Below are positions 1-64,000 of a stretch of 64,000 bases of DNA, piece after piece. Below the pieces are notes generated by a model, which made no database searches, was not told where the DNA came from, and saw only the letters and a list, made by a program, of their open reading frames with translations. This stretch comes from Candidatus Dojkabacteria bacterium. GTDB lineage: Bacteria > Patescibacteriota > Dojkabacteria > SC72. Numbering within the stretch: position 1 is the first letter of the stretch; every line of letters starts with the position of its first letter. The position numbers and the translations under genes were made by a program. The stretch lies in assembly GCA_050943415.1 (NCBI GenBank), contig JBMNPD010000002.1:5036-69035 (forward strand), given 5' to 3'.

Positions 1-378
1 ACTCTGTTGTTGCTCTTCCTGTCCTTATTTGTGAGAGGTCTTCTCTAATATGGTTTATACATTTCTCTATATCTGTTTTAAATTCGTCCAAAAGCATATG
101 TTTTTTACTAATGTTATGGTTTTATTTTATACTAAAGATAGATATATTCCAAGTAGTTACATTAGATAAAAACTAGTGTTACTAAAAGTATATCCCGTTA
201 GATAAAAATATACTCATTAAAAATTTATACAGATCGAAAAAATATCATCTAACATTTCTCTACTTTACAATATTTATTTCATTTAGAACAAAGTAGGATA
301 TATTGTTAGAAGGAGTTTCTTACTTATTTCTTTGTGCAAGAAACTCCTTATTCAAACAAAGGATAAAATTTTCCACCA

Positions 379-1215
379 TTAGTGGAATTTAGCGTTTACA
401 ATAAACGCTATGATATCTTCTTCTAATTTAGAACATAAAACTCTTTTTTTGAGTCTTAGATTTACCTCTTGCCCTTTAATGGTCACTTCCGAAACACACA
501 AGAAGTGGTCCACTATACCTGTTTCGATCTCTCGAGCTTTCTCTTCTTCAAAATCCCAAATGAATGTGAATTTTTTTTCTAATTCAACATCCGCAATTTC
601 TACACATCTTTTCCCAGAAATGTAATATTCAAAAAACCTCATAAAAGGAACATCCAAATATTGTTCAACAAATTCTGTGACCGTCTCATCTAGAAATTCG
701 TCATAGGTTTTTGGATATTCTATTGGTAATTCTTCAGGATCAAAATAAATCCGAAGCATTTCACACAATCTGACTGCCCAAAACTCCCAGAACAAACCCA
801 TCAATCCAGGATCTGGTTCAGGTTTTTCTACAACACCAACATTTTGGTTATTGGCCCTGTGTTTAAGATAGTGTCTAAGATGCTTTGATCGATTATTACA
901 CACTTTTTCGATATAGTCATCGATAGCTTGTGTAGTTAGCTCATTACCAGGATTACTAATAAATTCTTTCATAGCCTCACAACGAGCCTCTTCATAAATT
1001 GGCTTAACTTCTCCCAAGCTAACTCCAATCCCAGCAATGAATTCACTTATAGACATTTTTGTTATTTGTTTTGCTTTTTGTTCCTCCAAAAACTTATTTA
1101 TTTGTTGAGATGAATATCTTTGAGAAATCTTCAGAAAAAACTTATCTTTTGTTTTTTTACGGACATACTTATCATATCTTTCACTAATAAATGCGGCTAA
1201 ATCTTCTATAAACAT
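379..1215 (-). CDS. hypothetical protein (278 aa), no recognisable motif
   Basis: Long ORF in the AT-rich coding frame. The 410..625 antisense ORF is nested inside it. I recognise no family signature. Confidence 0.5.
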   Translation of the reverse strand: MFIEDLAAFISERYDKYVRKKTKDKFFLKISQRYSSQQINKFLEEQKAKQITKMSISEFIAGIGVSLGEVKPIYEEARCEAMKEFISNPGNELTTQAIDDYIEKVCNNRSKHLRHYLKHRANNQNVGVVEKPEPDPGLMGLFWEFWAVRLCEMLRIYFDPEELPIEYPKTYDEFLDETVTEFVEQYLDVPFMRFFEYYISGKRCVEIADVELEKKFTFIWDFEEEKAREIETGIVDHFLCVSEVTIKGQEVNLRLKKRVLCSKLEEDIIAFIVNAKFH

Positions 1216-1852
1216 ATTTCTCTCCTTCTTCCATTATGGAATATGTAAAAGTGTTTTCCTCAGTATATGCTGAATACTATTCTTAAAAGGTATTAAGAAC
1301 TAAATACAGCATATACAGATTTAAGAAGAAATACATATAATCCTTTGTTGTTAATGAACAGACACATATATATGCAAAGATAGTATAGGTATCTACCAGT
1401 ATTATATCAGACTATGGGCTACGCTGCAATATAATGTATAGATCAAAACTGCCATTTTACTGATGATAGAAATTCAGGAAATGTTCCTCATTTTGTCTTT
1501 CTATTACTACCAAGGATAGCTTCTGCTTATGAGAATAACGTATATTGTGCAGTTTTATTACATCAAAATAACCACGAAACAAGTATAACTTACCTCTTAG
1601 AAAGGAGAAACATCGTTGTTTTAAAAGAGATGTTAGTTATATTTGTTTTGATATAAGAAATTACCAATGTATGGATGATTTAGGCAACAACAAGAGACCT
1701 GTTGATTGGTTAAACAAGAATGAGTGTAAGGCTGGGTTTAATAAGATACTAAAGAGTGCATTATCTCATTATCCTATATATAACTTGAGTAAAAAACATA
1801 TGGAAATAAAACCAATTTCATATCAATATACAAACAATTTTTAGGTACCAAC

Positions 1853-2569
1853 TTACTTCTTCCCTAACTCCCAAACCAATATTCTAGATATCTTTAATGG
1901 TTCTCCAAGTTTCTGTGTATTCTCATCTAACAAAGCTCCAATTGTCTTAGATTCATCCTTAAACCACTTCTGCTCTAAAAGACATTTCTCAGAAAAGTAT
2001 TTGTTTAGCTTACCTTCTACAATCTTCTCTGCAATCTCCTTTGGTTTGCCCTCTGCTTCAACTTCTTTGTTGAAAACTTCTTTAATCTTAGCAATCTCCT
2101 CTTCTGGAATATCCTCCTTACTTACAAACTCTGGCTTCATAGCTGCAACCTGAAGAGCAATCTCATGAACAAAGGACTTAAAATCATCATTCTTTGCTAC
2201 AAAATCAGTCTTACAATTAACCTCTACCAAAGATACTAATCTCTGATCCTGACCATGAACATAGCAATCAATGATACCTTCGGACTTCACATCATTTTCC
2301 TCCTCTATTGGAGCATCCCAACCTCTTTCCTTAATAATCTCAACTGCTTTCTCAAAATCCTTACCTGCATCTTCATATGCTAATTTACATAAACCAATCT
2401 TTGCTCCAGTTAAATTATGTAGTCTACCCATAACATCACTTCTTTCATTGATATACTCTGTAGCCTTTGCCATATCTCCATCTGATTTCTCTAAAGCCTC
2501 TTTACAAAGAGCCATACCTGCTGAAGTTTTGTTTCTTAAGTTCTTAATATCTTCAATACTGATTGCCAT
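1853..2569 (-). CDS. tsf: translation elongation factor Ts
   Basis: N-terminal IKNLRNKTSAGMALCKEAL matches the EF-Ts UBA-like signature (IKELRERTGAGMMDCKKAL). It lies immediately downstream of rpsB, in the conserved rpsB-tsf order. Confidence 0.9.
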   Translation of the reverse strand: MAISIEDIKNLRNKTSAGMALCKEALEKSDGDMAKATEYINERSDVMGRLHNLTGAKIGLCKLAYEDAGKDFEKAVEIIKERGWDAPIEEENDVKSEGIIDCYVHGQDQRLVSLVEVNCKTDFVAKNDDFKSFVHEIALQVAAMKPEFVSKEDIPEEEIAKIKEVFNKEVEAEGKPKEIAEKIVEGKLNKYFSEKCLLEQKWFKDESKTIGALLDENTQKLGEPLKISRILVWELGKK

Positions 2570-2587
2570 ATGTTTACTGTACTAAAT

Positions 2588-3724
2588 TTATTTTATAGCT
2601 TTTGTAATATCCTCTACTGCCTTAGCACCAATACCCTTAATATCACCTAACTCTTCCTTACTCATTCCCTTCAACATACTAACATTTGTAATACCTGCAT
2701 CAAGTAAAGAGTTAACTACTCTGGTTGCAAGACCTAAATCTTCTACCGACTTACTCTCTTCTTTAGCTTTAACCTTCTCTGCAGCCTCTATCTCTGCATC
2801 AATATCTTTCTCTTTCTTAACAACTCTAATTACAGAACCCTGATCAGTAGCACTTACTTTTCCTTCTCTTAATGCCCTCATTCTCTCTCTGTCTTCCTTT
2901 TCCATCTTCTGAATTCTTTCTCTCTCCTCTAGATACTCTTTATGTAGTTTATCAAGCATTGCCTCATGGTCTCTTCGCAAAGATATGACTGAGAGTGATT
3001 TTGGTGATTTGCCACATACTTCTCCAAACAGATTAGCAAAGAGAGCAATACTCTTTAGTGAGTCATCATTTGCAGGTATTGGATAATCTATGATATCTGG
3101 ATTGCAGTTAGTATCAATCAATCCAATGATTGGAATATTCATTGCCCTAGCCTCTTTAATAGCATTCTCTTCTACTTGGCTATCAATGACAATGATTGCT
3201 GTTGGTAGTTTGTCCATGAACTTAATACCACTGTACAACTTGTTTAACCTATCAATTTCTTTCTGCATAACTAACATCTCTTTCTTTACATGTCCTTTTC
3301 CACCTTTTGCTAATTCTTCTTCTAATTTAAGAAGGTTGTTTACACTCTTTTTGATTGCTTCAAAGTTAGTAAATAGTCCACCAGGCCATCTTCTGTTGAT
3401 GTAGAAGAGTCCTTTCTCAAGTGCAACACTTTGTACAATTGTAGCTGCTTGTCCTTTTGTACCAACAATTAGGATATTTCCTTGTGTACTGTATTTGGAA
3501 AGCTTATCTAAAGCTACTTCTAGCAACTCTAAAGTCTTTACCAAATCGATTATATGAGTGCCGTTTCTTTCTTCATAGATATACTTTTTCATTCTAGGAT
3601 TCCACGCACTTTTCTTGTGTCCAAAATGGGATCCTGCCTTTAGCAGATCTATGAGTTCTGGTAGTTGAAAACTTTTGTTTTTAGTCTCTGTTTTCTTGGA
3701 GACTTCTTTTTTGACTTCTGTCAT
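2588..3724 (-). CDS. rpsB: 30S ribosomal protein S2 with a ~125 aa C-terminal extension (coiled-coil plus HhH, RpoA alpha-CTD-like)
   Basis: S2 core present (LLKAGSHFGHKKSAWNPRM...THIIDL). Extra tail: EERERIQKMEKEDRERMRALREGK, then LGLATRVVNSLLDAGITNVSMLKGMSKEELGDIKGIGAKAVEDI. Confidence 0.9.
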   Translation of the reverse strand: MTEVKKEVSKKTETKNKSFQLPELIDLLKAGSHFGHKKSAWNPRMKKYIYEERNGTHIIDLVKTLELLEVALDKLSKYSTQGNILIVGTKGQAATIVQSVALEKGLFYINRRWPGGLFTNFEAIKKSVNNLLKLEEELAKGGKGHVKKEMLVMQKEIDRLNKLYSGIKFMDKLPTAIIVIDSQVEENAIKEARAMNIPIIGLIDTNCNPDIIDYPIPANDDSLKSIALFANLFGEVCGKSPKSLSVISLRRDHEAMLDKLHKEYLEERERIQKMEKEDRERMRALREGKVSATDQGSVIRVVKKEKDIDAEIEAAEKVKAKEESKSVEDLGLATRVVNSLLDAGITNVSMLKGMSKEELGDIKGIGAKAVEDITKAIK

Positions 3725-3902
3725 ATTTTTCCTTTCCTTTTAAATTAATATTTCTGGAGGGTAATATTTCTATTATCCAGGATAGGCCAGAAATATATGA
3801 GATATATATTAAACGAGATGATTATATAGATTTATGTAAAGTAATGCAACTTTTAAATTTGGTTTCATCATTTCTTGACTAGCATAACACAGTAAATTAA
3901 TT

Positions 3903-4538
3903 TTAAACCTCAACCCTCCTCCATTCTTTGTTCCCAATAACAATATGATCTAAGAGATTTATACCTATCAATTCTGCACCATCCATCAATCTTTTTGTAA
4001 CAGCAACATCTTCCATACTAGGAGTAGGATCTCCTGAAGGATGATTGTGTGCCAATATCACACTATTTGCATTCAACTCCAAAGCTGGAATTATGATATC
4101 CCTAGGTAAAATGGAAACACCATCTAAGCTACCAATACATATAATTTTCTTTTTGATTAACTCAAACCTCGAATTCAGAAACAATCCAACAATATACTCC
4201 TGTTTCTTCTTACCAATATCCTTTAACAACTCATACGCTTCTGCAGAATTCCTTACAAAACACTTCTCACTATTAACAGGTTCATACAATCTACGACCCA
4301 ATTCAATACCTGACAAAATACGCATAGCAGTAACCTTACCGATACCATTAACAGAGACGACATCTTTAACAGTAACAGCCTTTCCATCCTCCAACCCCTT
4401 TCGCAGAACATACAAAACACTCTTAGCAACAGACAGAAAATTCTTTCCTTTAACACCACTACCAACAATAATGGCAATCAATTCCATATCTGAAAGATTT
4501 TCAATACCAAATTTAAGATACTTTTCTCTAGGAAGCAT
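3903..4538 (-). CDS. radC: RadC-family JAB/MPN domain protein
   Basis: N-terminal HhH-like region plus the JAMM motif HNHPSGDPTPSMEDVAVTKRL. Confidence 0.85.
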   Translation of the reverse strand: MLPREKYLKFGIENLSDMELIAIIVGSGVKGKNFLSVAKSVLYVLRKGLEDGKAVTVKDVVSVNGIGKVTAMRILSGIELGRRLYEPVNSEKCFVRNSAEAYELLKDIGKKKQEYIVGLFLNSRFELIKKKIICIGSLDGVSILPRDIIIPALELNANSVILAHNHPSGDPTPSMEDVAVTKRLMDGAELIGINLLDHIVIGNKEWRRVEV

Positions 4539-4572
4539 ATCTTAATAATACGAGGGAAATATTAAAAAAAAA

Positions 4573-6732
4573 TTAAATCTCCTTTTTACTCTTAGACTTC
4601 TTTGCACTCTTCTTAATATACCTACAATCAGGATAATTACTACAACCAATAAAACTTCTACCCCATTTACTCCTTCTTTCAACCAAATGATGCCCACACT
4701 CAGGACACTTCTCATTCAACAACAAAGGAACAACACCCTTACAATCAGGATAATTCTCACAAGCCCAGAATTTGCCGTATTTTCCACTCTTCAATACAAG
4801 GTTAGATTTACACTCAGGACACTCCGTAGGACGAGCATATTTTTCAAAATCTAAACTCTCCTCTGCTCCAGACAAATCTTTCATACCTTTACATTCAGGG
4901 AATTTCGCACAACTCAAAAACTTACCATACCTACCAACCCTTACAACCATTTTTCCACCACAAGTAGGACATTTCTCATCAGAATCTCCTAGTATGACAA
5001 CATCTTCTTTCTTAACATTCTTCTCTGCCAAAGCGATACCCTCCATCATTGGCACATACTCACTCTCGATTACAGGAACATATTTCTTCTTCCCAAGAGC
5101 AATACCATCAAGTTCATCTTCCACCTTAGCAGTATATTTGTAGTCAACAAGTCTCTTAAAATTACCTCTCAAGAAATTAGTTACAACTCTACCAACATCT
5201 GTAGGATATATAGCTTTACCGTCTTTAAGCACGTACCCTCTAGCTAAAATTGTAGAAATAATCGTTGCATATGTAGAAGGTCTTCCAATACCCAACTCCT
5301 CCAATTTCTTAATCAAGGAAGCCTCTGTATACCTTGCAGGTGGCACAGTAAATTTCTGCTCATTCACAAACTCCAACTTCTCAAATTCATCACCCTTCTC
5401 CACTTTAGATATCTCCTGTACATCACCACTCTCTTTACCACCACCTAAAACCTTTCTAAAACCATCAAACAAAATCTTCTCTGCAGCCATACTAAACATA
5501 TACTCTGGATCTTTCAAATCTTTAGGTACTACGAATACAGAAAGCTGTTCAACTTCCCTGTTACTCATCTGACTAGAAACTGCTCTCTTCCATATTAAAG
5601 AGTACAACTTCCCAGCATGTGCACCTAACTCCGAAGCTATCTGCTTTTCTGTAACAGAAAAATCTGTTGGTCTAATAGCCTCGTGTGCTTCCTGAGCATT
5701 CTTAGATTTAGTTTTGTAAAAGTTAGGTTTTTCTGGCAGATACTCTTTACCGTACCTTTCTTCAACTAACTTTCTGATACTATCAACGGCCTTACTTGCA
5801 AGAAAAACAGAATCTGTTCTCATATATGTAATATATCCTGCCTGATACAAGATCTGAGCAATACTCATTGTTCTTTTAGATGTAAAGCCCAATGAATTGT
5901 ATGCTGATTGTTGAAGCGTAGAGGTAGTATATGGAGGATATGCATGTTTACTCACATTCTTTTTAACAATATCCTTTACAACAAACCTACTATCCCCAAT
6001 AAGTTTCTCCATCTCCTCTACCTCTTCCTGCTTCTTGGGAACATATTTCTTTCCGTCCTTCTTACTTAGCTTTGCAATCAAAACATTCTTTTCATCATCC
6101 TTTAATTTGACAGAAACATCCCAATATTCCTCTGGATTAAATGCTTCTCTCTCCTCTTCTTTTTCTACAACAAGCCTTAAAGCTACAGATTGTACTCTTC
6201 CTGCAGAAAGACCGTACCAAATCTTCTTCCAAAGCAATTCTGAAAGCTTGTACCCTACTAATCTATCTAACACTCTTCTTGCTTTTTGAGCATTAACTAA
6301 ATCAATATTAATCTCTTCTACATTATCTAAAGCATCTTTGACAGCACTTTCTGTAATCTCATGGAAAGACACTCTCTTAGGAGACTTCAAGTTCAAGACA
6401 TTAGCTGTATGAAATGCGATAGCTTCACCCTCTCTATCAGGGTCCATTGCAAGATATACTTGCCCATCTTTAGGAATTGCTTTCTTTAGATCTTTAATAA
6501 TTTTGCCTTTACCGTATATCGTTTCAAAGATAGGTTCATATCCATTCTCAATATCAACACCAAGTTTACTCTTTGGCAAGTCAATTATATGGCCAACTGT
6601 AGCCATAACTTTGTAGTCAGAACCTAAATACTTATTTATTGTCTTAGCTTTTGAAGGAGACTCTACTATTAGCAAGTTCTTGTAACTCTTCTTACTAGCT
6701 GTTTCTTTTTTACTGGTTTTCTTCTTTTTCAT
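4573..6732 (-). CDS. topA: DNA topoisomerase I with three C-terminal C4 zinc ribbons
   Basis: TOPRIM start LLIVESPSKAKTINKYLG. Tyrosine-region motifs (YITYMRTDS). C-terminal repeats CPTCG...C..C, CPECK...C..C, CPECG...C..C. Confidence 0.9.
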   Translation of the reverse strand: MKKKKTSKKETASKKSYKNLLIVESPSKAKTINKYLGSDYKVMATVGHIIDLPKSKLGVDIENGYEPIFETIYGKGKIIKDLKKAIPKDGQVYLAMDPDREGEAIAFHTANVLNLKSPKRVSFHEITESAVKDALDNVEEINIDLVNAQKARRVLDRLVGYKLSELLWKKIWYGLSAGRVQSVALRLVVEKEEEREAFNPEEYWDVSVKLKDDEKNVLIAKLSKKDGKKYVPKKQEEVEEMEKLIGDSRFVVKDIVKKNVSKHAYPPYTTSTLQQSAYNSLGFTSKRTMSIAQILYQAGYITYMRTDSVFLASKAVDSIRKLVEERYGKEYLPEKPNFYKTKSKNAQEAHEAIRPTDFSVTEKQIASELGAHAGKLYSLIWKRAVSSQMSNREVEQLSVFVVPKDLKDPEYMFSMAAEKILFDGFRKVLGGGKESGDVQEISKVEKGDEFEKLEFVNEQKFTVPPARYTEASLIKKLEELGIGRPSTYATIISTILARGYVLKDGKAIYPTDVGRVVTNFLRGNFKRLVDYKYTAKVEDELDGIALGKKKYVPVIESEYVPMMEGIALAEKNVKKEDVVILGDSDEKCPTCGGKMVVRVGRYGKFLSCAKFPECKGMKDLSGAEESLDFEKYARPTECPECKSNLVLKSGKYGKFWACENYPDCKGVVPLLLNEKCPECGHHLVERRSKWGRSFIGCSNYPDCRYIKKSAKKSKSKKEI

Positions 6733-6762
6733 ATCTCAATGGTCGTAATAATATATTAGGAA

Positions 6763-7434
6763 TTAAGTAAAAGCAACAAATTGAGTTTTTTGTAAGCCAA
6801 ATATTTCATAGAATTCGTTGATATTATTCAACGGAGTAGCCCCCTGCTTTATCAACTCATTGCATCCTGCAGAAAGCAGATTATTAATATTTCCCGGTAC
6901 TGCATATATGTTTCTGTTGTTTTCTAAAGCATACTGTGCTGTTATCAAAGAACCACTCTTAATTCCTGCTTCTATGATAATACAATTTTTAGACAGACCT
7001 GCCACTATCCTATTCCTCAATACAAACATATATTTTTGAATCTTAGTAGAGTTAGGATATTCTGAGAGTATTAAGCCTTTTTGGGAGATCTCTTCTACTA
7101 AGGGATCTCTAATCTCTAGGTTATTTTCACATACCCCCACAGGTATTACAGCAATTGTCTTAATACCTCTTTTTAGACATATCTCATGCGCATATCTGTC
7201 TACTCCTCTTGCCATTCCACTAACTACTGCTATGTTTAGTTTTGCAAATTGTGAAGTAAAGAAAGTATCGATAGTCCATTTACCGTAATCTGTCATACTT
7301 CTAGTACCAACGACAGAAACCTTGTCCATACGCAACAAATTAACATCTCCATAACAGTAAAGCCTCTGCGGAGGATCATATATTTTCTTTAACAAGCATG
7401 GATACCTACTATCCATATACTCTACAATTTCCAT
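6763..7434 (-). CDS. dprA: DNA processing protein DprA/Smf (Rossmann-fold core only)
   Basis: GTRSMTDYG...VVSGMARGVDRYAHEICLKRGIKTIAVIPVGV is typical of DprA. Confidence 0.85.
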   Translation of the reverse strand: MEIVEYMDSRYPCLLKKIYDPPQRLYCYGDVNLLRMDKVSVVGTRSMTDYGKWTIDTFFTSQFAKLNIAVVSGMARGVDRYAHEICLKRGIKTIAVIPVGVCENNLEIRDPLVEEISQKGLILSEYPNSTKIQKYMFVLRNRIVAGLSKNCIIIEAGIKSGSLITAQYALENNRNIYAVPGNINNLLSAGCNELIKQGATPLNNINEFYEIFGLQKTQFVAFT

Positions 7435-7463
7435 ATATAGAGTATATTGGAGAATTATTAAAT

Positions 7464-9467
7464 CTAGATTAACCCGTTCTCACTCATCCAAATAATCATT
7501 TCTCTTGCTAATGCTGTTGCATTGTAGCTTTGTCCTCCGTCTTCTAAAAAGATTGTTAGAGCATATTTAGGATTCTCATATGGAAAGAATGTTGTCACCC
7601 AAGCATGAGTATGCTCATATATCCCATCTTTGTTTAACTTACCAAACTCAGCAGTACCTGTCTTAGCAACAACTTTAACGCTCAAACCACGCACTCCACC
7701 AATTGTAGCTCTAGGTCCATTAACAGCATTAAACATACCATCTTTCACTATATCTAAAGCTTCAGTAGATACTATATTCTCTTCCAAGTTAGAGAATTCT
7801 ACAGCTTCCTGTTTCTTCTCTTCATTTTCAAAATACTTTGCTAAATGTGGTGTATGTAAAGTACCACCATTAGCTATCGCTGCTGTCCAATTTGCCATCT
7901 GCAATGGAGTGACTAAAGTAATACCCTGCCCTATGACTGAGTTGCAAGAATCACCCTCAGGATACCAGACAGGCTCTAGCCAAGGACTAGTTGTATTTGC
8001 TAAAGCTATCTTGTTTGCAGGTGATGGCAATCTCCCCGCTGCCTCACCTGGTATGTCTATTCCTGTATATCTTCCAATACCAAACTTCTCTAGGTAAGGT
8101 ACCAATGCATTCATATCCCAATTTCTAATCAATTCACAGAAGTATATGTTTGATGATACAGATATTGCATTCACCATATTTAGAGGACCGTAAGAGTTGT
8201 TGTGATACTCTTGAAAAGGTGCTCCACTTGAGAATGTATATCCTGAACGACTAACATATATTGTATTTTTGTTAACAGCTTTCGCATCTAATGCCGCTGC
8301 AGCAACCAACACCTTAAAAGTAGAACCGGGGGGCATTTGTGCAGCTATTGCCCTGTTCATTAAAGGATTTCTGGAATCATTCAACAACGCATTGTAGTTT
8401 GTTTGAGATATTCCATTAACAAAAAGATTGTTGTCATAGGTAGGAAACGATACCAAAGAGAGAAGTTCTCCATTTGTGACATCTTCTAAAACAGCTGCTC
8501 CTCCTACAGCTTTGTATTTACTTACTCCCTCTTCAATTAACGAGTACAGCTTTTTCTGAACATTGATATCTAAAGTCAGATACAGATTACTTCCAGCAAC
8601 AGGCTCTTTCAAAATGTACGGCTCTGTTGACACTGTTTTTCCAACAGCATTTACTTCCCAAGCTGTCTCTCCATGCTCTCCAAAAAGTTTTTTGTCATAC
8701 TCTCTCTCAAGACCTGTTAACCCTACAACATCCGTCATGGACACATAATCTCTTTTTTCCAATATCTCTGCAGTTACTTCTCCCGTATACCCCAACATTT
8801 GAGATACAAAATTATCTTCTGGATACTGTCTTTTGTTACCATCATCAATATATACTCCTTTCATCTCTGCTAAATTTGCCTTTATCTTAATAGCGGTATC
8901 ATTATCTATATCTGTAGCAATTAAGATTTCTCTGAAATATGGACTCTCTTTATGTACAGAGAGTATCTTTTCCATAATTGAGGAGTACTCTGTAACTCCA
9001 TCTGTTTTCTTTTTCTTCCAATTCTCCCCTATTATTTCAGAGAGAGAATTAACTGTTTTCTCTAACTCATCAGCCTTAATATATCCATCAGAATCAAGAT
9101 AGTTCTCTACAAGAATATATACGTTCATAGAGGGATCATTCTTTGCCAAGATTACACCGTTTCTATCCAGTATGACTCCTCTTAAAGGTGCAACTTTAGT
9201 TATCTTAACCTTGTTATTCTCAGATTTACTCAACATCTCTACCCCTTGTGTTACTTGCAGATTAACCAAATCCTTTATCAATATCGCAAATATACCTACA
9301 AAAAGCAGAAAAAGAATGAAGTAGTTCCAAGCCGAATTAAAATTACTCTCATCACTATTTTTAACTGAGGCTCTAATTCCAGCTAAAATATTTTTAGGAT
9401 TTAAGTACGCTCCTCCTACTTTAGATCGTTTCTCTATTTCAATTTTTTTTGAAATTTTAAGATCCAT
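7464..9467 (-). CDS. mrdA: penicillin-binding protein 2 (transpeptidase, class B PBP)
   Basis: N-terminal TM helix. Motifs STFK (PPGSTFKVLVAAAAL), SSN, and KTGTAEF. Sits in an operon downstream of mreBCD. Confidence 0.85.
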   Translation of the reverse strand: MDLKISKKIEIEKRSKVGGAYLNPKNILAGIRASVKNSDESNFNSAWNYFILFLLFVGIFAILIKDLVNLQVTQGVEMLSKSENNKVKITKVAPLRGVILDRNGVILAKNDPSMNVYILVENYLDSDGYIKADELEKTVNSLSEIIGENWKKKKTDGVTEYSSIMEKILSVHKESPYFREILIATDIDNDTAIKIKANLAEMKGVYIDDGNKRQYPEDNFVSQMLGYTGEVTAEILEKRDYVSMTDVVGLTGLEREYDKKLFGEHGETAWEVNAVGKTVSTEPYILKEPVAGSNLYLTLDINVQKKLYSLIEEGVSKYKAVGGAAVLEDVTNGELLSLVSFPTYDNNLFVNGISQTNYNALLNDSRNPLMNRAIAAQMPPGSTFKVLVAAAALDAKAVNKNTIYVSRSGYTFSSGAPFQEYHNNSYGPLNMVNAISVSSNIYFCELIRNWDMNALVPYLEKFGIGRYTGIDIPGEAAGRLPSPANKIALANTTSPWLEPVWYPEGDSCNSVIGQGITLVTPLQMANWTAAIANGGTLHTPHLAKYFENEEKKQEAVEFSNLEENIVSTEALDIVKDGMFNAVNGPRATIGGVRGLSVKVVAKTGTAEFGKLNKDGIYEHTHAWVTTFFPYENPKYALTIFLEDGGQSYNATALAREMIIWMSENGLI

Positions 9468-9468
9468 A

Positions 9469-9996
9469 TTATCTAGACAATTTTATCTTTGACCTCTCTC
9501 CACTTTCATCTCGTATTTTACCAATCATCCTTTGAAGTAATGTTGTTAGCAGTACAGAGATCAACGAGATTAAGAGAGAATGAGTTAGTGTGTTTACAGT
9601 AATATTTGAAAATTTTTGTGATATGAAGAGTGTAGGAACTGTTGCAAGAAGAATATAGTAGAGAAAGAATGTTAAAAACTTAACAAGCCAAGAGAATACT
9701 CCTGTTTCGGTTGTAACAAAAATACAAAGTATTGCAAAAAACACCAAAGACACAAGTGCAATTAACAAGTTAGTTCCTAAAATGTAATGAGATGTGATGT
9801 CTGAGATTAGAAAGAGGAAGAACATGATTAAGAAGAGTATCCTCCAATCAATTTTTTTGTAAAGTAGAAGAAGAATTATGAATGTTATTCTTAAACCAAT
9901 TAGACTAGAAAGGAAACCTTCTAAGAAGGTTACTACAAATATTCCAATTAGTATGTATATTATCTCTAGTAGTATCATATTAATTAATATTAACAA
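9469..9996 (-). CDS. mreD: rod shape-determining protein MreD (polytopic membrane protein)
   Basis: 175 aa, about five TM helices. Positioned between mreC and mrdA. Overlaps mreC by 17 nt. Confidence 0.5.
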   Translation of the reverse strand: MLILINMILLEIIYILIGIFVVTFLEGFLSSLIGLRITFIILLLLYKKIDWRILFLIMFFLFLISDITSHYILGTNLLIALVSLVFFAILCIFVTTETGVFSWLVKFLTFFLYYILLATVPTLFISQKFSNITVNTLTHSLLISLISVLLTTLLQRMIGKIRDESGERSKIKLSR

Positions 9997-10807
9997 ATAC
10001 GGTAATTAAGCTATCATAGTCTGCTAAAGGAGTGACATATCCTGTACGAGATGTACTAGCAGGATTGTCTGAAAGTCCTACCAAATATCCAAGTACTAGG
10101 TACGCCCCTATCTTTTCATCATTTAAAACTACAATGTCTCCATCTTTTACATTTGCATTAACATTGATATTTTCTACACTAATACTATTTCCCAATCCTA
10201 CAACTACTGCTTTTGTTAATACAGTTGGAGATGATGATATTACAGCATCTTTTACACCACTCTCTGTCAAAATGACTTCAAATCTACTGTCTTTTGAAGC
10301 TGCTAATTTAACCAACGAACCGTTTAAGTCAGCTTTAATAACTTGCCCAATATACATATTTCCTATGCTAACAACATCATCTTGTTCTACTCCATCTTTA
10401 GAACCGACATTGATTCGAAGATACTCAGAATTACCACCACTTAGCACTTTTGCTTCTACATATTTCTTAGTAATATCTGCTAGTTGTAACTGTTTTTTGA
10501 GTGCTTCGTTTTCTTCTTTAAGAAGAAGGTAGTATGAATTGTTAACATCTTTTTCATATATATCGACTTTTAGTTTGTTGTAATCTTTTCTAAATTCGTC
10601 CATCTTAGTCAAACTTGCAAAATATTCTCTAACACGACCCCCTATTTCAGAGCCGTTGTAAGAGACAGGTTCAAAAACAAAAGAGATTGTTTTTCTAAGT
10701 GGGTTCACAACTCCTATGGAATCTAAAAGAACGAGCATTAATGTAACAAAAAAAACAAAGATGAAAGATATATATGTTTTATCAAAGATAGAGTTCTTAC
10801 TCTTCAT
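9980..10807 (-). CDS. mreC: rod shape-determining protein MreC
   Basis: N-terminal TM helix, then a coiled-coil (LKEENEALKKQLQLAD), then beta-rich domains. Immediately downstream of mreB. Confidence 0.75.
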   Translation of the reverse strand: MKSKNSIFDKTYISFIFVFFVTLMLVLLDSIGVVNPLRKTISFVFEPVSYNGSEIGGRVREYFASLTKMDEFRKDYNKLKVDIYEKDVNNSYYLLLKEENEALKKQLQLADITKKYVEAKVLSGGNSEYLRINVGSKDGVEQDDVVSIGNMYIGQVIKADLNGSLVKLAASKDSRFEVILTESGVKDAVISSSPTVLTKAVVVGLGNSISVENINVNANVKDGDIVVLNDEKIGAYLVLGYLVGLSDNPASTSRTGYVTPLADYDSLITVFVNIN

Positions 10808-10822
10808 CAGAATTTAGGTTAA

Positions 10823-11878
10823 TTAAACTAATTCGTCCCAAGATTTTTGTACTCTTTGTAACAGGTCAATATGGTCTAACATTAAAGCTGTTCCTCTGGC
10901 TGCAGCGGCAAGTGGATCATCTACTATTTTGACAGGTATATTTAGTTGTTCTGAAAGATATGTATCAATTCCACGAATTAAAGCTCCTCCTCCAGCTAGG
11001 TATACTCCTGATGTAAGTAAATCTTTGAGAAGTTCAGGCGGAGTATCTTCAATGGCATCTTTGACGGATTCTGTAATTATTTCGATTGTATTCATGATTG
11101 CCTCTCTTATCTCAATGCTGTTAATCTCTACTGTTTTTGGTAGTCCTGTAAGTAGATCTCTTCCTTGTACTCCTTGCTTTTTCTCTTTTTTAAGAGGGAT
11201 AGCTGATCCCATTAGTATTTTAATATCTTCAGCACTTCTCTCTCCAATTAGTACGTTATATTTGCTTCGAATATAGTTGATGATATCTTCGTCCATTTCA
11301 TCTCCTGCTATTTTTATTGTTTTATCTACAACAATATCACCAAGGGAAAATACTGCTATGTCGGTTGTACCTCCACCAATATCGATAATCATGCTACCTG
11401 AAGCATCTTCAACAGGTAGTCCTGCCCCTATTGCTCCTGCCATTGATTCTTCAACTATATATGCTTCTCTTGCTCCTGCTGTTTTGACAGCATCTATGAC
11501 AGCTTGTCTTTCTACTTCTGTAACTGAGGAAGTTACTCCAACAATTACTCGTGGTCTTGGTATTTTAAATCCTTTATCAAAATATGTGTGTGCTTTTTTG
11601 ATGAAGTGGGATACCATTGCTTGTGTTGTATCAAAGTCAGAGATAACTCCATCGTGTAATGGTTTAACAGCAACTATATTTGCAGGAGTTCTTCCAATCA
11701 TTTGTCTAGCTTCTTTTCCTACAGCAAGAACTACCTTGGTTCTCTTATCTATTGCAACAACGGATGGTTCAGAGACTACTACTCCATGGTTCCTCATATA
11801 TACCATGGTATTAGCAGTACCTAGGTCTATACCGAAATCGTATGTGACTAGTTCCCAGATTGAATCGAATATACTCAT
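10823..11878 (-). CDS. mreB: rod shape-determining actin homologue MreB
   Basis: FGIDLGTANTMVY...VVAIDK phosphate-1 motif. DIGGGTTDIAV. 351 aa. Confidence 0.9.
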   Translation of the reverse strand: MSIFDSIWELVTYDFGIDLGTANTMVYMRNHGVVVSEPSVVAIDKRTKVVLAVGKEARQMIGRTPANIVAVKPLHDGVISDFDTTQAMVSHFIKKAHTYFDKGFKIPRPRVIVGVTSSVTEVERQAVIDAVKTAGAREAYIVEESMAGAIGAGLPVEDASGSMIIDIGGGTTDIAVFSLGDIVVDKTIKIAGDEMDEDIINYIRSKYNVLIGERSAEDIKILMGSAIPLKKEKKQGVQGRDLLTGLPKTVEINSIEIREAIMNTIEIITESVKDAIEDTPPELLKDLLTSGVYLAGGGALIRGIDTYLSEQLNIPVKIVDDPLAAAARGTALMLDHIDLLQRVQKSWDELV

Positions 11879-12019
11879 GTGTAAAAGACATTACTAATTA
11901 GTTGAGTTATTTTAACATTATTTGAGGAAGAAATGTATATACTTATTTTCAACTTTTTATTACTGTCTATATACAAACAAATAATTTGTTCAGATGTGAA
12001 TAGTTGTAAAAAACTTGTA

Positions 12020-12862
12020 CTACTTATACATAAACGAAATATCCTTTAAGGTAACTCCACTATTCAGATAACTAATCAGAGATGAACCAAGGATACTTTG
12101 CATAGTTGTAGACGTAGCAAGTGAGCATATTTTCTTTACCCTATCATCATTAGAAGTACCTTCTTGAATAATTCCGTTAGCTAGAAAAACATTATCTGCG
12201 AAATTTGCCACAACATATGCTTCATACTCTTTTCTCTCAGGTGGGAGATTAGTTCCAGCTTTATTCTGTAAGATATGTATTAGCTCGTGTAGTATACTCA
12301 TGGAATCAACATTCTCCCTAATCATTTTTTCAGCTTCTCCGACACCTTTCATATCGTCTTCAATCAAAAACATTTCATCTTGATGAGTTACAAATGCTCT
12401 AAGATTAGAAGGAAAATCAACTGGTAATTCTTCTCTTGAAATTCTATTGAAGATTACTCCATTATTAGCAAGGAGACCAATTAGATATGTATAGTAAGAA
12501 TCATATTCATCCTCCTTTTTAATCTGCTCAGGTGGCTTTATCCCATACTTATTAAAGATTTCGACCCTATCCCTAAATAATACATTCATAAGCTGAACAG
12601 GATTCTCATGCATATCTACACCTGTTAGTATTTTTGATAGTTCGTTTGCTGGATCTTTAACTACTTGCTTCTCTTTTTCAACAACTTCTGTATTTGCCGA
12701 TTCTGGAGGTGTTTTTTCTACATCCTGCTTTGCAATATTATTTTCAGACGAATTGTCATCTTCATTAATAATTTCTGGGGAAACTTCATTATCTTTTTCT
12801 GTACCATCAGAACCAAAACTCTCTATCATATGTAGAGAGTAACATAAAAAATTGGAAAACAA
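12020..12862 (-). CDS. hypothetical protein with HExxH motif (possible zincin-like peptidase), acidic N-terminal half
   Basis: LHELIHILQNK carries an HExxH motif. No other family signature. N-terminal region is D/E/N-rich low complexity. Confidence 0.45.
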   Translation of the reverse strand: MFSNFLCYSLHMIESFGSDGTEKDNEVSPEIINEDDNSSENNIAKQDVEKTPPESANTEVVEKEKQVVKDPANELSKILTGVDMHENPVQLMNVLFRDRVEIFNKYGIKPPEQIKKEDEYDSYYTYLIGLLANNGVIFNRISREELPVDFPSNLRAFVTHQDEMFLIEDDMKGVGEAEKMIRENVDSMSILHELIHILQNKAGTNLPPERKEYEAYVVANFADNVFLANGIIQEGTSNDDRVKKICSLATSTTMQSILGSSLISYLNSGVTLKDISFMYK

Positions 12863-12870
12863 AACGAGGT

Positions 12871-13083
12871 TTACTCTTGTTCTTTTCTAAGCTTCTTGTA
12901 GCACTTCATACAAGCAACTATCTTGGTCTTAATACCATCTATTTCCACTTCTATATTTCTTAGATTTGGTTTAAAAGCTCTTTTTGTTTTAGGAGCTTTG
13001 TATCTCCATCCTGTAGAGTGTTTGTGTTGGATTCTATTTCCAAACACAGTAGATTTTGCACATAATTCACATGTCTTTGCCAT
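12871..13083 (-). CDS. rpmB: 50S ribosomal protein L28
   Basis: MAKTCELCAKSTVFGNRIQHKH...KRAFKPNL matches the L28 pattern (C..C/GK..GN..SH...R.F.PNL). Confidence 0.85.
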   Translation of the reverse strand: MAKTCELCAKSTVFGNRIQHKHSTGWRYKAPKTKRAFKPNLRNIEVEIDGIKTKIVACMKCYKKLRKEQE

Positions 13084-13181
13084 AATGGGGAGAATTATAT
13101 ATTAAAAAATGTATAGAAGCAAGGTAAATATTAAATATATGAACTAAGTTGCCCTGTAATAATAATTAGTATAGATATTAG

Positions 13182-14309
13182 TTAGTTTCTATTTCTTAAC
13201 TCCTCTATTTCCTTTTCTCTCTTTTCGTTCTCTTGCGAATAATAGTCATGTGCTTTTTTAAAATTAAAGGGCCTTCCATACATATTAAAACCTTTTTTCA
13301 CTTCAGAAAGTAATATCTTCCGTAATTCACCACTTAGTGGAATTCCGTAATCTGAGAATCTTTGTAAAATAGTATTAAGATTTTCAAATTTATTTTCTAA
13401 AGTTAAATACAAATTTTCTTTCAAACGACGTATTTCTGCTTTGTTTGATTCTAACATTTCTGACTTTATCTTTAATAAACCTCCTTCAACTATCCACGTA
13501 TTTCCACGAGTCTCTTGATCATCTTTATAGTTCCTCCAACACTCTTTCAAATATTCATATATATCTTCTTCCTTTTCTTGCCTTTTTTGATAATTCTTTA
13601 AGTCGATTATGTATTCCATAACAATCGACTTATCAGAATACTCTCTCGCATTATAAGATAATCTGACTTGTATATCAGCCCTAAATTCATCTGGTGTACC
13701 TATCAAACCTTTTTCTAAGAAATAAGAATGACGGTATCTAGAACCTAAACCAATTAAATCTTCTTCACGGAAGAACTGTCTATTAAATCTATTTCTAGAG
13801 ATTCTTTGAAGTGCTAAACCTCTACATCTTTCTATTTGACTTTTTTGTTTTTCAAATTGCTCCTCATCGTTTTTTTCATCATTTTTATCCAAACGCCATA
13901 ACTCTTCTGAGAAAAAATTAGCTGCTAAAATATCCAAAACATAATCCCTATATTGTACTTTATAGCTTTTTTCTTCATCATCCTCTGTTGTTTCTGTTAC
14001 ACTATTGATTATGTCAGATGCATGATTAATATATACATCCCAACTTTCATCACCTTCTTCATAAACATACCAATTTTCATAATCTTTGTCTTCTGAAGAA
14101 AGGAAACCAAATTGCACAACTCCAAGTCCGCCTAATACATTACTACCTTCTTTTAAATTTCTTAAATAGGACATAGCAACTTTTGCAAATAATTCTTTAT
14201 CTGCTAAAAGTTCTTCATCTGTTTTCTCACTTGCAATAGCTATTACTTCTTCAACTCCTATATAGCTATCAACTTCTTGAGAGTTACAACCAATTTTTCT
14301 TTCTATCAT
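13182..14309 (-). CDS. hypothetical protein (375 aa, highly charged, coiled-coil rich)
   Basis: Clean long ORF. No recognisable catalytic motif. Confidence 0.5.
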   Translation of the reverse strand: MIERKIGCNSQEVDSYIGVEEVIAIASEKTDEELLADKELFAKVAMSYLRNLKEGSNVLGGLGVVQFGFLSSEDKDYENWYVYEEGDESWDVYINHASDIINSVTETTEDDEEKSYKVQYRDYVLDILAANFFSEELWRLDKNDEKNDEEQFEKQKSQIERCRGLALQRISRNRFNRQFFREEDLIGLGSRYRHSYFLEKGLIGTPDEFRADIQVRLSYNAREYSDKSIVMEYIIDLKNYQKRQEKEEDIYEYLKECWRNYKDDQETRGNTWIVEGGLLKIKSEMLESNKAEIRRLKENLYLTLENKFENLNTILQRFSDYGIPLSGELRKILLSEVKKGFNMYGRPFNFKKAHDYYSQENEKREKEIEELRNRN

Positions 14310-14477
14310 AGCTTTTTAATTTTTAAATTTATTGGGCGATTATATCCTATAGGTATTTATTTAGCAATATTATGTATTGGATAGAAAAGTATTACTGAAA
14401 AGGAAATAAATATATACTTTCTTCTAAACTTAACTCGGTCGAATTCGACTGAATTAAATCCTTTGTAACACATACTA

Positions 14478-14510
14478 CATACAAAAACCCCTCGAATTCG
14501 AGGGGTTATA
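14478..14510 (-). terminator. rho-independent terminator after the murD-murC-murE operon
   Basis: Perfect palindrome CCCCTCGAATTCGAGGGG (14488..14505) immediately after the murE stop. On the minus strand it is followed by TTTTTGT. A second TCGAATTCGA palindrome lies about 50 nt further on. Confidence 0.7.
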
Positions 14511-16094
14511 TTACAGGCTCTCCTGCACAATCAACTTCCTAACCTCATCTATATCATTCCAATCATACTCTACATTCCCAAAACAAAGAGAACTCTCATG
14601 AGATTTACCAGTAATAATAACAACATCATTCTCTTTAGCTAACTCAAAAGCTTTCAATATAGCATCTCTTCTAACCTGTACATTTATAGTATCATCATCA
14701 AACCGAAATATCTCAGCCTCTTTGTTACCACCCTCTCTCCACCCCCTCTCTATCTCATCATTAATATCTTTCAAACTCTCAAATCTAGGATCTTCTGCTG
14801 TAAGAATTGAAATATCCGCATACTCATTAGATGTCTTACCCATATTAAACCTCTTCCCAGGATCTCTCTGCCCTGCACAACCAAAGACATGAATTAATTT
14901 AGAACCATCTTTTAGAAGTTTCTTAGCTGCCTTTAAAGCATTTAAAGTTGAATTAGAAGTATGTGCAAAATCTACAATCACAACAAAAGGTTTCTGTTGA
15001 AGAACCTCCATTCTCCCAGCAACAGGCTGAAAAGTAGCTATACTCTTTACCAAATCTTCTAATGCAACACCCTCATTAGAACAAATAGAGAGAGCACAAA
15101 GGAAATTACTTACATTAAACAACCCAATTAGAGGAAGTGTACACTCTAAACCATTTACCTTTAGAGTTATGCTACTCTCATTCTCAACAATATCTGTAGC
15201 ACAGAAGTCCGCCTCCTTAGTTATACTGTATGAAGAATAGCCTTTTGTTATGCTTTTCAACTTCTCAAAAGAATCATCATCTTCATTTAATGTAACTTTG
15301 CCATTCTCTTTTAAATGATCCGTTATTAACAAAGCCTTAGATTGAAAGTATTTCTCTAATGTTTTGTGATAGTCTAGATGCTCTGTAGTAATATTGGTAT
15401 ATCCAACATTATCAAACTTAATACCTGCCAACCTACCCTGCTCTAGACCATGCGAAGTTGACTCAATGATAATATGGGTACACTCATTCTCCTCTGCCTT
15501 CTTTATCAATTCAAAAAGATTCTGTGCAGTAGGAGTTGTAGTATGGAAACCTGTATCTATCTGCTCGTCACCTATGTATGCAGCTACTGTTGTAATCAAT
15601 GCAGGTTTAAAACCATTCTCTTTTAACATATGGTATATCATTGTTGATGTTGTAGTCTTACCATCTGTACCTGTCACAGAGATATACCTCATCTTCTCAA
15701 GGTCAATGTTAAACAATGGAGCTATATTTGACTTCAAAAAAGCCTCTTTCTCTTTTTCATTAAGTAAATTGTTCTCATAATCTTTAACTAATTTGTGATA
15801 GAACTCACCTACCTCAAATTTTGGTAATGTTGGATTAGCTTTAGTCACCTTATCCAAGATAGCCGAAGGAATATTTGAGGAAAAAATGTAAAAATCTGTA
15901 TCAAAAACCTCCTCTTCTGGATTTCTGTAGTTTATCTTTACTCCCAAATCCTCTAACTCTTTTGTCCTCTCACCCTCTTTTACATCAAAACCCTCTACAT
16001 GAACACCTAATGCAACTAAGAATTTAGCTAAATAATATGCACCTTCTCCACCGATTCCTAAAACAGTAGCGTTCTTCATTTCTGAATATTTCAT
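14511..16094 (-). CDS. murE: UDP-N-acetylmuramoyl-tripeptide synthetase MurE-like Mur ligase with an extra N-terminal Rossmann-like (GxGxxG) segment
   Basis: VTGTDGKTTTSTMI P-loop. MurE-type middle domain (ESTSHGLEQGRLAGIKFDNVGYTNITTEHLDYHKT). C-terminal domain (IVDFAHTSNS...VFGCAGQRDPGKR). The first ~60 aa (ATVLGIGGEGAYYLAKFL) resemble a MurC/D N-terminal domain. Confidence 0.7.
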   Translation of the reverse strand: MKYSEMKNATVLGIGGEGAYYLAKFLVALGVHVEGFDVKEGERTKELEDLGVKINYRNPEEEVFDTDFYIFSSNIPSAILDKVTKANPTLPKFEVGEFYHKLVKDYENNLLNEKEKEAFLKSNIAPLFNIDLEKMRYISVTGTDGKTTTSTMIYHMLKENGFKPALITTVAAYIGDEQIDTGFHTTTPTAQNLFELIKKAEENECTHIIIESTSHGLEQGRLAGIKFDNVGYTNITTEHLDYHKTLEKYFQSKALLITDHLKENGKVTLNEDDDSFEKLKSITKGYSSYSITKEADFCATDIVENESSITLKVNGLECTLPLIGLFNVSNFLCALSICSNEGVALEDLVKSIATFQPVAGRMEVLQQKPFVVIVDFAHTSNSTLNALKAAKKLLKDGSKLIHVFGCAGQRDPGKRFNMGKTSNEYADISILTAEDPRFESLKDINDEIERGWREGGNKEAEIFRFDDDTINVQVRRDAILKAFELAKENDVVIITGKSHESSLCFGNVEYDWNDIDEVRKLIVQESL

Positions 16095-17413
16095 TTTGAT
16101 ATATTGATAAAATTAAGAATTTTCTTTAAATCTCCAGCACTAGCCAATATACCCACCCAGGTATCGTCAAAACCCTCTACGTCAATCATTTTAGCAGTCT
16201 CTTCAAAAGAGTGAGTGTTCAATATCTCCTTCTCAGGATTCTTCTTTTGCAAAATATCAACAAATTCATCAACCGTTATTAACTTCCTCTCCTCTTCTGT
16301 TTCCCTTGCAGGAGAAAAGATATTTGGTATATACAGAACATCTAAATCAGATATACTCTCTGCAAATTGATTTTTAAAAGAGTATGTCCTCTCATGGCTA
16401 TGTGGTTGCCATACTAACAAAATCTTCTTCTCTGGAAAACAACTTTTAACTCCATTTAAGCAGGATGCTATTTTCTTTGGATTATGGGCATAATCTAGAT
16501 ACAAAGACATACCATTTTTAGTTCTACCTAGCAATTCCATTCTAGATGCAACACCAGGGAAGTCACTAATATCTACGTTAAAACCAAGAATTTTACCAAC
16601 ACATAACGCTCTAAGAACATTCTCCTTGTTATACTCCCCCATTAAATTACAATTCACACTTGCACACTCTTCTCTAAATTCTCCACAATCCATTATCTTT
16701 GCATCACTCTTAACATTCTTCAGTACATCTTCAGCATTAGAACCACCTCTATCTATAACTATTGTATTAACTGTATTGGAAAGGAATTCAGAGAAAGCAC
16801 TGCTGTAGTCATTTTGGTCTTTGTAATAATCCGTATGATCTAGTTCAATATTTGTAACTACAGAGATATATGGAGCTGGAGCTCTATCTAGAAATTGTCT
16901 TCTGTATTCACACGCTTCAATAACAAGATATTCAGATTCTTCATTGTAGTTCCAAGATTTGTTAATACCTAAAATACTGTCTCCAATTATGAAGTTTGGT
17001 AAATATCCAAAAGCTTTGTACAAAGCCCATGTTGTTAGTGCAGATGTTGTAGTCTTACCATGTGTTCCAGCAATCGCTATAACCTTAAAATCTTTCCCTA
17101 TCTCTCCTACTAGCTTTGGCAGAATTATGGACTTAAGACCCTTTCTCTCTGTTTCCTCATACTCTGGATTGCCAGGTATTGGACCATTAGGATAGACAAC
17201 TAAATCGATATCATCTGTAATATACCTACTATCATGTCCTCCCTCGTACAAAACTCCTCTCTTTATCCACTCTTTCGCACTTTTGGATTCTTGATTGAAT
17301 TCAGATGCTGTAACTTTTACTCCTTTGTTAATGAGGTAGTTTGCACAGAAACTACTAAAGCCAGACGCTATTCCTATGAAGTGTACTTTTTTAAGTTTAC
17401 TAATATCTATCAT
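16091..17413 (-). CDS. murC: UDP-N-acetylmuramate--L-alanine ligase
   Basis: KVHFIGIASGFSSFCANYL, IAIAGTHGKTTTSAL, YLVIEACEYRRQF and VVTNIELDHTDYY all parallel E. coli MurC. It shares 4-nt overlaps with both neighbouring genes. Confidence 0.85.
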   Translation of the reverse strand: MIDISKLKKVHFIGIASGFSSFCANYLINKGVKVTASEFNQESKSAKEWIKRGVLYEGGHDSRYITDDIDLVVYPNGPIPGNPEYEETERKGLKSIILPKLVGEIGKDFKVIAIAGTHGKTTTSALTTWALYKAFGYLPNFIIGDSILGINKSWNYNEESEYLVIEACEYRRQFLDRAPAPYISVVTNIELDHTDYYKDQNDYSSAFSEFLSNTVNTIVIDRGGSNAEDVLKNVKSDAKIMDCGEFREECASVNCNLMGEYNKENVLRALCVGKILGFNVDISDFPGVASRMELLGRTKNGMSLYLDYAHNPKKIASCLNGVKSCFPEKKILLVWQPHSHERTYSFKNQFAESISDLDVLYIPNIFSPARETEEERKLITVDEFVDILQKKNPEKEILNTHSFEETAKMIDVEGFDDTWVGILASAGDLKKILNFINISK

Positions 17414-18786
17414 TTTAATGAATTAACATAGTTTACATATTTCGCACCTCTATCAAATTCATTAAGGAACATATTAAAGCTGGTTGCACCTGGGCAGAGA
17501 ATTACCATATCTCCACTAGTAGCAAGTTCTAGTGCTTTGTCTACTGCTCCCTCAAGAGTTCCGTAGTATTTATGTACATAATCCTGTCCATTCATTAAGT
17601 CTGCAATCTTTTCAGAAGCTGTTCCCTCAAAAAGAACAAGTGCTTTTAATTGTTTTTTCATTTTTTCAACAACTTTGCTGTACTCTAAACCTTTATCCAT
17701 ACCTCCAGCTATCATCACTATCTTCCCACTTTGATCTTTAAATCTATCTAGCATGGCTACCATAGCTTCAACAGAAGTTGCAGTAGTATCGTTGTAGAAC
17801 TTAATACCTCTAATCTCTCTAACAAATTGTTGTCTGCCTTCAACTCCTTGGAAGTCTTTTAGAACAGCCATTATATCTGATACCTCTACTCCTAATTTTC
17901 TAGCAACAGCAACAGCTCCAAGAATATTGTAATGGTTATGTGTTCCTTGTAAAGGAATATGTTTAATATTCAGAAGCTTCTCTCCTTTCTCATATATGTC
18001 TAGGTTGGCATCCATATAGTACTCAGATTCACTGTTCTGTAAAGAGAATCGTATACCCTCGTGGGTATATCCATCTAGGGATGTAGAGGCTCTTTCATTA
18101 TCTAAATTAACAACAAGAACCCCATCTTTGTCTTGATATTTACATATGTTCTTCTTAGCCTCTATATATTCATCTAGATTTCCATGCCAATCTAGATGAT
18201 CTTCGTAGATATTTGTAACAACAGCAATATCTGGAGATTGTTTATTCTCTTCCATTGCATCTAGCTGGAAGCTTGAGAGTTCCAAAACTGCAATATCATC
18301 TTTGGTTAGTCTTGGAAGTTCCCTAATTACACTTTTTCCAATGTTACCTCCTAACAAGACCTTTTCTCCATACTTCTTTTTCAGAAATTCATATATTAAG
18401 GTACTAGTAGTCGATTTACCCTTTGTTCCTGTAATTCCTACTATCTTACAAGGAGCTAGTCTATGGAAAAGACTCATCTCCATCTCTATTCTCTTTCCCC
18501 CGTCTCTAGCTATTTGTAGGTACTTGTTGTTTGGTTTAATTGCAGGATTACGAACTACGATGTCATTGGATATGAAATCTGATTCTGTATGACCTCCTAG
18601 ATGAAGAGTTATCCTGTCTTTGTACTTCTCCAACTTTTCAAGTGTAGGCTTTAGTTCCTCCTTACTTTTACCATCAGTGATTGTAACGATAGCTCCTTGT
18701 TCTAAGAAGAACTCTGTCATTCCAAGGCCACCATCATTTAGACCGAGACCAAATATTAGCACTTTCTTACCTTTAAAGTCTTCCAT
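17410..18786 (-). CDS. murD: UDP-N-acetylmuramoylalanine--D-glutamate ligase
   Basis: KVLIFGLGLNDGGLGMTEFF Rossmann start. VGITGTKGKSTTSTLIYEFL P-loop. 458 aa. Confidence 0.8.
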   Translation of the reverse strand: MEDFKGKKVLIFGLGLNDGGLGMTEFFLEQGAIVTITDGKSKEELKPTLEKLEKYKDRITLHLGGHTESDFISNDIVVRNPAIKPNNKYLQIARDGGKRIEMEMSLFHRLAPCKIVGITGTKGKSTTSTLIYEFLKKKYGEKVLLGGNIGKSVIRELPRLTKDDIAVLELSSFQLDAMEENKQSPDIAVVTNIYEDHLDWHGNLDEYIEAKKNICKYQDKDGVLVVNLDNERASTSLDGYTHEGIRFSLQNSESEYYMDANLDIYEKGEKLLNIKHIPLQGTHNHYNILGAVAVARKLGVEVSDIMAVLKDFQGVEGRQQFVREIRGIKFYNDTTATSVEAMVAMLDRFKDQSGKIVMIAGGMDKGLEYSKVVEKMKKQLKALVLFEGTASEKIADLMNGQDYVHKYYGTLEGAVDKALELATSGDMVILCPGATSFNMFLNEFDRGAKYVNYVNSLK

Positions 18787-18861
18787 ATTTTTACCAAATA
18801 TATACTAGTTAAACGCTACCCCCTGATACCTCAGGGGGTATGCAGGACGGCCTGGCAACAA

Positions 18862-19590
18862 CTACTTCTTTGACTTCTGGAGTTTCTTCTCTATCTCTCC
18901 TTTGCTTAATTTCTTTGTACAGAAGAACCAGTCATAGCACTTCATTGTTCTCTTGTCTTCCATTCTAGCCTTTGCTACACCACAAGAACCTGCAGTAGGA
19001 ACAATAACATCATCTCCTGGTCTCCAATCAGCTGGGGTTGCAACTCCGAATTCATCAGCTGTCTGCAATGCTTCCAAAACTCTTAGAATCTCATCAAAGT
19101 TTCTACCAGTACTTATTGGATAGTAGAGAATCGTTCGAATAATACCCTTTGGATCGATTATAAACACAGCTCTAACAGCTTTTGTACTACTCTCTCCGTC
19201 CTGTATCATTCCATACTTCTTAGCTACCTCCATTGTAATATCCTCTATTAGTGGGAATTTAACCTCAATATCCTTCATCCCTTTGTACTCTATCTTCTCC
19301 TTAATGGTTCGTAGCCAAGCAATATGACTGTACAAACCATCTACAGAAAGACCTACTAGCTTACAATTCAACTTCTCAAACTCTTTCTCAAGAGAGGCAA
19401 ATGTCATAAACTCAGAGGTACAAACAGGAGTAAAATCTGCAGGATGACTAAAAAGAATTACCCAACTACCTTTGTACTGCTCTGGAAATTTAATATCTCC
19501 CTGAGTTGTAACAGCCTTAAAAGAAGGTGCCTTATCCCCTATCCTCGGCATACTAAACTCTTGAGCCACATCCTTTACTTGCTCTTCCAT
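18862..19590 (-). CDS. peroxiredoxin (1-Cys Prx6-like, AhpC/TSA family)
   Basis: DFTPVCTSEF peroxidatic Cys motif. Thioredoxin fold. Short Cys-containing C-terminal tail. A palindrome CCCCCTGA/TCAGGGGG sits in the downstream intergenic region. Confidence 0.85.
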   Translation of the reverse strand: MEEQVKDVAQEFSMPRIGDKAPSFKAVTTQGDIKFPEQYKGSWVILFSHPADFTPVCTSEFMTFASLEKEFEKLNCKLVGLSVDGLYSHIAWLRTIKEKIEYKGMKDIEVKFPLIEDITMEVAKKYGMIQDGESSTKAVRAVFIIDPKGIIRTILYYPISTGRNFDEILRVLEALQTADEFGVATPADWRPGDDVIVPTAGSCGVAKARMEDKRTMKCYDWFFCTKKLSKGEIEKKLQKSKK

Positions 19591-19657
19591 AATTATCTAA
19601 AACTAAATTTAACTACACTCTATTGTAGCATACTGGGGCAGGCCTAGGCCTGCCCCA

Positions 19658-20296
19658 GTGAGATGGTGTATACTTTTAGCTATGACATTAGATACAACAT
19701 GGATAATATTTGCACTACCATCAATAATTATCGCTTCTGGCGTCCATGAATTTGCTCATGCTTTTGCAGCTTTCAAGCTTGGCGATGCAACTGCTAAAGC
19801 AAATGGTAGAATGACAATAAATCCACTTGCACATATAGATCTTCTTGGAGTATTAAGTATGATATTTTTCAGATTTGGGTGGAGCAAACCTGTTCCAATA
19901 AATGAATATAACTTTGCAAACAGAAGACTTGGAACAGCACTAACAGCATTAGCAGGACCGTTTTCTAATCTCCTACTTCTACTTCTAGCAGCATTACTAA
20001 ACTGTATTTTTAAACCTGAACTTGGTTCAATGCTTCAACTTTTCCTTTTGATATTTGCAATTGTGAATTGTGCACTTGCTGTTTTTAACTTAATCCCCAT
20101 TCCACCACTAGATGGGCATAAGATTGTAAGAGGGCTTCTTCCAAAAAAACCAAGTTACTACTGGGATGATTTGGAGAATTATTCTGTAATATTGATTGTT
20201 TTACTAGTTATACCTGTCTTTCCATTTGGTTCTATAGCTTCGTTAATAATATCAACAGCTGTTAATGGAATCATTGATATACTAGGCTTTTATTAA
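19658..20296 (+). CDS. M50-family (site-2 protease-like) membrane metallopeptidase
   Basis: HEFAHAFAAFKLGD HExxH lies within a TM helix. Multiple TM segments. A downstream LDG motif is present. The start may really be the internal Met at 19679, because a GGGGCAGGCCTAGGCCTGCCCC hairpin overlaps the first codons. Confidence 0.75.
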   Translation: MRWCILLAMTLDTTWIIFALPSIIIASGVHEFAHAFAAFKLGDATAKANGRMTINPLAHIDLLGVLSMIFFRFGWSKPVPINEYNFANRRLGTALTALAGPFSNLLLLLLAALLNCIFKPELGSMLQLFLLIFAIVNCALAVFNLIPIPPLDGHKIVRGLLPKKPSYYWDDLENYSVILIVLLVIPVFPFGSIASLIISTAVNGIIDILGFY

Positions 20297-20344
20297 AGAC
20301 ACACTATCAGCCTAATTATATTTGTTTTGATTTTGCACCCATTA

Positions 20345-20500
20345 TATAATTAATTGCTCTAGAGGGAACTATGGCGGTTTCATAGCTCGTTACAGTAGAG
20401 CTTGGGATCCCAAACAAAATCGCTCAGTCCCGTGGGATTGAGTTGAGGGAACCCACTTAGTTTTCAGAGCTCTATGATTCTGCCCCCTCTCGGAGCGTTT
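20345..20500 (+). ncRNA. candidate structured ncRNA (GC-rich island, identity unknown)
   Basis: About 150 nt at roughly 50% GC in a ~33% GC genome. 5' GCTCTAGAGGG can pair with 3' CCCTCTCGGAGC to close a domain. Internal hairpins: CTATGG/CCATAG-like, GCTC/GAGC, TTGGGATCCCAA, TCCCGTGGGA. No ORF other than a weak 61-aa one. Confidence 0.3.
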
Positions 20501-20582
20501 GTTCCACTAGTCATCCATATTATCTCTCAGACAAACATATTAAAATTGATAATCTTTACCCTTTTTAATATAATACGACACT

Positions 20583-21191
20583 TTGGAAAAGGACATAACA
20601 GAATCATACAAAATAGATATATTAACAACTGCACTAGAGATAACAAGTCAGAGACTTAAAACAACAAAAAATTCTGAATATATATCTAGAAAGTTCTCTA
20701 TATTCCAAGAACTAGAGCAATATCAACAAAATATCACACATCACTACCCTGCAAATCTTACAGGAATACTCTCAGAATCACTCTTCTATAAAGTATACTC
20801 ACAAGTTCTAGGAGAAGAAAACATAACTATAGCGACAGGAGAAGAGGATATGCAAGGCATAGATTTTTACATTAACGAATATCCTATAGATGTAACATCA
20901 AGTAGCCATTATTTAACCAAAAAAATCTCAACTGTAAGAGTACCTACAATATTCCTACCAAATCACATCCAGCAACAAAGTATACATGAAAAAACAAGCT
21001 ATAACTACGAGACAAACTATATAATGCAAGCAATACATATGAACAAAATAAACTGTAATCAATATATACAAGATACATACAATATTAACAAAGACATATA
21101 TCAACAAATAGAACAAAATCCTAACTTAGCACCAGAAGCAGGAGTAAATAATATAACAAATATGAAAGTAATATTGGGCATACTAGATTAA
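20583..21191 (+). CDS. hypothetical protein (202 aa, N/Q/Y-rich)
   Basis: ORF only. A-rich sequence. No motif. Confidence 0.35.
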   Translation: MEKDITESYKIDILTTALEITSQRLKTTKNSEYISRKFSIFQELEQYQQNITHHYPANLTGILSESLFYKVYSQVLGEENITIATGEEDMQGIDFYINEYPIDVTSSSHYLTKKISTVRVPTIFLPNHIQQQSIHEKTSYNYETNYIMQAIHMNKINCNQYIQDTYNINKDIYQQIEQNPNLAPEAGVNNITNMKVILGILD

Positions 21192-21242
21192 TATAGGTAC
21201 AACAAAAACATTGACTAACAAACGGATATATAATAGACTCTC

Positions 21243-21319
21243 TCTGATACTTAAGCCGAAGTAGCTCAGTTGGTCAGAGCAGCTGTTTTGTAAACAGCAG
21301 GTCAAGAGTTCGAATCTCT
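21243..21319 (+). tRNA. tRNA-Thr (anticodon UGU), CCA encoded
   Basis: GCCGAAG/CTTCGGC acceptor stem. D-arm GCTCAGTTGGTCAGAGC. Anticodon stem GCTGT/ACAGC with loop TTTGTAA. T-arm AAGAGTTCGAATCTCTT. 3' TCCA. Confidence 0.85.
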
Positions 21320-21355
21320 TCTTCGGCTCCAGTAGTAGTTTACACAGACTAAACA

Positions 21356-22495
21356 TCAATCTTTTGTTAAACCTAAAAACCTCTTGTAGTTATCAATATT
21401 CACAACTTGGTATGTAGCATTTGGATACTTCAACCAACTCTTAGGAGCACTCTTAACCTTACTCCACTTAAATTCATACCCATCTAAACTATCCGCATAC
21501 TTCTCTACATAGTCAACCTCTGCACCATCATATGTTCTCCAAAAGAATCTTGATACATACCTCCTACTATATTCATTCCTCTTCATTCTCTCCAATATTA
21601 AGAAGTTCTCCCACAATACTCCCCTATCATTCCTTTTACTTAATGGATTAAAATTGTTAATTAGAGCATTTCTAATACCTAAATCATAGAAATATATCTT
21701 GTTTTGTTTAGAAAGAACTTTCCTTTCATTACTGTAATACGGTGGTAATCGGAATATAACATAGTTTTTCTCCAACAGATCTATATATCTTTCAACTGTT
21801 TTACTATCCAAACCTACAAGCTTACTGAGCTCTGTTAATGACACCTCTGAACCTATTTGCAACGCCAATGCTGAGAGCAATTTATCAAGATATGAAGAAT
21901 CCTTTACCTTTTCCAATTCTAGAATGTCTTTGTAAAGATAACTCTTACTTATCTCTCTTAACAATCTTTCCTTCTCAGAAATATCACTAGTATATATAGC
22001 TGGATACATACCGTATATGAGGAGTAACTCCAACTCCTTATCTATACTCAAAGGATGCTTTTCTGAATATATTTCACCAACAGAGAGAGGATACAGTTCG
22101 TAGACATATTTTCTACCAGTTAACGGTTCAGATGTATTTGAAAGAAGGTTAAGGCTAGATGATCCTGTTGCAATTATTTGCTTTTTCTCTCCATAGTTAT
22201 CTACTAAAAGTTTTAGTGTATTCCCTATCTCTTTGATTTTTTGAGCCTCATCTATGAATACAATATTTTTGTCAGCTATAAGGTTGTTTAGGTAGTCAAA
22301 ATCTCTTTCTTGAAGATTTGACCTGTCATTAGGGTTATCTGCATTTAAATACAACACATTCTCATACTCTTTTAGTATGTGCATTGCTAAAGTCGTCTTA
22401 CCAACTTGTCTAGGACCGGAGATAATGATAACTCTGCCCTTAAAGAAGTCTTTCTTAATATTTTCTTCAATTGTTCTTTCTAATTTGTACTTCAT
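21356..22495 (-). CDS. AAA+ ATPase with C-terminal DUF4143-like domain (COG1373-type)
   Basis: Walker A ISGPRQVGKTTL. Walker B VFIDEAQ. 379 aa. Typical architecture. Confidence 0.8.
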   Translation of the reverse strand: MKYKLERTIEENIKKDFFKGRVIIISGPRQVGKTTLAMHILKEYENVLYLNADNPNDRSNLQERDFDYLNNLIADKNIVFIDEAQKIKEIGNTLKLLVDNYGEKKQIIATGSSSLNLLSNTSEPLTGRKYVYELYPLSVGEIYSEKHPLSIDKELELLLIYGMYPAIYTSDISEKERLLREISKSYLYKDILELEKVKDSSYLDKLLSALALQIGSEVSLTELSKLVGLDSKTVERYIDLLEKNYVIFRLPPYYSNERKVLSKQNKIYFYDLGIRNALINNFNPLSKRNDRGVLWENFLILERMKRNEYSRRYVSRFFWRTYDGAEVDYVEKYADSLDGYEFKWSKVKSAPKSWLKYPNATYQVVNIDNYKRFLGLTKD

Positions 22496-22608
22496 TCCAG
22501 TTATTTGGCCTAATTTAAGGATTTACTTCCATATTTTAGGCCTAATTTACGGAATTGGCAAGTATTTGATCGCTTACAGTTTAGTTTAGAGGCCAACATT
22601 TTCATTTT

Positions 22609-23535
22609 CTAACTTATCTTGTTCTGAGGTTTTCCACTTGTAATAGCAATTACATTTTGACACCATATCTCAATCAATCGTTCTATTGCTTCTTTTGTAT
22701 AAAAAGCATATGGTGCTGTTGCCATAATATTTCCTTTATATTCATATATCTTTTTACCATTACCATATATTTCAAAAGCGTAACCTATCTCTTCTTTTTC
22801 TGCACGTTCTATCAATAATTTGTGATTATATATCTCTTCAGGATTATTTATTATGTTAATAAAAAAGTTGCCAAACATCTTATTTATTAACTCATCAGTA
22901 ATAATCTTTTTAGTTTCGTTGTTTGTCGAAAAAGCCGGTATTACAAAATCAGCAGTGGTGAAAATCGTTTCTAAGTCAACTGCTTTGTAGTTATTCTCCT
23001 TTTTTGTCCTATTCCAATATATTACATTCATACCTAAACCTTGACACATCTCTGCTATTCTTATCCCTATTGTTCCTAAACCAATAATCCCAACAGTTTT
23101 ATTCCTTACTTCAGTATTTAACATAGAAACAGAATATTCTGTTTTGTAATCATTTTTTAATTGTATTGGAAATTTCCTTGCTAAACACATCATAAGAAAT
23201 ACAGCATATTCAGCAACAGAATCTGTTGAATACTTAGGAATGTTTGTAACTACTATTTTATTCTTCTTACAATATTCTAAATCTATCCAATCATAGGCAG
23301 TTGTTGACAAACAAACTGCTTTTAAATTCTCAACTTTTTTCAAATGTTTTTCATCAAGATTCCAATCGTACCAATCAGGATCAACCACTAATATTTTTTC
23401 ATCAGAATCCTTTAGATAAGAAGCTTTGTCTAAATCAAAATAATCTTCTAAAAATATAACTTCTCCTGTATTTTCTAAATTATTAATCTGCTCTTCTTTA
23501 AAACTATCTTTTGTATATGTTATATATATTTTCAT
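22609..23535 (-). CDS. D-isomer-specific 2-hydroxyacid dehydrogenase family, NAD-binding
   Basis: GIIGLGTIGIRIAEMCQGLGMNVIYWNRT Rossmann motif. Catalytic-region pattern (R..E..H) plausible. Confidence 0.8.
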   Translation of the reverse strand: MKIYITYTKDSFKEEQINNLENTGEVIFLEDYFDLDKASYLKDSDEKILVVDPDWYDWNLDEKHLKKVENLKAVCLSTTAYDWIDLEYCKKNKIVVTNIPKYSTDSVAEYAVFLMMCLARKFPIQLKNDYKTEYSVSMLNTEVRNKTVGIIGLGTIGIRIAEMCQGLGMNVIYWNRTKKENNYKAVDLETIFTTADFVIPAFSTNNETKKIITDELINKMFGNFFINIINNPEEIYNHKLLIERAEKEEIGYAFEIYGNGKKIYEYKGNIMATAPYAFYTKEAIERLIEIWCQNVIAITSGKPQNKIS

Positions 23536-23698
23536 TTTACCTTTTCTATATAAAGCTTAAATTACATTGTTAAAATTATACTATAAAACACACCTTTTTT
23601 TCTTTTATGAATATGTTATGCTATAATTCGTTTGTTATTTGAAGCACTTTCTATTTTTAATATATCTTCTTACAATATAGGAGATATTACTCTAATAT

Positions 23699-23781
23699 GC
23701 AGGGGTGGCGGAGTGGTCAATCGCGGCAGACTGTAAATCTGCTCCCTTCGGGGTTCATTGGTTCAAATCCAATCCTCTGCA
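23699..23781 (+). tRNA. tRNA-Tyr (anticodon GUA), class II with long variable arm
   Basis: GCAGGGG acceptor stem (G5-U wobble). 3-bp D-stem. Anticodon stem GCAGA/TCTGC with loop CTGTAAA. Variable hairpin TCCCTTCGGGG. T-arm ATTGGTTCAAATCCAAT. Confidence 0.8.
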
Positions 23782-23822
23782 TTCTTGCTCTTTAGTATAT
23801 AAATTTATTCTCTATTTAAAAT

Positions 23823-24542
23823 ATGGGAATCCTTATAGTCATAGCAGGAATCCTTATCCCTCTCATTGGTGTTGGCACCGTAGTTTATATATTAATCCCT
23901 CTCTCAAAGAGTAAAGGCAAGAAAAAGATTTTCACTTCTAAAAACCTGCTCCACTTCTATCTGTACTTAATCTCTTTTGCTTCATTAATCATAGGTGTAG
24001 TAGCATTAGCTGTTGCTCTAAACGGTTTGTTTGGACATAAATATTCACCTGAATTTTCTTTCAATTTGGAGTCACCAACAACAATGTATGTACCTGAAGA
24101 GAAGATTGATTACATAGACCCTGATTTTAAAGAGTGTTACAAAGGAGAACTTACAGAGATAGATGGTCAAAAGGTTTGTTTTGACAAACAACAAGCAAAG
24201 AAAGATGTCATTAATGGCTTGTCTGTTGCTATCCCAATGATTATTCTTTTCCTAATTCACAGACTCTCCATTTACTACATAGAAAGAAAAGGTACTTCTA
24301 CAGAGAACTTAAAAAAGATTTACCATTTTGCTTCACTAATACTGTTTAGTATTGGTGGATTAATAGCTATTCCTGTTGCAATATATCAACTACTTAACTA
24401 CCTTAACTTCAGACCTGAGGATGTAACTATGATAGATCCACCAGGGTTAGCAATATCCTTTGTCATCTTGGTTGTACCTGTATGGATAGTATTTCTTGTT
24501 AAAACAATTAAAATGAAGGATATTGAAGATAAGGACGAATAA
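23823..24542 (+). CDS. hypothetical polytopic membrane protein
   Basis: 239 aa. At least four hydrophobic helices. No motif. Confidence 0.5.
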   Translation: MGILIVIAGILIPLIGVGTVVYILIPLSKSKGKKKIFTSKNLLHFYLYLISFASLIIGVVALAVALNGLFGHKYSPEFSFNLESPTTMYVPEEKIDYIDPDFKECYKGELTEIDGQKVCFDKQQAKKDVINGLSVAIPMIILFLIHRLSIYYIERKGTSTENLKKIYHFASLILFSIGGLIAIPVAIYQLLNYLNFRPEDVTMIDPPGLAISFVILVVPVWIVFLVKTIKMKDIEDKDE

Positions 24543-24584
24543 TTAGAAGACTTTTGTAAAATATATAGTATAATCATACTCACT

Positions 24585-24661
24585 GCTGGATTAGCTCAGT
24601 TGGTTAGAGCACATTCATGGTAAGAATGAGGTCCTGAGTTCGACTCTCAGATCCAGCTCCA
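24585..24661 (+). tRNA. tRNA-Thr (anticodon GGU), CCA encoded
   Basis: GCTGGAT/ATCCAGC acceptor. D-arm TAGCTCAGTTGGTTAGAGC. Anticodon stem CATTC/GAATG with loop ATGGTAA. T-arm CTGAGTTCGACTCTCAG. Confidence 0.85.
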
Positions 24662-24666
24662 TTTTC

Positions 24667-24900
24667 ATGAAGATAGAGTTAAATGTAAAGACACAACAGA
24701 AAGTTAGTAAGGTAGAAATGAGAGATGATGGTATTATGAATGTTTTTGTTAAATCCTCCCCTATTGAGAACAAGGCTAATGTAGAGATTATTAAGTTACT
24801 TTCTAAATATTACGATATTCCTAAATCCAGTATATCCATAAAGACAGGAAAGAAGAGTAAGAGAAAAATAGTGGAGATTGAGAGAATCATTATCACATGA
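24667..24900 (+). CDS. DUF167 (YggU/UPF0235) family small protein
   Basis: The pattern NVKTQQKVSKVE...IMNVFVKSSPIENKANVEIIKLLSKYYDIPKSSISIKTGKKSKRKIVEI parallels the YggU consensus (vkv.P.a.kn....l.v....P.eGkAN..l...La..l.v.ks.v.l..G..Sr.K.v.i). Confidence 0.7.
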   Translation: MKIELNVKTQQKVSKVEMRDDGIMNVFVKSSPIENKANVEIIKLLSKYYDIPKSSISIKTGKKSKRKIVEIERIIIT

Positions 24901-25053
24901 TATAATACTCTATAGGTCAACATTTTTGACTGCTCTTTAAAAATCTATCTACTCTATTTCTCCTTTGCAGATTATTATCTCAATACAGATATTACTATGT
25001 GATATTTGTTATGAGGTAATAGTCTCAGAAAAATTAAAAAACTGGAGGAGAAA

Positions 25054-25413
25054 ATGAAAAAAAGTATTGACGGAGAAGAGCTATGGAAAACATTATCTAG
25101 GATAGGAAATAAGATATTAAATGTTTTACAAATCCTTTTCGGATTTTTCATCGCTCTTTTTATCTTTTGTATTGTAATTCATAATGGCATATTACTAATT
25201 TACTTCCACCTATACGAAGTAATATTAGGGAGTATTATTGCCATCATATTAACTTCAATTACATCATACTTCGTGCGTAATTTTTATTACAAGGTTTGGT
25301 TTTTCCTTTTATTAACCGCAATCTTTGTTGCGATAATAATCGTGATAGATCCATTCCCCTCACTACATTATTACATAGCTCCATTAGGGGAACTTGTGAA
25401 GAAGAATTATTAA
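25054..25413 (+). CDS. hypothetical membrane protein (119 aa, 3-4 TM)
   Basis: ORF with an RBS-like GGAGGAG upstream. Hydrophobic. Confidence 0.45.
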   Translation: MKKSIDGEELWKTLSRIGNKILNVLQILFGFFIALFIFCIVIHNGILLIYFHLYEVILGSIIAIILTSITSYFVRNFYYKVWFFLLLTAIFVAIIIVIDPFPSLHYYIAPLGELVKKNY

Positions 25414-25429
25414 AAAAAGAGGATGAAAA

Positions 25430-25957
25430 ATGAAAGAGAAAAAAATATTGCTATTATTATTACTATTATTCTCGACAGCATTATTAAAGATAGTCGAAAT
25501 AAAGAATGCCTTACTATCTCAGAAAGAGGTTGTAATTAGACAATCGACCTGTTGGAACAGTTGTTGGAACAATTGGCAACAACCAACAGGACCTAGTCTA
25601 GGCCTACTGGAGATCTCGGAATATACTGATTCCAGAAATGGACAAGAATTCTATGATCTCTTTCTCGAGGTCAAAGTTGAGAACCAAACATTAAAGTGTT
25701 CTCTCCGTAGGAGTAAAGAAATTGTGGCGGTAGAGCCATATTACTTTACCCCATTTCAACCTTGTTTTCTTTATTTAGATGGACAAGAAGATGAGTTAAC
25801 ACAAGAACAAATCGAAGAACTAGACAGTTCTTTCGGAGTGGTAATCAATCTTCTTAATCCATTTGAAGTTTCTTCAAAGGTTATAGTTACCAAACAAAAT
25901 GGTAACATAGAAACCTTAGATAATGTAATCCTTTTGAACACAGAAGGATTAAAATGA
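25430..25957 (+). CDS. hypothetical secreted protein (signal peptide plus CWNSCWNNW Cys/Trp motif)
   Basis: MKEKKILLLLLLLFSTALL is signal-like. No family identified. Confidence 0.45.
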   Translation: MKEKKILLLLLLLFSTALLKIVEIKNALLSQKEVVIRQSTCWNSCWNNWQQPTGPSLGLLEISEYTDSRNGQEFYDLFLEVKVENQTLKCSLRRSKEIVAVEPYYFTPFQPCFLYLDGQEDELTQEQIEELDSSFGVVINLLNPFEVSSKVIVTKQNGNIETLDNVILLNTEGLK

Positions 25958-26138
25958 GTAGACAGATTAAGGGTAGCCCCTATACAATATTTTTATGTAT
26001 ACGGGGCTCCCTCTACTCTTCCCCACATATATTCAAACAAAAAATATTCCTTTTGAAAAATTTGACCTAAAAACATATTTCCAATATAATACACCGATAT
26101 TTCCCATATATATAAAATAGTAGTAACAGATTCCAAAA

Positions 26139-26304
26139 CATGGCGAAAGTAAAAAGAGACATAATAGCTTTTAAATGTACAGAATGTGGTCGTAAAAACT
26201 ACACTCAATTTAAAACTAAAAATGTTAAAGATAAAATAGAAAAAAACAAATATTGCTCTACTTGTAAAAAACATGTATTGCATAAGGAGACTAAGATAAA
26301 ATAA
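26139..26304 (+). CDS. rpmG: 50S ribosomal protein L33 (zinc-ribbon type); apparent +1 frameshift 7 codons before the end
   Basis: MAKVKRDIIAFKCTECGRKNYTQFKTKNVKDKIEKNKYCSTCKKHVL aligns with Thermus L33 (…[43 protein letters not shown]). The in-frame read ends ...HVLP* at 26285. The conserved C-terminus HKETKIK* is in the +1 frame, at an extra C in TTGCCAT at 26280/26281. Below the 60-aa ORF-track cutoff. Confidence 0.7.
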
Positions 26305-26324
26305 TATTGCTCTTACCAAGAACT

Positions 26325-26400
26325 GGGCCCATAGTTTCAATTGGTAAAACAGCGGTCTCCAAAACCGTAGTTCACCGTTCGAGTCGGTGTGGGCCTGCCA
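26325..26400 (+). tRNA. tRNA-Trp (anticodon CCA), CCA end encoded
   Basis: GGGCCCA acceptor. Anticodon stem GCGGT/ACCGT with loop CTCCAAA. T-arm CACCGTTCGAGTCGGTG. Sits between rpmG and secE, as in many bacteria. Confidence 0.85.
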
Positions 26401-26412
26401 AAATATAAAGAT

Positions 26413-26586
26413 ATGAAAATAATAAAAAACATTGTAAACGAAGCAAAAAATACCAAGTGGCCTACTCTAAAAGAGGTTGCTGTAATGACAATATATACCA
26501 TAATTGTCTGTGGTATAATCTCTCTCATCATGGTAGGACTAGATTTAGTCCTAGCAAAGTTAAGAGATTTGTTCCTTAATATGTAA
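26413..26586 (+). CDS. secE: preprotein translocase subunit SecE
   Basis: MKIIKNIVNEAKNTKWPTLKEVAVMTIYTIIVCGIISLIMVGLDLVLAKL matches the SecE consensus (E.kKV.WP.r.E....t..V......l..G.D.....l). The start is the ATG at 26413, because the track ORF start overlaps tRNA-Trp. Confidence 0.8.
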   Translation: MKIIKNIVNEAKNTKWPTLKEVAVMTIYTIIVCGIISLIMVGLDLVLAKLRDLFLNM

Positions 26587-26596
26587 ATAAACAAAG

Positions 26597-27160
26597 ATGG
26601 TAAAAAAGAAAGAAAAAGAAACAAAAAAAGATAACCCAAATGCAAAGTGGTATGTTTTGAATATTAGAACTGGATATGAGAACAGTATTCAGAAAGAAAT
26701 TCAGCAAAGAGCTGATGCAACAGGTTTAGAAGACAAAATTGTTGAAATTTTAGTTCCTACACAGAAGAAGATTGTTGTAAAGAAAGGAAAACAAGATGTT
26801 AAGGAAGAAAAGATATTTCCAGGATATGTATTGATAAAGATGGAGTTAGATAACAGTACATGGGACTTGGTTCAAAATACAGAAGGTGTTAGAGGTTTTG
26901 TCAAAACAGATAGATACCCAAAGCCCTTGGATGAAGCAGAAGTAAAAGCAATCACTAAGTTTATGGAAGTAGAACAACCATCATATCAGACATCATTTAG
27001 CGTTGGTGAAGCAGTCAAGATTACAGAGGGTGCATTTGCAGACTTCATAGGAAGCGTACAAGAAATTGATACTACTAAGGGTAAGATAAAAGTCCTCATC
27101 TCATTCTTAGGTAGAGAAGCTCCTGTTGAACTAGAATTCTCTCAAGTATCAAAGCTTTAG
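26597..27160 (+). CDS. nusG: transcription termination/antitermination factor NusG
   Basis: KWYVLNIRTGYENSIQKEI NGN domain. KOW motif FSVGEAVKITEGAFADFIGSV. Confidence 0.9.
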   Translation: MVKKKEKETKKDNPNAKWYVLNIRTGYENSIQKEIQQRADATGLEDKIVEILVPTQKKIVVKKGKQDVKEEKIFPGYVLIKMELDNSTWDLVQNTEGVRGFVKTDRYPKPLDEAEVKAITKFMEVEQPSYQTSFSVGEAVKITEGAFADFIGSVQEIDTTKGKIKVLISFLGREAPVELEFSQVSKL

Positions 27161-27182
27161 TAATATTAAACATTAGCAATAT

Positions 27183-27611
27183 ATGGCAAAAGAAGTAAAA
27201 AAAATAATTAAAATTGTAATACCAGCAGGAATGGCTACAATGGCACCTCCAATTGGTCCTACCCTAGCCCCTTACGGTATTAACACACAGGATTTCTGTT
27301 CTCAATTTAACGAACAGACTAGAGAGAACAACGGTATTCTTACACCTGTTGTCTTAACAATCTATGAGGATAGAACATTCGATTTCATACTTAAGACTCC
27401 TCCTACATCCGAATTGATTAGAAGAGAATTAAAGATTAAGAAAGGTTCAGGTAAACCAAACCTTGAGAAGGTTGGTAAACTAACAAAAGAGCAAATCATG
27501 AAGATTGTTGAGATAAAGATGCCAGATTTAAATACATCTGATCCAGAGCAAGCAGCAAAGATTGTTGCAGGAACAGCTATGCAGATGGGTATAGAAACTG
27601 ATATTAAATAA
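27183..27611 (+). CDS. rplK: 50S ribosomal protein L11
   Basis: PAGMATMAPPIGPTLAPYGINTQDFCSQFNEQT. Confidence 0.9.
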   Translation: MAKEVKKIIKIVIPAGMATMAPPIGPTLAPYGINTQDFCSQFNEQTRENNGILTPVVLTIYEDRTFDFILKTPPTSELIRRELKIKKGSGKPNLEKVGKLTKEQIMKIVEIKMPDLNTSDPEQAAKIVAGTAMQMGIETDIK

Positions 27612-27627
27612 TTGAGTAAAGAAATAT

Positions 27628-28311
27628 ATGAAAAGAGGAAAAAACTACAAAAAAATAGTAAAAGATTTAGATAGAAATCTTTCTTACACACTTGCAGATG
27701 GTATAAAGAAAGTTAAAACACTCTCCTACTCTAAGTTTGTAGGTACATTAGAAATGCATTTAGATATTAAGGTCCCTAAGGACAAAGATCCTAAATCTCT
27801 AAAGGGTGCAGTATCACTACCACACAGTACAACAACAAAGAGTGTAAAGATTGCAGTATTCTGTACTCCAGATAAGGAAGAAGAGGCTAAGAAAGCAGGT
27901 GCAGATATGGTAGGTTTGGATAGCTTGATAAAGGAGATTAAGGAAAAGGGAGCTGATTTTGATGTAGCTATTGCTACTCCATCAGTCATGCCAAAGATTG
28001 CAGTACTTGGTAAGGAGTTAGGTCCTAAGGGTTTAATGCCAAATCCAAAGAATGGTACTGTTACCGATGACATTGCATCAGCAGTTGCAGAATACAAGAA
28101 AGGTAAACAGACATTTGCTTGTGATCCTTCAGGTGTAGTACATATGAGTGTTGGTAAGCTTGATTTAGAAGATGAGAAACTAGAAGAGAATGTACATGTA
28201 GCTGTATCAGCTATTGCAGAGGTTGTAGGTAAATCTTACGACCAACTTATTCAGAAGATGAGTCTATGTCCTACTATGGGGCCAAGTGTTAGGATAGATT
28301 ATTCTAAATAA
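27628..28311 (+). CDS. rplA: 50S ribosomal protein L1
   Basis: 227 aa. Pattern KFVGTLEMHLDIKVPKDKDPKSLKGAV...ATPSVMPKIAVLGKELGPKGLMPNPK. Confidence 0.9.
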   Translation: MKRGKNYKKIVKDLDRNLSYTLADGIKKVKTLSYSKFVGTLEMHLDIKVPKDKDPKSLKGAVSLPHSTTTKSVKIAVFCTPDKEEEAKKAGADMVGLDSLIKEIKEKGADFDVAIATPSVMPKIAVLGKELGPKGLMPNPKNGTVTDDIASAVAEYKKGKQTFACDPSGVVHMSVGKLDLEDEKLEENVHVAVSAIAEVVGKSYDQLIQKMSLCPTMGPSVRIDYSK

Positions 28312-28348
28312 AGGAATACTTGTTACATAGTTATTTGAAAGGAAGTCT

Positions 28349-28385
28349 AATTGGCTTCCTTTTTTATTTAAATAGTTTAAATTTC
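28349..28385 (+). terminator. rho-independent terminator/attenuator after rplA
   Basis: AGGAAGTCTAATTGGCTTCCT hairpin followed by TTTTTATTT. Confidence 0.5.
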
Positions 28386-28493
28386 TATTACATTTCTAAT
28401 TCTTATCTATAGTACATTCCCCCATAGTCTGTATTTTCTTCCCTGTTTTTAGTATAATATATATGTGGTGGATCTTTAAAAAAGGAGAGTAAA

Positions 28494-28664
28494 ATGAAGA
28501 TAGGTTTTGTTATCGGTTTTACAACAATATCTCTTTGGGGTATATCTGCCCTTGGGGCAGTATATGCTTTAACAAAAGAGAGAAAAGAGTTGGATAGACA
28601 TGAGTCTGCAATACTCATGCTGATTCCATTTATATTCTTATTAATCTTATTCAGAGCCCTATGA
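28494..28664 (+). CDS. small hydrophobic protein (56 aa, 2 TM)
   Basis: Own extended -10 (TTTTAGTATAAT) and strong RBS AAAAAGGAGAG 8 nt before the ATG. MKIGFVIGFTTISLWGISALGAVYALTKERKELDRHESAILMLIPFIFLLILFRAL. Below the 60-aa ORF-track cutoff. Confidence 0.35.
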   Translation: MKIGFVIGFTTISLWGISALGAVYALTKERKELDRHESAILMLIPFIFLLILFRAL

Positions 28665-28699
28665 CTCTGAATTTTTTTAACCACCAACCTGGGGAATAT

Positions 28700-28766
28700 A
28701 GAGTAGATAGAATTTGTGATATATATATCCAAAATATATGTTTTAACATATGTTCTCATCTACTCT
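28700..28766 (+). promoter_or_regulatory. 13-bp inverted repeat hairpin (AGAGTAGATAGAA...TTCTCATCTACTCT) between the small ORF and the rplJ promoter
   Basis: Imperfect IR with a 40-nt loop. No T-tract follows. Could be a terminator or an L10-leader-associated structure. Confidence 0.3.
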
Positions 28767-28819
28767 CCCCCATCAAATTTCATACATCGTTTTCTGTCTA
28801 ATACAAAAATTTGACTTAA

Positions 28820-28848
28820 ACCTCATCTTCTAATATAATCCAACAGTT
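28820..28848 (+). promoter_or_regulatory. sigma70-type consensus promoter for rplJL (TTGACT-17-TATAAT) plus ~70-nt leader
   Basis: TTGACTTAAACCTCATCTTCTAATATAAT. The leader runs to the ATG at 28920. Confidence 0.55.
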
Positions 28849-28919
28849 TTACCAAAGAAACAGGGTACAAAAATAAATCCTTGCGAGGTAAACATACATT
28901 CAAATTAATAAATATAACA

Positions 28920-29441
28920 ATGGCTAAAACTCGTTCACAAAAAACAGAGTTGTTAGATAAATATAAAGAGATAATAAAAAATAAAGCAGGCTATCTCTTA
29001 GTAAACTCTGATAAAACAAGTACTTCAGACATTACAAAACTGAAGATACAACTAAAAGATGTAAATGCTAACTACGCAGTAGTTAAAAACAGCATCTTTA
29101 AAGTAGCATTGCAAGAAACAAACCAACCACTAGAAACACAAGAAATAGATGGTCCTACTGCAATCATATACTTTGATGAAGATCCAACAGCACCTGCAAA
29201 ATTAATAAAAGAAACACAGAAAGAAACAGAATTACTAGATGCAAAGTTTGGAGTATTTGAAGGAGAATTCCTCTCAGAAGAAAGAGTTATGCAGTTAGCA
29301 GAAATTCCATCAAGAGAAGTTCTACTCTCAAGACTAGTTGGTACTATGAACGCTCCATTAACTGGATTCATGAATGCAATTACTGGAAACGTGAGAGGTT
29401 TAACTATGGTTCTTAAGGGCATCTCTGAAAAGAGTGCTTAA
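28920..29441 (+). CDS. rplJ: 50S ribosomal protein L10
   Basis: MAKTRSQKTELLDKYKEIIKNKAGYLLVN... The start is at the internal Met of the track ORF that begins at 28881. Confidence 0.85.
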   Translation: MAKTRSQKTELLDKYKEIIKNKAGYLLVNSDKTSTSDITKLKIQLKDVNANYAVVKNSIFKVALQETNQPLETQEIDGPTAIIYFDEDPTAPAKLIKETQKETELLDAKFGVFEGEFLSEERVMQLAEIPSREVLLSRLVGTMNAPLTGFMNAITGNVRGLTMVLKGISEKSA

Positions 29442-29478
29442 TTTAGAAACAAATTACTTAACTTAAATAAATACAAAA

Positions 29479-29883
29479 ATGGCAGACGAAGCAAAAACAC
29501 TACCAGAGTTATCAGCAGATGGTAAGAAAGTTCTTGAGATGGTTGAAAAAATGACCGTTTTAGAACTTGCAGACTTGGTCAAAGTTATGGAAGACAAGTT
29601 TGGAGTATCTGCAGCAGCACCTGTTGCAGTAGCAGCAGCACCAGCTGAGGCAGCAGCACCAGAAGAAGAGAAAACAATATTCAATGTTGTTCTCAAAGAT
29701 GCAGGAGCAAACAAAATTGCTGTAATCAAAGTAGTAAGAGAAATCACAGAGCTTGGCTTGAAAGAAGCTAAGGATCTTGTAGATACTGCACCTCAGACAA
29801 TCAAAGAGGGTGTCAAGAAAGAGGAAGCAGAAGAGATGAAAGCAAAGTTCGAGGAAGCAGGAGCAACTGCAGAATTAGAATAA
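29479..29883 (+). CDS. rplL: 50S ribosomal protein L7/L12
   Basis: N-terminal dimerisation region. Ala/Pro/Glu hinge ([20 protein letters not shown]). C-terminal domain [24 protein letters not shown]. Confidence 0.9.
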
Positions 29884-29904
29884 TTGCTAAATGCATACTT
29901 AATG

Positions 29905-29937
29905 AAAGACCACCATTACGGTGGTCTTTTTCTTTTT
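29905..29937 (+). terminator. rho-independent terminator ending the ribosomal-protein cluster (no rpoBC follows)
   Basis: AGACCACCATTACGGTGGTCT followed by TTTTTCTTTTT. Confidence 0.75.
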
Positions 29938-29968
29938 ACATACCCTACTCTTTTACACCATCACTATT

Positions 29969-31408
29969 CTAAATAGTATCTATCTCTTCATTCTCTACTA
30001 CATCTACTTTACAACTCCCTCCTTGATATACACCATATCCTCCATGTTCAAAGTAAGTATTCTGACATGTCAAAACATCAATATTCTCCTGTGAAGAAAT
30101 TACTAAAATATCAACATTGTAAACCTTAGCATAATTCCTAAGAGTACGATTCTTTAAATCTGTAAACAACATATCCCTAAACACATTAGCATCATTCCTG
30201 TTCTTCTCTTCAAAATAAAGATAGATTGTAGAACTCTCATCATTTCTAACATCATCATAACGGAAAGAATTAAAATCATCAGCATACATAACCTTGACCT
30301 TAACAGTATCTTTCAAAGAATCATCAACTTCATACATAACGCCATTTATATGCCCATAAGTATTAAAAAACAACTTCTCATCCATATCAAAATCAACAAC
30401 CTCTGTCTTCATCTCTACACCCTCTGGTGCTTCATCTACAAACTTCATTTTCGAAACCTCATACGAAGAAATACCTACACCGAAAGCTAATCCCAATATG
30501 GAAGCTACAAAAGCTATGAAGACACGAGTCCACTTACTTCTTCTACTTAATACAAAATTAAAACCAACATACAGAAGCATTACAACAAAAGCAATAAATG
30601 ATACTGCTAGTAATATTGGACCAAAATATGCAATACCATTAAACAACAGAACAAACAACATAGAGAGACCTACACCAGAACAGAAAAGTAAGAAAAGAAA
30701 TGGTAATAGTACAAATATTACAAAAATCTTAACAAAAAACAAAAAGACATTACCTAAAAAAGAAAGAATACCAAAATCATACCTAACAACCTTTGTCTCA
30801 GTAACAACACTCTCATTACTCACCTCTTCCTCAATCTCAACATCTTTACTTTTCTCTTTTTCTTCTTCAAACCTATCCAAAAATCTTACTTTGTAAATAT
30901 ATACAAACAAACCAACTGCAACTATGAAATATGCAACCTCTACAACTAAATGCCAAATATTTGCAAAAACAACCCCAATATTCCTACCTAAACACAGAAA
31001 GACATTTCCCCCTAGACTATCCAAAGAGCTGAAAGGTATTTTGACACATAGGATTAATAGAAATAGCACAAAAATTTCCAATAGAAACTTAAACCTACCC
31101 TTTGTTGTAAGTGCTGCGAAATTCTTAAAAGTACCTCTAAGTAAGAGATTAAAGCCATTAAGCATATCTGAAAAAGTATATTTTTTACTCTGTTCACTCC
31201 TAATCTGTGCAACATCATCTTTCATTAACTCATCAAGAGTACAATTAAAAATATCACACATCTTAAGAATCTTTTCTGTCTCAGGATACGCTGCTCCAGA
31301 CTCCCATTTAGAGACAGCTTGTCTGGATACACCTAGCTTGTAAGCAAAATCTTCCTGAGAGAGATTTGCTGACTTACGTAGATGTTCTAAATTTTTTCTA
31401 AAACTCAT
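29969..31408 (-). CDS. XRE-family HTH protein fused to a multi-TM region and an extracytoplasmic domain (membrane-bound regulator)
   Basis: N-terminal LRKSANLSQEDFAYKLGVSRQAVSKWESG is a Cro/C1-type HTH. About four TM helices. C-terminal ~200 aa soluble domain. Confidence 0.7.
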   Translation of the reverse strand: MSFRKNLEHLRKSANLSQEDFAYKLGVSRQAVSKWESGAAYPETEKILKMCDIFNCTLDELMKDDVAQIRSEQSKKYTFSDMLNGFNLLLRGTFKNFAALTTKGRFKFLLEIFVLFLLILCVKIPFSSLDSLGGNVFLCLGRNIGVVFANIWHLVVEVAYFIVAVGLFVYIYKVRFLDRFEEEKEKSKDVEIEEEVSNESVVTETKVVRYDFGILSFLGNVFLFFVKIFVIFVLLPFLFLLFCSGVGLSMLFVLLFNGIAYFGPILLAVSFIAFVVMLLYVGFNFVLSRRSKWTRVFIAFVASILGLAFGVGISSYEVSKMKFVDEAPEGVEMKTEVVDFDMDEKLFFNTYGHINGVMYEVDDSLKDTVKVKVMYADDFNSFRYDDVRNDESSTIYLYFEEKNRNDANVFRDMLFTDLKNRTLRNYAKVYNVDILVISSQENIDVLTCQNTYFEHGGYGVYQGGSCKVDVVENEEIDTI

Positions 31409-31734
31409 AACTACTAATATATATTAATTTAAATTAGCTGATTATATTCATATATCACAAACGCAACCACCAACTTACGGTTGTTTTATGACAACTACAG
31501 GTTGCATATTAGTAGAATATACCAAATTTCCAAGAAAAACACTCCTATGGCAGACCTAGGTTTAACCTAGGTTACACCTCAAACAGGAGAAAATAAACAT
31601 AAGCCAATACTCACTTTTTAAACACCAAAAAGGTTAGACCTAAGCTCAACCTAAATCCCTTTTGTAATTCCTTACTAGCTATATACTTCTGAGAGGTGGG
31701 AATAGGTCTGGCCTAGGTTTAACCCCACCCGCAT

Positions 31735-31768
31735 TTTGTCCTATAAAATTAAGAAGCATGATATAATA
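31735..31768 (+). promoter_or_regulatory. extended -10 promoter (TGATATAAT) for duplicated small gene copy 1
   Basis: CATTTTGTCCTATAAAATTAAGAAGCATGATATAAT followed by AAAAGGAGAAATAAG ATG. Confidence 0.5.
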
Positions 31769-31799
31769 ATCCCCTAGCACATTTAAAAGGAGAAATAAG

Positions 31800-32153
31800 A
31801 TGAGTAAAATTTACTTATACAAAACAACTTACGTGTCGAAACCAGAATTTTTGGCAGCTGCATACAATGCAGCTATTCTCATCGATCCTAGCTATGCTCA
31901 CTACATAATGACCAAATCAGAGGCACTCTTTCTTTTATGTCAAAAAATGTGGCGTGGTCATCCACAATACTTTGGCATCCTAAAAGGTAAACAAATTTTC
32001 CTCAACTTAGACGAAGAATGTGTTGATGTAGCAGCATACAATAAACACAATGGTAGGAGACTTGCTCAAAAGGTTCTACTCCTTTTGCAACAATCGCACC
32101 AACCTGAATCAGATGAAATACGAACGGCTCGCGATTACAACCCGTTCACTTAA
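31800..32153 (+). CDS. hypothetical small protein, paralog A (117 aa)
   Basis: Own promoter and AAGGAG RBS. Shares with paralog B: LAAAYNA/LAAFYNA, N..GxxLAQKVLxLLxQ, and an (I/E)(R/C)TAR C-terminus. Confidence 0.55.
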   Translation: MSKIYLYKTTYVSKPEFLAAAYNAAILIDPSYAHYIMTKSEALFLLCQKMWRGHPQYFGILKGKQIFLNLDEECVDVAAYNKHNGRRLAQKVLLLLQQSHQPESDEIRTARDYNPFT

Positions 32154-32291
32154 TTAATCTCTTCATGATGAGCTAGAATGCCTAGGGTAGTTATATCTAC
32201 ATGAGTTCCACTCTGTAACCCTAGACATATTTCTCTCCTTGCCAACCCATGCATAAATATAATTCAGTATCTAAATTATCATGCCATATCT

Positions 32292-32350
32292 TTGATGACA
32301 TACTCTCCTTTTACAACATGGGTATTAGAAAATGGAATATCTCAACAAAC
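32292..32350 (+). pseudogene. duplicated 5' fragment of the 7TM gene (MMTYSPFTTWVLENGISQQTLQLL…) created by the cassette duplication
   Basis: The first ~20 codons are identical to the start of the intact 33054 gene. The frame then runs into repeat-derived sequence (track ORF 32292..32501). Confidence 0.6.
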
Positions 32351-32542
32351 ATTACAGTTACTACTTAGATTAAACCTAAGTAGAACCTCAAACCAGCAGA
32401 TAAAGAGAGAAGCCTACACCCACTTTTCAAACACCAAAAAGGCTAGACCTAGGCCTAACCTAAATCCCTTTCCTAACTCCTTACTAGCTATATACTTCTG
32501 AGAAGTGGAAATAGGTCTGACCTAGGTTTAACCTCACCCGCA

Positions 32543-32576
32543 TTTTGTCCTATAACATCAAGAAGCATGATATAAT
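32543..32576 (+). promoter_or_regulatory. extended -10 promoter (TGATATAAT) for duplicated small gene copy 2
   Basis: CATTTTGTCCTATAACATCAAGAAGCATGATATAAT followed by GAAAGGAGATAAA ATG. Confidence 0.5.
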
Positions 32577-32606
32577 GATGTCCTAGCTCATTAGAAAGGA
32601 GATAAA

Positions 32607-32927
32607 ATGAGTACTATTATTTCTGGTAAACCATTCACCAGGTCCCAATTATTAGCAGCTTTTTACAATGCAACCGCTACACCTCCTGGCATTAGGAACT
32701 TCCTGATGACCGAAGAAGATGCTGATAGATACTTGTATCAGTATAGCGACTACATAGATGAAGTAGAGGGCAAAAAACTTTACATCAATCTCTTCTTTCT
32801 TGACGAGATAGATGTAACCAAATATAACGAATTCAACGGCGAGAACTTGGCACAAAAAGTTCTCAACCTCCTCGAGCAAGGGTACGCCCCTGACTCAAAG
32901 GAAATCTGTACAGCTAGAATGAGCTAG
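32607..32927 (+). CDS. hypothetical small protein, paralog B (106 aa)
   Basis: See paralog A. The 3' end merges into the conserved flank (GCTAGAATGAGCTAGAATTAGAATGCCTAGG). Confidence 0.55.
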   Translation: MSTIISGKPFTRSQLLAAFYNATATPPGIRNFLMTEEDADRYLYQYSDYIDEVEGKKLYINLFFLDEIDVTKYNEFNGENLAQKVLNLLEQGYAPDSKEICTARMS

Positions 32928-33053
32928 AATTAGAATGCCTAGGATAGTTATATCTACATGAGTTCCACTCTATAAACCCTAGGCATATTTCTCTCCTTGC
33001 CAACCCATCCATAAATAAATATAATTCAGTATCTAAATTATCATGCCATATCT

Positions 33054-33725
33054 TTGATGACATACTCTCCTTTTACAACATGGATGTTAGAAAATGGAAT
33101 ATCTCAACAAACATTACAGTTACTAGTATCCATAACAGTAATAGCCACCATAGTAAGTATATTTCGATACATCATCGGAACAAAATCATACGGCATCTAC
33201 GCACCAATAATCCTAGCAATATCCTACTCATACACAGGACTAAGATACGGACTAGCAATAACCTTCATTACCGTAGCCACCACCCTACTCTCATACACCA
33301 TGCTTAAAAAAATACGAATGCACTACATCACTAGAATAGCCATCAACTACTGCTTACTTGCCATGACAATAATCATATTCATCATGACAATAAACAAATA
33401 CGGATTAGGACTAGAAAAAGTCTCCCTCATATCACCCCTAGCCCTCATATCAATAACTGCCCTCTCAGACTTCTTCATAAAACAATTCACACAGAAATCA
33501 TTAAAAGTATCAATCTCACTCCTACTAGAAACCGTACTCATAGCAACAATCGGTTGGTACATAATCACAAGAGTTTCCATCTCTAACTACATGATTAACA
33601 ACCTCTGGATAATTCCAATCCTCATCATAATCAACCTAGTCATAGGACAATTTAAAGGATTAAGAATCAAAGAAATAATTAGATTTAAATCACTTTCAGA
33701 CGAGAAAGAAAATGTTTCTAAATAA
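33054..33725 (+). CDS. polytopic (about 7TM) membrane protein of the kind associated with alpha-L-glutamate-ligase-like ATP-grasp systems (7TM module without transglutaminase domain)
   Basis: 223 aa, 6-7 hydrophobic helices. Overlaps the downstream ATP-grasp gene by 14 nt. The classification comes from gene context, not from a sequence motif. Confidence 0.6.
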   Translation: MMTYSPFTTWMLENGISQQTLQLLVSITVIATIVSIFRYIIGTKSYGIYAPIILAISYSYTGLRYGLAITFITVATTLLSYTMLKKIRMHYITRIAINYCLLAMTIIIFIMTINKYGLGLEKVSLISPLALISITALSDFFIKQFTQKSLKVSISLLLETVLIATIGWYIITRVSISNYMINNLWIIPILIIINLVIGQFKGLRIKEIIRFKSLSDEKENVSK

Positions 33726-35160
33726 CAAATACAAAGAAATACTTGGAGTAAACAGACGAAATCAAGAATATATTCGACCATACAACTCCAACAAAGCAAA
33801 AAATATTGCTGACAACAAAATATTAACAAAAAGAATTCTTAGTAGAAATGGAATTCAAACGCCTGAAGTATACAAACTAATTAGAAACAGAAAACAATTA
33901 GAGTTTCTAAATTGGGAATCATTACCAAAAAGCTTTGTCATAAAACCAAATAAAGGAACTGGAGGTAGTGGAATAGTAATCTTCTACGGTAAGAAGAAAG
34001 GAGAACTTGCATGGATTAGACCTAATGGTGATGTAATGAGTAAGAAAGATATAACCCTTCACATAGCAAACATACTAGAAGGCAGATACTCCATGGGTAA
34101 CAAAAATGATATAGCCATAATTGAGGAACGAGTAAAAACTGACCCATTCCTAAAGCAATACTCCTACAAAGGAGTACCAGACCTTAGAATAATCTGCTTC
34201 AATGGAGTACCTGTAATGGCAATGACTAGAATCCCAACCAAAAGATCAAACGGTACTGCGAACCTACACTCAGGAGCAATATGTACAGGAATTGATATTG
34301 CAACAGGCATTACTACCTACTCTATGCAGATGAATCTTAAAAGTCCTCTAGATGATATATATGAAGATATAGAGGCCACTACAGATCTAAAAGAAAACAA
34401 AAAGTTAAGTGGAATAGCTATACCTAACTGGAATGAGATATTGGAAATAGCTTTGAAATGTCAAAAAGTAAGCAAAATTGGCTTCATAGGTGTAGATATA
34501 ACAATCGATGCAGACAAAGGACCTGTTGTATTTGAACTAAACGCTAGACCAGGACTTGGTATACAAGTTGCAAACAAAGCAGGTTTAAGATCTAGGTTAG
34601 AATTAGTTAAAGGGATTAAAGTAAAAAGCATTAAACACGGTATTAAGATTGCAAAAGATCTCTTCGGTGGAGAGATAGAGGAAAGTATCGAATCCATTAG
34701 TGGTAGAAAAGTTGTAAATATTGTAGAAAAAGTAACCATATTTAAACAGACAAATAAGAAAGAAAAAGAAGACAAATTACAACCACTCAGAGCCTTTATG
34801 GACACAGGATACATGACATCTAGAATAACAGAGACAACCGCACACAGAATGGGCTTCATCTCTACAACAAAATATTTCAATTCTTTAGATATACCTAAAA
34901 AATTCAATTCACATAAAGAGGCACAGGAATATATCGATCAGAATAACAAAATATTGACTATGGAAGAAAAAATAAAGAGAATTGCTAGAGTTGTTGATGA
35001 TGGTGATATTAAAATCCGTCCAGTCATTGACGTTACTATTAAAATTGCAGGAGAGATAAAGGATTTAGAAGTTGTAATAATGCAGGACCTAGAGTATCCT
35101 GTAATCATAGGACGTACTGATTTAAAAGGCTATTTAATTGATACAACAAATACATTTTAA
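33712..35160 (+). CDS. alpha-L-glutamate-ligase-like ATP-grasp enzyme (RimK-related, GVNRRNxEYI type) fused to a C-terminal retropepsin-like aspartic protease domain
   Basis: N-terminal ILGVNRRNQEYIRPYNSNKAKNIADNKILTKRIL...GIQTPEVY signature. ATP-grasp core (FVIKPNKGTGGSGIVIF; VVFELNARPGLG). C-terminal ~140 aa carries DTG (LRAFMDTGYMTSRI) and YPVIIGRTDLKGYLIDT. Confidence 0.75.
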   Translation: MFLNNKYKEILGVNRRNQEYIRPYNSNKAKNIADNKILTKRILSRNGIQTPEVYKLIRNRKQLEFLNWESLPKSFVIKPNKGTGGSGIVIFYGKKKGELAWIRPNGDVMSKKDITLHIANILEGRYSMGNKNDIAIIEERVKTDPFLKQYSYKGVPDLRIICFNGVPVMAMTRIPTKRSNGTANLHSGAICTGIDIATGITTYSMQMNLKSPLDDIYEDIEATTDLKENKKLSGIAIPNWNEILEIALKCQKVSKIGFIGVDITIDADKGPVVFELNARPGLGIQVANKAGLRSRLELVKGIKVKSIKHGIKIAKDLFGGEIEESIESISGRKVVNIVEKVTIFKQTNKKEKEDKLQPLRAFMDTGYMTSRITETTAHRMGFISTTKYFNSLDIPKKFNSHKEAQEYIDQNNKILTMEEKIKRIARVVDDGDIKIRPVIDVTIKIAGEIKDLEVVIMQDLEYPVIIGRTDLKGYLIDTTNTF

Positions 35161-35162
35161 TT

Positions 35163-36143
35163 ATGAAAACATACAAAGAATATCTAAAAGAATCAGGGAA
35201 CATACATCTAGCATATTATGTACAAGCAGCAGACAAGCTTGGGATTAAGTATAAGATTTTGGTTAAAGGCTTACTTGCTGAATTTAATGCAAATAACAAA
35301 TATTGGCATATAATAAATACAGCTACTCCACTAACAACAACTACATCTACAACAATATGTAAAAGAAAAAATCTAACACATTTGATTTTAAGAGAACATA
35401 ATGTACCTGTACCTATTCAACAAGATTTACTCGCACCAATAGATGCTATAAAATTCTTTGCTGAACATAAAGATATTGTCATCAAGCCAACACAACAGCT
35501 AGGAGGAAAAGGTGTTACAATACTACCTCAGAACGAGGAGCAAGTACTAAAGGCTTTTGATATAGCCCTAGAATCTTCACATTCTAAGACTACTACAAAA
35601 GTCATAGGTGAGAAGTTTGTCCATGGAGAGAACTACAGATTCTTAGTACTAGGAGATGAGGTTATAGCAGTTGCTAGAAGAAAGTCCGCCCATGTTATAG
35701 GAAATAGCAAGGACAGTATAAGAAAACTCATAGAGAACAGTAATGCACAAAGAAAAGACACTCTCCTCATGCCCATTGTCATAGATAACGAAGTAAACAT
35801 TAAGCTACAAAGAGATGGTCTAAATCTAGAAAGTGTTCCAAAAGAAGGGCAAGAAGTCATACTTCGATATAACTGCAATCTTACTACAGGCGGTACTACA
35901 GAAGAATGTATGGAGGAAGTAAATGATTACTACAAGCAAATAGCCATAAAAGCAGTAAAGGTTGTAGGTTCTAAATTTGGAGGTGTTGATATAATAGCTA
36001 AGGACATATCAAAGCCTGACGAAGTTGCTGTTAATGAGATAAACTACAATCCAGGTTTGAGATTACATTACAAAGTAGACAAAGGAAACGTGGTTGATGT
36101 TGCCTCCATCATAATGGAATACATCAGAGATAAATATATATAA
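35163..36143 (+). CDS. ATP-grasp ligase, cyanophycin-synthetase N-domain-like (326 aa)
   Basis: VIKPTQQLGGKGVTIL. ENYRFLVLGDEVIAVARRKSAHVIGNSKDSIRKLIENSNAQR parallels CphA (DYRLLVVG.K.VAA..R.PA.VIGDGK.TI.ELIE..N.DP.R). VDIIAKDISKP. Confidence 0.7.
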   Translation: MKTYKEYLKESGNIHLAYYVQAADKLGIKYKILVKGLLAEFNANNKYWHIINTATPLTTTTSTTICKRKNLTHLILREHNVPVPIQQDLLAPIDAIKFFAEHKDIVIKPTQQLGGKGVTILPQNEEQVLKAFDIALESSHSKTTTKVIGEKFVHGENYRFLVLGDEVIAVARRKSAHVIGNSKDSIRKLIENSNAQRKDTLLMPIVIDNEVNIKLQRDGLNLESVPKEGQEVILRYNCNLTTGGTTEECMEEVNDYYKQIAIKAVKVVGSKFGGVDIIAKDISKPDEVAVNEINYNPGLRLHYKVDKGNVVDVASIIMEYIRDKYI

Positions 36144-36161
36144 TTTAACACTCCAAATCCA

Positions 36162-37865
36162 ATGAAAGACACATGGGTTCTACAAGGCTTAAATTTCATT
36201 TCACCTACTTCAGTAGTAGTTATGGGAATGGAAGAAAACAAAGATGTTAAAAAACTACTTGATTTAATATCATCATATCACCCCATTTTTATAAAAAAGT
36301 ACTACTTCAAAGACTCCTATCTGTATATTGAAACACCTATACCATTTCTTTGGAGAGAAGCTAGTGAATACCTAAAGAAGCTTGCCAAACAGAAAATGTC
36401 ATATGAAGAATGTAGAGAATATATTGTAGAAGTCATCATAAAACACCGAATAAAATCTATGTCAACCATACCTATATTACATAGTGCATTAACACAAGGG
36501 TACGAGGTTACACCATATATTGTGAGCGACAAAGTTATAGCTGTTGATGATGTAGGTTATACAAAAACATTCAACCGTAGATATACCTTAGGTTGTGGAA
36601 AGAATTCCCATGTAACTTTTTCTATATCTTCTTCTAAAGACGCTGTCGTAGCAAAAACAACTCAAAGAGACAAATATATTACTAATACGATGATTTCTAA
36701 ACTTGGTCTTCCTATGCCTACAAACTATATTGTTAATGATAAAGCTGATATTAAAAAAGTTTGGAAAAAACTTAATAAACCTGTTGTTGTTAAACCAGTA
36801 GGTTTAACAGGTGGTTCAGGAGTTGTAGTAGATATTAATACAATAGAACAAGCAGAGAAAGCATTTGATTTTGCTACCAAAGGTATTAAAACAAAACAAA
36901 GGAAAGAGTGGCAAACTAAAATAATGGTACAAGAACAGGTAGAAGGTGAAGATTATAGATTACTAGTTGTAGATGAGAAATTGGAAGTTGTTACCAAAAG
37001 AATCCCTGCATTCATCGTAGGTGACGGCAAGAGTACAATCGAGGAACTAATCGAACAAACCAATGCGGATCCTAGAAGAGATATTACTAATCCAACTCAT
37101 ACTTTGAAACCCATAAAGATAGATGATCCCCTACTCGACTATCTTAAGGAACAGAAACTTTCGTTGAAAGATATTCCAGAGAAAGATGAGAAGATACAGG
37201 TAAGAAAGGTTGCAAGTATGAGTCAGGGAGGTATAACTGAGGATTTTACAGATCAGGTTAGTGCAGAGATTAAATATATTGTTGAAAGTATTGCTCAATC
37301 TATTCATGCATTTACATTAGGTGTAGATATTTTGTGTAAAGATATTAGCAAACCACTTACTCAAGACAATGGTGCTATTCTAGAGGTCAATACTATGCCA
37401 GAGGCATATCTAAATCTCTACCCTGTTTTGGGTACAAAGAGAGATTATGTAGCAGATACATATGTTAAGAAATTACTCAAGGATAATAGATGCAAAAAAA
37501 TAGTAGTTGTTGGTAATCCTGAGAAAGATATACCTACTCTTCTTAAGGACAAGTTCCTTTTCTGGTCATATCTAAAACAAGATGATGTAGTTGGAGAATA
37601 CAGAGAGGGAGAGATAAGGATAAATGGATTGGAAATAAATAATGGCTTAGAGAAATGGAAAGGTATAGAGGCACTAAAGGTTAATGCTTCTCTAGATGCA
37701 ATAGTTATTCATCATAGGAATTGGGAGGATGTACAAGCTAATGGTTTAGGTTTCAACAAGATAGACTTGTTAATAGTTACTAAAGATATGAGAAAAGATG
37801 ATAGATTTAAGCAAATGATTAAATATAGGTTAAGTGGTTATATATCTAGAATAAGGGTAATCTAA
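36162..37865 (+). CDS. ATP-grasp ligase, cyanophycin-synthetase N-domain-like (567 aa, extra N- and C-terminal regions, no Mur-ligase domain)
   Basis: VVKPVGLTGGSGVVV. DYRLLVVDEKLEVVTKRIPAFIVGDGKSTIEELIEQTNADPRRDITNP is the CphA hallmark. GVDILCKDISKPL. EVNTMPEAYLN. Confidence 0.75.
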   Translation: MKDTWVLQGLNFISPTSVVVMGMEENKDVKKLLDLISSYHPIFIKKYYFKDSYLYIETPIPFLWREASEYLKKLAKQKMSYEECREYIVEVIIKHRIKSMSTIPILHSALTQGYEVTPYIVSDKVIAVDDVGYTKTFNRRYTLGCGKNSHVTFSISSSKDAVVAKTTQRDKYITNTMISKLGLPMPTNYIVNDKADIKKVWKKLNKPVVVKPVGLTGGSGVVVDINTIEQAEKAFDFATKGIKTKQRKEWQTKIMVQEQVEGEDYRLLVVDEKLEVVTKRIPAFIVGDGKSTIEELIEQTNADPRRDITNPTHTLKPIKIDDPLLDYLKEQKLSLKDIPEKDEKIQVRKVASMSQGGITEDFTDQVSAEIKYIVESIAQSIHAFTLGVDILCKDISKPLTQDNGAILEVNTMPEAYLNLYPVLGTKRDYVADTYVKKLLKDNRCKKIVVVGNPEKDIPTLLKDKFLFWSYLKQDDVVGEYREGEIRINGLEINNGLEKWKGIEALKVNASLDAIVIHHRNWEDVQANGLGFNKIDLLIVTKDMRKDDRFKQMIKYRLSGYISRIRVI

Positions 37866-37977
37866 TACCCTACTCACCAAATTAAGTCAAATTTGGTGAA
37901 TGACACTCACTAGATTTGTGTGAATATGGGGAATGGGTTTGTTGTTTTTTAAAGGAGAGATTTTATAAAAGAAACAT

Positions 37978-38029
37978 CCTAGTGCCTGAGATTTATGAGG
38001 GAATAATCCACTCTACTCAGGACACTAGG
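37978..38029. terminator. long inverted-repeat hairpin (copy 0): bidirectional terminator between the ATP-grasp operon and small gene 1
   Basis: CCTAGTGCCTGAG...CTCAGGACACTAGG around a ~26-nt loop GGGAATAATCCACTCTA. Same family as the hairpins at 38470..38525 and 39021..39075. Confidence 0.5.
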
Positions 38030-38041
38030 TCCACATTAAAA

Positions 38042-38290
38042 TTATTTCTTATCCTTAATCTTTTCTATAAAGAAGATTACTGATACTCCATAATATAGCC
38101 ACCCTACTATGCTTACAAACACATATAGGAATTTAATTGGTAATAAGTCGGCTAGTAGGATTGTAAATGGTCCAACTAGCATTGCAGATGAATACTCATA
38201 TTTCTCGAAATCCTTTCTCCATAAATAATATGATCTAACAACTAAACCAATAATTATACTAAGTAGACAAAACCAACGATGAAAACTCAT
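38042..38290 (-). CDS. small membrane protein 1 (82 aa, 2-3 TM)
   Basis: Consensus promoter TTGTCA-17-(TG)TACAAT upstream at 38345..38378 and RBS AAGGAGAAACAG ATG. A terminator hairpin lies downstream. Confidence 0.5.
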   Translation of the reverse strand: MSFHRWFCLLSIIIGLVVRSYYLWRKDFEKYEYSSAMLVGPFTILLADLLPIKFLYVFVSIVGWLYYGVSVIFFIEKIKDKK

Positions 38291-38329
38291 CTGTTTCTCC
38301 TTTTCTTTTTAATTCCTCTAAAGAAATTT

Positions 38330-38530
38330 TTAATGCGCTACACTACATTGTACCAATTTTTGCCTCACTTGACAATACTATAGGTCGGGATACTTCTAAT
38401 ATAATAAAACTCCTCTTCACAAGTAAATAACAAAAAAGAAAAGTTAAAACCATATATACAAAAATAATAATCTAGCGCCTGAGATTCTGGGGAATAATCC
38501 ACCCTATATATCTCAGGCACTAGATCCATG
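38330..38530 (-). repeat. conserved ~200-bp non-coding module (terminator hairpin + spacer + near-consensus promoter), copy 1 of 2 full copies
   Basis: About 85% identical to 38880..39085. Shared pieces: CTCCTCTTCACAAGTAAA…AAAAGAAAAGTTAAAACCATATATACAAAAA…TAATAATCTAGCGCCTGAGATTCTG(G/A)GG…ATATATCTCAG…, and the promoter core TACCAATTTTTGCC(T/C)CACTT(G/A)ACAA. Confidence 0.7.
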
Positions 38531-38533
38531 CAA

Positions 38534-38833
38534 TCAAGATTTTAAGGATTTAATTTTATTTCTTAGAAGAGACAAATTCTTTCTGCAGTTCAAAAAGGAT
38601 TTCTTTAATGAGGACCATTCGTCCTTACAATAATAACCGATATTTACACATAAGATTGCCCAAACAACCCATTTATTGCTTATACCCTCCAATCCGTCAG
38701 AGAATACTGCAATAAACAGTGTTGATAAGAACATGACATTTCTCCTGATATGTTGATCATTCTTTAAATCCATATAACACAAACAAGAGAAATAAAAACC
38801 TACAACACCTAATAATATAAACCCTGTCCACAT
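38534..38833 (-). CDS. small membrane protein 2 (99 aa, Cys-rich, about 3 TM)
   Basis: Promoter TTGTTA-17-(TG)TATAAT at 38891..38925. RBS AAAGGAGAATGTT ATG. A terminator hairpin lies downstream. Confidence 0.5.
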   Translation of the reverse strand: MWTGFILLGVVGFYFSCLCYMDLKNDQHIRRNVMFLSTLFIAVFSDGLEGISNKWVVWAILCVNIGYYCKDEWSSLKKSFLNCRKNLSLLRNKIKSLKS

Positions 38834-38879
38834 AACATTCTCCTTTATTTTTCGATCCTATCCTAAAAAATCTTGATTT

Positions 38880-39085
38880 TGAAAGTACGACTGTACATTA
38901 TACCAATTTTTGCCCCACTTAACAACGCTATAGGATAACACACTTCTAATATAATAAAACTCCTCTTCACAAGTAAAAACAAAAAAGAAAAGTTAAAACC
39001 ATATATACAAAAAAATAATAATCTAGCGCCTGAGATTCTGAGGGATAACCACTCTATATATCTCAGACACCAGATCTCCGTACAA
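38880..39085 (-). repeat. conserved ~200-bp non-coding module (terminator hairpin + spacer + promoter), copy 2
   Basis: See 38330..38530. Confidence 0.7.
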
Positions 39086-39086
39086 A

Positions 39087-39248
39087 TTAAAAGGTGGAGT
39101 TTAACAACTCCTTAATACCTTTAATTTCTTCTCTCGCAAGAGAGAGGTAGGTTTCCAATTCTTGCAACATCTTACACCTCTTTCTTACTGCGTAAACTAC
39201 TACTAATGCTACTCCCAGAGCAGCAAAGACAAAAAGTATTGCATACAT
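39087..39248 (-). CDS. small membrane-anchored protein 3 (53 aa, 1 TM + amphipathic tail)
   Basis: MYAILFVFAALGVALVVVYAVRKRCKMLQELETYLSLAREEIKGIKELLNSTF. Own promoter (TGATATAAT) and RBS AAGAAAGAGG. Followed by the conserved hairpin. Below the 60-aa ORF-track cutoff. Confidence 0.35.
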   Translation of the reverse strand: MYAILFVFAALGVALVVVYAVRKRCKMLQELETYLSLAREEIKGIKELLNSTF

Positions 39249-39388
39249 AATTAAACCTCTTTCTTACTGAATGTACGATAATGTAATTATATCAAGCTTG
39301 TATACACTACTCAACACTATAAGACCACATACTCCTCCCCACCCATGATATAATAAAACATTAATATTAATTTAAAAATATTCAAACA

Positions 39389-40342
39389 ATGAAATACCTA
39401 ATCATAGACAAAAGACAAAGAGTAGAAGTTAAAACTATGGGTGAAATACCTACAGGTTCTGCAAGATTAGTTGAAGAATTAGAAAAAAGAAACATAGAAT
39501 GTGATTTCATATACAATGACCAACTCGAATTCATATACCAAGACCAAAAAACAACAATACTAGCTGGTGGCAACGACATTCTCACATATACCCACATCAT
39601 ATTCAGAGGCCATGCACTACACATAGACAAGGAATACCATTTCAAGAGATACATAATCGACCATATAGACGAATACAATTCCAAAAATCCAGACAAGAAG
39701 ATACTAGTGCAAAACTCAGAAGCAATCAAAAGATTCCCCTACTACAACAAAATAGAAATTGCTCAAATCTGTAACAAACACAACCTCCCATACTTCAACA
39801 CATACTACAGAACAGATGGAGAATATACACAAGAAAGAAACTACCTTAAACAATACCCACTCATCATAAAAGAGTATACAGGTGCAAACAGAGTAGAAAT
39901 GATAGATGGAGTTGAAAAAATCAAAAAGAATGTATTTAAACTAGAGAAAGACGAAGACTACAAACAAGAAGGATTAGATGGACAAGACCTAACCAACTTC
40001 TTTATCCAAGAATTCTCAGATGCAGGCGAAGACTACAGAATCTTCGTAAAGCTAGGAAAAGTAATAGCAGGATGGAAAAGAAAAGCTACCTCTGGATTTA
40101 TGACAGTAAGCAAAGGAGAGTATGAAATGTACAATGAGCCAAATGAAGAAATAAAAGAGATTGCTGAGAAAATGGCATCTGTTTTAGATGCAGACTTCAT
40201 GGCTGTAGACTTCATGTACATCCATGGTAAGCCACACATACAAGAGATAAGCTTCCATCCAGGATACAAAGCATACGAGACAAAGATAGAGGGTACTCCT
40301 GTGAACATCGCAGAAGCAATAATTACTGCGTTTAAGGAGTAA
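39389..40342 (+). CDS. RimK-like ATP-grasp ligase (317 aa)
   Basis: LIIKEYTGANRVEM. EDYRIFVKLGKVIAGWKRKATSGFMT is the ATP-grasp central/flexible-loop pattern (DYR..V.G.KV.A..KR). AVDFMYIHGKPHIQEI. Extended -10 promoter TGATATAAT at about 39346. The stop abuts the convergent DUF1704 gene. Confidence 0.65.
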   Translation: MKYLIIDKRQRVEVKTMGEIPTGSARLVEELEKRNIECDFIYNDQLEFIYQDQKTTILAGGNDILTYTHIIFRGHALHIDKEYHFKRYIIDHIDEYNSKNPDKKILVQNSEAIKRFPYYNKIEIAQICNKHNLPYFNTYYRTDGEYTQERNYLKQYPLIIKEYTGANRVEMIDGVEKIKKNVFKLEKDEDYKQEGLDGQDLTNFFIQEFSDAGEDYRIFVKLGKVIAGWKRKATSGFMTVSKGEYEMYNEPNEEIKEIAEKMASVLDADFMAVDFMYIHGKPHIQEISFHPGYKAYETKIEGTPVNIAEAIITAFKE

Positions 40343-41506
40343 TTAGAGACCTACCTTCTTAAATATACTTAACCACTCTTCCTTACTAGGAACATTGGTA
40401 GCCTTTGGAATAAGACCGTCCTCTACCCATTCACATTGCTTGAAAGTAATCTTTCCTGAGTAAAGCATATTGTACAACAAAGGATTCTTCTCTAATCTAG
40501 CAGACACCTTCTTAAAACCTCTAAAGTAAACAACATCCTTAGCATAGATACCTGGTTTTGAAGTGTCTGATAATCCTCTCTTCACCCTGTATGTAGTACT
40601 AAATGCAGAGAATTTCGGCAATATTGCATACAAACAGTTATACAACTCTCTAAACGTCATCTTTTGACCAACATATATAGCATATACAAGAGCAACCTTT
40701 TTTCTAAGCCAATTCTCTGTAAGAAGATCCATATTACTTTCATTCCACGTAGCAAGACCCTCCTCTACATCTAAATACTCTGGTAAAGTAGCATTACCAA
40801 GTGCGGGAAACCCACTATTAGAACCATTTACAGACCTTAACACATGCGTACCAACCTCATGAACAATGGTCTTTTTCAATTTCAACTTACTCCTAACAAT
40901 ATTTTTATCAACCAATATTTGCTTCCTTTTAATACCTACTTTTACACTATTCTTAGCAATATTCATAGATTCAGCAACCTCCCAATCATCAAGACCTAAT
41001 ATTGAAAACACCTTTCTAAAAACCTCTGAAATCTCATCATAACCTAACAATTCATCAGTATCAACTTTCTTGCTACTTTCTATAAGGTTGTAGTTACTAA
41101 CATTCCCCCGAAGTACTCTACATGAATTCCTAAACAACTTAGCAAAAGGCAAACCAAACCTAGCAGTAGAAATCTCTGTTACCAACTCATTATTTCCTAC
41201 AGCTTTTATTAATTCGTTAGCCTCCTTTTTTGAAGCTATGAGGTCAATATAGAAAGAAGAAATCCTAGGATCAACATCAGAAATTTCCTCCACAGTAGAG
41301 AGAAACTTCAGTATTTTATCATTCTTGTTAGCAACACCCCTATATTTGAACACAGGATTATATGTATCTGAATCAAAAAATTTCTTCTTCTCCTCCTCAA
41401 GATTAATTGGGGTAAAAACTAAAGCTGTTGGAAGTCTTAACTGATCTAAGAAAGTTGTTACTTCATCAAGCTTCATCTGCTTTTTCTTTTTATCAAAAAT
41501 CCCCAT
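40343..41506 (-). CDS. DUF1704 (QEGLA-motif, flavohemoglobin expression-modulating family; MATCAP-like zinc carboxypeptidase fold)
   Basis: HEVGTHVLRSVNG is a putative HExx(x)H zinc site. EEGLATW is a variant of the family-defining QEGLA motif. 387 aa, typical for this family. Confidence 0.65.
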   Translation of the reverse strand: MGIFDKKKKQMKLDEVTTFLDQLRLPTALVFTPINLEEEKKKFFDSDTYNPVFKYRGVANKNDKILKFLSTVEEISDVDPRISSFYIDLIASKKEANELIKAVGNNELVTEISTARFGLPFAKLFRNSCRVLRGNVSNYNLIESSKKVDTDELLGYDEISEVFRKVFSILGLDDWEVAESMNIAKNSVKVGIKRKQILVDKNIVRSKLKLKKTIVHEVGTHVLRSVNGSNSGFPALGNATLPEYLDVEEGLATWNESNMDLLTENWLRKKVALVYAIYVGQKMTFRELYNCLYAILPKFSAFSTTYRVKRGLSDTSKPGIYAKDVVYFRGFKKVSARLEKNPLLYNMLYSGKITFKQCEWVEDGLIPKATNVPSKEEWLSIFKKVGL

Positions 41507-41525
41507 ATTTACTATAGCGCTAAAA

Positions 41526-42545
41526 TTATCTCCTAAAATCTCGGTTAAAGGTAAAACTCCTCTCTCCAGTAGCTATCAATTCCAAAGCTATACCTGTACC
41601 CTTAACAACACAGTATATCGGTTCATCGGCAACATGTGAAGGAACGCCTGTAGCCCTAGAGAACAACTTGTCCAAATTCCTCAACTTAGATGTACCACCA
41701 CTCATCACCATTCCTCTGTCTATGATATCAGCAGAAAGCTCAGGCGGAGTCTTCTCCAAAACATTCTTAATACTTCGAATAATTGACTTCAAAGGAAAAT
41801 CAATAGCCTTAGCCACATCATTAGAATTAACAACAATCGACTTCGGCATACCTGCACCAACATCTCTACCCCTTACCTCCATCTCTGCAGGATCTTTAAC
41901 CTCAACTGCAGACCCTATCTTTATCTTAATACTCTCTGCAGTCTGCTCTCCAATCATAAGTCCTTTTTTCTTCCTCATGTATGAAATGATATATTCATTA
42001 AGAGAATCTCCTGCTACTCTTAGCGACTCATACTCCACTATTCCATCAAGAGACATAACAGCAATCTCTGCAGTACCACCTCCCATATTCACAATCATAT
42101 TACCAGAGGAAGTATGAATAGGAAGCTGTGCACCTAAAGCTGCAAGAAGAGGCTCTGGCAAAAGCGTAATACTCTTTGCACCAACAGAGTTAGCTGCTTT
42201 CAAAACAGCTCTCTCCTCCACAGATGTAATACCTGCAGGAACACTAATAACAACATCAGGCTTAAAGAACCTAGATTTACCAAGTGCTTTGTCAAAGAAA
42301 TACCTAAGCAATGCCTCTGTTACCCTAGAATCAGCTATAACTCCACTTCTCAAAGGCCTCTTTGCAACAATATTATCGGGAGTCTTGCCAATCATCTCCT
42401 TTGCTTCCTTACCAACAGCTATGACTGTAAAAGTATTAACATCAATAGCAACAACAGTTGGCTCTGTGAGAACAATACCCTCCCCCTGTACAAAAACTAC
42501 AGAGTTTGCAGTACCTAAATCTATACCCAGTTTTTTTCCAATCAT
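41526..42545 (-). CDS. second MreB/Mbl-like actin-family ATPase (orphan paralog)
   Basis: LGIDLGTANSVVF...PTVVAIDV. NMGGGTAEIAV. 339 aa. Diverged from the mreB at 10823. Confidence 0.8.
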   Translation of the reverse strand: MIGKKLGIDLGTANSVVFVQGEGIVLTEPTVVAIDVNTFTVIAVGKEAKEMIGKTPDNIVAKRPLRSGVIADSRVTEALLRYFFDKALGKSRFFKPDVVISVPAGITSVEERAVLKAANSVGAKSITLLPEPLLAALGAQLPIHTSSGNMIVNMGGGTAEIAVMSLDGIVEYESLRVAGDSLNEYIISYMRKKKGLMIGEQTAESIKIKIGSAVEVKDPAEMEVRGRDVGAGMPKSIVVNSNDVAKAIDFPLKSIIRSIKNVLEKTPPELSADIIDRGMVMSGGTSKLRNLDKLFSRATGVPSHVADEPIYCVVKGTGIALELIATGERSFTFNRDFRR

Positions 42546-42575
42546 CAGAAAATTTCAACTACAAGTTAGCTACAT

Positions 42576-43589
42576 TTATTTAAACTTCAACAACATTGCT
42601 TCTTTCATCAAATCAACAGTTTCCTTAGCAATATCTGAAACCCTCTTACTGCCTTCTAAAGCTCTTTCTAACAATTCATCTTTCATACTTTCCGCTTCTA
42701 TCCTTCTATTCCTAATCGGAGTTAAAGTCTCATTCATCACCTCAAACAACCTCTCCTTTACCTCAACATCCTTAATCTTCCCCTCTCTATACCTCTTCTT
42801 CATATCCTCAACCTCTTCCTTGTCTTCATTAAAATAATCATGATAGACAAAAGCCACATTACCCTCTACCTTACCTGGATCTGTAGCATGAATTCTATTT
42901 GGATCTGTGTACACCTTAAACACCTTCTTCCTCAACTCCTCCTCACTATCGGATAGATATATACCGTTATTCAAACTCTTACCCATCTTCTCTGCACCAT
43001 CAATTCCAGGAATATTAATCTTCGATCCAATCAAAACCTCTGGATAATGGAAAAAATCAACACCGTATGTAGCATTAAACTTCTTTACAATCTCTCTAGT
43101 ATCTTCAACCATAGGACTCTGATCCTTACCTGCAGGCACCAAATCAGCATTAACAGAAAGAATATCAGCTGCTTGATGCACAGGATACAAGAAAAACCCT
43201 AAAGGAGTAGATTTAGTATAGCCTTTCTGTGCCATCTCAGTCTTAATCGTCGGATTATGCTGAACTTTCTGAACAGTTGTAAAGTTTGCAAGATATATGA
43301 ATATTTCATGAATCTCAGGAACCTCACTCTGTATGAAAACGGTACTCTTTTCAAAATCAATACCCGAGGCATAATAATCACAAAGAAGCTCTAATACACT
43401 CTCTCTAACCTTACCAGGATTATCAAAATTATCAGCAATAGCTTGAACATTCGCAATCTCTATAAAACTCTCATATTCATCAGCAAGCTTAACCCTATTT
43501 TGTATAGAACCAATCAAATGACCAATATGCAATTTACCACTAGGCCTATCTCCAGTCAGTATTCTTTTCCTTTCTTTAATATTTTCCAT
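42576..43589 (-). CDS. trpS: tryptophanyl-tRNA synthetase
   Basis: TGDRPSGKLHIGHLIGS HIGH motif. KMGKS motif. About 337 aa, the class Ic TrpS size. Confidence 0.85.
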   Translation of the reverse strand: MENIKERKRILTGDRPSGKLHIGHLIGSIQNRVKLADEYESFIEIANVQAIADNFDNPGKVRESVLELLCDYYASGIDFEKSTVFIQSEVPEIHEIFIYLANFTTVQKVQHNPTIKTEMAQKGYTKSTPLGFFLYPVHQAADILSVNADLVPAGKDQSPMVEDTREIVKKFNATYGVDFFHYPEVLIGSKINIPGIDGAEKMGKSLNNGIYLSDSEEELRKKVFKVYTDPNRIHATDPGKVEGNVAFVYHDYFNEDKEEVEDMKKRYREGKIKDVEVKERLFEVMNETLTPIRNRRIEAESMKDELLERALEGSKRVSDIAKETVDLMKEAMLLKFK

Positions 43590-43666
43590 ATACCATATTT
43601 TAACAACTAATCAGCTATTATGCTATACTCAATAACACTTAATTTTGTCTGTAGAATACTGTCATT

Positions 43667-45184
43667 ATGAAAAAGAAACAAAAGAAATATTTAGGCATAG
43701 CACTAAAAGTTGGCATATACCTCTTCATTATTCTGTTCACAGTACTCATATACTATTTTGCAAAAGGATACAGAATTAATCTAAACGACCAACAAATTAC
43801 TAAAACTGGAGTACTTAATATCAAAGCAGACCCATTCTGGTCCGATATATATATAGATGGGAAAAAAGATGGAAGATCACCAAAAAGCAAAAGTTTAGAT
43901 ATCGGGGTATATAACGTAGATATTAAAAAAGACGGATACAAAACATGGACAAAACGAGTTGAAATATTTGATGAGAAATCAACAATTGTAAGACCGTGGC
44001 TTATGTTGGAAGAACCAAAAACAGCAACTGTATGGAATTCTGAACAATTATTTGAAAAAATATGGACAAATAGATCTTCTCAATTAGCCGTAATACAACT
44101 AAAAGATTCTAACGAACAATCAACACTTTGGGCTTACAGAACAACTACCCCATTCCTAAGCTTCTCAAACAACTTAGTAAAACTACTAACCACAGATGCT
44201 GAAATAGTTGATTTAAAACTCTCACCAGATGGGAACAAAGCCTTAATTACACTAAAAGACAAGTTAGAAGAAAAAACATACCTACTAGACACATCCTCAC
44301 CCGTAAAACTTGATTCCACTCATGAAATAGACCTTAGGAACTACAATAATTACAAAATATCTTGGGCTGAAGATAATGACAAACTCATATTAGATTCGGA
44401 AACAGATATAGTTGCATACGATACAACAAGGAAGACATTCACAATATTGCAAAAAAAAGATAATGGAGACAAGTACATCTGGACTACTGATACAGCAGGA
44501 TACTTCTACTTAGTTCGCAAAGAAGATGATAAAAATACTGAAGTTAATAAATATTCGATACAACAATCTAAATTAGACGGCTCAAACCTTTTGAAAATTT
44601 TACCCGAGATATATTTTCAGAAAGACAACAGCTACATAGAGTACTACAGAACTAATGAATACACATGTGTACCATGTACAAATTCTCCAGAAAACACTAA
44701 AACTGTTGGTGAAATAACAGAGATTTCAATTGCACCAAAAGCTACAGGTATATTCATTAAAACTACAGATGCATCATACTGGTACAATACTTTAACAAAG
44801 ACATACTTCCTTGTTTCTGCATATCCATCTGAAATACTAGAATACTCCTACGACAACAACAAGTTTATCTACAAAAATGAATTTGGCTACTTTACATTCA
44901 CCTTGTTAGAAGATGCAGCAAATCCTGTAGAACAACTAGGAAGGAAGATGATTAAAGAGGTATCTTCTCCCGACATGATTCACTGGACAAATGATTCTGA
45001 GTCAATATTTTATCTTGAAGAGAGTAAGGTTTATGTAGCTGACAACGACGGAGAAAACAAAACTCAAATAGTTTTTTCAAATAATCTAAAAGGTGTTCTT
45101 TTAGGAACTGTTAAAGAGGATATATATTTATTAGAAACTGACAATAAAGGAGTTTTCTCGATTACCAAATATACGGTTAATTAG
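43667..45184 (+). CDS. membrane-anchored PEGA-domain protein with beta-rich extracytoplasmic region
   Basis: N-terminal TM helix. PEGA-like segment NIKADPFWSDIYIDGKKDGRSP...LDIGVYNVDIKKDGYKTWTKRVEI. Confidence 0.6.
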   Translation: MKKKQKKYLGIALKVGIYLFIILFTVLIYYFAKGYRINLNDQQITKTGVLNIKADPFWSDIYIDGKKDGRSPKSKSLDIGVYNVDIKKDGYKTWTKRVEIFDEKSTIVRPWLMLEEPKTATVWNSEQLFEKIWTNRSSQLAVIQLKDSNEQSTLWAYRTTTPFLSFSNNLVKLLTTDAEIVDLKLSPDGNKALITLKDKLEEKTYLLDTSSPVKLDSTHEIDLRNYNNYKISWAEDNDKLILDSETDIVAYDTTRKTFTILQKKDNGDKYIWTTDTAGYFYLVRKEDDKNTEVNKYSIQQSKLDGSNLLKILPEIYFQKDNSYIEYYRTNEYTCVPCTNSPENTKTVGEITEISIAPKATGIFIKTTDASYWYNTLTKTYFLVSAYPSEILEYSYDNNKFIYKNEFGYFTFTLLEDAANPVEQLGRKMIKEVSSPDMIHWTNDSESIFYLEESKVYVADNDGENKTQIVFSNNLKGVLLGTVKEDIYLLETDNKGVFSITKYTVN

Positions 45185-45210
45185 CTAATGCTAATTAATA
45201 AGATGATACA

Positions 45211-45284
45211 CACACCCGGTCGGAATCGAACCAACAACCTACGCGTTAGGAGTGCGTTGCTCTATCCAATTGAGCTACGGGTGC
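45211..45284 (-). tRNA. tRNA-Arg (anticodon CCU)
   Basis: Reverse complement GCACCCGTAGCTCAATTGGATAGAGCAACGCACTCCTAACGCGTAGGTTGTTGGTTCGATTCCGACCGGGTGTG. Arg-type D-arm. Anticodon loop CTCCTAA. Confidence 0.8.
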
Positions 45285-45590
45285 ATTTCTAGGATTATAC
45301 CTTAAACAACCTTTAAGGTAAACGAATACTCTTTCACAGTAATGATTAGTTGCAACTTTTTAACAAATATTTAAGATTATATAGGTCAAATATTCTCAAA
45401 ATAGGTAGGGTATTACTGATGTTCAGATTTAATCCACATTCATATATTAACAGCCTTATTTTGTGGATAGTGCTCGAGATAAGGTAAACAATGAATAAAC
45501 TGTCTCATAGTATCTTAAATATTTATTAAAAACCTCCTGTTTATCCTTATCCATATTTAACTTCTAGCTATCCTTAAGGTATAATTAAAC
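45285..45590. repeat. ~300-bp nested-inverted-repeat (MITE-like) element, copy 1
   Basis: Outer IR ATTATACCTTAA...TTAAGGTATAAT together with CCTTTAAGG/CCTTAAGG. Inner IR AAATATTTAAGAT...ATCTTAAATATTT. Homologous to 53610..53914. Confidence 0.6.
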
Positions 45591-48476
45591 ATGGAATACA
45601 TTAAGATTCGTGGTGCTAACGAGAACAATTTAAAAAATGTAGATATAGATATACCGAAGAACAAATTCGTGGTATTCACAGGTGTTTCGGGTTGTGGAAA
45701 ATCCTCCCTAGCATTTGACACAATATATGCAGAAGGACAAAGAAGGTATGTTGAATCAATCTCTTCTTATGCTCGTCAGTTTTTGGGAGTGATGAAAAAG
45801 CCAAAAGTAGAGTCCATAACTGGTCTCTCCCCTGCTATTTCAATCGATCAAAAGACTGTAAATGTAAATCCTCGTTCTACTGTTGGCACTATAACTGAAA
45901 TATACAACTATCTTAGATTGCTCTACGGAAATGTTGGTCAAGCTTACTGTCCTAAATGCCAGATTCCAATTCAATCTCAAACAATACAGGAGATTTCACA
46001 AAAGGTACTCAAAATTTTACGAGGTACAGATCAAACAATACAAATCATCTCCCCTATTGTAAAAGGTAGGAAAGGACAATTCAAAACGTTACTATCAAAA
46101 CTTTTAGAGAAGGGGTTCTTAAGAGTGTTAATTGATGGAGATCTATACTTTCTTGATGATTTAGATTCAATAGATTTAGATGAAAACAAGAAGCACTCTG
46201 TAGATTTGGTTGTAGACAGACTTACTAGTAAGGATATGGATAGTAAGGAGTTTAGGAAGAGGCTCATAGATGCGATTGAGTTAGCCACTTTTCACTCAGA
46301 TGGTGAGGTTAAGATTCTCACAGAGAAGGAGGAGTTGTTTTTTTCCGAAAACAACACATGTACGGAATGTGGTACATCGTATCCAAAGATTTCTTCCGCA
46401 TCTTTTTCTTTTAATGCTCCAGAAGGTGCTTGTGTTAATTGTGCTGGTTTGGGTTTTCTTAATCAGATAGATATTAATTCAATATATAATCCTAAGTTAA
46501 CAATTAAGGAAGGTGGTATATTTCCTTGGGGTAATAGAATAGTAAAGGATAGTTGGACTACAAGAGTGTTGGAAGAGGTTGCCAGAGTTCATAATTTTTC
46601 TCTCACCGTTCCTATTCAAGAGTATCCACAAGAGGTTTTTGACCTCATATTTTATGGTAAGAATGCTAAGGAGTACTATGTGATTGAGTATACAAATAGG
46701 TTTGGAGTTACAAATATTCATCATGCTCAGTATGAGGGTGTTGTTCCTGAGTTGAACAGAAGGTACAAGGAAACGACTTCAGAATATTCTAGATATGAGA
46801 TCGAGAAGTATATGCGAGAAACTGTTTGTCCTGTATGTGAGGGAAAGAGGTTGAAGCCTTACTCTCTTGCTGTAAGGATTGACGGAAAGAATATTGAGGA
46901 GGTTACTAATATGCCGATTGTTGAATTGGAGAAGTATTTTAGCAATCTTAAATTAAAAGGTAACAAAGCTGAAATAGCTAAGCCTATTCTGAAAGAGATA
47001 AATGTTCGTTTGCAATTTTTGTTGAATTTAGGATTAGGGTATTTAACTTTGGCTAGAAAAGCCAATACTCTTTCAGGTGGAGAATCTCAGAGGATTCGTC
47101 TTGCTTCTCAGATAGGTACTGGTCTGTCCGGAGTTGTGTATGTATTAGATGAGCCTTCTGTTGGTCTTCATGCTAGAGATGTTTCGAAGTTAACAGATTC
47201 ATTAAAAGAGTTGAGAGATAGTGGAAATACTGTTTTGGTTGTAGAGCATGACTTCGAGACTATGAGCCAAGCTGATTGGATTATAGATATTGGACCAAAA
47301 GCAGGTAAGCATGGTGGCGAAATCATTGCTCAGGGGACATATGAGGATATTAAGCACTTGAGTACGTTGACTGCAAAGTATTTAAACAATTCACTTATAA
47401 TAGGCTCTAATTTGAAAAGAAGTAAAAAGAAAGATCCTAAAAAGTCTATAAATCTTTACTCTGTTTCTACCAATAATTTAAAGAACATAGATGTGGAATT
47501 CCCTCTATCAAAGCTTATTGCAATAACTGGAGTTTCTGGCAGTGGTAAATCATCTTTGATAGCAAATACATTAGTTCCTGTTCTTATGAACAAAATTATG
47601 AATGCAAAGCAGGTTGAGGGAATATATAAAGATGTATCTGGCATTGAGAATATTAATAAAGTTATTAACATAGACCAGTCCCCTATAGGCCGTACTCCAC
47701 GATCCAATCCAGCAACATATACAGGTCTATTCACTCTCATTCGAGATGTCTTCGCTTCCACAAATGAAGCAAAAGCAAGGGGCTATAATTCTGGTAGATT
47801 TAGTTTCAATGTCAAAGGTGGTCGATGTGAAAAATGTAAGGGAGATGGTCAGATAAAAATTGAAATGCAATTTTTACCTGATGTGTATATCACATGTGAT
47901 GAGTGTCATGGGTCTAGATATAATAATGAGGCCTTACAGATTGATTTTAAGGGAAAAAATATCGCAGATGTACTAAAAATGACTGTTGATGAAGCAATTC
48001 CTTTCTTTAAAAATAATATGGCTATATCAAAAAAGCTTGATACACTAAGCAAAGTTGGGTTAGGATATATAGAGCTTGGTCAATCTTCACTTACCCTCTC
48101 AGGTGGAGAATCTCAACGAGTAAAATTAGCAAAAGAGTTGTCGAGGATCTCGACTGGTCATACTTTGTACATTTTAGACGAGCCAACTACAGGACTCCAC
48201 TATTACGATGTAGATAATTTGCTGTCAATTTTGCGTGAACTTGTTTCTAAGGGCAACACTGTCATAGTTGTCGAACATCACTTAGATGTAATTAAAAATT
48301 CTGATTGGGTTATTGACTTAGGTCCTGAAGGTGGAGATGCTGGAGGGTATATTGTCGCTCAGGGTACAGTTGAAGATATTATGAAATGCAAGGAGAGTTA
48401 TACTGGTCAATTTTTGAAAAGATATATTAAAAAGTTGGAAAAACCCTCGGTGAAACAAACAGCCAAAATTAGATAA
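45591..48476 (+). CDS. uvrA: excinuclease ABC subunit A
   Basis: Two ABC modules (GVSGCGKSSL; GVSGSGKSSL). LSGGESQR signatures twice. Zn-finger CxxC pairs. 961 aa. Confidence 0.92.
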   Translation: MEYIKIRGANENNLKNVDIDIPKNKFVVFTGVSGCGKSSLAFDTIYAEGQRRYVESISSYARQFLGVMKKPKVESITGLSPAISIDQKTVNVNPRSTVGTITEIYNYLRLLYGNVGQAYCPKCQIPIQSQTIQEISQKVLKILRGTDQTIQIISPIVKGRKGQFKTLLSKLLEKGFLRVLIDGDLYFLDDLDSIDLDENKKHSVDLVVDRLTSKDMDSKEFRKRLIDAIELATFHSDGEVKILTEKEELFFSENNTCTECGTSYPKISSASFSFNAPEGACVNCAGLGFLNQIDINSIYNPKLTIKEGGIFPWGNRIVKDSWTTRVLEEVARVHNFSLTVPIQEYPQEVFDLIFYGKNAKEYYVIEYTNRFGVTNIHHAQYEGVVPELNRRYKETTSEYSRYEIEKYMRETVCPVCEGKRLKPYSLAVRIDGKNIEEVTNMPIVELEKYFSNLKLKGNKAEIAKPILKEINVRLQFLLNLGLGYLTLARKANTLSGGESQRIRLASQIGTGLSGVVYVLDEPSVGLHARDVSKLTDSLKELRDSGNTVLVVEHDFETMSQADWIIDIGPKAGKHGGEIIAQGTYEDIKHLSTLTAKYLNNSLIIGSNLKRSKKKDPKKSINLYSVSTNNLKNIDVEFPLSKLIAITGVSGSGKSSLIANTLVPVLMNKIMNAKQVEGIYKDVSGIENINKVINIDQSPIGRTPRSNPATYTGLFTLIRDVFASTNEAKARGYNSGRFSFNVKGGRCEKCKGDGQIKIEMQFLPDVYITCDECHGSRYNNEALQIDFKGKNIADVLKMTVDEAIPFFKNNMAISKKLDTLSKVGLGYIELGQSSLTLSGGESQRVKLAKELSRISTGHTLYILDEPTTGLHYYDVDNLLSILRELVSKGNTVIVVEHHLDVIKNSDWVIDLGPEGGDAGGYIVAQGTVEDIMKCKESYTGQFLKRYIKKLEKPSVKQTAKIR

Positions 48477-48663
48477 ACCTACTTTCTAAAATTGCAAGAG
48501 TCTGTAGTTCAAATTTATCTAGTCAAAAAAGAATATAGTTGCACTAGTCAGATTTTTATAGTCTAAAATTTTACTGTTTAAAAATAATTATCATTGAGTA
48601 TAATTATTGGGCTCGATGTGAAAAATTCCTCTTTTGAAAATTTCCTAATGTTACACAGATGGA

Positions 48664-50145
48664 TTAGTACGATTTTCCAAACACCCACTCTTCTGTACAA
48701 TCTTTTCCACAGTAAATACACTTACCTTTTTTTCCTATACCAGATTCTGGTAAGCATCTGGTAGTTGCTTTGGTTTCGTACTTAATATTTTCTTCACATT
48801 CAGGAGAACCACACCAATTTGCTAAAACAAATCCCAAATTCTCTTTAAATATTTTTTTCATCTCATCATACGACTCGACTCTATGGGACTTTGCTATCAA
48901 ACTCTCTTTTGATTTTCTGTATAACTCATTTTGAATATCTTGGAGAATATTTTTAATCTCTCCATTTAAAATATCAGAATCCAACATTAATTTTTCTCCG
49001 TTGTCTCTTCGAACAATTTGGCATTTTGACTCCTCAGCTTCTCTCCCACCTATTTCAATTCTAATAGGTACTCCTTTCTTTTCCCATTCATTAAATTTCT
49101 CACCTGTAGAAACATACTCTCTGTCATCATACATAATCTCATCTAAACCAAACTCACTGCTTAATGAACGATATACATTTCCTGCAAATTCCAATACTTT
49201 CTCCTTGTTTTCATTATTCCATATAGGAACTATTACTGCTTTTATAGGGGCAATATTAGGAGGCAACACCAAGCCATTATCATCAGAATGAGCCATTATT
49301 ATAGCACCCATCATTCTTGTACTTGCTCCCCAACTTGTTTGCCAAGGATATTTTCTCTCACCATCTTTATCTACAAACTGTAGATTGAATGGTTTAGCAA
49401 AGTTTTGTCCTAAATCATGAGAAGTGCTGAATTGGAGAGCTTTTCCATCTTGCATCATAGCTTCTGCTCCGTATGTGTTGACAGCACCTGCAAATTTCTC
49501 TGATTCCGATTTACGTCCGCTATATACCTCTAAAGCAAGATACTCTCTTGCAAAGGTAGCATACATTTCTGCTCTATCAAGAACTTCTTTCTCTGCTTCT
49601 TCATGTGTGGCATGTACTGTGTGACCTTCCTGCCAAAGAAATTCAGAAGATCTCAAGAATAATCTGGTTCTTTTCTCCCACCTTACAACATTTGCCCATT
49701 GGTTAATCTTTAAAGGTAAATCCCTCCATGAATTTATCCATTTTGAAAAAGTATCGTAAATTATGGTTTCAGAAGTAGGTCTAACTATCAATTCTTCCTC
49801 TAATTTTGCATCAGGATCAACCTCTACACCATTACCATCTTCCTTTTCTTTTAATCGATAATGGGTGACTATGGCACACTCCTTTGCAAATCCTTTAACA
49901 TGATCAGCTTCTCTTGAGAAGAAAGATTTAGGTATGAATATTGGAAAATATGCACCCTTAGCACCTGATTCCTTTATCATTCTATCCAAATTTTTCTGAA
50001 TATTTTCCCAAATAGCAAAACCGTAAGGTTTAATTACCATACAACCTCTCACAGATGAATTCTCCGCTAAATCAGCTCTTTCTATGACATCTAAATACCA
50101 CTGAGAGTAGTCTTCAGATCTTTTAGTTATACCTTTGTTTGCCAT
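48664..50145 (-). CDS. proS: prolyl-tRNA synthetase, archaeal/eukaryotic-type (class II, C-terminal Zn-binding domain, no INS editing domain)
   Basis: DWYLDVIERADL...VRGCMVIKPYGFAIWE. Class II motifs 2 and 3. C-terminal cysteine cluster (CGSPECEENIK...C..CGK). Confidence 0.85.
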   Translation of the reverse strand: MANKGITKRSEDYSQWYLDVIERADLAENSSVRGCMVIKPYGFAIWENIQKNLDRMIKESGAKGAYFPIFIPKSFFSREADHVKGFAKECAIVTHYRLKEKEDGNGVEVDPDAKLEEELIVRPTSETIIYDTFSKWINSWRDLPLKINQWANVVRWEKRTRLFLRSSEFLWQEGHTVHATHEEAEKEVLDRAEMYATFAREYLALEVYSGRKSESEKFAGAVNTYGAEAMMQDGKALQFSTSHDLGQNFAKPFNLQFVDKDGERKYPWQTSWGASTRMMGAIIMAHSDDNGLVLPPNIAPIKAVIVPIWNNENKEKVLEFAGNVYRSLSSEFGLDEIMYDDREYVSTGEKFNEWEKKGVPIRIEIGGREAEESKCQIVRRDNGEKLMLDSDILNGEIKNILQDIQNELYRKSKESLIAKSHRVESYDEMKKIFKENLGFVLANWCGSPECEENIKYETKATTRCLPESGIGKKGKCIYCGKDCTEEWVFGKSY

Positions 50146-50184
50146 ATACGCAGTATTTTACAGTATTTTTGAAATATTACCAGA

Positions 50185-51555
50185 CTAATATACAATTTTA
50201 GGAGCAAAACCCCAATGATCAGCTGCTTTTGCTAAAGCAGAATCAGGATGCTCTTTAATCCATTCATCTAAATTTCCTCTACCTAAAGCAATATCTTTAG
50301 CTTGTACTACAGCTTCTACCCCTGCCTCTATGCCCCAAGGATGACCTAACACTCCTCCTCCACACTGAATCATAATATTTTCACCTAAACGAGCGATGAC
50401 ATCTTGCAGTACACCAGGATGCAAACCTCCTGAAGCTACATGCCAAACAGGCTTCATACCGTACCAATTCTGACCAAGTGTAATACTTGATGGCGGAGTA
50501 ATATCTAATTCTAAAACATCTCTGACTAGTTTAGGCTCTCCATAGTTCTCCATTTTAGTCTTTGGTGCACCTCCATGAAAAGAGTCTACACCTAACAATC
50601 TCATAATTTTAGCAATGGCAACCATTGACATAGAGAAGTCTAAAATCTCTCCCTTATCATATACACCAGGTCCGGATTCTCTACTAAACAAACTATGCAT
50701 TGCTCTATGTGCATGTATTGCAAGGCCAGGATTTTTCAACCTCATTGTATGAACTGCAGAAAATCCAGTAGTAACAACATCCATCATCAACCACCTACCA
50801 CCATGAGCTTTTATGAGTCCTGCTCTGTCAAGCATAGTTTCCATATTCGAATGAGTTACATTGCAAAAGTAGAACTTCTTTTTTCCTGTACTCTCCTCGA
50901 CCTCTTTCTGCACTTCTAAAACAGCCTTACATCTATCTTCAAATTTGTTAAAAAACAAACTGGTTAGATTTTCATCATCTTTCATACCATGATATTCACC
51001 ATTTGCAGCAGTAAAGAGAATCCTTGCCAAATCAGCCTGTTCCTGTGCTGTTCTACCAACTTTTGGCTTTGGAACAGTAAGAAGAAGTGGACCTCTCTCA
51101 ATCTGCATCTGCTCTCGTATACCATCTATACCAAATTGAGGTCCAGGAAAGGCTTGTACCATCTTCCTTGGAAACCTAATATCTATGCATCTAAATGCCT
51201 TTAACATCTTCATTCCACCAACATTCCCAACAATTCCTGCAAGCAAACCTGACATATTATCAACTTCAAACAAATCTACCTTGTACGCAATTTTGAAAGT
51301 ATTGGTCTCTGGTTCAAGATCGTAAGCTACAGCTTTCATCTCATCAGCCATAGGTACACCAGAACTTTCACCATCATACACTTTTGTCCATGTACCTGTA
51401 GAACTCTCTGCTGCACACGCTCCTGCTACTTCCACAAACTTATCTTTAGCCTCATCGATCATTTCTACATCCAGATATGTAATGATGTAGTCCTCATCAG
51501 GATTTTTAGGTTGCCATCCTTTCGGTGCAACATATGGATTTTCTTTCTCAGCCAT
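50185..51555 (-). CDS. rbcL: RuBisCO large-subunit homologue, form II/III-like
   Basis: Catalytic K-D-D-E cluster (GMKDDENLTS). IHAHRAMH (His294 region). SGGLHPG loop. 456 aa. The GGLDF segment is altered to GEYHG. Confidence 0.8.
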   Translation of the reverse strand: MAEKENPYVAPKGWQPKNPDEDYIITYLDVEMIDEAKDKFVEVAGACAAESSTGTWTKVYDGESSGVPMADEMKAVAYDLEPETNTFKIAYKVDLFEVDNMSGLLAGIVGNVGGMKMLKAFRCIDIRFPRKMVQAFPGPQFGIDGIREQMQIERGPLLLTVPKPKVGRTAQEQADLARILFTAANGEYHGMKDDENLTSLFFNKFEDRCKAVLEVQKEVEESTGKKKFYFCNVTHSNMETMLDRAGLIKAHGGRWLMMDVVTTGFSAVHTMRLKNPGLAIHAHRAMHSLFSRESGPGVYDKGEILDFSMSMVAIAKIMRLLGVDSFHGGAPKTKMENYGEPKLVRDVLELDITPPSSITLGQNWYGMKPVWHVASGGLHPGVLQDVIARLGENIMIQCGGGVLGHPWGIEAGVEAVVQAKDIALGRGNLDEWIKEHPDSALAKAADHWGFAPKIVY

Positions 51556-51646
51556 GGCAGTTTTTGAATCAAATTAGACATTAATATTAAACAGCTAAAT
51601 AGTTGAAAAAGCAAATATATTCAACAGAAACATACGAAAAAGAAAA

Positions 51647-51720
51647 TCGGGGTGATCCGACTTGAACGGACGACCTCTACATCCCGAATGTAGCGTTCTA
51701 GCCAACTGAACTACACCCCG
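51647..51720 (-). tRNA. tRNA-Pro (anticodon CGG)
   Basis: Reverse complement CGGGGTGTAGTTCAGTTGGCTAGAACGCTACATTCGGGATGTAGAGGTCGTCCGTTCAAGTCGGATCACCCCGA. C1-G72 pair typical of tRNA-Pro. Anticodon loop TTCGGGA with G37. Confidence 0.8.
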
Positions 51721-51723
51721 CTG

Positions 51724-53514
51724 TTACATTTTCTCCACAGTTTCAATGCCCAGACAATACAAAGATGTTTTAATAACATTCATTACTGCTTTTAGCAAAA
51801 TGACCAGAAAAGCTTTCTCAGATTCAGGAGCATCAAGTACCCTTACATTTTGGTAGAAAACACTAAACTGTTGGGCAAGAGAGAATAGATATTGACATAA
51901 TGTTGATGGTGAATATCTCCTAGCAGAATCAAGCAGAGCAAATCTCGATTCGCTAAGTCGCGCCATTAAGTCTCGTACTTCAGGATTATTAGGAATTACA
52001 TAATTACAATCAGATTCTACATTCTCTATATTTTCAATCTTTTCCAATATAGAATTACATCTAGAATACGCATACATTATATATGGACCCGTATCACCAT
52101 CAAACGATATAGATTTCTCCAAATCAAACACAATATCGTTACCAACCTCACTTCTTAAAAAAGCATACTTAACAGCACCAACAGCTATCTTCTCACACGC
52201 ACTAGCACCAAGCCTTGATTGTTTGCTAGAATCGTTGGAAATCCCCTCCACTCTAGCAATAACCTCGTTTAACAAATCTTCACCTGATACATACCCACCT
52301 TTTCGACTTGCCATCTTCTTCCCTCCCGGTGTCTTTATCCACCCATGATGGACATGCACAAGACCCTCTGCTGCCTCTGGCGAAATCTTCCTTAAAGCAT
52401 CAAGAACAACTTCAAAATACCCTTTCTGCTCCTTACCTGTGATAATTATTGATTCATCATATTTAATCTGTTCATACTTTGCCAAAGCAAGCCCAAGCTC
52501 TTTCGCCTCATATGTAGGTAGTCCATACTTGTTCAAGAAAACCCTAGTATGTAAATTCTTTTCAGTATCACCTCTGTACACTACAGCACCATCATCTTCT
52601 TCAAACACCTTTCCAATATTTTCTTTGACAATATTCAAGCCACGTTCACCTACCTCACTTTCTAAGAAATAGTAATCAAACTTCGTACCTAAAACCTGAT
52701 ATATCTCCTCAAAACGATCTAAACACCATTGCCTTCCCTTTAGATATATCTCTTTCATACCAACTTCTTCGTACTTGGAAAAATCCTTCTTAGGTAAAGA
52801 CGGAATTGAAAAAGAGAAGATATAGTAGTTGATATTATCAATCTCATCTTTAATCTCCAAGTCATCACCATCATCATACGCATCTGCACCTAAAATATAT
52901 GCTTCCCCTAAAAATTTGACCCTTTCACTTAAAGATCTTTTCTCAATATCCTGAATTGTTAAACCTTCTTTGGCAAATTTCTCAACAACACCCCACATAG
53001 TTTTAGCAACATGCAAACCGACATCTCCTTGATATATGACTCTTTTAACATTCGTTCCTAAAACTTCCTGTAACCTACAAAATGACTCGCCTACTACATT
53101 GGTGTACAGATGCCCCACATGCAGAACTTTAAAAGGATTAGCATCTGTATATTCAATCAGTACATTCTTTCCACTATTTTCATCTGATTTGAAATATTCA
53201 TCTCCAAGCTCCGCAATCTTTTTTATCTCATTAACAAGGTATTTATCTGAAAGATAGAAATTGATGAAGCCTGGACCCGCCACCTCTACTTTTTCGATAT
53301 CCTCATCAATAGGAATTTTTTCAACTATCTCCTTGGCTAGTTCTACTGGATTCTTCTTAAGAACCTTAGCGAATTTCATAGCAACATTAGTAGAATACTC
53401 TCCCATATCAGGATTGTTTGGCTTCTCTACATCTATCTGATCAGTTGGAATATCATAATCCAAAGACAATATAGCCTCGCTGATAAGTTCTGTTATTTTC
53501 TTAGTAATATCCAT
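51724..53514 (-). CDS. argS: arginyl-tRNA synthetase
   Basis: N-terminal Add-1 domain. HVGHLYTNVVGESF HIGH-like motif. C-terminal DALR anticodon-binding domain. 596 aa. Confidence 0.85.
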   Translation of the reverse strand: MDITKKITELISEAILSLDYDIPTDQIDVEKPNNPDMGEYSTNVAMKFAKVLKKNPVELAKEIVEKIPIDEDIEKVEVAGPGFINFYLSDKYLVNEIKKIAELGDEYFKSDENSGKNVLIEYTDANPFKVLHVGHLYTNVVGESFCRLQEVLGTNVKRVIYQGDVGLHVAKTMWGVVEKFAKEGLTIQDIEKRSLSERVKFLGEAYILGADAYDDGDDLEIKDEIDNINYYIFSFSIPSLPKKDFSKYEEVGMKEIYLKGRQWCLDRFEEIYQVLGTKFDYYFLESEVGERGLNIVKENIGKVFEEDDGAVVYRGDTEKNLHTRVFLNKYGLPTYEAKELGLALAKYEQIKYDESIIITGKEQKGYFEVVLDALRKISPEAAEGLVHVHHGWIKTPGGKKMASRKGGYVSGEDLLNEVIARVEGISNDSSKQSRLGASACEKIAVGAVKYAFLRSEVGNDIVFDLEKSISFDGDTGPYIMYAYSRCNSILEKIENIENVESDCNYVIPNNPEVRDLMARLSESRFALLDSARRYSPSTLCQYLFSLAQQFSVFYQNVRVLDAPESEKAFLVILLKAVMNVIKTSLYCLGIETVEKM

Positions 53515-53535
53515 ATTTATACTATACCATTAAAA

Positions 53536-53609
53536 CGCATCCGGAAGGATTCGAACCCTCAACCCTCGGTTCCGAAGACCGATGCTCTATCCAGTTGAGC
53601 TACGGATGC
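53536..53609 (-). tRNA. tRNA-Arg (anticodon UCG)
   Basis: Reverse complement GCATCCGTAGCTCAACTGGATAGAGCATCGGTCTTCGGAACCGAGGGTTGAGGGTTCGAATCCTTCCGGATGC. Confidence 0.8.
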
Positions 53610-53914
53610 ATATACGCATATGGATATTATACCACTACTACTGCCTTTAAGGTGGATGTATAGGTACACAGCAAGTGGACAAACAGAGTATATTTCATAA
53701 ATATTTAAGATATTATGGGGTAAATATCAGAATCTTTCGTTGTTAAATTGTACTTTCCACATTTTCTTCTGTTCATTTATGAATGTGTATATGTAGCTGT
53801 CGGTTGGTTGTTAAAGTAGAATTTCTTTCTTATTATCTTGTAGTATCTTAAATATTTATGAAATAGTCTAAAGAAACCTTTACAGAGAGAGCAGATACAT
53901 CCACCTTAAAGGTA
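53610..53914. repeat. ~300-bp nested-inverted-repeat (MITE-like) element, copy 2, lying between two tRNA-Arg genes
   Basis: Perfect 18-bp outer IR CCTTTAAGGTGGATGTAT...ATACATCCACCTTAAAGG about 225 bp apart. Inner IR CATAAATATTTAAGATAT...ATCTTAAATATTTATG. Confidence 0.65.
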
Positions 53915-53988
53915 CGTACCTGGCCGGAATCGAACCGACAACCTTTGGTTCCGCAAACCAATGCTCTATCCAATTGAGCTACAGGTAC
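53915..53988 (-). tRNA. tRNA-Arg (anticodon GCG, as read from the sequence)
   Basis: Reverse complement GTACCTGTAGCTCAATTGGATAGAGCATTGGTTTGCGGAACCAAAGGTTGTCGGTTCGATTCCGGCCAGGTAC. Anticodon loop TTGCGGA. Confidence 0.75.
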
Positions 53989-54021
53989 ATTTCTAAGGAG
54001 ATGATATCACAAAAGCAGAGT

Positions 54022-54870
54022 TCAGAATACATATCGAACGTCTCCACTTTCGTAAGTTAAAATATATTGCACATTGTACTTTCTAAAAATTTCCAATGTT
54101 TCATTCGATGGGTGACCGAATTTATTCTTCTCACCACAAGAACAAATGGCCATCTGAGGTTCTAGCTTTTGTATGAAATTTTCGTGTGACGAAGTTCGAG
54201 AACAATGGTGTCCTGCTTTGAGTAAAAATATATTGTTTAAAAAAGAGTAGTCGTATAGCTCCTCTTCTACTTCTTTTTCTGCATCTCCCATAAGAAGAAT
54301 TTTCTTCTCTTTAATATACAACAAGGTAACTACAGATTCGTTATTAATATTCTTTTTTCTCTCCTCTAAAGAGTTTCTCTCAAATGGGTATATTATGATT
54401 CCAAACCACTCTCCGATTCGGACATCACCACCAGCCTCAACATCTACCAGTATGTCCGAATAGTTCTCAAGAAGATAATTATACCCATTGTTGCCATATT
54501 CCACAGGATTATACAGTATCTTTCCAACTTTATACTTTTTCAATATCGAATATATCCCTCCGATATGGTCTTCATGCGGATGTGTTAACACCAATACCTC
54601 TATTTCTCTGTCATACCAAGGCATGTATTTTGACAGTGCAAACATAACAGACTCGTCAGGACCTGTATCTACAAGCATTTGTTGAGTTCCTTGCTGAACT
54701 AATATTGCATCTCCCTGTCCTACATTTAAAAACACAATTTCTGGGTCTTTAATATATCTGACATTACCTTGATATGTATATACTACAGCTAAAAGAATGA
54801 ATAGCAGATCTATACCATTCTTGAATATGAACTGTTTAGCTTTTCTTAAGATAGTAATTGTACTGTTCAT
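54022..54870 (-). CDS. comEC: ComEC C-terminal metallo-beta-lactamase-fold domain (ORF 3 of a tripartite ComEC)
   Basis: FLNVGQGDAILVQ. VLVLTHPHEDHIGG. Overlaps the upstream ORF by 35 nt in another frame. Confidence 0.75.
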   Translation of the reverse strand: MNSTITILRKAKQFIFKNGIDLLFILLAVVYTYQGNVRYIKDPEIVFLNVGQGDAILVQQGTQQMLVDTGPDESVMFALSKYMPWYDREIEVLVLTHPHEDHIGGIYSILKKYKVGKILYNPVEYGNNGYNYLLENYSDILVDVEAGGDVRIGEWFGIIIYPFERNSLEERKKNINNESVVTLLYIKEKKILLMGDAEKEVEEELYDYSFLNNIFLLKAGHHCSRTSSHENFIQKLEPQMAICSCGEKNKFGHPSNETLEIFRKYNVQYILTYESGDVRYVF

Positions 54871-55804
54871 TTTTTATGGGATAAAAATATATTACCACGA
54901 TTATGAATACAAAGAGAAGTATAAATAACAAAGGTAATGCATATTGATCTGCTATGTTAAATGCTCCAAAACCTAAACTTTGTATCTTCATTACAATTAG
55001 TTCGAAGTATTTTAGTTGTAGGTTAACAATTGTAAAGAAGAAATACGAAATTTCTGATACGAACTTTGCACTTGCCAAGCCTAATATTCCAAATATCATT
55101 GTTGATCCTACGACTGGAAGTATTAGTACATTAGCTGGAACAGACCAGATGGACAAGGTTTTAAAAAAGAATATTGATATGGGAAGAGTTGATATAGTGC
55201 AACTCATAGTAGACAAGATGTTCTCCTTTACAAAGCTTGATGTTGGTAATACTTTTTCTAAAATTGGTTGAATGTATATTAACCCTATCATTGCACTTAG
55301 AGACAACAGAAATCCGGCATCAAATATTATTAGAGGCTCCATTATTAAAAATATTACAGCTGTTAGAGGGAGTGCAACATGCATGCTACTATCTCGTCCG
55401 AACAGTTTAGCTACGAATGAGAGACTACTCATTATACAGGCTCGAACTATAGAGGCAGAGAATCCTGAGAATATTGCAAACAGCCATATTACTATCAGGC
55501 TTAGAATTATTCTCTTCTTTTTACTCAAAAAAGAAGTCACTTTAGACAATGACATAGACAAAACAGTAATATTGTATCCAGAAGCAGAAACAATATGACT
55601 AACTCCAGCAATTCGCACTCCTTCTTCAAAATTCTTTTCCAGAAGTCTCTTAGATCCAAAGAGTATACCTGCAAGTAATGAACTTTGAGGCTCGTTTAAT
55701 ACAGAATCTATTTTTTCTTCCAAAAATATACGAAGATTAGTCAAAATATTTTTCACTCTGCTCCTCTTTACATTATTCTCACACTCAAGCAGAGGGTAAT
55801 CCAT
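54836..55804 (-). CDS. comEC: ComEC competence (membrane channel) domain (ORF 2 of 3)
   Basis: Polytopic. EPQSSLLAGILFGSKRLLEKNFEEGVRIAGVSHIVSASGYNITVL is the Competence-domain signature. Confidence 0.7.
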   Translation of the reverse strand: MDYPLLECENNVKRSRVKNILTNLRIFLEEKIDSVLNEPQSSLLAGILFGSKRLLEKNFEEGVRIAGVSHIVSASGYNITVLSMSLSKVTSFLSKKKRIILSLIVIWLFAIFSGFSASIVRACIMSSLSFVAKLFGRDSSMHVALPLTAVIFLIMEPLIIFDAGFLLSLSAMIGLIYIQPILEKVLPTSSFVKENILSTMSCTISTLPISIFFFKTLSIWSVPANVLILPVVGSTMIFGILGLASAKFVSEISYFFFTIVNLQLKYFELIVMKIQSLGFGAFNIADQYALPLLFILLFVFIIVVIYFYPIKNEQYNYYLKKS

Positions 55805-56487
55805 CGTAAAATATATTTTTTTGTTTTTAGAAAATTTTTGTAGTTAAAATCTTCAGAACTTCTTGGTTCCACAAGTTGTCCTCTTGATTTACATGTCTGC
55901 CCTATGTGAATGTTTTGAAATTTCTCAACTTTTAGAATTACACCTATCTCTTTGTTAGAAATTTTTTGCTCACATTCTCCCCTAGCCTGTAGTATGTTTA
56001 TGGTGACTTGTTGATTGGAATATTTTTGAGTAGGTTCTTCTGTAATGTAAAGCTCTCGTACTGTGGAACATTGAGTGAAACAATTTAAATTTTCCTCAAT
56101 TCTTCTCTCCGTAGTAATTGTAGACCAAAAGCGTATGACTTGAAAAAGCATTGCGCTATTGACAAAAAGCAGAAGAGTACAAAGTTGCATACACCTTTTG
56201 TTGTTGAAAAAACCTAATTTTTCTTGCTTAAAAATTTCCACTCCTACTCTAGTTTTTAACTTGATGATAACTGTAAGAAGAACAATAAACAGAAGACAAC
56301 AAAACAAGCCGATAGTTTGCGCCTCGTTTATGTTTCTTAGAATAGTGATGGTCAGCGGTTGTAGTAAGATATATGTCAAACAGAAAGCAATGACTTTGTA
56401 CTCATGTAAATACAGTAGCAACCCCTTAACTCTTCGTCTAAACTTCTCAAAGATTTTTCTTAAACTGTTTAACAATTTTAAATACAT
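55768..56487 (-). CDS. comEC: ComEC N-terminal region (DUF4131/OB-fold-like) (ORF 1 of 3)
   Basis: TM helices. Loop ending ...SEDFNYKNFLKTKKI (FDYR.YL-like). Same frame as ORF 3. Overlaps ORF 2 by 37 nt. Confidence 0.55.
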   Translation of the reverse strand: MYLKLLNSLRKIFEKFRRRVKGLLLYLHEYKVIAFCLTYILLQPLTITILRNINEAQTIGLFCCLLFIVLLTVIIKLKTRVGVEIFKQEKLGFFNNKRCMQLCTLLLFVNSAMLFQVIRFWSTITTERRIEENLNCFTQCSTVRELYITEEPTQKYSNQQVTINILQARGECEQKISNKEIGVILKVEKFQNIHIGQTCKSRGQLVEPRSSEDFNYKNFLKTKKYILRWITLCLSVRIM

Positions 56488-57239
56488 ATCTTTTCTCTAA
56501 ATTTTGCAAATGAACTCTCCCCTATTCCAGAAACATTCAATATATCCTCTATCTTTTCATATGGACGACCATCTATGATCTTCTGTGCAGTGCTTGGACC
56601 TACTCCTGTTAGTGAATCTAGTTCCTCCAGGGAAGCACTATTGATATTTATGCACTCCTCTGTATTACTACTACTCCCACCACTACTATTATTACTATTA
56701 CTCTCAGAAGAGCTAGTCGTGGTATTCTCTCCAATATCTCCTACACTATTGTTTACAATTATTTCTACTTTCTCTGCTTCTGGTAGAAAGCTTAATATTT
56801 TGCAATCCATTTCTTTTTCGAATGGGAAATATATTTTTTGATTTTCTACTATCTTCTGTGCTAGGTTGATTTTTCTTGATACGAATCTGTAGGCTACTTC
56901 GTTTGTAAATCCTCCTGCTTTGTTTACAGCATCTATGATGAGTGCATCCTTGGGCATACAGTACACTCCTGGTTCTTTTAAGGCTCCACTAACATCAACA
57001 TAGATGCTACAAGGTGTGTTTGTATCTCTCAGTATTTTCTTGTCCTCCAAAGGGATACTATCTTGTTCTACATCTACAGTAATTTGGCTTTCTACTTGTT
57101 TTTCTTCATAGTTTTCTTCTTTAGAATTAAGGAATTTTGTAATCACAAAGTGGTCAAAGAGTATTCCTAAAAGAAAAAAGATTACTGCTGTAGGAAGTAT
57201 GTATTTTAGCTTCTCTTTGGTGAATATATTCTCCTTCAT
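56478..57239 (-). CDS. comEA: ComEA DNA-binding competence protein (TM + SLBB + HhH)
   Basis: C-terminal ININSASLEELDSLTGVGPSTAQKIIDGRPYEKIEDILNVSGIGESSFAKFREKI is the HhH pair. Low-complexity S/N linker. Confidence 0.8.
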   Translation of the reverse strand: MKENIFTKEKLKYILPTAVIFFLLGILFDHFVITKFLNSKEENYEEKQVESQITVDVEQDSIPLEDKKILRDTNTPCSIYVDVSGALKEPGVYCMPKDALIIDAVNKAGGFTNEVAYRFVSRKINLAQKIVENQKIYFPFEKEMDCKILSFLPEAEKVEIIVNNSVGDIGENTTTSSSESNSNNSSGGSSSNTEECININSASLEELDSLTGVGPSTAQKIIDGRPYEKIEDILNVSGIGESSFAKFREKICI

Positions 57240-57274
57240 AGAGAATATATTACTAGATGATTATGAAATTTCGA

Positions 57275-57934
57275 TTAATTTTCAAGAATTTGAATACTCT
57301 CTATGATTACATCATTTTGTGGCTTATCGTTACTATCGACAGCAACTTTTTCAATTGAATCTACTACTGGAAATCCACTTGTTACCTCTCCAAAGATTGT
57401 ATATACTCCATCGTTTAATGCAGCGAGGTTCTTTTCTGAGATTGTTCCTGTGGTTATGAAGAATTGTGATCCGTTAGTATTAGGACCAGAGTTTGCCATT
57501 CCTAATGTGTATTTTTTGTACTGCCTACTGCTTGTTTCGTCTTGGAATTTGTATCCTGGGTCTCCTGTTCCGTCTCCTTCTGGATCTCCTCCTTGAATAA
57601 CGAATCCTTTTACTACTCTGTGGAATGTGAGGTTGTCATAGAAGCGTTCTTTAGCTAAGAAAAGGAAGTTGTTTACTGCTATTGGAGCATCTTCTTCGAA
57701 TAGGTCTAGTTCTATGTTGCCTAGGTTAGTTTTGATAATGGCTCCATAGTTTATACCCTGTAGTAGCACTTTTTCTGCTTGTGTATATGTTTTTCTTTGT
57801 TGTATTGGTGCTATATTTGTACTGTTCATTCCTTGTTTTGTTAAAATTAAGCCAAATACAGAGACTGCAAGTAGACCAAATGCTAGTAGTATTATTTTTT
57901 TTGATTCTTTTAATGAATCTGCTAGTGCACTCAT
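57275..57934 (-). CDS. cyclophilin-type peptidyl-prolyl cis-trans isomerase with N-terminal TM anchor
   Basis: FHRVVKGFVIQGGDPEGDGTGDPGYKFQDE. ...KYTLGMANSGPNTNGSQFFITT. Confidence 0.85.
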   Translation of the reverse strand: MSALADSLKESKKIILLAFGLLAVSVFGLILTKQGMNSTNIAPIQQRKTYTQAEKVLLQGINYGAIIKTNLGNIELDLFEEDAPIAVNNFLFLAKERFYDNLTFHRVVKGFVIQGGDPEGDGTGDPGYKFQDETSSRQYKKYTLGMANSGPNTNGSQFFITTGTISEKNLAALNDGVYTIFGEVTSGFPVVDSIEKVAVDSNDKPQNDVIIESIQILEN

Positions 57935-57974
57935 ATCTAAAGTTTATATTTTAAGTTAGATATAGTCAATCTTT

Positions 57975-60900
57975 TTATTTAGCCCACCAGAATGGTTGTT
58001 TCGTTCCATTGTTAAACCTTTTACCATGTCTCATAATTTGTTCCATTGTTGGACCATCAGAAGTATAGTCTAGTTGTACTTGTTGAATGATTGGAGATGT
58101 GTTGGTGTCTGTACTAGTGAGTACAGCTTTGTATTGGAAGAATCTGTAGCTATCTCCTAAGTTTATGGTTTCAGTAGATACAGTTGGTGTATATTCTTCT
58201 GTTGTTAGATTATCTATCCATATGTTTCTTCCTCCATATCCATTCTCTATTCGCATGGTTAGTAGGTTGGCTTGGTCTAGGTGTGTGTCTAGTGTTCTTC
58301 CTTTAATAGGGAGGTATTCTTTTTGCCACTTGAATACATTTGCTTTAGTAGTAAAGCCTCCTGTTGGAAAGGTTGAGATACTCTCCCACTCTTTTACTGT
58401 TATGGCTCCTGTATCTTTGTTTACACTTGTTACTATACCTTGGGCTATGTATTCACCTGTACTGTTTTGTTCTCTTACAATTATTTTTTCACCTGTGTAT
58501 ATATTACTTCCTTTATCTCTCATTCCTTTAGTTGTTCCATCTACTGTAAAGGAGGTATCTGTTGAATCAGATATGAGGTTAGAGTTATCTAACATAGCGC
58601 CAAACTCTATCTCAATGTTGTGTGTTCTTAGACCTACTTCATATGCTTGTCTAATTTCATCAGGAGTTCTTGCTATGTTAGAGATACGGACTTCATCGAT
58701 GAGGCCAGTGAAGGATTCTGTATTGCTACTTCCATATCTCCCTCCTATACGAAGGGGATCCGTAGTTACAGGAGATCCATATGCTGTTGTGTTTGAAGCT
58801 ACTAACACACCATTGATATATATTTTAAGCCCAGTAGAATCACCTGTGGCTACTGCGTGTGTCCATTGGTTAAGAGGAATAGTATTTGGAGAAGTAAGCA
58901 TGTTTGTAGCTCCTCTATCCAAAAGACGAATAGTTCCAGAAGTCTCGACTCTAAAACGGTATCCTGTATTATTTCCTTTGCTTATGAAGTTTGCTGATCT
59001 ATCAAAGTTACTAGGTTTTATCCATGCTTCTAAGGTAATAGCTGTAGGGTTTAAGCTAGTAGAATCTTTTATGGATATATATTCGTCATTTACAGCGTTA
59101 AAACTTCTTGCACCTCCTATTGATCCATCTGGTACATATATTGAACCTACTGGTATACCATCGTTACCGTATCCTGAACTATCTTTTATGAATGGACCAT
59201 TACCATCTATTTCATCTAAATACCAGAGACCTACTGTATTTGCATCTGGTTGATAGTTTGCATATGCACTTTTTCCTACTGTAGTAGATATATGTTCACC
59301 TACAGTATCACTAGCTATATATACAGGGAGAGATATTTTAGAAGAAAGATTTGTTGTTGGAAGAGTATGGTTTAGATGTATTAATTTAGGAGAGAAGTTT
59401 CTATCTATTCCTTGACCATATTCTGTTGATACTTCAGATGCGGTCAGAGCTCTGTTGTATACTTTTACCTCATCCAAGTAACCTTGATAATAGTATCGAT
59501 TAGACATAGTATCAGCTCCTAATCGAGTATTTGCAGTAGTAGAGACATAGCTGCCTGCATTTGTTGTAGATGTTTGTAACAAACCATTAACATATAGGTA
59601 TCTTCCTGAAGAATTTCTCACGACAGTTATATTCGTCCATGTATTTAATGGAGGAAGATATCCTGTATTCCACCTATTTGAACTTCCTCCAAAATCTAAT
59701 GTCAAAGAAGTTTTATTCAAAACAAACAATATTATTCCATTATTTACGGTAGTTCTACATGCAAATAAAGATATGTGTTGTTGATGAGTCCAAGAAGTAG
59801 GATATATCCACATCGATATGGTTATATTTTCTGAAAGAACATTGGGAGCTTGTATATAATCGCTAATACCATTAAAATTTCTTCCTTTCTCGATTCTTCC
59901 ATCAATTATTGTAGTACCTGTAGCTGTACCAGCGGTGTTGTTTATATAATCTCCTACAGATGTACCACTTACTTCATCCATGTCCCAATATGCAACTAAA
60001 CCTGTATTCTTTTTCTCAAAAGTTGTTTTTAATAACGAATATTCTTCCAATACTTCTTGAGGAGTAAGTACACGGTTATACATCTTTGCCTCATCTAGTT
60101 GTCCATTTAAATAATCAAAATTTCCTGCATTTGTTCCAAAATATGTATCTTTGTTTTCTCCTAATGCAAATGTTGAAGAAAATTCATTCTCAAGTACGCC
60201 GTCTACATATAACCTAGTTGTAGTTCCATCGTTAGTACCCGTAATTAAGTGCCAATTACCATCATTAACCGAAGTTTTACTCTCATCTACAGCTGAATTA
60301 TTTCCAGATCCATTATCAAAATCCATAAACACTTTACCTGTAGATGTGAATCTGTTTATGAAAAGGAGTAATCCTTGTGATTGAAACAACATAGCCTTTG
60401 ATGTAGTAGTAGTTTTCACCCAAATACTTGCACTCATAGAGGTCAGAGAAGAGAGATCTATTTGTGGAATTTGTACATAGTCACTACTCGTACCATTAAA
60501 TACCCTTGCACTATTTATACGCCCGTTAGGAGTAATTGTAGTACCAGTAGCAGTACCATCATTTGTACCTACAGAATCTGCTACAGTGTTCCCACTACTC
60601 TCATCGAATTTCCAATATGATATTAGCCCATCGTTTACAGTTGTTCTTATTCTATTTGACCTGTATGGTAATTCTTCAGCACCATTTATGTCAGACACTA
60701 TATTACTACTGTTATATGTTAGTGCATTTCTTTTATCTATACCTTCTAAATAGTCTAAAATAACTCTATCTTGTGTGAATACTTTGTTGTATATTTTAAC
60801 TTCGTCCATTTCTCCCTTATATAAAGCATCACTGCTTTTGTTACTTCTGCCTATGTAGTTACTTGTTCTAGTTACATTCGCTGGTAAATGTAAACTACCT

Positions 60901-63900
60901 TCTGTTAGTAATATTCCATCTCTATATATTTTTCCTGCACCTGAAGTGTCTATAGTGGCAGTATATAAATGCCATTCATTATTGATTATTCCATTTAGAG
61001 CAACTATTTGTTTTAGTTCTGTACCATTCCCTACTTCTAATCTCAAAGTGTCTGTTTCTCCCCATCTATCAAAAACAATATTACTATTATCTTGCTCTTC
61101 ACTTTCTGCAAGATTTACGAATCTTGTATTTATAGTAGATAGAGTCTCTTCTGCTGTATAGTTAGATAAAACCTCTTGAGCTGTTAATGCTCTGTTATAG
61201 ATACGAACTGTATCTAGAGTTCCATTAAGATAAGTGCCATTTCGGCATACATTCGTCGTAAGTTCGCGGTAACAACCAAAATACATGATACCAGTATTAG
61301 AAGTTAAAGCACTACCAAAACTTTTAGAAACCTTTTCTACTCCATTTAAATAGATCTTTACAATACCGTTCGACTTAGTTACTGCAATATGTTGCCACTT
61401 ATCTATTTCTAATCCAATATTATGATATCCGAAATCATCATAACTCCAGTAAGAACTATCTGCCCAACTGATAGTGTTATTAGATTTTATTAAAATGGAA
61501 TACTGCTGTCCCTTATGTACTACAGTATGGTTTTGTGAATTATTTAAATTTACCCAAAACTCTATTGATATGTCTCCAGTTATATTTGCTTTGTCTGAAT
61601 CTGCTAGACCTACAACATCATCTGATCCATCAAACATTAAAGCTCCCTGACCATTCTTCCTATTATCATATGTCCAACCACTACCTATAACTTTATCTTG
61701 ACCAGTAGTATCTGCAAAATCAGTTAAGGTTCCGTAACATTCAGTACTACAACTTCCTCCACTACTGGCAACTGTTCCACTAGTTTCGTTAAAATTCCAT
61801 TGTCCTACTAAACCTGTTGTACTGTAAGAAGCCTCTTCTACGGTAGGTTTAGCCCATAAATTGATGGTCATCCCAGTTGTGAAATCATTAAAACCTGATG
61901 GAAGAGTCACATAATCACTACTACCGTTAAAACTTCTCCCCTTGCCATACCTACCATCTACTATACTTGTTCCTGTAGCTGTCCCATTATTACCTGTTCC
62001 TGACACATCATTTACTGTAGTACCACTCTCTTCATCCATACTCCAATATCCTACTAATCCATCTTCTTCACTTTCATATAAACTTGTATTATCAAATGAT
62101 CTTAATGTACTCTTTGTAGTATTATCTTTCCATTCACTCCATGTACCATCATTAGGATTATTACTATTACCTCCTCTAATAGCATATTTAACAGCATTAG
62201 AATTATAATTAGATAATACTTCTGACGATGTTAAGGCTCTGTTGTAGATACGAACAGTATCTATTATTCCATTAAAAGCAATAGTACCGTCTTGTCTAGC
62301 TCCAATAGCAAGGTTGTATCCTGAAGCACCAATTGTACTGGTGATACTCTTTTCAAAAATTTTCTTATTATTAAGAAAAATATTCTCAACAGTACCATCA
62401 TAGGTTAAGACTGTGTGATACCACTTATTTATTTCTAAATTCTCTGTGGCACAATTCCAACCAATAGGGTTAAGAAATGCACATAATTGACCATTATATA
62501 TACTAATTCCATAAGAGCTATCCTTATCTAAAATATGGTTGTATCCACTCTTAGGAGGTGCAAGAAGCTTGAACCAAAGCTCTATAGCTCCCACCGTTAA
62601 ATTCAGATTAGAATTATGATTAACAACAACACGGTTACCTGTACCATTAAACATTAGAGCACCTTCTCCCCATCTCCTGTTATCATATGTCCAACCACTA
62701 CCTATTACTTTATCTTGACCACCAGTATCTGAAAAATTAGTTAATGTTCCATTACATGTACTACCACAACTACCTCCACTACTAGCTACTGTTCCACTTG
62801 TTTCATTAAAATTCCATTGAGCTACTAAACCTGTTGTACTGTAAGGAGTCTCTCCATCTCCTGTACTAACACCTGACACAGTAGAAGATATATCTACCTT
62901 AGATATACTCATCTCTGAATCTAGCACCCCAGATATATATTCACCTGAATGTTTACGTTTACCTTCATACATATATAATTTATATATTTCATCTGCACTT
63001 CTAGCTACATTGGATATCCTAATCTCATCTAGAGTACTGTTAAGATATTCACCTATACAAGTCGAGGGTTCACTATAACAACCAATATGCATAATGTTAG
63101 AAGTAGATGTTAAAGCACCACCAAAACTCTTAGAGACTTTCTCTACACTATTTAAATAAATTTTAACAACACCGTTTGATTTAGTTACTGCAATATGTTG
63201 CCACTTACCTATTTCTAATCCTATGTTATGATGTCCAAAATTATCATATGACCAATCAGAACTATCGGCCCAAGTAATTGTACTATTAGATAATATTTGA
63301 ATACTATACTGATGATCCTTATGTACAATATTTTGAGGACTAGTAGAAGGATTATGTTTTATCCAAAACTCTATTGATATATCATTCACGACATCTACTT
63401 TTGTAGAATCTTCTAAACGAATATAATCATTCTCCCCATCAAACTCATACGCTTTACCTATTCTTCCATCTGTACTAAGAGGCCATATATCTAATACATT
63501 CAATGCTGTAAAAAATGTAACCTCAGCTACAATAATATTATTTGCTGTAGGAGTAAAGTTCACCCATGTACTATTGTTATTATATTGCCAACTACCCCCA
63601 CTATATCTTACTGCTACAAAATGATCACCATTATTACCTTCCAAACCAGTTATACCTTGTCCAGAAAGAGACGGAGAATACATAATATATCCATTTCCTG
63701 TCTGACTATCTGTTACAGCAATACCATAGTTAATTGTTGGAGTATCAAGCCTAACACCATCTCGATTAATAATATGGCAATTAATATCGCCACCAGGACA
63801 TTCAATATCAATCTCTCCATTATTAGCTGCACCATTGTACCTATTAAGATAGAAAGTGAGATTAGAACTTTGTATACCGTAATTCATACCGTACAAAGTA

Positions 63901-64000
63901 GTAGTACCATGATTAGCATTGCTAGAAGAATCATTTACATTTTCGTCTAACTTCCAATATCCAACAGTATTCTCATCTATAATTGGTTTCTCTACACCCA
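57975..64000 (-). CDS. giant LamG/concanavalin-A-like lectin repeat surface protein (>2000 aa; 5' end lies beyond the window)
   Basis: At least 8 repeats of the Laminin_G_3-like unit (e.g. LVAQWNFNETSGTVA…, LISYWKFDESSGNTVADSVGTNDGTATG…GRINSARVFNG, LVAYWDMDEVSGTSVGD…, LVGYWSMDEESGTTVNDVSGTGNNGTATG…) each followed by LDEVRIYNRALT-type strands. The reading frame stays open upstream of the first Met to position 64000 (…GYWKLDENVNDSS…). Confidence 0.75.
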   Translation of the reverse strand, partial: GVEKPIIDENTVGYWKLDENVNDSSSNANHGTTTLYGMNYGIQSSNLTFYLNRYNGAANNGEIDIECPGGDINCHIINRDGVRLDTPTINYGIAVTDSQTGNGYIMYSPSLSGQGITGLEGNNGDHFVAVRYSGGSWQYNNNSTWVNFTPTANNIIVAEVTFFTALNVLDIWPLSTDGRIGKAYEFDGENDYIRLEDSTKVDVVNDISIEFWIKHNPSTSPQNIVHKDHQYSIQILSNSTITWADSSDWSYDNFGHHNIGLEIGKWQHIAVTKSNGVVKIYLNSVEKVSKSFGGALTSTSNIMHIGCYSEPSTCIGEYLNSTLDEIRISNVARSADEIYKLYMYEGKRKHSGEYISGVLDSEMSISKVDISSTVSGVSTGDGETPYSTTGLVAQWNFNETSGTVASSGGSCGSTCNGTLTNFSDTGGQDKVIGSGWTYDNRRWGEGALMFNGTGNRVVVNHNSNLNLTVGAIELWFKLLAPPKSGYNHILDKDSSYGISIYNGQLCAFLNPIGWNCATENLEINKWYHTVLTYDGTVENIFLNNKKIFEKSITSTIGASGYNLAIGARQDGTIAFNGIIDTVRIYNRALTSSEVLSNYNSNAVKYAIRGGNSNNPNDGTWSEWKDNTTKSTLRSFDNTSLYESEEDGLVGYWSMDEESGTTVNDVSGTGNNGTATGTSIVDGRYGKGRSFNGSSDYVTLPSGFNDFTTGMTINLWAKPTVEEASYSTTGLVGQWNFNETSGTVASSGGSCSTECYGTLTDFADTTGQDKVIGSGWTYDNRKNGQGALMFDGSDDVVGLADSDKANITGDISIEFWVNLNNSQNHTVVHKGQQYSILIKSNNTISWADSSYWSYDDFGYHNIGLEIDKWQHIAVTKSNGIVKIYLNGVEKVSKSFGSALTSNTGIMYFGCYRELTTNVCRNGTYLNGTLDTVRIYNRALTAQEVLSNYTAEETLSTINTRFVNLAESEEQDNSNIVFDRWGETDTLRLEVGNGTELKQIVALNGIINNEWHLYTATIDTSGAGKIYRDGILLTEGSLHLPANVTRTSNYIGRSNKSSDALYKGEMDEVKIYNKVFTQDRVILDYLEGIDKRNALTYNSSNIVSDINGAEELPYRSNRIRTTVNDGLISYWKFDESSGNTVADSVGTNDGTATGTTITPNGRINSARVFNGTSSDYVQIPQIDLSSLTSMSASIWVKTTTTSKAMLFQSQGLLLFINRFTSTGKVFMDFDNGSGNNSAVDESKTSVNDGNWHLITGTNDGTTTRLYVDGVLENEFSSTFALGENKDTYFGTNAGNFDYLNGQLDEAKMYNRVLTPQEVLEEYSLLKTTFEKKNTGLVAYWDMDEVSGTSVGDYINNTAGTATGTTIIDGRIEKGRNFNGISDYIQAPNVLSENITISMWIYPTSWTHQQHISLFACRTTVNNGIILFVLNKTSLTLDFGGSSNRWNTGYLPPLNTWTNITVVRNSSGRYLYVNGLLQTSTTNAGSYVSTTANTRLGADTMSNRYYYQGYLDEVKVYNRALTASEVSTEYGQGIDRNFSPKLIHLNHTLPTTNLSSKISLPVYIASDTVGEHISTTVGKSAYANYQPDANTVGLWYLDEIDGNGPFIKDSSGYGNDGIPVGSIYVPDGSIGGARSFNAVNDEYISIKDSTSLNPTAITLEAWIKPSNFDRSANFISKGNNTGYRFRVETSGTIRLLDRGATNMLTSPNTIPLNQWTHAVATGDSTGLKIYINGVLVASNTTAYGSPVTTDPLRIGGRYGSSNTESFTGLIDEVRISNIARTPDEIRQAYEVGLRTHNIEIEFGAMLDNSNLISDSTDTSFTVDGTTKGMRDKGSNIYTGEKIIVREQNSTGEYIAQGIVTSVNKDTGAITVKEWESISTFPTGGFTTKANVFKWQKEYLPIKGRTLDTHLDQANLLTMRIENGYGGRNIWIDNLTTEEYTPTVSTETINLGDSYRFFQYKAVLTSTDTNTSPIIQQVQLDYTSDGPTMEQIMRHGKRFNNGTKQPFWWAK

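Follow-up and report, generated by a model that had tools for sequence, protein, structure and literature searches.

Self-comparison of the 64,000-nt stretch of Candidatus Dojkabacteria DNA analysed here (the window, whose numbering is used throughout) revealed two accessory units arranged in tandem in the spacer between rplL and the 7TM gene, each carrying one of two old paralogous genes. We infer, with a probability of roughly 60%, that this array was made by recombination between haplotypes rather than by divergence in place. The repeat spans 31554-33125 (unit 1, 31554-32362; unit 2, 32363-33125), bearing out the tandem cassette duplication described in an earlier note on this DNA. The repeated segment, 0.76-0.81 kb long, comprises one cassette together with the native 7TM promoter, leader and codons 1-24. 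At the sequence level each unit appears to be a self-contained accessory transcription unit, presumably expressed, with promoter, terminator and operator roles predicted from consensus matches and folding. The features of the locus are as follows.

29884-29968, no strand: unoccupied site flanked by the rplL terminator and the 3' end of the HTH gene; sister strains have cassette C here
29969-31408, minus strand: divergent gene for an XRE-type HTH protein with a membrane region, 479 aa (Pfam HTH_3, E = 8e-15)
31554-31799, plus strand: 5' flank of unit 1, with CCTAGG/AGGTTTAACCT palindromes at 31555-31579, 31631-31644 and 31703-31725
31759-31767, plus strand: predicted extended -10 promoter of unit 1, TGATATAAT, from consensus
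~31786-31793, plus strand: Shine-Dalgarno sequence of unit 1, AAAGGAGA
31800-32153, plus strand: ORF A, 117 aa, pI 8.9, of an uncharacterised ~90-aa alpha/beta domain family
32178-32228, plus strand: cassette hairpin 1, ATGCCTAGGG...CCCTAGACAT (also written ATGCCTAGGG...CCCTAGGCAT), terminator-like, with a 10-bp stem and internal sub-hairpins
32239-32263, plus strand: duplicated copy of the 7TM promoter, TTGCCA ... TATAAT, with a 4-nt deletion and a spacer of 13 nt
32292-32362, plus strand: 7TM remnant, codons 1-24, whose open frame extends to 32501 through the unit 2 flank
32363-32606, plus strand: 5' flank of unit 2, with the same palindromes, the Shine-Dalgarno sequence AAAGGAGA and a predicted extended -10 element TGATATAAT at 32568-32576
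32607-32927, plus strand: ORF B, 106 aa, pI 4.5, an old paralogue of A (NCBI: hypothetical protein, Candidatus Dojkabacteria)
32935-32986, plus strand: cassette hairpin 2, predicted by folding
32997-33025, plus strand: putative intact native promoter of the 7TM/ATP-grasp operon, TTGCCA-17-TATAAT, matching 11/12 consensus positions
33054-33725, plus strand: intact 7TM gene, RloB-like membrane part (PF14402, E = 9e-17; NCBIfam RloB, E = 7e-14)

The segment that the earlier note treated as a conserved 3' flank is the cassette hairpin followed by the native 7TM promoter and the first 24 codons of the 7TM gene. The promoter is native to the locus rather than to the cassette, since promoter and leader are kept directly after rplL in the loci L015, L017 and L040. 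The copy in unit 1 is probably inactive because its deletion shortens the spacer, and a promoter scan picked up the unit 2 copy only. The truncated 7TM start that the note saw running into repeat sequence is real; its 24 codons open the ORF at 32292-32501, which reads MTYSPFTTWVLENGISQQTLQLL and then enters the flank of unit 2. This remnant would be decaying sequence, the operon being driven by the intact promoter copy beside the real gene. It can have no coding constraint and thus serves as a neutral marker of the flank, yet it matches the functional 7TM start of the sister strain L001 at 100% identity and the window's own at 97%. The U-tract is poor after the hairpins of A and B, and the hairpin of cassette C has a U-tract (z = -3.3 by folding). 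No Rfam family was found in the flanks at the gathering threshold or at E <= 1.

The duplication junction lies at 32362/32363, where microhomology of at most 2-4 nt is little informative. It does not depend on one assembly, because the same junction occurs in five independent assemblies, the window's included. Contigs from the four others (L011-L014; JGI and ENA) are 99.9-100% identical to the window; two of them (L011 and L012) cover A, the junction and B, and the other two (L013 and L014) begin at ~32250 and cover the junction and B. The A-B tandem is therefore no assembly artefact.

The two units have diverged very unevenly along their length, as the earlier note had anticipated. Identity between them is 76% in the distal 5' flank, 89% in the proximal 5' flank, 56% in the ORF, 92% in the hairpin, 98% plus a 4-nt indel in the 7TM promoter and leader, and 97% in 7TM codons 1-24, with 96% over the whole 3' flank. 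Expressed as substitutions, K is ~0.02-0.11 in the 3' flank and the promoter-proximal 5' flank (the distal 5' tract is 24% diverged), compared with a saturated dS of 1.0-1.25 between A and B, for which dN is ~0.5 and dN/dS ~0.45. Likewise, identity at third codon positions is 0.48, compared with 0.89-0.98 for the hairpin, promoter copy and proximal 5' flank. Because the ORFs are saturated while the flanks remain 89-96% identical, A and B are old paralogues that were not made by the present duplication. These values also indicate that both ORFs are under purifying selection and not drifting. The description of the ORFs as a fast-evolving payload is accordingly not upheld, the split between A and B being old and A differing at only 6 of 354 nt between strains. 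Nor do the two proteins share only scattered motifs, as had been stated: an alignment of 102 residues gives 40% identity (E = 1e-19).

Comparison with sister strains, which are ~2% diverged, showed that they carry only A at the tandem site, plus a third paralogue, C, elsewhere. A alone lies directly upstream of an intact 7TM gene in 14 Logan contigs, and A and B occur together in five contigs. Cassette C is present at a second site wherever a contig reaches that far (L001, L002 and L004). At this site, empty in the window, L001 carries an insertion of 562 nt with the same promoter-ORF-hairpin layout, encoding a C protein of 115 aa. Short CTTTT(T) repeats border the C cassette, which ends 7 nt beyond its hairpin and shows a clean presence/absence difference. 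The B and C proteins are 51% identical, A and C 45% and A and B 40%, whereas the proximal flanks of A and B are close and that of C is far from both (~52% identity). Because the flanks of A and B are close and that of C distant, yet B and C are the closest proteins, recombination or gene conversion is required. No further copies of A, B or C were found in the window by tblastn, and when metagenomes were scanned with the hairpin core, the one genuine match was a contig identical to the window, the other four being due to chance.

Recombination was also evident in the comparison of the window with L001. Most 100-nt bins show 98-100% identity between the two, and divergent tracts with sharp boundaries break this pattern at 31500-31660 (75%), 36400-36900 (~60%) and 37900-38300. 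Such tracts in a near-identical background suggest that the population of this species is recombining. The first of them overlaps the distal 5' flank of unit 1 (31554-31665), which is 76-78% identical to both unit 2 and L001, while the proximal 5' flank of unit 1 is 100% identical to L001. The 5' flank of L001 is thus unit 2-like distally and unit 1-like proximally. The distal flank of unit 2 is 92% identical to L001, which is below expectation for an L001-like donor and counts against the explanation that we favour.

Two routes could have produced the array by recombination between haplotypes. An illegitimate tandem duplication may have come first, with one core then exchanged by homologous recombination in the common flanks, or a circularised A unit may have entered a B-type chromosome by a single Campbell-type integration. 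The latter would explain at once the foreign distal flank of unit 1 and the sister-strain distal flank of unit 2. No B-only or other donor haplotype was found among the contigs recovered, which also counts against the favoured explanation.

The surrounding locus indicates that the cassettes are accessory additions to a conserved neighbourhood. The 7TM gene opens a conserved ATP-grasp operon that ends at 40342, and the order rplA-rplJ-rplL-7TM-grasp1-4 is kept in 27 other Dojkabacteria species; the flanking genes include nusG, rplK, rplA, rplJ, rplL, the ATP-grasp genes, mreB and tRNA synthetases. None of these 27 loci has a member of the cassette protein family within 10 kb of the operon, and no cassette motifs were found in 409 kb of sequence from the 27 related genomes. 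The closest sister species (L015, 89% amino acid identity in the first ATP-grasp protein) likewise has no cassette. Because the 27 species keep the operon without a cassette, the cassettes are lineage-specific accessory insertions and not parts of the operon. Thus, of the proposal that recombination drives diversification at the entrance of the operon, the recombination stands, given that the histories of flanks and ORFs disagree, and the functional tie to the ATP-grasp operon does not. The rplL-7TM spacer is short and takes lineage-specific insertions in several Dojkabacteria. The HTH gene, too, is an insertion in this spacer whose presence varies with lineage, and only two of the 27 related species have it (L023 and L031; 39-43% identity). 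We rejected the CCTAGG palindromes as an operator of this divergent gene because in L023, L031 and the window it is accompanied by another conserved element, GGTTGCA...GCAACC. An invertible promoter switch also appears unlikely, as a single orientation was seen in all contigs and no recombinase was found between 18.8 and 53.5 kb.

A and B belong to a family defined by an uncharacterised ~90-aa domain ('LAALYN ... YNxxNG') that has no Pfam model, as judged from profile similarity across the whole domain and a common predicted fold. The structural models of the two proteins are confident (pLDDT 93.8 for A and 96.2 for B) and show the same predicted order of secondary structure elements, so that the two small proteins do not appear structurally unrelated, a possibility that the earlier note had raised. 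Exhaustive HMMER searches recovered 131 distant relatives (cluster representatives) at E <= 1e-3, the nearest outside A, B and C at 3e-12. The family was carried by 42 IMG/VR loci on viral contigs, retrieved with a single search pattern, and four of 48 members matched PHROG 12532. A Caudovirales protein in BFVD matched by structure (TM 0.69, E = 3e-5), and hypothetical proteins of GenBank phages are also among the relatives. A, B and C themselves had no match in Pfam, NCBIfam, PHROGs or PADLOC; a sequence-profile search of the PDB gave only a chance-level match to Bep (E = 0.47), and Foldseek returned nothing from the PDB below E = 0.6 for the AlphaFold models of A or B. No relatives were found in GTDB representative genomes. 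Searches of viral contigs gave neither close relatives of the three proteins nor any DNA of the flanks, the hairpin or the cassette motifs.

On viral contigs the distant relatives occur within arrays of small genes; RNA ligase, Erf, exonuclease and primase are among the neighbours with an annotation, and no conserved partner of the family genes was found there. Ankyrin repeats are the only fusion partner in multidomain relatives, and the genomic surroundings of the nearest remote homologue (P0005) gave no functional hint. As a tentative guess, A and B may be phage-derived accessory proteins acting in phage-host or strain-strain conflict. The designation of the locus as immunity-type found no support, as no toxin lies next to the genes, Pfam, NCBIfam and PADLOC gave no match, and the relatives lie near replication and recombination genes wherever a neighbour carries an annotation.

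Several other histories could account for parts of this picture. In an old tandem duplication in place, gene conversion stopping at the diverged cores would have homogenised the flanks, and single-cassette strains would have arisen by deletion. Gene conversion limited to the flanks could yield the same identity profile, and identity on the 3' side does climb away from the ORF (92% to 98%), as tracts halting at the core predict; moreover, unequal recombination in the 3' flank would drop B and leave A before an intact 7TM gene, as in L001. We nevertheless regard such a history as unlikely, since the mixed flank of L001 is not producible by a single deletion from an A-B array and the 7TM remnant in unit 1 is exactly the L001 allele rather than the window's own 7TM start. 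Cassette C at another site indicates that units occur outside the tandem too, and with no cassette in the closest sister species an ancient array is not indicated. A still simpler account, in which strong purifying selection on regulatory DNA makes the flanks of a plain duplication seem young while the ORFs drift freely, draws on the promoter, Shine-Dalgarno sequence, palindromes and hairpin that do occur there. It is close to refuted and has a very small probability, because the best-conserved parts of unit 1 are a non-functional 7TM remnant and a promoter copy with a broken spacer, because both ORFs are selected (dN/dS as above) and have confident fold predictions, and because the divergent promoter region of C argues that regulatory sequence is not universally constrained. 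A diversity-generating retroelement was ruled out, as no reverse transcriptase lies nearby and the differences between A and B involve all bases and indels and are not adenine-specific.

The units might also be mobile, with a recombinase or transposase encoded elsewhere recognising the hairpin and CCTAGG palindromes, as in attC cassettes or IS200/IS605-derived palindrome-associated elements. Consistent with mobility are the clean presence/absence of C at a second site with its end just past the hairpin, the 82-92% conservation of the hairpin among three cassettes whose ORF synonymous sites are saturated, the palindrome ACCTAGGTTTAACCTAGGT, which marks the precise 5' boundary of the duplicated unit and whose two arms have changed correspondingly in unit 2, and the clustering of eight of the window's 13 CCTAGG sites within 1.4 kb. 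However, when ORFs of 80 aa or longer from 18.8 to 53.5 kb were scanned with Pfam, only housekeeping genes turned up, and none of the ORFs had an integrase, transposase or any other recombinase domain. Unlike those of integrons, the cassettes bring promoters of their own, and cassette motifs are missing from the related genomes and viral contigs. In addition, the 24 host-gene codons in the tandem unit argue for segmental duplication and not precise cassette insertion, and the CTTTT(T) repeats around the C site also fit deletion by slippage, so that we consider mobility improbable. We give similarly little credence to the units being a new type of mini-cassette, bounded by hairpins and palindromes, that travels from one intergenic site to another in a reduced CPR genome and delivers a phage-derived protein gene. 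If true, movement would use an enzyme encoded elsewhere or host recombination on CCTAGG hairpins, and each mini-cassette would bring a promoter-equipped gene with a fold unseen in the PDB, possibly for phage-host conflict. Finally, A and B could be immunity-type proteins, or substrates or regulators of the downstream ATP-grasp ligases, diversified for that role. Small divergent tandem genes with conserved intergenic repeats and a neighbour remnant recall orphan immunity arrays; RimK-type ligases modify protein C-termini (PMC12239564), and A, B and C each end in a different C-terminal tail. We think this role improbable as well, given the lack of any adjacent toxin gene or fragment and of a Pfam, NCBIfam or PADLOC match, the retention of the operon in 27 species without A or B genes, and the position of distant relatives in viral small-gene arrays with no conserved partner.

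Recombination between haplotypes, our preferred reading, makes this locus a well-bounded example of accessory-gene shuffling in an uncultivated Dojkabacteria (CPR) population, seen as presence/absence cassettes, a merger of haplotypes that left behind part of a gene and a damaged promoter copy, and imported tracts with sharp boundaries. By itself the tandem reveals no new mechanism and no new component of an ATP-grasp system. The widespread small protein family is a reasonable target for structural and functional work because its models are confident and it has neither a PDB match by Foldseek nor a Pfam model.

Among known systems, rloABC resembles the downstream genes, which match RloB (7TM part), an RloC-type ATP-grasp protein and an RloA-like retropepsin domain (PMC12239564). 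The 7TM protein here, in contrast, is without a transglutaminase domain, the retropepsin-like domain is fused to a ligase, and there are three more ATP-grasp genes. The small cassettes are no component of an RloABC-type operon, with no co-occurrence across the 27 species. Integron arrays depend on the IntI tyrosine recombinase and attI, and consist of promoterless cassettes ending in attC sites that are conserved in structure, not sequence. Serial small cassettes that each close with a conserved imperfect palindrome are common to both; however, no IntI or attI was found here (ORFs of at least 80 aa, 18.8-53.5 kb), the cassettes have promoters of their own, the palindrome is conserved in sequence, and the repeat unit includes part of a host gene. 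Orphan immunity arrays of CDI and polymorphic-toxin systems contain small divergent tandem genes, each paired with a neighbouring toxin gene or a toxin C-terminal fragment, conserved intergenic repeats and a remnant of a neighbouring gene. The present array is like those of CDI, Rhs and bacteriocin loci in its diverged tandem small genes, its repeated flanks with a truncated neighbour gene and its probable construction by recombination. It differs in that the sole gene fragment is the 24-codon start of a housekeeping-type 7TM gene, not a toxin, and in having no toxin domain, no recognised immunity family and relatives in small-gene arrays of viral contigs. Phage morons are autonomous promoter-gene-terminator units placed between conserved genes within phage and prophage genomes. 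The cassettes instead sit on the chromosome among ribosomal-protein and ATP-grasp genes, with no prophage genes in the vicinity, and searches of viral contigs gave no close relatives of the A, B or C proteins. They resemble morons in being one-gene cassettes with their own putative TGnTATAAT promoter and terminator-like hairpin between conserved genes, in varying in presence between close strains, and in belonging to a gene family common on viral contigs. We judge the two cassettes to be an ordinary recombination mosaic between strains, not a new kind of system.

Sequence inspection, a repeat search and pairwise alignment confirmed the tandem cassette duplication proposed in the earlier note. 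The two units, their parts and the embedded start of the 7TM gene, the first gene of the downstream ATP-grasp operon, are as follows.

31554-32362, unit 1
32363-33125, unit 2
Start of each unit, several palindromes of AGGTTTAACCT type, each containing CCTAGG
31759-31767 (unit 1) and 32568-32576 (unit 2), extended -10 promoter TGATATAAT, predicted from sequence
Between extended -10 and small ORF in each unit, strong Shine-Dalgarno sequence
31800-32153, ORF A, 117 aa, unit 1
32607-32927, ORF B, 106 aa, unit 2
32178-32228 (unit 1) and 32935-32986 (unit 2), hairpin element of ~50 nt, 3' of the small ORF
3' end of each unit, segment of ~135 nt containing the 7TM start
32239-32263, upstream copy of the 7TM promoter, its spacer reduced to 13 nt by the loss of 4 nt
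32292-32362, 7TM-start remnant of 24 codons, unit 1
32997-33025, native 7TM promoter, TTGCCA-17-TATAAT, inside the duplicated segment

Four contigs from other JGI/ENA assemblies match the window at 99.9-100% identity, two (L011 and L012) covering A, the junction and B and two (L013 and L014) the junction and B, so the A-B arrangement is not an assembly artefact. The CCTAGG palindromes are specific to this locus within the window: the 64 kb contain 13 CCTAGG sites, 8 of them in 31555-32983, and all nine CCTAGGTTTAACC-like sites (1.3 expected by chance) lie at the cassette locus.

In related Dojkabacteria the gap between rplL and the 7TM gene is only ~110-160 nt, and the promoter and leader within it are conserved (TTGCTT/TTGCCA ... 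TATAAT ... AAATTATCAT ... ATGACATA). Because this native promoter lies within the duplicated segment, the 3' flank consists of the cassette hairpin followed by host sequence, namely the 7TM promoter and leader together with the gene's first 24 codons. A promoter scan did not pick up the upstream promoter copy, and from its sequence we infer that it is inactive. The first 7TM start is a remnant reading into repeat sequence, as previously proposed, its frame continuing through the unit-2 flank to a stop at 32501.

Self-alignment bore out the contrast between near-identical flanks and strongly diverged ORFs. Identity between the units was 76% in the distal and 89% in the proximal 5' flank, 92% in the hairpin, 98% (plus a 4-nt indel) in the 7TM promoter and leader and 97% in 7TM codons 1-24, whereas the ORFs shared 56% of their DNA. 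The A and B proteins are nevertheless clear homologues (40% identity, E = 1e-19), with third-position identity of only 0.48, essentially saturated. This heterogeneity, with saturated ORFs between flanks at K = 0.02-0.11 (distal 5' tract excepted), rules out a uniform old duplication. It also rules out conservation of the flanks by selection alone, since the unit-1 7TM remnant, beyond coding constraint, is among the best-conserved segments. The claim that the payload evolves fast did not survive: codon-based estimates (dN ~0.5, dS 1.0-1.25, dN/dS ~0.45) and confident predicted folds (pLDDT 93.8 for A and 96.2 for B, secondary-structure elements in the same order) show A and B to be functional and under purifying selection, not in rapid drift.

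Identical or nearly identical copies of the A and B proteins led to public contigs. Fourteen Logan contigs represent a sister population (~97% identity across long BLAST alignments, 98-100% in most 100-nt bins) in which a single cassette A immediately precedes an intact 7TM gene. Between the window (31800-32153) and sister contig L001 (3623-3976), A differs at six nucleotides, five of which alter four amino acids (S31N, Q65P, K82R, H83F) and one of which is synonymous, counts too small for a test of positive selection.

The search of strain variants for further copies, suggested earlier, yielded a third cassette, C, in the three sister contigs reaching the rplL side (L001, L002 and L004). It occupies 562 nt (L001:1192-1753), with the rplL terminator on one side, the 3' end of the HTH-membrane gene on the other and CTTTT(T) repeats at both boundaries; the site is empty in the window (29884-29968). 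Its layout is that of A and B, namely one palindrome, TGGTATAAT, a Shine-Dalgarno sequence, an ORF (115 aa), the common hairpin (fold z-score -3.3) and a U-tract. The C hairpin is 82-84% identical to those of A and B, its promoter region ~52% identical to theirs and its ORF saturated at synonymous sites, while the protein shares 45% identity with A and 51% with B. Thus flanks place A with B and C distant, proteins place B closest to C, and this disagreement provides direct evidence for different histories of flanks and cores.

The window and L001 agree at 98-100% in most 100-nt bins, with zero differences over 800 nt (30700-31499), and diverge in sharply bounded tracts at 31500-31660 (distal 5' flank of unit 1, 75% identity), 36400-36900 (~500 nt in the third ATP-grasp gene, 36162-37865, ~60%, ranging ~54-70%) and 37900-38300. 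The second tract, within a cyanophycin-synthetase-like gene, looks imported. The 5' flank of the L001 cassette is itself mixed: distally it resembles window unit 2 (92%), and proximally it cannot be told from unit 1 (100%). The functional 7TM start of L001 matches the unit-1 remnant exactly, the window's own differing at two positions. These patterns fit a tandem assembled from two haplotypes. On one possible route, an illegitimate duplication came first and one core was then exchanged by homologous replacement. On the other, an A unit that had circularised entered a B-type chromosome by one Campbell-type integration, crossing over between the distal and the proximal part of the 5' flank. The traced contigs include no B-only haplotype, so we can only infer the order of events, and flank-limited gene conversion within an old array is the main rival to assembly from two haplotypes. 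The central proposal of recombination-shaped cassettes with unequal divergence holds, and what the locus shows is a recombination mosaic at the level of strains, made up of small, phage-related accessory genes.

The link to the ATP-grasp operon that the earlier note had implied does not hold; the cassettes are not among its conserved partners. With the first ATP-grasp protein as query, a scan of GTDB representative genomes gave 27 Dojkabacteria loci (64-89% amino acid identity), and wherever the sequence extends far enough the gene order is rplA-rplJ-rplL-7TM-grasp1-grasp2-grasp3-grasp4. None of the 27 has a family member within 10 kb (HMMs from alignments A3 and A4), and cassette motifs are absent from all 409 kb, indicating lineage-specific accessory DNA. 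Of these loci, only L023 and L031 have the HTH-membrane gene where the window has it, and L016, L018 and L024 carry other insertions there, making the rplL-7TM spacer an insertion hotspot. Between 18.8 and 53.5 kb of the window the neighbours are housekeeping genes, and no recombinase or transposase domains were found. The downstream operon encodes an RloB/RloC-like system (compare PMC12239564) that includes a retropepsin-like fusion domain and further ATP-grasp genes resembling cyanophycin synthetase.

Several other elements of the region were recorded. All three carrier species have a conserved GGTTGCA...GCAACC element upstream of the HTH-membrane gene (window 31460-31510, L023:9170-9230, L031:4865-4925), which probably serves as the operator of this gene and differs from the palindromes of the cassettes. 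A 23-nt GC-rich palindrome (with GGCAGGCCTAGGCCTGCC) is identical at window 19634-19657 and at L015:3955-3990, where it lies between rplL and the 7TM gene in the closest sister species; it may be a palindromic repeat or terminator with dispersed copies. In the window, a 1.5-kb insert highly diverged from L001 parts the third ATP-grasp gene from the fourth, whereas the 23 of 27 related loci that extend far enough all have the two side by side. The insert and other features are:

37866-39388, insert whose minus strand carries small ORFs for membrane proteins (38042-38290, 38534-38833, 39087-39248)
40346-41506 (-), MATCAP/DUF1704-like carboxypeptidase (PF08014, E = 4e-26), adjoining the RimK-like fourth ATP-grasp gene (39389-40342), with which it may form a ligase/peptidase couple
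50188-51555 (-), RuBisCO large-subunit homologue (PF00016, E = 9e-54), possibly form III
21359-22495 (-), AAA_14/DUF4143 ATPase

A, B and C had no match in Pfam, NCBIfam, PHROG or PADLOC and form a three-member subfamily even in ~15 billion proteins. An exhaustive profile search recovered 131 cluster representatives at E <= 1e-3 (best 3e-12) sharing a ~90-aa domain, K-x3-LAALYN ... MT-x2-EA ... G(R/K)-x-L-x-(I/V)-x-L ... Y(N/D)-x2-NG, which can stand by itself, be repeated two or three times in tandem (Seinonella peptonophila WP_073158551.1) or form part of larger proteins, with ankyrin repeats its sole recognisable fusion partner. Viruses often carry members of the family: 42 IMG/VR contigs were retrieved with one peptide pattern, Streptomyces phage Gilgamesh and Dulem virus 39 encode matching hypothetical proteins, four members match PHROG 12532, and structural matches in BFVD are Caudovirales and Terrestrivirus proteins. 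On viral contigs the gene sits within small-ORF arrays, where Erf, exonuclease, primase and RNA ligase are among the annotated neighbours and no conserved partner was found. Charge varies widely (pI 8.9 for A, 4.5 for B, 6.9 for C).

General interest is modest and resides in an uncharacterised protein family whose predicted fold had no PDB match by Foldseek, and in the unusually well-conserved CCTAGG hairpin common to A, B and C, which leaves hairpin-guided mobility a slim chance. Among known systems, a diversity-generating retroelement was excluded, and unlike integron cassettes those described here have no integrase or attI and are not promoterless. Orphan immunity arrays share the divergent small genes in conserved repeats and the truncated neighbour gene, but the cassettes lack a toxin and any known immunity family, and the immunity-type reading was therefore abandoned. 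Although they lie outside any prophage, the cassettes resemble phage morons in being, as far as their sequence predicts, autonomous promoter-gene-terminator inserts of phage-related genes.

Follow-up and report, generated by a model that had tools for sequence, protein, structure and literature searches.

We analyzed a 64-kb window (the whole stretch of DNA considered here) from the genome of a Candidatus Dojkabacteria, a host that agrees with the CPR origin suggested by the initial annotation. Six ORFs were verified at their coordinates, and all fall into the families first assigned (ATP-grasp, retropepsin, 7TM and DUF1704). The gene for a 7TM membrane protein overlaps that of the first ATP-grasp ligase by 14 nt, a 2-nt gap separates the latter from the second ligase, and the fourth ligase is convergent with a MATCAP-like carboxypeptidase gene at a distance of 0 nt, all in line with the original description.

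The 7TM protein (33054..33725, + strand, 223 aa) contains an RloB-type 7TM module and matched PF14402 (7TM_transglut) with 61.8 bits (cutoff 25; 9e-17). The match covers only positions 310-505 of the 508 in the RloB model, and the protein thus has no N-terminal inactive transglutaminase domain. Ligase 1 (33712-35160, + strand, 482 aa) combines an ATP-grasp domain of the RloC or alpha-L-glutamate-ligase-like type (33712..34620, + strand, residues 1-303) with, at its C terminus, a retropepsin-like domain related to RimB and RloA (34774..35160, + strand, residues about 355-482). It matched PF14397 (2.9e-68) and TIGR02291 (1.6e-87) and carries the motif LGVNRRNQEYI; with 54 bits for TIGR00768, whose cutoff is 143, it is not a RimK-family member. 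In the predicted structure, a RimK/LysX-like part is followed by a retropepsin, the model confirming the retropepsin fold, and a helical insertion follows the DTG loop. The transglutaminase loss and the ligase–retropepsin fusion reported earlier were both borne out.

Ligase 2 (35163..36143, + strand, 326 aa) is a stand-alone ATP-grasp of the cyanophycin-synthetase G-domain type, aligning to positions 166-470 of PRK14016 (1.6e-64) and to residues 176-478 of the CphA1 structure 7wac (7e-36). Its E-x-N motif is invariant among 77 orthologs. Ligase 3 (36162..37865, + strand, 567 aa) matched the cyanophycin synthetase G domain with an E-value of 2.5e-76, and its AF2 model (pLDDT 89, pTM 0.88) had CphA2 (7ta5) as the best Foldseek match (E 2e-37, TM 0.70/0.68, about 613 columns). 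The profile aligned to positions 188-536 of CphA1, with the GTNGKT P-loop replaced by VVVGNPEKDIP; with an N domain, a G domain and a truncated, P-loop-less Mur-like M-domain stub, the protein is CphA2-like. R266 of its DYRLL motif aligned with R308 of StCphA2, while no equivalent of D212, the Asp binding the Arg of cyanophycin, could be placed in ligase 3. Two statements of the initial annotation need amending here: the string DYRLLVV...GDGKSTIEELIE...DPRR, attributed to both proteins, is exact in ligase 3 only and diverged in ligase 2, and the absence of a Mur-ligase half does not hold for ligase 3, given its N domain and M stub. Ligase 4 (39389..40342, + strand, 317 aa) belongs to the RimK/LysX/MptN/CofF clade, with weak RimK likeness (PF08443, 30.7 bits, cutoff 21, 2.9e-07; TIGR00768, 9e-13 and well under the cutoff). 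A noncanonical E-x-S replaces E-x-N in 58 of 61 orthologs and, lacking the canonical Mg-binding Asn, ligase 4 may not be a normal ligase.

The last gene encodes a zinc carboxypeptidase of the MATCAP/DUF1704 type (40343..41506, – strand, 387 aa; PF08014, 92 bits, cutoff 27, 4e-26), which also matched TIGR02421 (3e-30), the 106 bits lying under the equivalog cutoff of 339. Its DUF1704 assignment stands, although the motif is EEGLA (residues 248-252) and not QEGLA; together with HEVGTH at residues 216-221, these HExxxH and EEGLA motifs are invariant in 55/55 orthologs. In alignment with human MATCAP (7z5g; 1.8e-14), the HExGTH and EEGLA motifs coincided. Neither this enzyme nor the fused retropepsin has a signal peptide and, the retropepsin being joined to a cytoplasmic ligase, both peptidases are cytoplasmic. 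For this reason, we found no evidence for the earlier suggestion of export or display through the 7TM protein.

The region's top consensus match to a promoter, TTGCCA-17-TATAAT (32997..33025, + strand), precedes the start codon of the 7TM gene by about 30 nt and agrees at 11/12 positions; it is a pattern match only, such sites were not enriched in comparison with shuffled sequences, and it falls within the duplicated segment D2/D4. Divergent from the operon is a gene for a membrane-anchored XRE-type HTH protein (29969..31408, – strand), residues 1-69 of which matched the PHROG_8 transcriptional regulator (2e-17). It is a possible regulator of the operon; in about 12 other loci, a homologue on the strand opposite the 7TM gene immediately precedes that gene. 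On the other side, a second MreB paralogue, mreB2 (41526..42545, – strand; PF06723, 1.5e-128), shares the direction of the MATCAP-like gene and precedes it by 19 nt. This adjacency recurs in 54 Dojkabacteria loci (median gap 22 nt) and is absent in five distant systems (L087-L091); a functional link is unproven. We found no precursor or substrate gene or small ORF conserved beside or within the operon in any lineage compared, and the small upstream ORFs once proposed as substrates turned out to be strain-specific orphans, absent in 84/84 related loci. PADLOC gave 0 matches for the six cluster proteins and two small upstream ORFs, its hits being limited to generic HTH ones on the neighbouring XRE protein, and showed no sign of a role in defence or mobility.

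Comparison across Dojkabacteria showed the genes to be a unit and not a patchwork, as the initial annotation had held. All six were present in the same order in 51 of the 52 testable species-representative loci, with median gaps along the cluster through mreB2 of –8, 10, 18, 2, 0 and 22 nt. The 7TM and ligase 1 genes overlap in 71/71 loci measured (median 8 nt). In our window, a strain-specific insertion (37866-39388) separates ligases 3 and 4; related loci have the ligase 4 gene right behind that of ligase 3 (median gap 2 nt), and the co-directional operon described for ligases 1–3 therefore comprises all four ligases. Identities of the cluster proteins, 50-75%, are comparable to those of L1 and L10, placing the conservation at about the ribosomal-protein level; the 7TM protein shows 47-84% identity in nearly all of 84 loci, with three outliers at 32-40%. 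Ortholog alignments had the catalytic motifs intact in every enzyme of the cluster.

Parts of the cluster are fused in other Patescibacteria, which ties them into one pathway. A domain scan of P0250 and P0258 found the ATPgrasp_ST, retropepsin and MATCAP domains in a single protein, and for ~50 more representatives of 770-820 aa, length and match coordinates suggest the same triple build. Other combinations were ATPgrasp_ST with MATCAP (P0263, scanned), ATPgrasp_ST with retropepsin and a second ATP-grasp (P0283), and 7TM with ATPgrasp_ST (P0350). The ligase gene lies immediately 3' of the 7TM gene in all five contexts examined (P0250, P0258, P0276, P0395 and P0400). The 7TM protein of distant relatives has PKD domains at its N terminus, which by analogy with Pseudomonas would be extracytoplasmic.

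The closest known system is the rloABC operon of Pseudomonas aeruginosa (Lormand et al., mBio 2025; PMC12239564), which shares with the cluster the 7TM module (PF14402), the RloC ATP-grasp (TIGR02291/PF14397) and the RloA/RimB retropepsin fold (PF05618), with the D-T-G triad conserved along with the motifs RPV and GR. The cluster departs from it in several respects: the transglutaminase-like domain of Pseudomonas RloB is missing; the retropepsin is fused to the ligase C terminus, with its helical insertion, whereas RloA is secreted; Phe replaces the substrate-contacting K46 of RloA two residues before the catalytic Asp; three ligases and the MATCAP-like carboxypeptidase are added; and the host is a CPR bacterium, whereas RloB was reported to be 96% proteobacterial. 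A ligase–retropepsin hybrid, RimBK, has also been published (Little et al., JBC 2025; PMC11957791). RimK, RimB and RimBK similarly pair or fuse a cytoplasmic ATP-grasp α-L-glutamate ligase with a retropepsin-like endopeptidase, but the protease is N-terminal in RimBK and the ligase in ligase 1, which has an obligatory 7TM partner and no RimA, while RimK systems lack a membrane partner. RimB and RloA cut Glu runs of at least eight residues; RimK yields free poly-Glu in vivo and synthesizes poly-α-Glu efficiently only with RimB (PMC11957791, PMC12239564).

Ligase 3 resembles CphA2, a polymerase extending a peptide C terminus (PMC10273328; PDB 7ta5, 8fxh), in the N + G + truncated inactive M architecture, the DYRLL Arg (R308) and the intact E-x-N. 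Identity is nevertheless only 20-23%, and its 243-258 bits fall far short of the NCBIfam CphA cutoffs of 850-877. CphA2 is described as cyanobacterial and acting solo on β-Asp-Arg, whereas ligase 3 is encoded alongside three other ligases in an operon of five genes; neither CphA1 nor cyanophycinase was seen within the window. The carboxypeptidase shares the HExxxH and (Q/E)EGLA gluzincin motifs with QEGLA/DUF1704 proteins and MATCAP. Proteobacterial DUF1704 genes adjoin an ATP-grasp (GshB-like) ligase, and the ligase–carboxypeptidase pairing thus recurs, but that ligase is not homologous to the Dojkabacteria partner, and the FGase-like N-terminal half of the Vibrio and Pararhizobium proteins is missing from the single-domain enzyme. 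The initial annotation knew of no description of the architecture as a unit, but the rloABC trio and RimBK have been published; for the six-gene combination and the connection with MATCAP-like and CphA2-like enzymes, the literature that could be searched gave no precedent. The cluster is an expansion of the recently described Rlo/Rim systems of Pseudomonas, and its core, the 7TM protein and ligase 1, is a cytoplasmic version of rloABC without the transglutaminase.

We tentatively propose, at somewhat below an even chance, that the six genes form a single functional unit of the Rlo/Rim type that nonribosomally assembles and trims an oligo- or polypeptide, α-linked and probably acidic (Glu/Asp-rich), in the cytoplasm at the membrane. 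The 7TM protein would dock ligase 1 at the membrane, as suggested by their invariable gene overlap and their fusion elsewhere. Ligase 1 would phosphorylate the terminal α-carboxylate and add Glu-type residues in the manner of RimK/RloC-family enzymes, and the fused retropepsin, as a homodimer, would cut long acidic runs, as RimB and RloA do on poly-Glu. Cleavage would cap the length of the chain and leave fresh C termini to serve as primers, paralleling the aid of RimB to RimK and the primer-making hydrolase site in the N domain of CphA1 (PMC9262961). The CphA-type ligases 2 and 3 may act on a C-terminal carboxylate of the same kind and lengthen the chain by Asp or by a dipeptide unit, and ligase 4 may add a further residue type, which would make the product a hetero-oligomer and not plain poly-Glu. 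Finally, the MATCAP-like enzyme would remove residues from the C-terminal end. Nonribosomal addition and removal of amino acids, as first suggested, fits the known activities of the families. We know of no product observed for any RloC-family enzyme, and the amino acids assigned to each ligase are thus guesses from family membership. A synthetase fused to hydrolases could also be a futile cycle unless regulated, and the E-x-S of ligase 4 and the unplaced D212 equivalent in ligase 3 may count against this reading. RloA of Pseudomonas being a periplasmic protein, the site of action of the ancestral system may lie outside the cytoplasm, and the comparison may not carry over to Dojkabacteria.

The main alternative is that Glu, Asp or other residues are attached by the ligases, one at a time, to the C terminus of a specific protein whose gene lies elsewhere (S6 or another ribosomal protein, for example, or the MreB paralogue next to the cluster), and the two peptidases erase the tail, a bacterial counterpart of the tubulin TTL/TTLL–MATCAP cycle and of RimK/RimB on S6. 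The only characterized MATCAP members act on tubulin C termini and S6 is the best-known RimK substrate, glutamylated by RimK-family enzymes and relieved of its tail by RimB (PMC11957791), which favours tailing. Writer–eraser fusions are as expected of tail-length control, the catalytic motifs of MATCAP, which trims protein C termini, are invariant in the Dojkabacteria enzyme, and rplJ-rplL and mreB2 flank the cluster in Dojkabacteria. These flanking genes are not kept in the distant systems, however; L7/L12, MreB2 and the 7TM protein have C termini that vary and lack acidic character, and no S6 gene lies within the window or the compared loci. A CphA2-like N + G + M-stub polymerase suits polymer extension better, and the obligate membrane partner is missing from RimK systems. 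On balance, we regard tailing as unlikely.

It is rather improbable that the 7TM protein passes a ligase-built peptide through the membrane into the wall or surface, where it could form an anionic polymer resembling teichuronopeptide or modify the stem or bridge of peptidoglycan, in a system tied to MreB-directed wall growth. Pfam labels PF14397 'sugar-transfer associated', a YdjC-like carbohydrate deacetylase is present on one distant fusion (P0252), and the genome encodes Mur ligases and two MreB paralogues, one adjoining the cluster. The 7TM protein bears PKD domains in distant relatives and, in Pseudomonas, a transglutaminase-like domain predicted to face the periplasm; phenotypes of Pseudomonas rlo mutants concern cell shape, β-lactams and hypo-osmotic conditions (PMC12239564). 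Against an envelope product, the Dojkabacteria peptidases are both cytoplasmic, the cluster contains no glycosyltransferase, flippase or lipid-carrier gene, and a variable extracellular domain would suit a sensor as well as an exporter. To our knowledge, no transport activity has been demonstrated for the 7TM family. A chance neighbourhood of unrelated ATP-grasp enzymes and peptidases in a compact genome is very improbable. No counterparts of the CphA-like ligases 2 and 3 turned up in the five distant systems and, CPR genomes being gene-dense and the rplJL/mreB synteny also being kept, conserved order alone is weak evidence. Yet fusions join ligase 1 with retropepsin, MATCAP, a second ATP-grasp and 7TM in independent lineages, and in >50 species the 7TM and ligase 1 genes overlap and the other genes of the operon are 0-18 nt apart; for the 7TM protein, ligase 1, retropepsin and MATCAP, chance is largely refuted.

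If the synthesis and trimming of an acidic peptide is the correct reading, the net outcome would be that free amino acids are turned, reversibly and at the expense of ATP, into a polymer, which could serve as an amino-acid store, an osmolyte buffer or a membrane-proximal anionic peptide.

The six ORFs proposed in the initial annotation were all recovered at exactly the positions it gave: a 7TM protein (33054–33725, + strand, 223 aa), ligase 1 (33712–35160, +, 482 aa), ligase 2 (35163–36143, +, 326 aa), ligase 3 (36162–37865, +, 567 aa), ligase 4 (39389–40342, +, 317 aa), and a MATCAP-like protein (40343–41506, –, 387 aa). It was also right about the 14-nt overlap of the 7TM and ligase 1 genes, the 2-nt gap, and the convergent pair abutting stop to stop, and profile searches placed all six ORFs in the families that had been named. 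The GC content was ~34%, and the nearest homologs of the window proteins carried the labels Candidatus Dojkabacteria or WS6; one window protein was 100% identical to a protein from a metagenome-assembled Dojkabacteria genome. Rfam and tRNA scans detected no RNA gene inside the island.

The initial annotation knew of no description of the architecture as a unit. Its core trio is the known rloABC operon of Pseudomonas aeruginosa (PMC12239564), while we found no account of the six-gene Dojkabacteria cluster, or of the ligase–MATCAP fusions considered below, in the searchable literature. In the Pseudomonas system, the retropepsin RloA is secreted and cleaves stretches of eight or more Glu; RloB, reported to be 96% proteobacterial, joins an inactive transglutaminase to a 7TM module; and RloC is a cytoplasmic ATP-grasp enzyme. 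An rloA1-3 triple mutant is rescued by deletion of rloB or rloC, and the system plays a part in hypo-osmotic tolerance, cell shape, and the tolerance of antibiotics (PMC12239564). The three modules share one operon, as they do in Dojkabacteria. Whereas RloB combines the transglutaminase domain with seven TM helices, the 223-aa Dojkabacteria protein is the 7TM module alone: it matched PF14402 with 61.8 bits (9e-17) and aligned to positions 310–505 only of the 508 in the RloB model, so that the transglutaminase-like half is missing. RloA is a separate secreted peptidase with a signal peptide, unlike the retropepsin of Dojkabacteria, which forms the C-terminal part of ligase 1.

Ligase 1 scored 230.5 bits against PF14397 (2.9e-68; cutoff 31.4) and matched TIGR02291, "alpha-L-glutamate ligase-like," over model positions 9–291 of 317 (1.6e-87), its 293 bits lying slightly below the equivalog cutoff of 314; the motif LGVNRRNQEYI was present. 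Against TIGR00768, the RimK family, ligases 1 and 4 reached 54 and 48 bits, both under the cutoff of 143. The last 130 residues of ligase 1 gave sub-threshold scores against PF05618 (22.5–26 bits; cutoff 27), and the C-terminal part matched the structure 9g59 in a profile comparison (E 0.0012). The region has the retropepsin fold with the catalytic D-T/S-G (clan AA, PF05618 RimB-like), and D364, T365, and G366 are kept in 81, 82, and 77 of 82 orthologs, respectively. The RPV and GR motifs of the family are also conserved and, judged by their position, probably correspond to R114 and R137 of RloA, on which poly-Glu cleavage depends most (PMC12239564). The position of RloA's substrate-contacting K46 (PMC12239564), two residues ahead of the catalytic Asp, is occupied by Phe in the ligase 1 domain.

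The two CphA-type ligases differ in extent. They matched the cyanophycin synthetase (CphA) G domain with 1.6e-64 (ligase 2) and 2.5e-76 (ligase 3), and the initial annotation had described both as devoid of a Mur-ligase half; this is accurate for ligase 2, a bare G domain covering CphA model positions 166–470, but only in part for ligase 3, which keeps a vestigial M domain. The AF2 model of ligase 3 (pLDDT 89, pTM 0.88) found the CphA2 structure 7ta5 as its best Foldseek match, over the whole protein (E 2e-37, TM 0.70/0.68, ~613 columns), followed by CphA1 structures. The profile alignment to CphA1 reached the start of the M domain, where the GTNGKT P-loop is replaced by VVVGNPEKDIP. The CphA2 fold match and the replaced P-loop together indicate an N + G + vestigial M arrangement, the same as in CphA2 with its truncated, inactive M domain; neither ligase 2 nor ligase 3 has the active, GTNGKT-bearing Mur-ligase-like M domain of CphA1. 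CphA2 polymerizes β-Asp-Arg into cyanophycin, its sole active site adding to a peptide chain at the C-terminal carboxylate, and the cyanophycin-binding residues of StCphA2 are R308, the Arg-binding D212, and T163 (PMC10273328). The first of these aligns with the invariant R266 of ligase 3, the Arg of DYRLL; no equivalent of D212 could be assigned, V162 standing opposite it and an invariant D160 two positions away, and T163 falls outside the aligned region. The E-x-N motif is invariant in ligases 1, 2, and 3. Ligase 4, only weakly RimK-like by profile search, has E-x-S (residues 285–292) instead of the canonical Mg-binding E-x-N in 58 of 61 orthologs and Gly in the other three, and may differ in metal coordination or have an altered activity.

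The MATCAP-like protein matched PF08014 with 92 bits (cutoff 27) and also TIGR02421 (QEGLA). The QEGLA motif previously ascribed to the protein reads EEGLA, and both this and HEVGTH (HExxxH) are invariant in 55 of 55 orthologs; the two zinc-binding motifs align with those of human MATCAP (7z5g). Proteobacterial members of the family have an FGase-like domain joined to them or next to them and lie beside a GshB-like ATP-grasp gene, and the pair in Photobacterium is strongly induced at low salinity. We considered ligase 4 as an ortholog of that GshB-like partner and ruled this out, as BLASTP found no similarity.

We then asked how the genes are arranged in relatives. Scanning one genome per GTDB species, we found a ligase 1 relative in 130 genomes and kept the best 80 loci, all from Dojkabacteria or Patescibacteria. 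In the 52 loci with sufficient flanking DNA, all six genes occurred in the same order in 51, which answers the concern that the cluster could be a patchwork. The 7TM/ligase 1 overlap had a median of 8 nt across 71 loci, and the median gaps between consecutive ligases were 10, 18, and 2 nt, showing that the four ligases are contiguous in relatives; the convergent junction of ligase 4 and the MATCAP-like gene had a median of 0 nt, and a median of 22 nt separated the MATCAP-like gene from the next gene, a second mreB paralog. Cluster identities of 50–75% were within the range of ribosomal L1 and L10 at the same loci. The cluster is nearly universal in the sampled Dojkabacteria genomes.

Several neighboring features were recorded alongside. 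The second MreB (41526–42545) is 77–96% conserved, shares the strand of the MATCAP-like gene, always lying 19–22 nt upstream of it, and is 42–45% identical to the paralog at 10823–11878; one of the paralogs adjoins an MreC-family gene in related loci (e.g., L001). On the other side, a 479-aa protein (29969–31408, –) fuses an XRE-type HTH domain to a multi-pass membrane region; in ~12 other Dojkabacteria loci its homologs are found divergently oriented on the immediate upstream side of the 7TM gene, and the protein may regulate the operon while anchored in the membrane. Directly after rplL (29904–29930) lies a strong terminator-like hairpin with an 11-bp stem and a trailing T-run; in this strain the ligase operon therefore probably receives no read-through from rplJL. 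Farther away, a RuBisCO large-subunit homolog (50185–51555, –; PF00016 8.5e-54, PF02788 8.7e-25) sits between the prolyl- and arginyl-tRNA synthetase genes, and a very large ORF of 1,973 aa with a TTG start occupies 57975–63896 (–).

The locus also carries a strain-specific insertion and a tandem duplication. The 1.5-kb insertion (37866–39388) parts ligase 3 from ligase 4 and is built of ~550-bp tandem cassettes, each with a TG-extended promoter-like site and a palindromic element, CTAGYGCCTGAGAT...ATCTCAGGCACTAG; the cassettes encode small membrane ORFs at 38042–38290 (82 aa) and 38534–38833 (99 aa), both on the – strand, with a possible third near 39112–39250. Insertions at the same junction are present in the close relatives L008, L010, L013, L016, and L031. 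The duplication, of ~800 bp (31554–33125), holds two diverged paralogous ORFs, 31800–32153 (117 aa) and 32607–32927 (106 aa), 44% identical to each other, and has also copied the promoter-like site along with the opening ~70 nt of the 7TM gene, creating a decoy start at 32292. Its noncoding flanks are 83–95% identical while the coding parts are alike only in patches, indicating that the small ORFs diverged faster than their surroundings. They had no Pfam, NCBIfam, PHROG, or PADLOC match and no homolog in 84 related loci, and a search of 5.8 billion proteins returned self-matches only; as orphans, they were rejected as conserved substrates or precursors.

Fusions in other lineages are stronger evidence for a functional unit than conservation within Dojkabacteria. 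A ligase 1 profile search of 1.84 billion cluster representatives gave 1,862 relatives, of which selected ones were scanned with Pfam. P0250 (916 aa) joins ATPgrasp_ST, RimB-like, and MATCAP domains; P0258 has a compact D-T-S retropepsin-like segment between ATPgrasp_ST and MATCAP; P0263 consists of ATPgrasp_ST and MATCAP; P0283 carries ATPgrasp_ST, RimB-like, and a second ATP-grasp; P0252 additionally has a YdjC-like domain; and P0350 fuses 7TM to ATPgrasp_ST. Some 50 more representatives of 770–820 aa resemble the scanned P0258 and P0263 by length and match coordinates. Simpler fused versions are present in other Patescibacteria-like contigs. On all five contigs looked up, the 7TM gene directly precedes the ligase gene; one of the 7TM proteins has N-terminal PKD domains, and two contigs have further RimK/GshB-like ligases. 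Only the 7TM protein and ligase 1 (32–46% identity, C-terminal domain included) are shared in sequence with these five distant systems, and the CphA-like ligases appear from this comparison to be a Dojkabacteria addition. In place of the MATCAP-like gene or extra ligases, one distant system has a DUF3541 protein (L089, 12672–13607) and another an unannotated 593-aa protein followed by heliorhodopsin (L090, 10406–12187); both are candidates for alternative modules with an editing or partner role.

The core operon and each of the families are already known. The cluster is a Rlo/Rim-type system to which CphA2-like and RimK-like ligases and a MATCAP-like peptidase have been added. All four ligases belong to ATP-grasp groups, such as RimK, LysX, GshB, and the CphA G domain, whose members activate a peptide-like acceptor at its terminal carboxylate and attach an amino acid or dipeptide. 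Both hydrolases are expected to act on peptide chains, the retropepsin as an endopeptidase, like its characterized relatives specific for acidic runs (PMC12239564, PMC11957791), and the MATCAP-type enzyme as a C-terminal carboxypeptidase. RimK and RimB form a cytoplasmic analog, in which efficient poly-α-Glu synthesis by RimK needs RimB and a RimB–RimK hybrid with the protease N-terminal is known (PMC11957791); in CphA1, a cryptic hydrolase site makes polymerization primers (PMC9262961). We tentatively prefer the simplest model, in which a membrane-docked cytoplasmic machine extends an acidic, α-linked hetero-oligomer or polymer at the C terminus and edits it, the retropepsin limiting chain length and multiplying primer ends and the carboxypeptidase trimming the chain end.

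A free polymer is favored over a protein tail because the surroundings hold no conserved substrate gene, the set includes a CphA2-like polymerase, and RimK makes free poly-Glu. Tailing of protein C termini is favored by the known biology of MATCAP and by RimK's C-terminal glutamylation of S6, but the C termini of L7/L12, the 7TM protein, MreB2, and all cluster proteins are neither acidic nor conserved (~55–80 orthologs), and we consider it unlikely. No S6 gene was found in the window or related loci, and the only acidic-tailed window ORF, 23823–24542, is unrelated. The initial annotation had the product probably exported or displayed through the 7TM protein, which could be an anchor, sensor, or exporter. 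Among its relatives the N-terminal extracytoplasmic domain is transglutaminase-like, PKD, or absent, and such variability suits the role of sensor or anchor no less than that of exporter. With nothing enzymatic outside the Dojkabacteria cell, export is unsupported, and an exported envelope peptide seems improbable. A role in antiphage defense was dropped, as the cluster proteins had no PADLOC match. That the genes are neighbors by mere chance is hardly credible given the fusions and their tight spacing; the finding is non-random and functionally coherent.

The cluster occupies ~1% of a genome of roughly 0.7 Mb and is conserved at the level of ribosomal proteins, making a central role probable for this uncultured, host-dependent lineage; in Pseudomonas, the Rlo system matters for tolerating stress and for forming biofilms (PMC12239564). 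The natural Patescibacteria fusions tell which activities go together (ligase, endopeptidase, C-terminal carboxypeptidase, and 7TM) and provide a new testable handle on the Rlo product and the bacterial MATCAP homologs, while the bacterial MATCAP/DUF1704 family gains a concrete partner in the RloC-type ligase and ligase 3 extends the CphA2-like polymerases beyond cyanobacteria. The all-cytoplasmic enzyme set should be easier to reconstitute in vitro. In a bolder and doubtful version of the polymer model, Dojkabacteria and, in simpler form, many other Patescibacteria would make a new non-ribosomal hetero-polypeptide, assembled at the membrane by up to four ATP-grasp ligases and edited by the retropepsin and MATCAP, and the ligase–MATCAP writer–eraser pair would be a prokaryotic forerunner of the tubulin cycle. 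If true, the hetero-polypeptide would be a new class of biopolymer beside cyanophycin, poly-γ-Glu, and poly-ε-Lys, and the ligase–MATCAP fusion would foreshadow the eukaryotic cycle of tubulin tyrosination and glutamylation.

Follow-up and report, generated by a model that had tools for sequence, protein, structure and literature searches.

Tandem units that encode small hydrophobic peptides are known from the Ldr/Rdl and Ibs/Sib loci of Escherichia coli, which are intergenic and vary in copy number between strains; the genes for these peptides are paralogues, and conservation falls on the partner gene for the antisense RNA. Regulated promoters recur throughout the class II bacteriocin/immunity loci blp and pln, in which many of the small genes encode multi-pass membrane (immunity) proteins. 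RimK modifies a protein C-terminus. A moron is DNA that is extra relative to related genomes and that carries its own promoter and terminator (PMC3594210); HK97 gp15, a small inner-membrane exclusion protein, derives from a moron located inside an operon (PMC3594210).

Here we describe an array of small-gene units in a Dojkabacteria genome. Like phage morons, the array is extra DNA between two operon genes whose order is otherwise adjacent in relatives, and each of its units has a promoter and a terminator of its own, predicted at the sequence level, and a small membrane-type product. Unlike phage morons, it lies in a housekeeping region of a CPR chromosome rather than in a phage or prophage, its GC content does not deviate from the surroundings (although its Shine–Dalgarno (SD) usage is atypical), its three tandem units share a repeated terminator–spacer–promoter module, and its proteins showed no homology to any phage protein in the searches. 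With blp and pln the array has in common that small membrane-protein genes stand behind near-identical promoter modules and that their content varies between strains; it differs from them in having no double-glycine leader gene, ABC transporter, two-component regulator or direct-repeat regulator site, and no family match was found.

Results

An antisense insertion splits a conserved five-gene operon

In four related Dojkabacteria species (L027, L029, L031 and L033), genes for 7TM_transglut, ATPgrasp_ST, two ATP-grasp proteins and a RimK-like protein form a contiguous operon. The orthologues of the 567-aa ATP-grasp gene sit directly upstream of the RimK-like gene in these relatives, 1 to 4 nt from it, and none of the four has small genes at that junction. 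In the window (the whole 64-kb stretch of DNA analyzed), the RimK-like gene is 78 to 89% identical to its counterparts in the four relatives and is separated from the 567-aa gene by the array (Table 1). Since the flanking genes are contiguous without small genes in four relatives, the array is a late insertion and not a part of the operon: positions 37866 to 39388 are a lineage-specific antisense insertion that splits one conserved five-gene operon. The original prediction had placed the small genes between a CphA-like ligase operon and a RimK-like gene; the position is correct, but the two flanks belong to one operon in the four relatives, not to two loci.

The insertion is common to the window strain and to strain L021, and the 1.5-kb stretch was seen in just one Dojkabacteria species. 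The same arrangement is present at 100% identity in independent JGI and ENA assemblies; the array is therefore not an assembly artifact. Its GC content, 0.320 versus 0.345 ± 0.020 for host windows of equal size, falls within the host range and so gives no compositional sign of foreign origin. Genomic neighbors in the window include L10/L12, MreB, TrpRS, UvrA and ProRS. No terminal repeats or target-site duplication were seen at the insertion ends, and neither blastn against phages and plasmids nor pattern and protein scans of viral sequences turned up a source element. A three-gene insertion beside the RimK-like gene of L033 was considered as a relative of the array and rejected, as it encodes soluble paralogues and lacks the module.

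Table 1. Features of the insertion and of its flanks, in window coordinates.
Feature	Position	Strand	Details
567-aa ATP-grasp gene (left flank)	36162..37865	+	Operon gene 4; Pfam GARS_A/RimK/ATP-grasp
Whole lineage-specific insertion	37866..39388	.	1523 bp; stop of 567-aa ATP-grasp gene to ATG of RimK-like gene
A+T-rich hairpin	37874..37899	.	10-12 bp; just 3′ of 567-aa gene stop; kept in L021
Hairpin C, 3′ of 82-aa gene	37978..38029	-	13 bp plus bulged U; apical stem-loop
82-aa ORF	38042..38290	-	About three hydrophobic segments, basic tail; codon-usage score (see text)
SD of 82-aa gene	38297..38303	-	AAAGGAG
Predicted promoter, 82-aa unit	38347..38375	-	TTGTCA-17-TGGTACAAT; extended -10
Conserved T-rich spacer, module B	38376..38468	-	88% identical to module A spacer
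Hairpin B, 3′ of 99-aa gene	38469..38526	-	17-bp stem, interior loop, apical 5-bp stem; then UAUUAUUUUU
99-aa ORF	38534..38833	-	Hydrophobic segments, basic amphipathic tail
SD of 99-aa gene	38840..38846	-	AAAGGAG
Predicted promoter, 99-aa unit	38897..38925	-	TTGTTA-17-TGGTATAAT
Conserved T-rich spacer, module A	38926..39019	-
Hairpin A, 3′ of 53-aa gene	39020..39076	-	17-bp stem, 4 G·U pairs, apical stem; then UAUUAUUUUUUU
53-aa ORF	39087..39248	-	One N-terminal hydrophobic helix, amphipathic tail
SD of 53-aa gene	39256..39261	-	AAGAGG; within 19-nt repeat
Predicted promoter, 53-aa unit	39286..39314	-	TTGAGT-17-TGATATAAT; partial module copy
Outward-facing extended -10 box	39346..39354	+	TGATATAAT; in insertion, 35 nt upstream of RimK-like ATG
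RimK-like ATP-grasp gene (right flank)	39389..40342	+	Operon gene 5

Predicted promoters, Shine–Dalgarno sequences and a repeated module

All three minus-strand small ORFs of the original prediction were recovered where it had placed them, each with the strong ribosome-binding site claimed for it (AAAGGAG or AAGAGG, 6 to 8 nt upstream of the ATG). Such an SD sequence accompanies 4/4 cassette genes versus about 3/40 host genes. The near-consensus sigma-70 promoters were likewise borne out at the sequence level for all three genes, save that the -35 element of the third is TTGAGT and departs from the hexamers predicted. The pattern TTG-N17-TGNTANAAT has five sites on both strands of the window, with 0.57 expected by chance and none of 100 shuffles reaching five; three of the five are the predicted promoters of the array. 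In an alignment of five copies of the promoter, neither the TTG nor the TGnTAnAAT element varies, while the spacers do.

Hairpin, spacer and promoter together make up a module of ~180 nt, whose copies A and B are identical at 162 of 182 positions (89%) from the start of the hairpin to the end of the -10 element. The two full copies claimed earlier thus stand, but the single partial copy becomes two: one is a promoter portion ahead of the 53-aa gene, the other an isolated hairpin, C, that follows the 82-aa gene. The module B spacer contains a second weak promoter-like site, and TAATATAAT at positions 38397 to 38405 on the plus strand. A small conserved ORF in the spacer was considered and discarded, because copies A and B differ by an indel of 1 nt that breaks its 36-aa frame.

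The original prediction had proposed a search for further module copies; nhmmer profiles built from module and promoter found none beyond the insertion, whether in the rest of the window or at the related loci. In contigs of GTDB representatives, which do not include this organism, the hairpin pattern had 12 matches, all unrelated, with never more than one per contig; the one match that was read (L015) is without a hairpin. Among metagenome contigs, the pattern returned a single contig, which carries the same locus. A dispersed repeat of the REP/MITE kind would have many copies around the genome; the pattern scans of genome, metagenome and viral contigs gave chance matches or this very locus.

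Each gene is followed by a conserved, strand-biased hairpin

A long imperfect hairpin follows each small gene, as predicted, although its loop measures 24 nt rather than ~26 nt and folds into an apical stem of its own of 5 to 6 bp. With a 17-bp stem below this apical stem, 57 nt in all, the hairpin is far longer than the terminators elsewhere in the window, which are short palindromes. The minimum free energies of hairpins A, B and C are -31.3, -33.7 and -27.0 kcal/mol. In a comparison of the strands, hairpin A folds at -29.7 kcal/mol on the mRNA-sense strand versus -16.5 on the antisense strand, and hairpin B at -33.7 versus -29.2 kcal/mol. Relative to shuffled sequences the z-scores are -5.3 for A, -5.3 for B and -3.3 for C, with a full span of -3.3 to -6.9. 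G·U pairs occur in A, B and hairpin D of L021. The 16-nt arm motif has six matches in the window, where 0.39 are expected, and five of the six lie inside the array.

We aligned five hairpin sequences, hairpin C among them, by structure, building the alignment and fitting it to the structure by hand. In this alignment 89.5% of cells are paired, compared with 34 to 47% in slid controls, and in five pairs both partners have changed. Covariation scores 0.275, versus 0.185 in shuffles, of which one in 500 reaches the observed value.

Like intrinsic terminators, the hairpins are stable stem-loops on the mRNA strand, with a U-rich tract directly after A and B (UAUUAUUUUU…). Unlike intrinsic terminators, they have a much longer stem, and copy D lacks an adjacent U-tract, of which hairpin C has a part (AUGUUUCUUUUAU). 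As D, and partly C, are without an immediate U-tract, a role purely as intrinsic terminators is not secure. A simple terminator scan did not call the array hairpins because their loops exceed its limit. On the plus strand the hairpins fold more poorly and have no U-tracts; being weak and U-tract-free in this direction, they may allow read-through of the operon. Rfam models at gathering thresholds recovered seven tRNAs and nothing else in the whole window, and at E ≤ 5 gave only sub-threshold chance matches at the locus, so that the Rfam search proposed for the hairpin and module returned no family.

The small proteins are unrelated orphans or near-orphans

The proteins of 82 and 99 aa and the 89-aa protein of L021 each have two to three hydrophobic segments. 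Similarity between the ORFs is at background, in agreement with the earlier statement that they are mutually unrelated: those between the module copies are 53% identical in a global DNA alignment. Paralogy among the ORFs was rejected: protein z-scores against shuffles of the whole sequences are -0.8 to 4, and neither blastn nor tblastn detects any similarity.

No homologues of the 82- and 99-aa proteins were found among 5.8 billion sequences searched. For the 99-aa protein, phmmer against 1.84 billion representatives matched its own allele and nothing else, and its sole known relative is a 95%-identical allele in L021. The 53-aa protein is annotated as hypothetical in a Dojkabacteria MAG at NCBI and has a weak PHROG match (E = 5.7e-4) to a family of unknown function; Pfam, NCBIfam, PHROGs and PADLOC gave nothing beyond this match for any of the small proteins. 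The C-terminal tails are short and charged (…EKIKDKK, …KIKSLKS and …QEQEKQES). The 19-nt repeat that holds the SD sequence of the 53-aa gene recurs inside the 53-aa ORF.

Array content differs between two closely related strains

L021 is about 3% diverged from the window strain (2.3–4% nucleotide divergence in the flanking genes), and its array has a different content. It has no 53-aa unit, and where the window strain has the 82-aa unit it carries a gene of 89 aa, unrelated to the others, together with hairpin D and ~330 nt of filler. Hairpin D shares the architecture of the array hairpins. The filler contains no ORF and precedes hairpin C′, a degenerate orthologue of C. The left breakpoint of this 82/89 swap lies in the 5′ UTR just past the promoter. 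Among the differences between the strains, one breakpoint lies at a hairpin.

By comparison, L021 still has the 99-aa gene and module B, with hairpin B, spacer and promoter 98% identical. Module B has four differences in 187 nt, of which none fall in the 63 nt of hairpin B and three in the 91 nt of the spacer; other intergenic DNA differs between the strains by 6.3% on average, and pS is 0.07 to 0.17. The cassette-like organization proposed originally is thus supported by the absence of one unit, the replacement of another and the near-complete retention of module B. Exact-protein look-ups with flanking and cassette genes found these two haplotypes and no others, each in several independent samples, so that the case for cassette exchange is built on one pairwise comparison.

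Discussion

The self-contained units, and a gene content that differs between strains, give the locus the look of an accessory cassette array rather than of a set of ligase partners. We consider it probable that the locus is an accessory insertion of autonomous moron-like units that have been exchanged by recombination at the repeated module. Each unit would begin with a sigma-70 promoter of the extended -10 type and ~40 to 60 nt of leader, continue with a strong SD sequence and a small hydrophobic ORF, and close with a two-tier hairpin. On the mRNA-sense strand the hairpin may serve both as intrinsic terminator and as 3′-end protector, and it may insulate each unit as well as the operon antisense to it. 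The ~180-nt module would be a duplicated regulatory unit and, because it is repeated in direct orientation, would supply homology for the loss, gain or swap of whole units. Exchange probably occurred by natural transformation and homologous recombination; ComEC, ComEA and DprA are encoded within the window, among whose large ORFs no integrase or transposase was detected at E ≤ 1e-8. At the right end, the outward-facing TGATATAAT, which alignment and reading of the sequence also place in L021, probably restores expression of the detached RimK-like gene. By analogy only, the small proteins may be dispensable, strain-specific membrane proteins, and an exclusion, immunity or envelope-accessory role would be their most likely kind of function.

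Two known kinds of array invite comparison with these features. The original prediction had raised cis-antisense regulation in the manner of type I toxin–antitoxin systems, in which the hydrophobic peptides would be toxins and the module would give rise to antisense RNAs. The units do resemble Ldr/Rdl and Ibs/Sib in being tandem, intergenic, several hundred base pairs long and strain-variable, with small hydrophobic products, and the 53-aa protein has the size (<60 aa) and shape of a type I toxin. The plus strand also offers a -10-like TAATATAAT at 38397 and 38947 and weak TTAAAA-16/18-AATAAT sites. These sites, however, score 9/12 and have neither a TG nor a good -35 element, and the region as a whole has 33 such sites versus 40 ± 7 in shuffles; a sequence scan of the array returned no convincing plus-strand promoter or terminator. 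Unlike the paralogous peptides of E. coli, the array ORFs are unrelated and mostly too large, two of them having 82 to 99 codons and about three hydrophobic segments. No antisense gene is evident, and what is conserved in the array is the terminator–promoter part, where Ldr/Rdl and Ibs/Sib conserve the antisense RNA gene. With a hairpin asymmetry that favors the mRNA-sense strand, and without Rfam, Pfam or NCBIfam toxin or antitoxin matches, tandem type I loci are very unlikely here. We judge as just as improbable an integron-like system, with the hairpins acting as attC-like or IS200/IS605-like single-strand sites for a recombinase encoded elsewhere. It would account for unrelated ORFs that each end in an imperfect structured hairpin, for an architecture kept by compensatory changes while the sequence drifts, for strain-variable content with one breakpoint at a hairpin, and for the bulged base of hairpin C. 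Yet no integrase, HUH or other recombinase was found, including beside the array: none came up at E ≤ 1e-8 among the large ORFs of the window, a set that leaves aside a 1973-aa ORF and a few mid-sized ones. By sequence reading there are no GTTRRRY/RYYYAAC core sites at the hairpin bases. Unlike integron arrays, the locus has no IntI, attC core sites or common Pc, and every cassette has its own near-consensus promoter. Moreover, the left 82/89 breakpoint lies in the 5′ UTR and not at a hairpin, the hairpin was found nowhere else in the scans, the G·U asymmetry and strand bias fit RNA, and ordinary homologous recombination can explain the exchange. A related reading, to which we give a slim chance, makes the module a portable "expression socket" of a promoter-bearing, integrase-independent CPR gene-cassette system at a fixed site. 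Were this so, orphan small-protein genes would be captured, expressed and exchanged between strains, and the locus would be an integron analogue or a de novo gene nursery in which selection acts on the module and not on the ORFs.

Other explanations take the small genes to be incidental or to serve the flanking operon. The ORFs could be nonfunctional, fast-evolving and duplication-prone filler in which modules surround open frames (proto-genes or de novo birth), so that the hydrophobic "membrane" character would be a mere effect of T-rich codons. The 82- and 99-aa proteins are strict orphans, codon-usage scores lie under the host mean (0.06 for the 99-aa ORF versus 0.30 ± 0.10 for host genes), local duplication is frequent (the module, and the 19-nt SD repeat in the 53-aa ORF), L021 has its ORF-free 330-nt filler ahead of hairpin C′, and the GC content is host-like. 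Against this, four ORFs on the same strand each lie exactly between promoter plus SD and hairpin, in frames that are improbably long (0.001 to 0.004 per frame start for 82 to 99 stop-free codons at local composition), and the codon-usage score is positive in the annotated frames only. Both strains carry an undisrupted 99-aa ORF, whose pN/pS of 0.30 derives from nine differences only, and SD motifs are conserved in a host that seldom uses them. On balance we hold the proto-gene explanation to be unlikely, with a modest residual chance. The insertion might instead be mainly regulatory, uncoupling the RimK-like gene, giving it a new promoter and directing antisense, convergent transcription against the operon, with the ORFs incidental. 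It sits exactly at the 1- to 4-nt junction of two translationally coupled genes, keeps in both strains a plus-strand TGATATAAT that precedes the RimK-like ATG by 35 nt, and has plus-strand hairpins poor enough, and free of U-tracts, to allow read-through. To donate a promoter, however, ~60 nt would be enough, whereas the insertion spans 1.5 kb and has three ORFs equipped with SD sequences as well as strong sense-strand hairpins. Hairpins that act as terminators would keep antisense transcripts from reaching far into the operon, and the cassettes change between strains where the flanks do not, all of which leaves a mainly regulatory role with only a slight chance. Least expected of all is that the ATP-grasp and RimK-like ligases, as the original prediction suggested, and a MATCAP-type carboxypeptidase have the small proteins as their substrates, anchors or partners. 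The genes adjoin the ligase genes, and the short charged tails could in principle be tagging sites, but the operon is conserved and contiguous in four relatives without any such gene, and the small genes are antisense to it and strain-variable, those of 82 and 99 aa having no homologues. A partnership with the ligases is thereby extremely improbable and, as far as sequence comparison can tell, largely refuted.

If the locus is an insertion of moron-like units, it bears on how CPR bacteria, whose genomes are tiny and streamlined, gain and turn over accessory genes, a process about which little is known. It offers a clean, datable example of such turnover: the content of the array already differs between strains ~3% apart, and the noncoding module is better conserved than the array genes. 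Should the units be expressed, their products might supply envelope functions that are specific to individual strains of an episymbiotic lineage, such as exclusion of phages, immunity or contact with the host, and the module would give an uncultivated phylum a strong promoter and terminator in ready-made form. Annotation should keep the small genes apart from the ATP-grasp/RimK/MATCAP system of peptide modification. At the left end of the insertion, the short A+T-rich hairpin just past the stop of the 567-aa gene has folding energies of -11.5 kcal/mol (plus strand) and -13.7 kcal/mol (minus strand), with a z-score of about -3.

Small-gene units and the repeated module

The array is a real and well-defined feature. 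Each of its three small ORFs is preceded by a predicted promoter, TTG-17-TGnTAnAAT, and by an SD-type AAAGGAG or AAGAGG motif 6 to 8 nt before the ATG, and each is followed by a long hairpin. The promoter pattern occurs at five sites on both strands of the 64-kb window (0.57 expected by chance), three of which are the array promoters. From the first base of the hairpin through the -10 box, copies A and B of the module agree at 162 of 182 positions (89%); similarity in the ORFs and the greater part of the 5′ UTRs is only at background level. The original prediction of three minus-strand promoter–RBS–ORF–hairpin units, with a repeated hairpin–spacer–promoter module between differing ORFs, is therefore borne out; its two full module copies are A and B, but its one partial copy is two separate pieces, the promoter part 5′ of the 53-aa gene and a hairpin alone 3′ of the 82-aa gene. 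The arrangement is 100% identical across independent JGI and ENA assemblies and is thus no assembly artefact; Logan contigs match it in parts.

Assemblies from short reads end within the repeated module (contigs L001, L006, L036, and L037; model positions 97-141 and 112), so the array is likely fragmented or missed in many MAGs. The SD region of the 53-aa gene (39251-39269) recurs within the ORF as a 19-nt repeat (39172-39190; 18/19 identical), followed by an in-frame ATG (Met27). Duplication may have lengthened this gene; alternatively, the internal start may yield a 27-aa soluble peptide.

Features of the array and of the second insertion at the other end of the operon (window coordinates; MFE, minimum free energy).
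Feature	Coordinates	Strand	Remarks
53-aa ORF	39248-39087	minus	
Hairpin A	39076-39020	minus	MFE -31.3 kcal/mol, z -5.3
99-aa ORF	38833-38534	minus	
Hairpin B	38526-38469	minus	MFE -33.7 kcal/mol, z -5.3
82-aa ORF	38290-38042	minus	
Hairpin C	38029-37978	minus	MFE -27.0 kcal/mol, z -3.3
Hairpin D (strain L021)			MFE -36.3 kcal/mol, z -6.9
XRE-type HTH protein, 479 aa	29969-31408	minus	between L7/L12 and 7TM_transglut
117-aa gene	31800-32153		paralogue of 106-aa gene, no family match
106-aa gene	32607-32927		paralogue of 117-aa gene, no family match

Structure and strand bias of the hairpins

The predicted long imperfect hairpins are present, but their loop is 24 nt rather than ~26 nt and contains a conserved apical stem of 5 to 6 bp, making the element two-tier. 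Hairpin D, from the contig of a second strain (L021), has this architecture with a diverged sequence. In a structural alignment of the five hairpins, which has only five rows and was built by hand to fit the structure and kept intact by the aligner, 89.5% of cells are paired and both sides have changed in five pairs. The covariation score is 0.275, compared with 0.185 ± 0.028 when shuffled (reached by 1 of 500 shuffles). With the 3′ partner slid by 1 to 3 columns, pairing was 34 to 47%.

Because of G·U pairs (four each in A and D, two in B), the mRNA-sense strand folds more strongly than the antisense strand in hairpins A (-29.7 versus -16.5 kcal/mol), B (-33.7 versus -29.2), and D (-33.5 versus -24.7). 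Such a bias suggests an element that acts as RNA, within the transcripts of the small genes, rather than an antisense RNA or a DNA site indifferent to strand. UAUUAUUUUU immediately follows hairpins A and B. The best reading of the hairpins is as putative terminators and 3′-end stabilizers, a role not secure for every copy, since the U-rich run is weaker after C and absent after D. No similar hairpin occurs elsewhere in the 64-kb window, where terminator-like palindromes are short.

The array interrupts a conserved operon

The orthologous locus was compared in four related species (L027, L029, L031, and L033), whose RimK-like proteins are 78 to 89% identical to that of the window. In all four, genes for 7TM_transglut, ATPgrasp_ST, two ATP-grasp proteins (~326 and ~565 aa), and the RimK-like protein (317 aa) are contiguous and co-directional, with 1 to 4 nt between the fourth stop codon and the RimK-like ATG. 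Because of this spacing, the 1523 bp at window positions 37866-39388 are a lineage-specific antisense insertion that splits one operon. The array does lie between the CphA-like ligase genes and the RimK-like gene, but these are one operon and not two loci. A plus-strand TGATATAAT within the insertion (39346-39354) is conserved in L021.

Homologues of the flanking RimK-like protein and the NCBI entry for the 53-aa protein assign the host to Candidatus Dojkabacteria (WS6, CPR). The window is ordinary chromosome (EF-Ts, S2, TopA, DprA, PBP2, MreB/C, Mur ligases, NusG, L10/L12, TrpRS, UvrA, ProRS, ArgRS, a RuBisCO-like protein, ComEC, and ComEA). It holds two MreB paralogues (10823-11878 and 41526-42545), a RuBisCO large-subunit-like gene (50185-51555), and a 1973-aa ORF (57975-63896). 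Its ribosomal protein S2 (2588-3724, minus) has a C-terminal extension matching Pfam RNA_pol_A_CTD (E = 2.4e-11), an unusual fusion.

Variation between strains

Among 5.8 billion clustered proteins, the 82-aa protein has no homologue and the 99-aa protein only a 95%-identical allele, encoded on L021. Both are strict orphans, the 99-aa protein also in exhaustive phmmer against 1.84 billion representatives. Genes flanking the L021 insertion diverge from the window by 2.3 to 4% at the nucleotide level (pS 0.07-0.17). The insertion has the same site and ends but different content. The 53-aa unit is missing and the 99-aa gene, kept along with module B, lies directly behind a third promoter version. 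Past the module-B promoter, divergence starts within the 5′ UTR, and the place of the 82-aa gene is taken by an unrelated gene whose 89-aa product has hydrophobic segments. Its own hairpin, D, comes next, then filler of ~330 nt and finally hairpin C′, which is decayed. The filler (L021 10880-11205) contains no ORF >41 aa and has no detectable similarity; a third cassette may have left it behind. Both haplotypes recur in several independent samples each, and no third was seen among the samples examined. The comparison with L021 supports the predicted cassette-like organization. On this comparison, the turnover unit appears to be the 5′ UTR plus ORF (plus hairpin), and the constant part the repeated module.

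In a metagenome collection the locus was found on one contig only, and a scan of genome contigs (GTDB representatives, the host species not among them) returned unrelated matches only. Across the 64 kb and the related loci, to which this result applies, there are no further copies of the module or hairpin.

Constraint, coding status, and alternative explanations

Module B differs between the strains at 4 of 187 nt and hairpin B at 0 of 63 nt, compared with a mean of 6.3% in other intergenic DNA and ~12% at synonymous sites. All five copies of the promoter share the -35 TTG and TGnTAnAAT without change, and differ in the spacer. The non-coding module looks functionally constrained. An SD-like motif precedes ~3 of 40 host gene starts in the window, versus a strong SD in 4 of 4 cassette genes, whose translation signals are atypical for the host genome. 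The GC content of the insertion is host-like (0.320 versus 0.345 ± 0.020), and phage, plasmid, and viral collections yielded no donor.

That the ORFs are proto-genes or junk is unlikely, although the absent homologues, the local duplication activity, and codon-usage scores (0.06 to 0.22) lower than the host average (0.30 ± 0.10) would fit, and hydrophobic character is cheap in T-rich DNA. Such an origin leaves unexplained why the SD sequences are conserved, why the codon-usage score is positive in the annotated frame only, and why every cassette ORF has the same strand and fits exactly into the interval from promoter and SD to hairpin. A stop-free run of 82 to 99 codons has a probability of 0.001 to 0.004 at local composition, and both strains keep the 99-aa ORF intact, with a pN/pS of 0.30 from only 9 differences. 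A mainly regulatory insertion would account for the putative outward promoter but not for three ORF units, and we consider it quite improbable.

Small hydrophobic ORFs in tandem recall type I toxin–antitoxin loci, and cis-antisense regulation of that kind had been proposed. It was not borne out and is very improbable: the ORFs are too large and unlike one another, the hairpins favor the sense strand, no antisense gene is credible, and toxin or antitoxin families gave no match. Equally doubtful is an integron-like or HUH site-specific system: cassettes do end in structured hairpins, but the window ORFs scanned yielded no recombinase or transposase domain (E ≤ 1e-8), core sites were not found, the left breakpoint position does not fit, and integron cassettes are promoterless whereas these have their own predicted promoters. 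The suggestion that the small proteins are ligase substrates or partners loses its basis because the four relatives keep the ligase system without them, and we regard it as extremely unlikely.

Proposed working and relation to morons

The array is best described, from its sequence, as a set of accessory, strain-variable, moron-like small-gene units inserted in an operon that relatives of this CPR bacterium conserve. Each cassette would be an autonomous transcription unit, with the duplicated regulatory module common to the units. Transcription would start at the extended -10 promoters, and the hairpins would terminate or stabilize the mRNAs and block antisense transcription from entering the ATP-grasp genes. 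Direct module repeats and fixed flanks could supply homology for loss of units or their replacement by DNA of other strains, with the DNA-uptake and recombination proteins ComEC, ComEA, and DprA, encoded in the window, offering a possible exchange route. TGATATAAT probably serves as a new promoter for the RimK-like gene that the insertion has cut off.

The nearest known parallel is found in phage morons, DNA that is extra relative to related genomes and carries its own promoter and terminator (PMC3594210). The first example, HK97 gene 15, is located within an operon, and its product is a small exclusion protein of the inner membrane (PMC3594210). The array resembles morons at the sequence level in being extra relative to relatives and having its own signals, but class membership is only partial, with no phage genome and no deviant GC. 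By analogy, the small proteins would most likely have a role in the envelope that the cell can do without, for instance in exclusion or immunity.

Other variable spots near the operon

A second lineage-specific insertion (29969-33053) lies at the operon's other end, where L027, L029, and L033 have 7TM_transglut directly after the L7/L12 gene. Its 117- and 106-aa genes each have a predicted CATGATATAAT promoter and, unlike most host genes, a strong SD; the 117-aa gene is single-copy in L021. A tandem duplication (32160-32500 versus 32930-33125) covers a promoter copy and the first ~24 codons of 7TM_transglut, with MMTYSPFTTW.LENGISQQTLQLL present at 32292 and once more at 33054. In L033, another Dojkabacteria genome (GCA_054814005.1), an insertion (6947-8719) between the RimK-like and MATCAP genes encodes three paralogous soluble proteins of 185 to 200 aa without a Pfam match, a further site of variation in this neighborhood.
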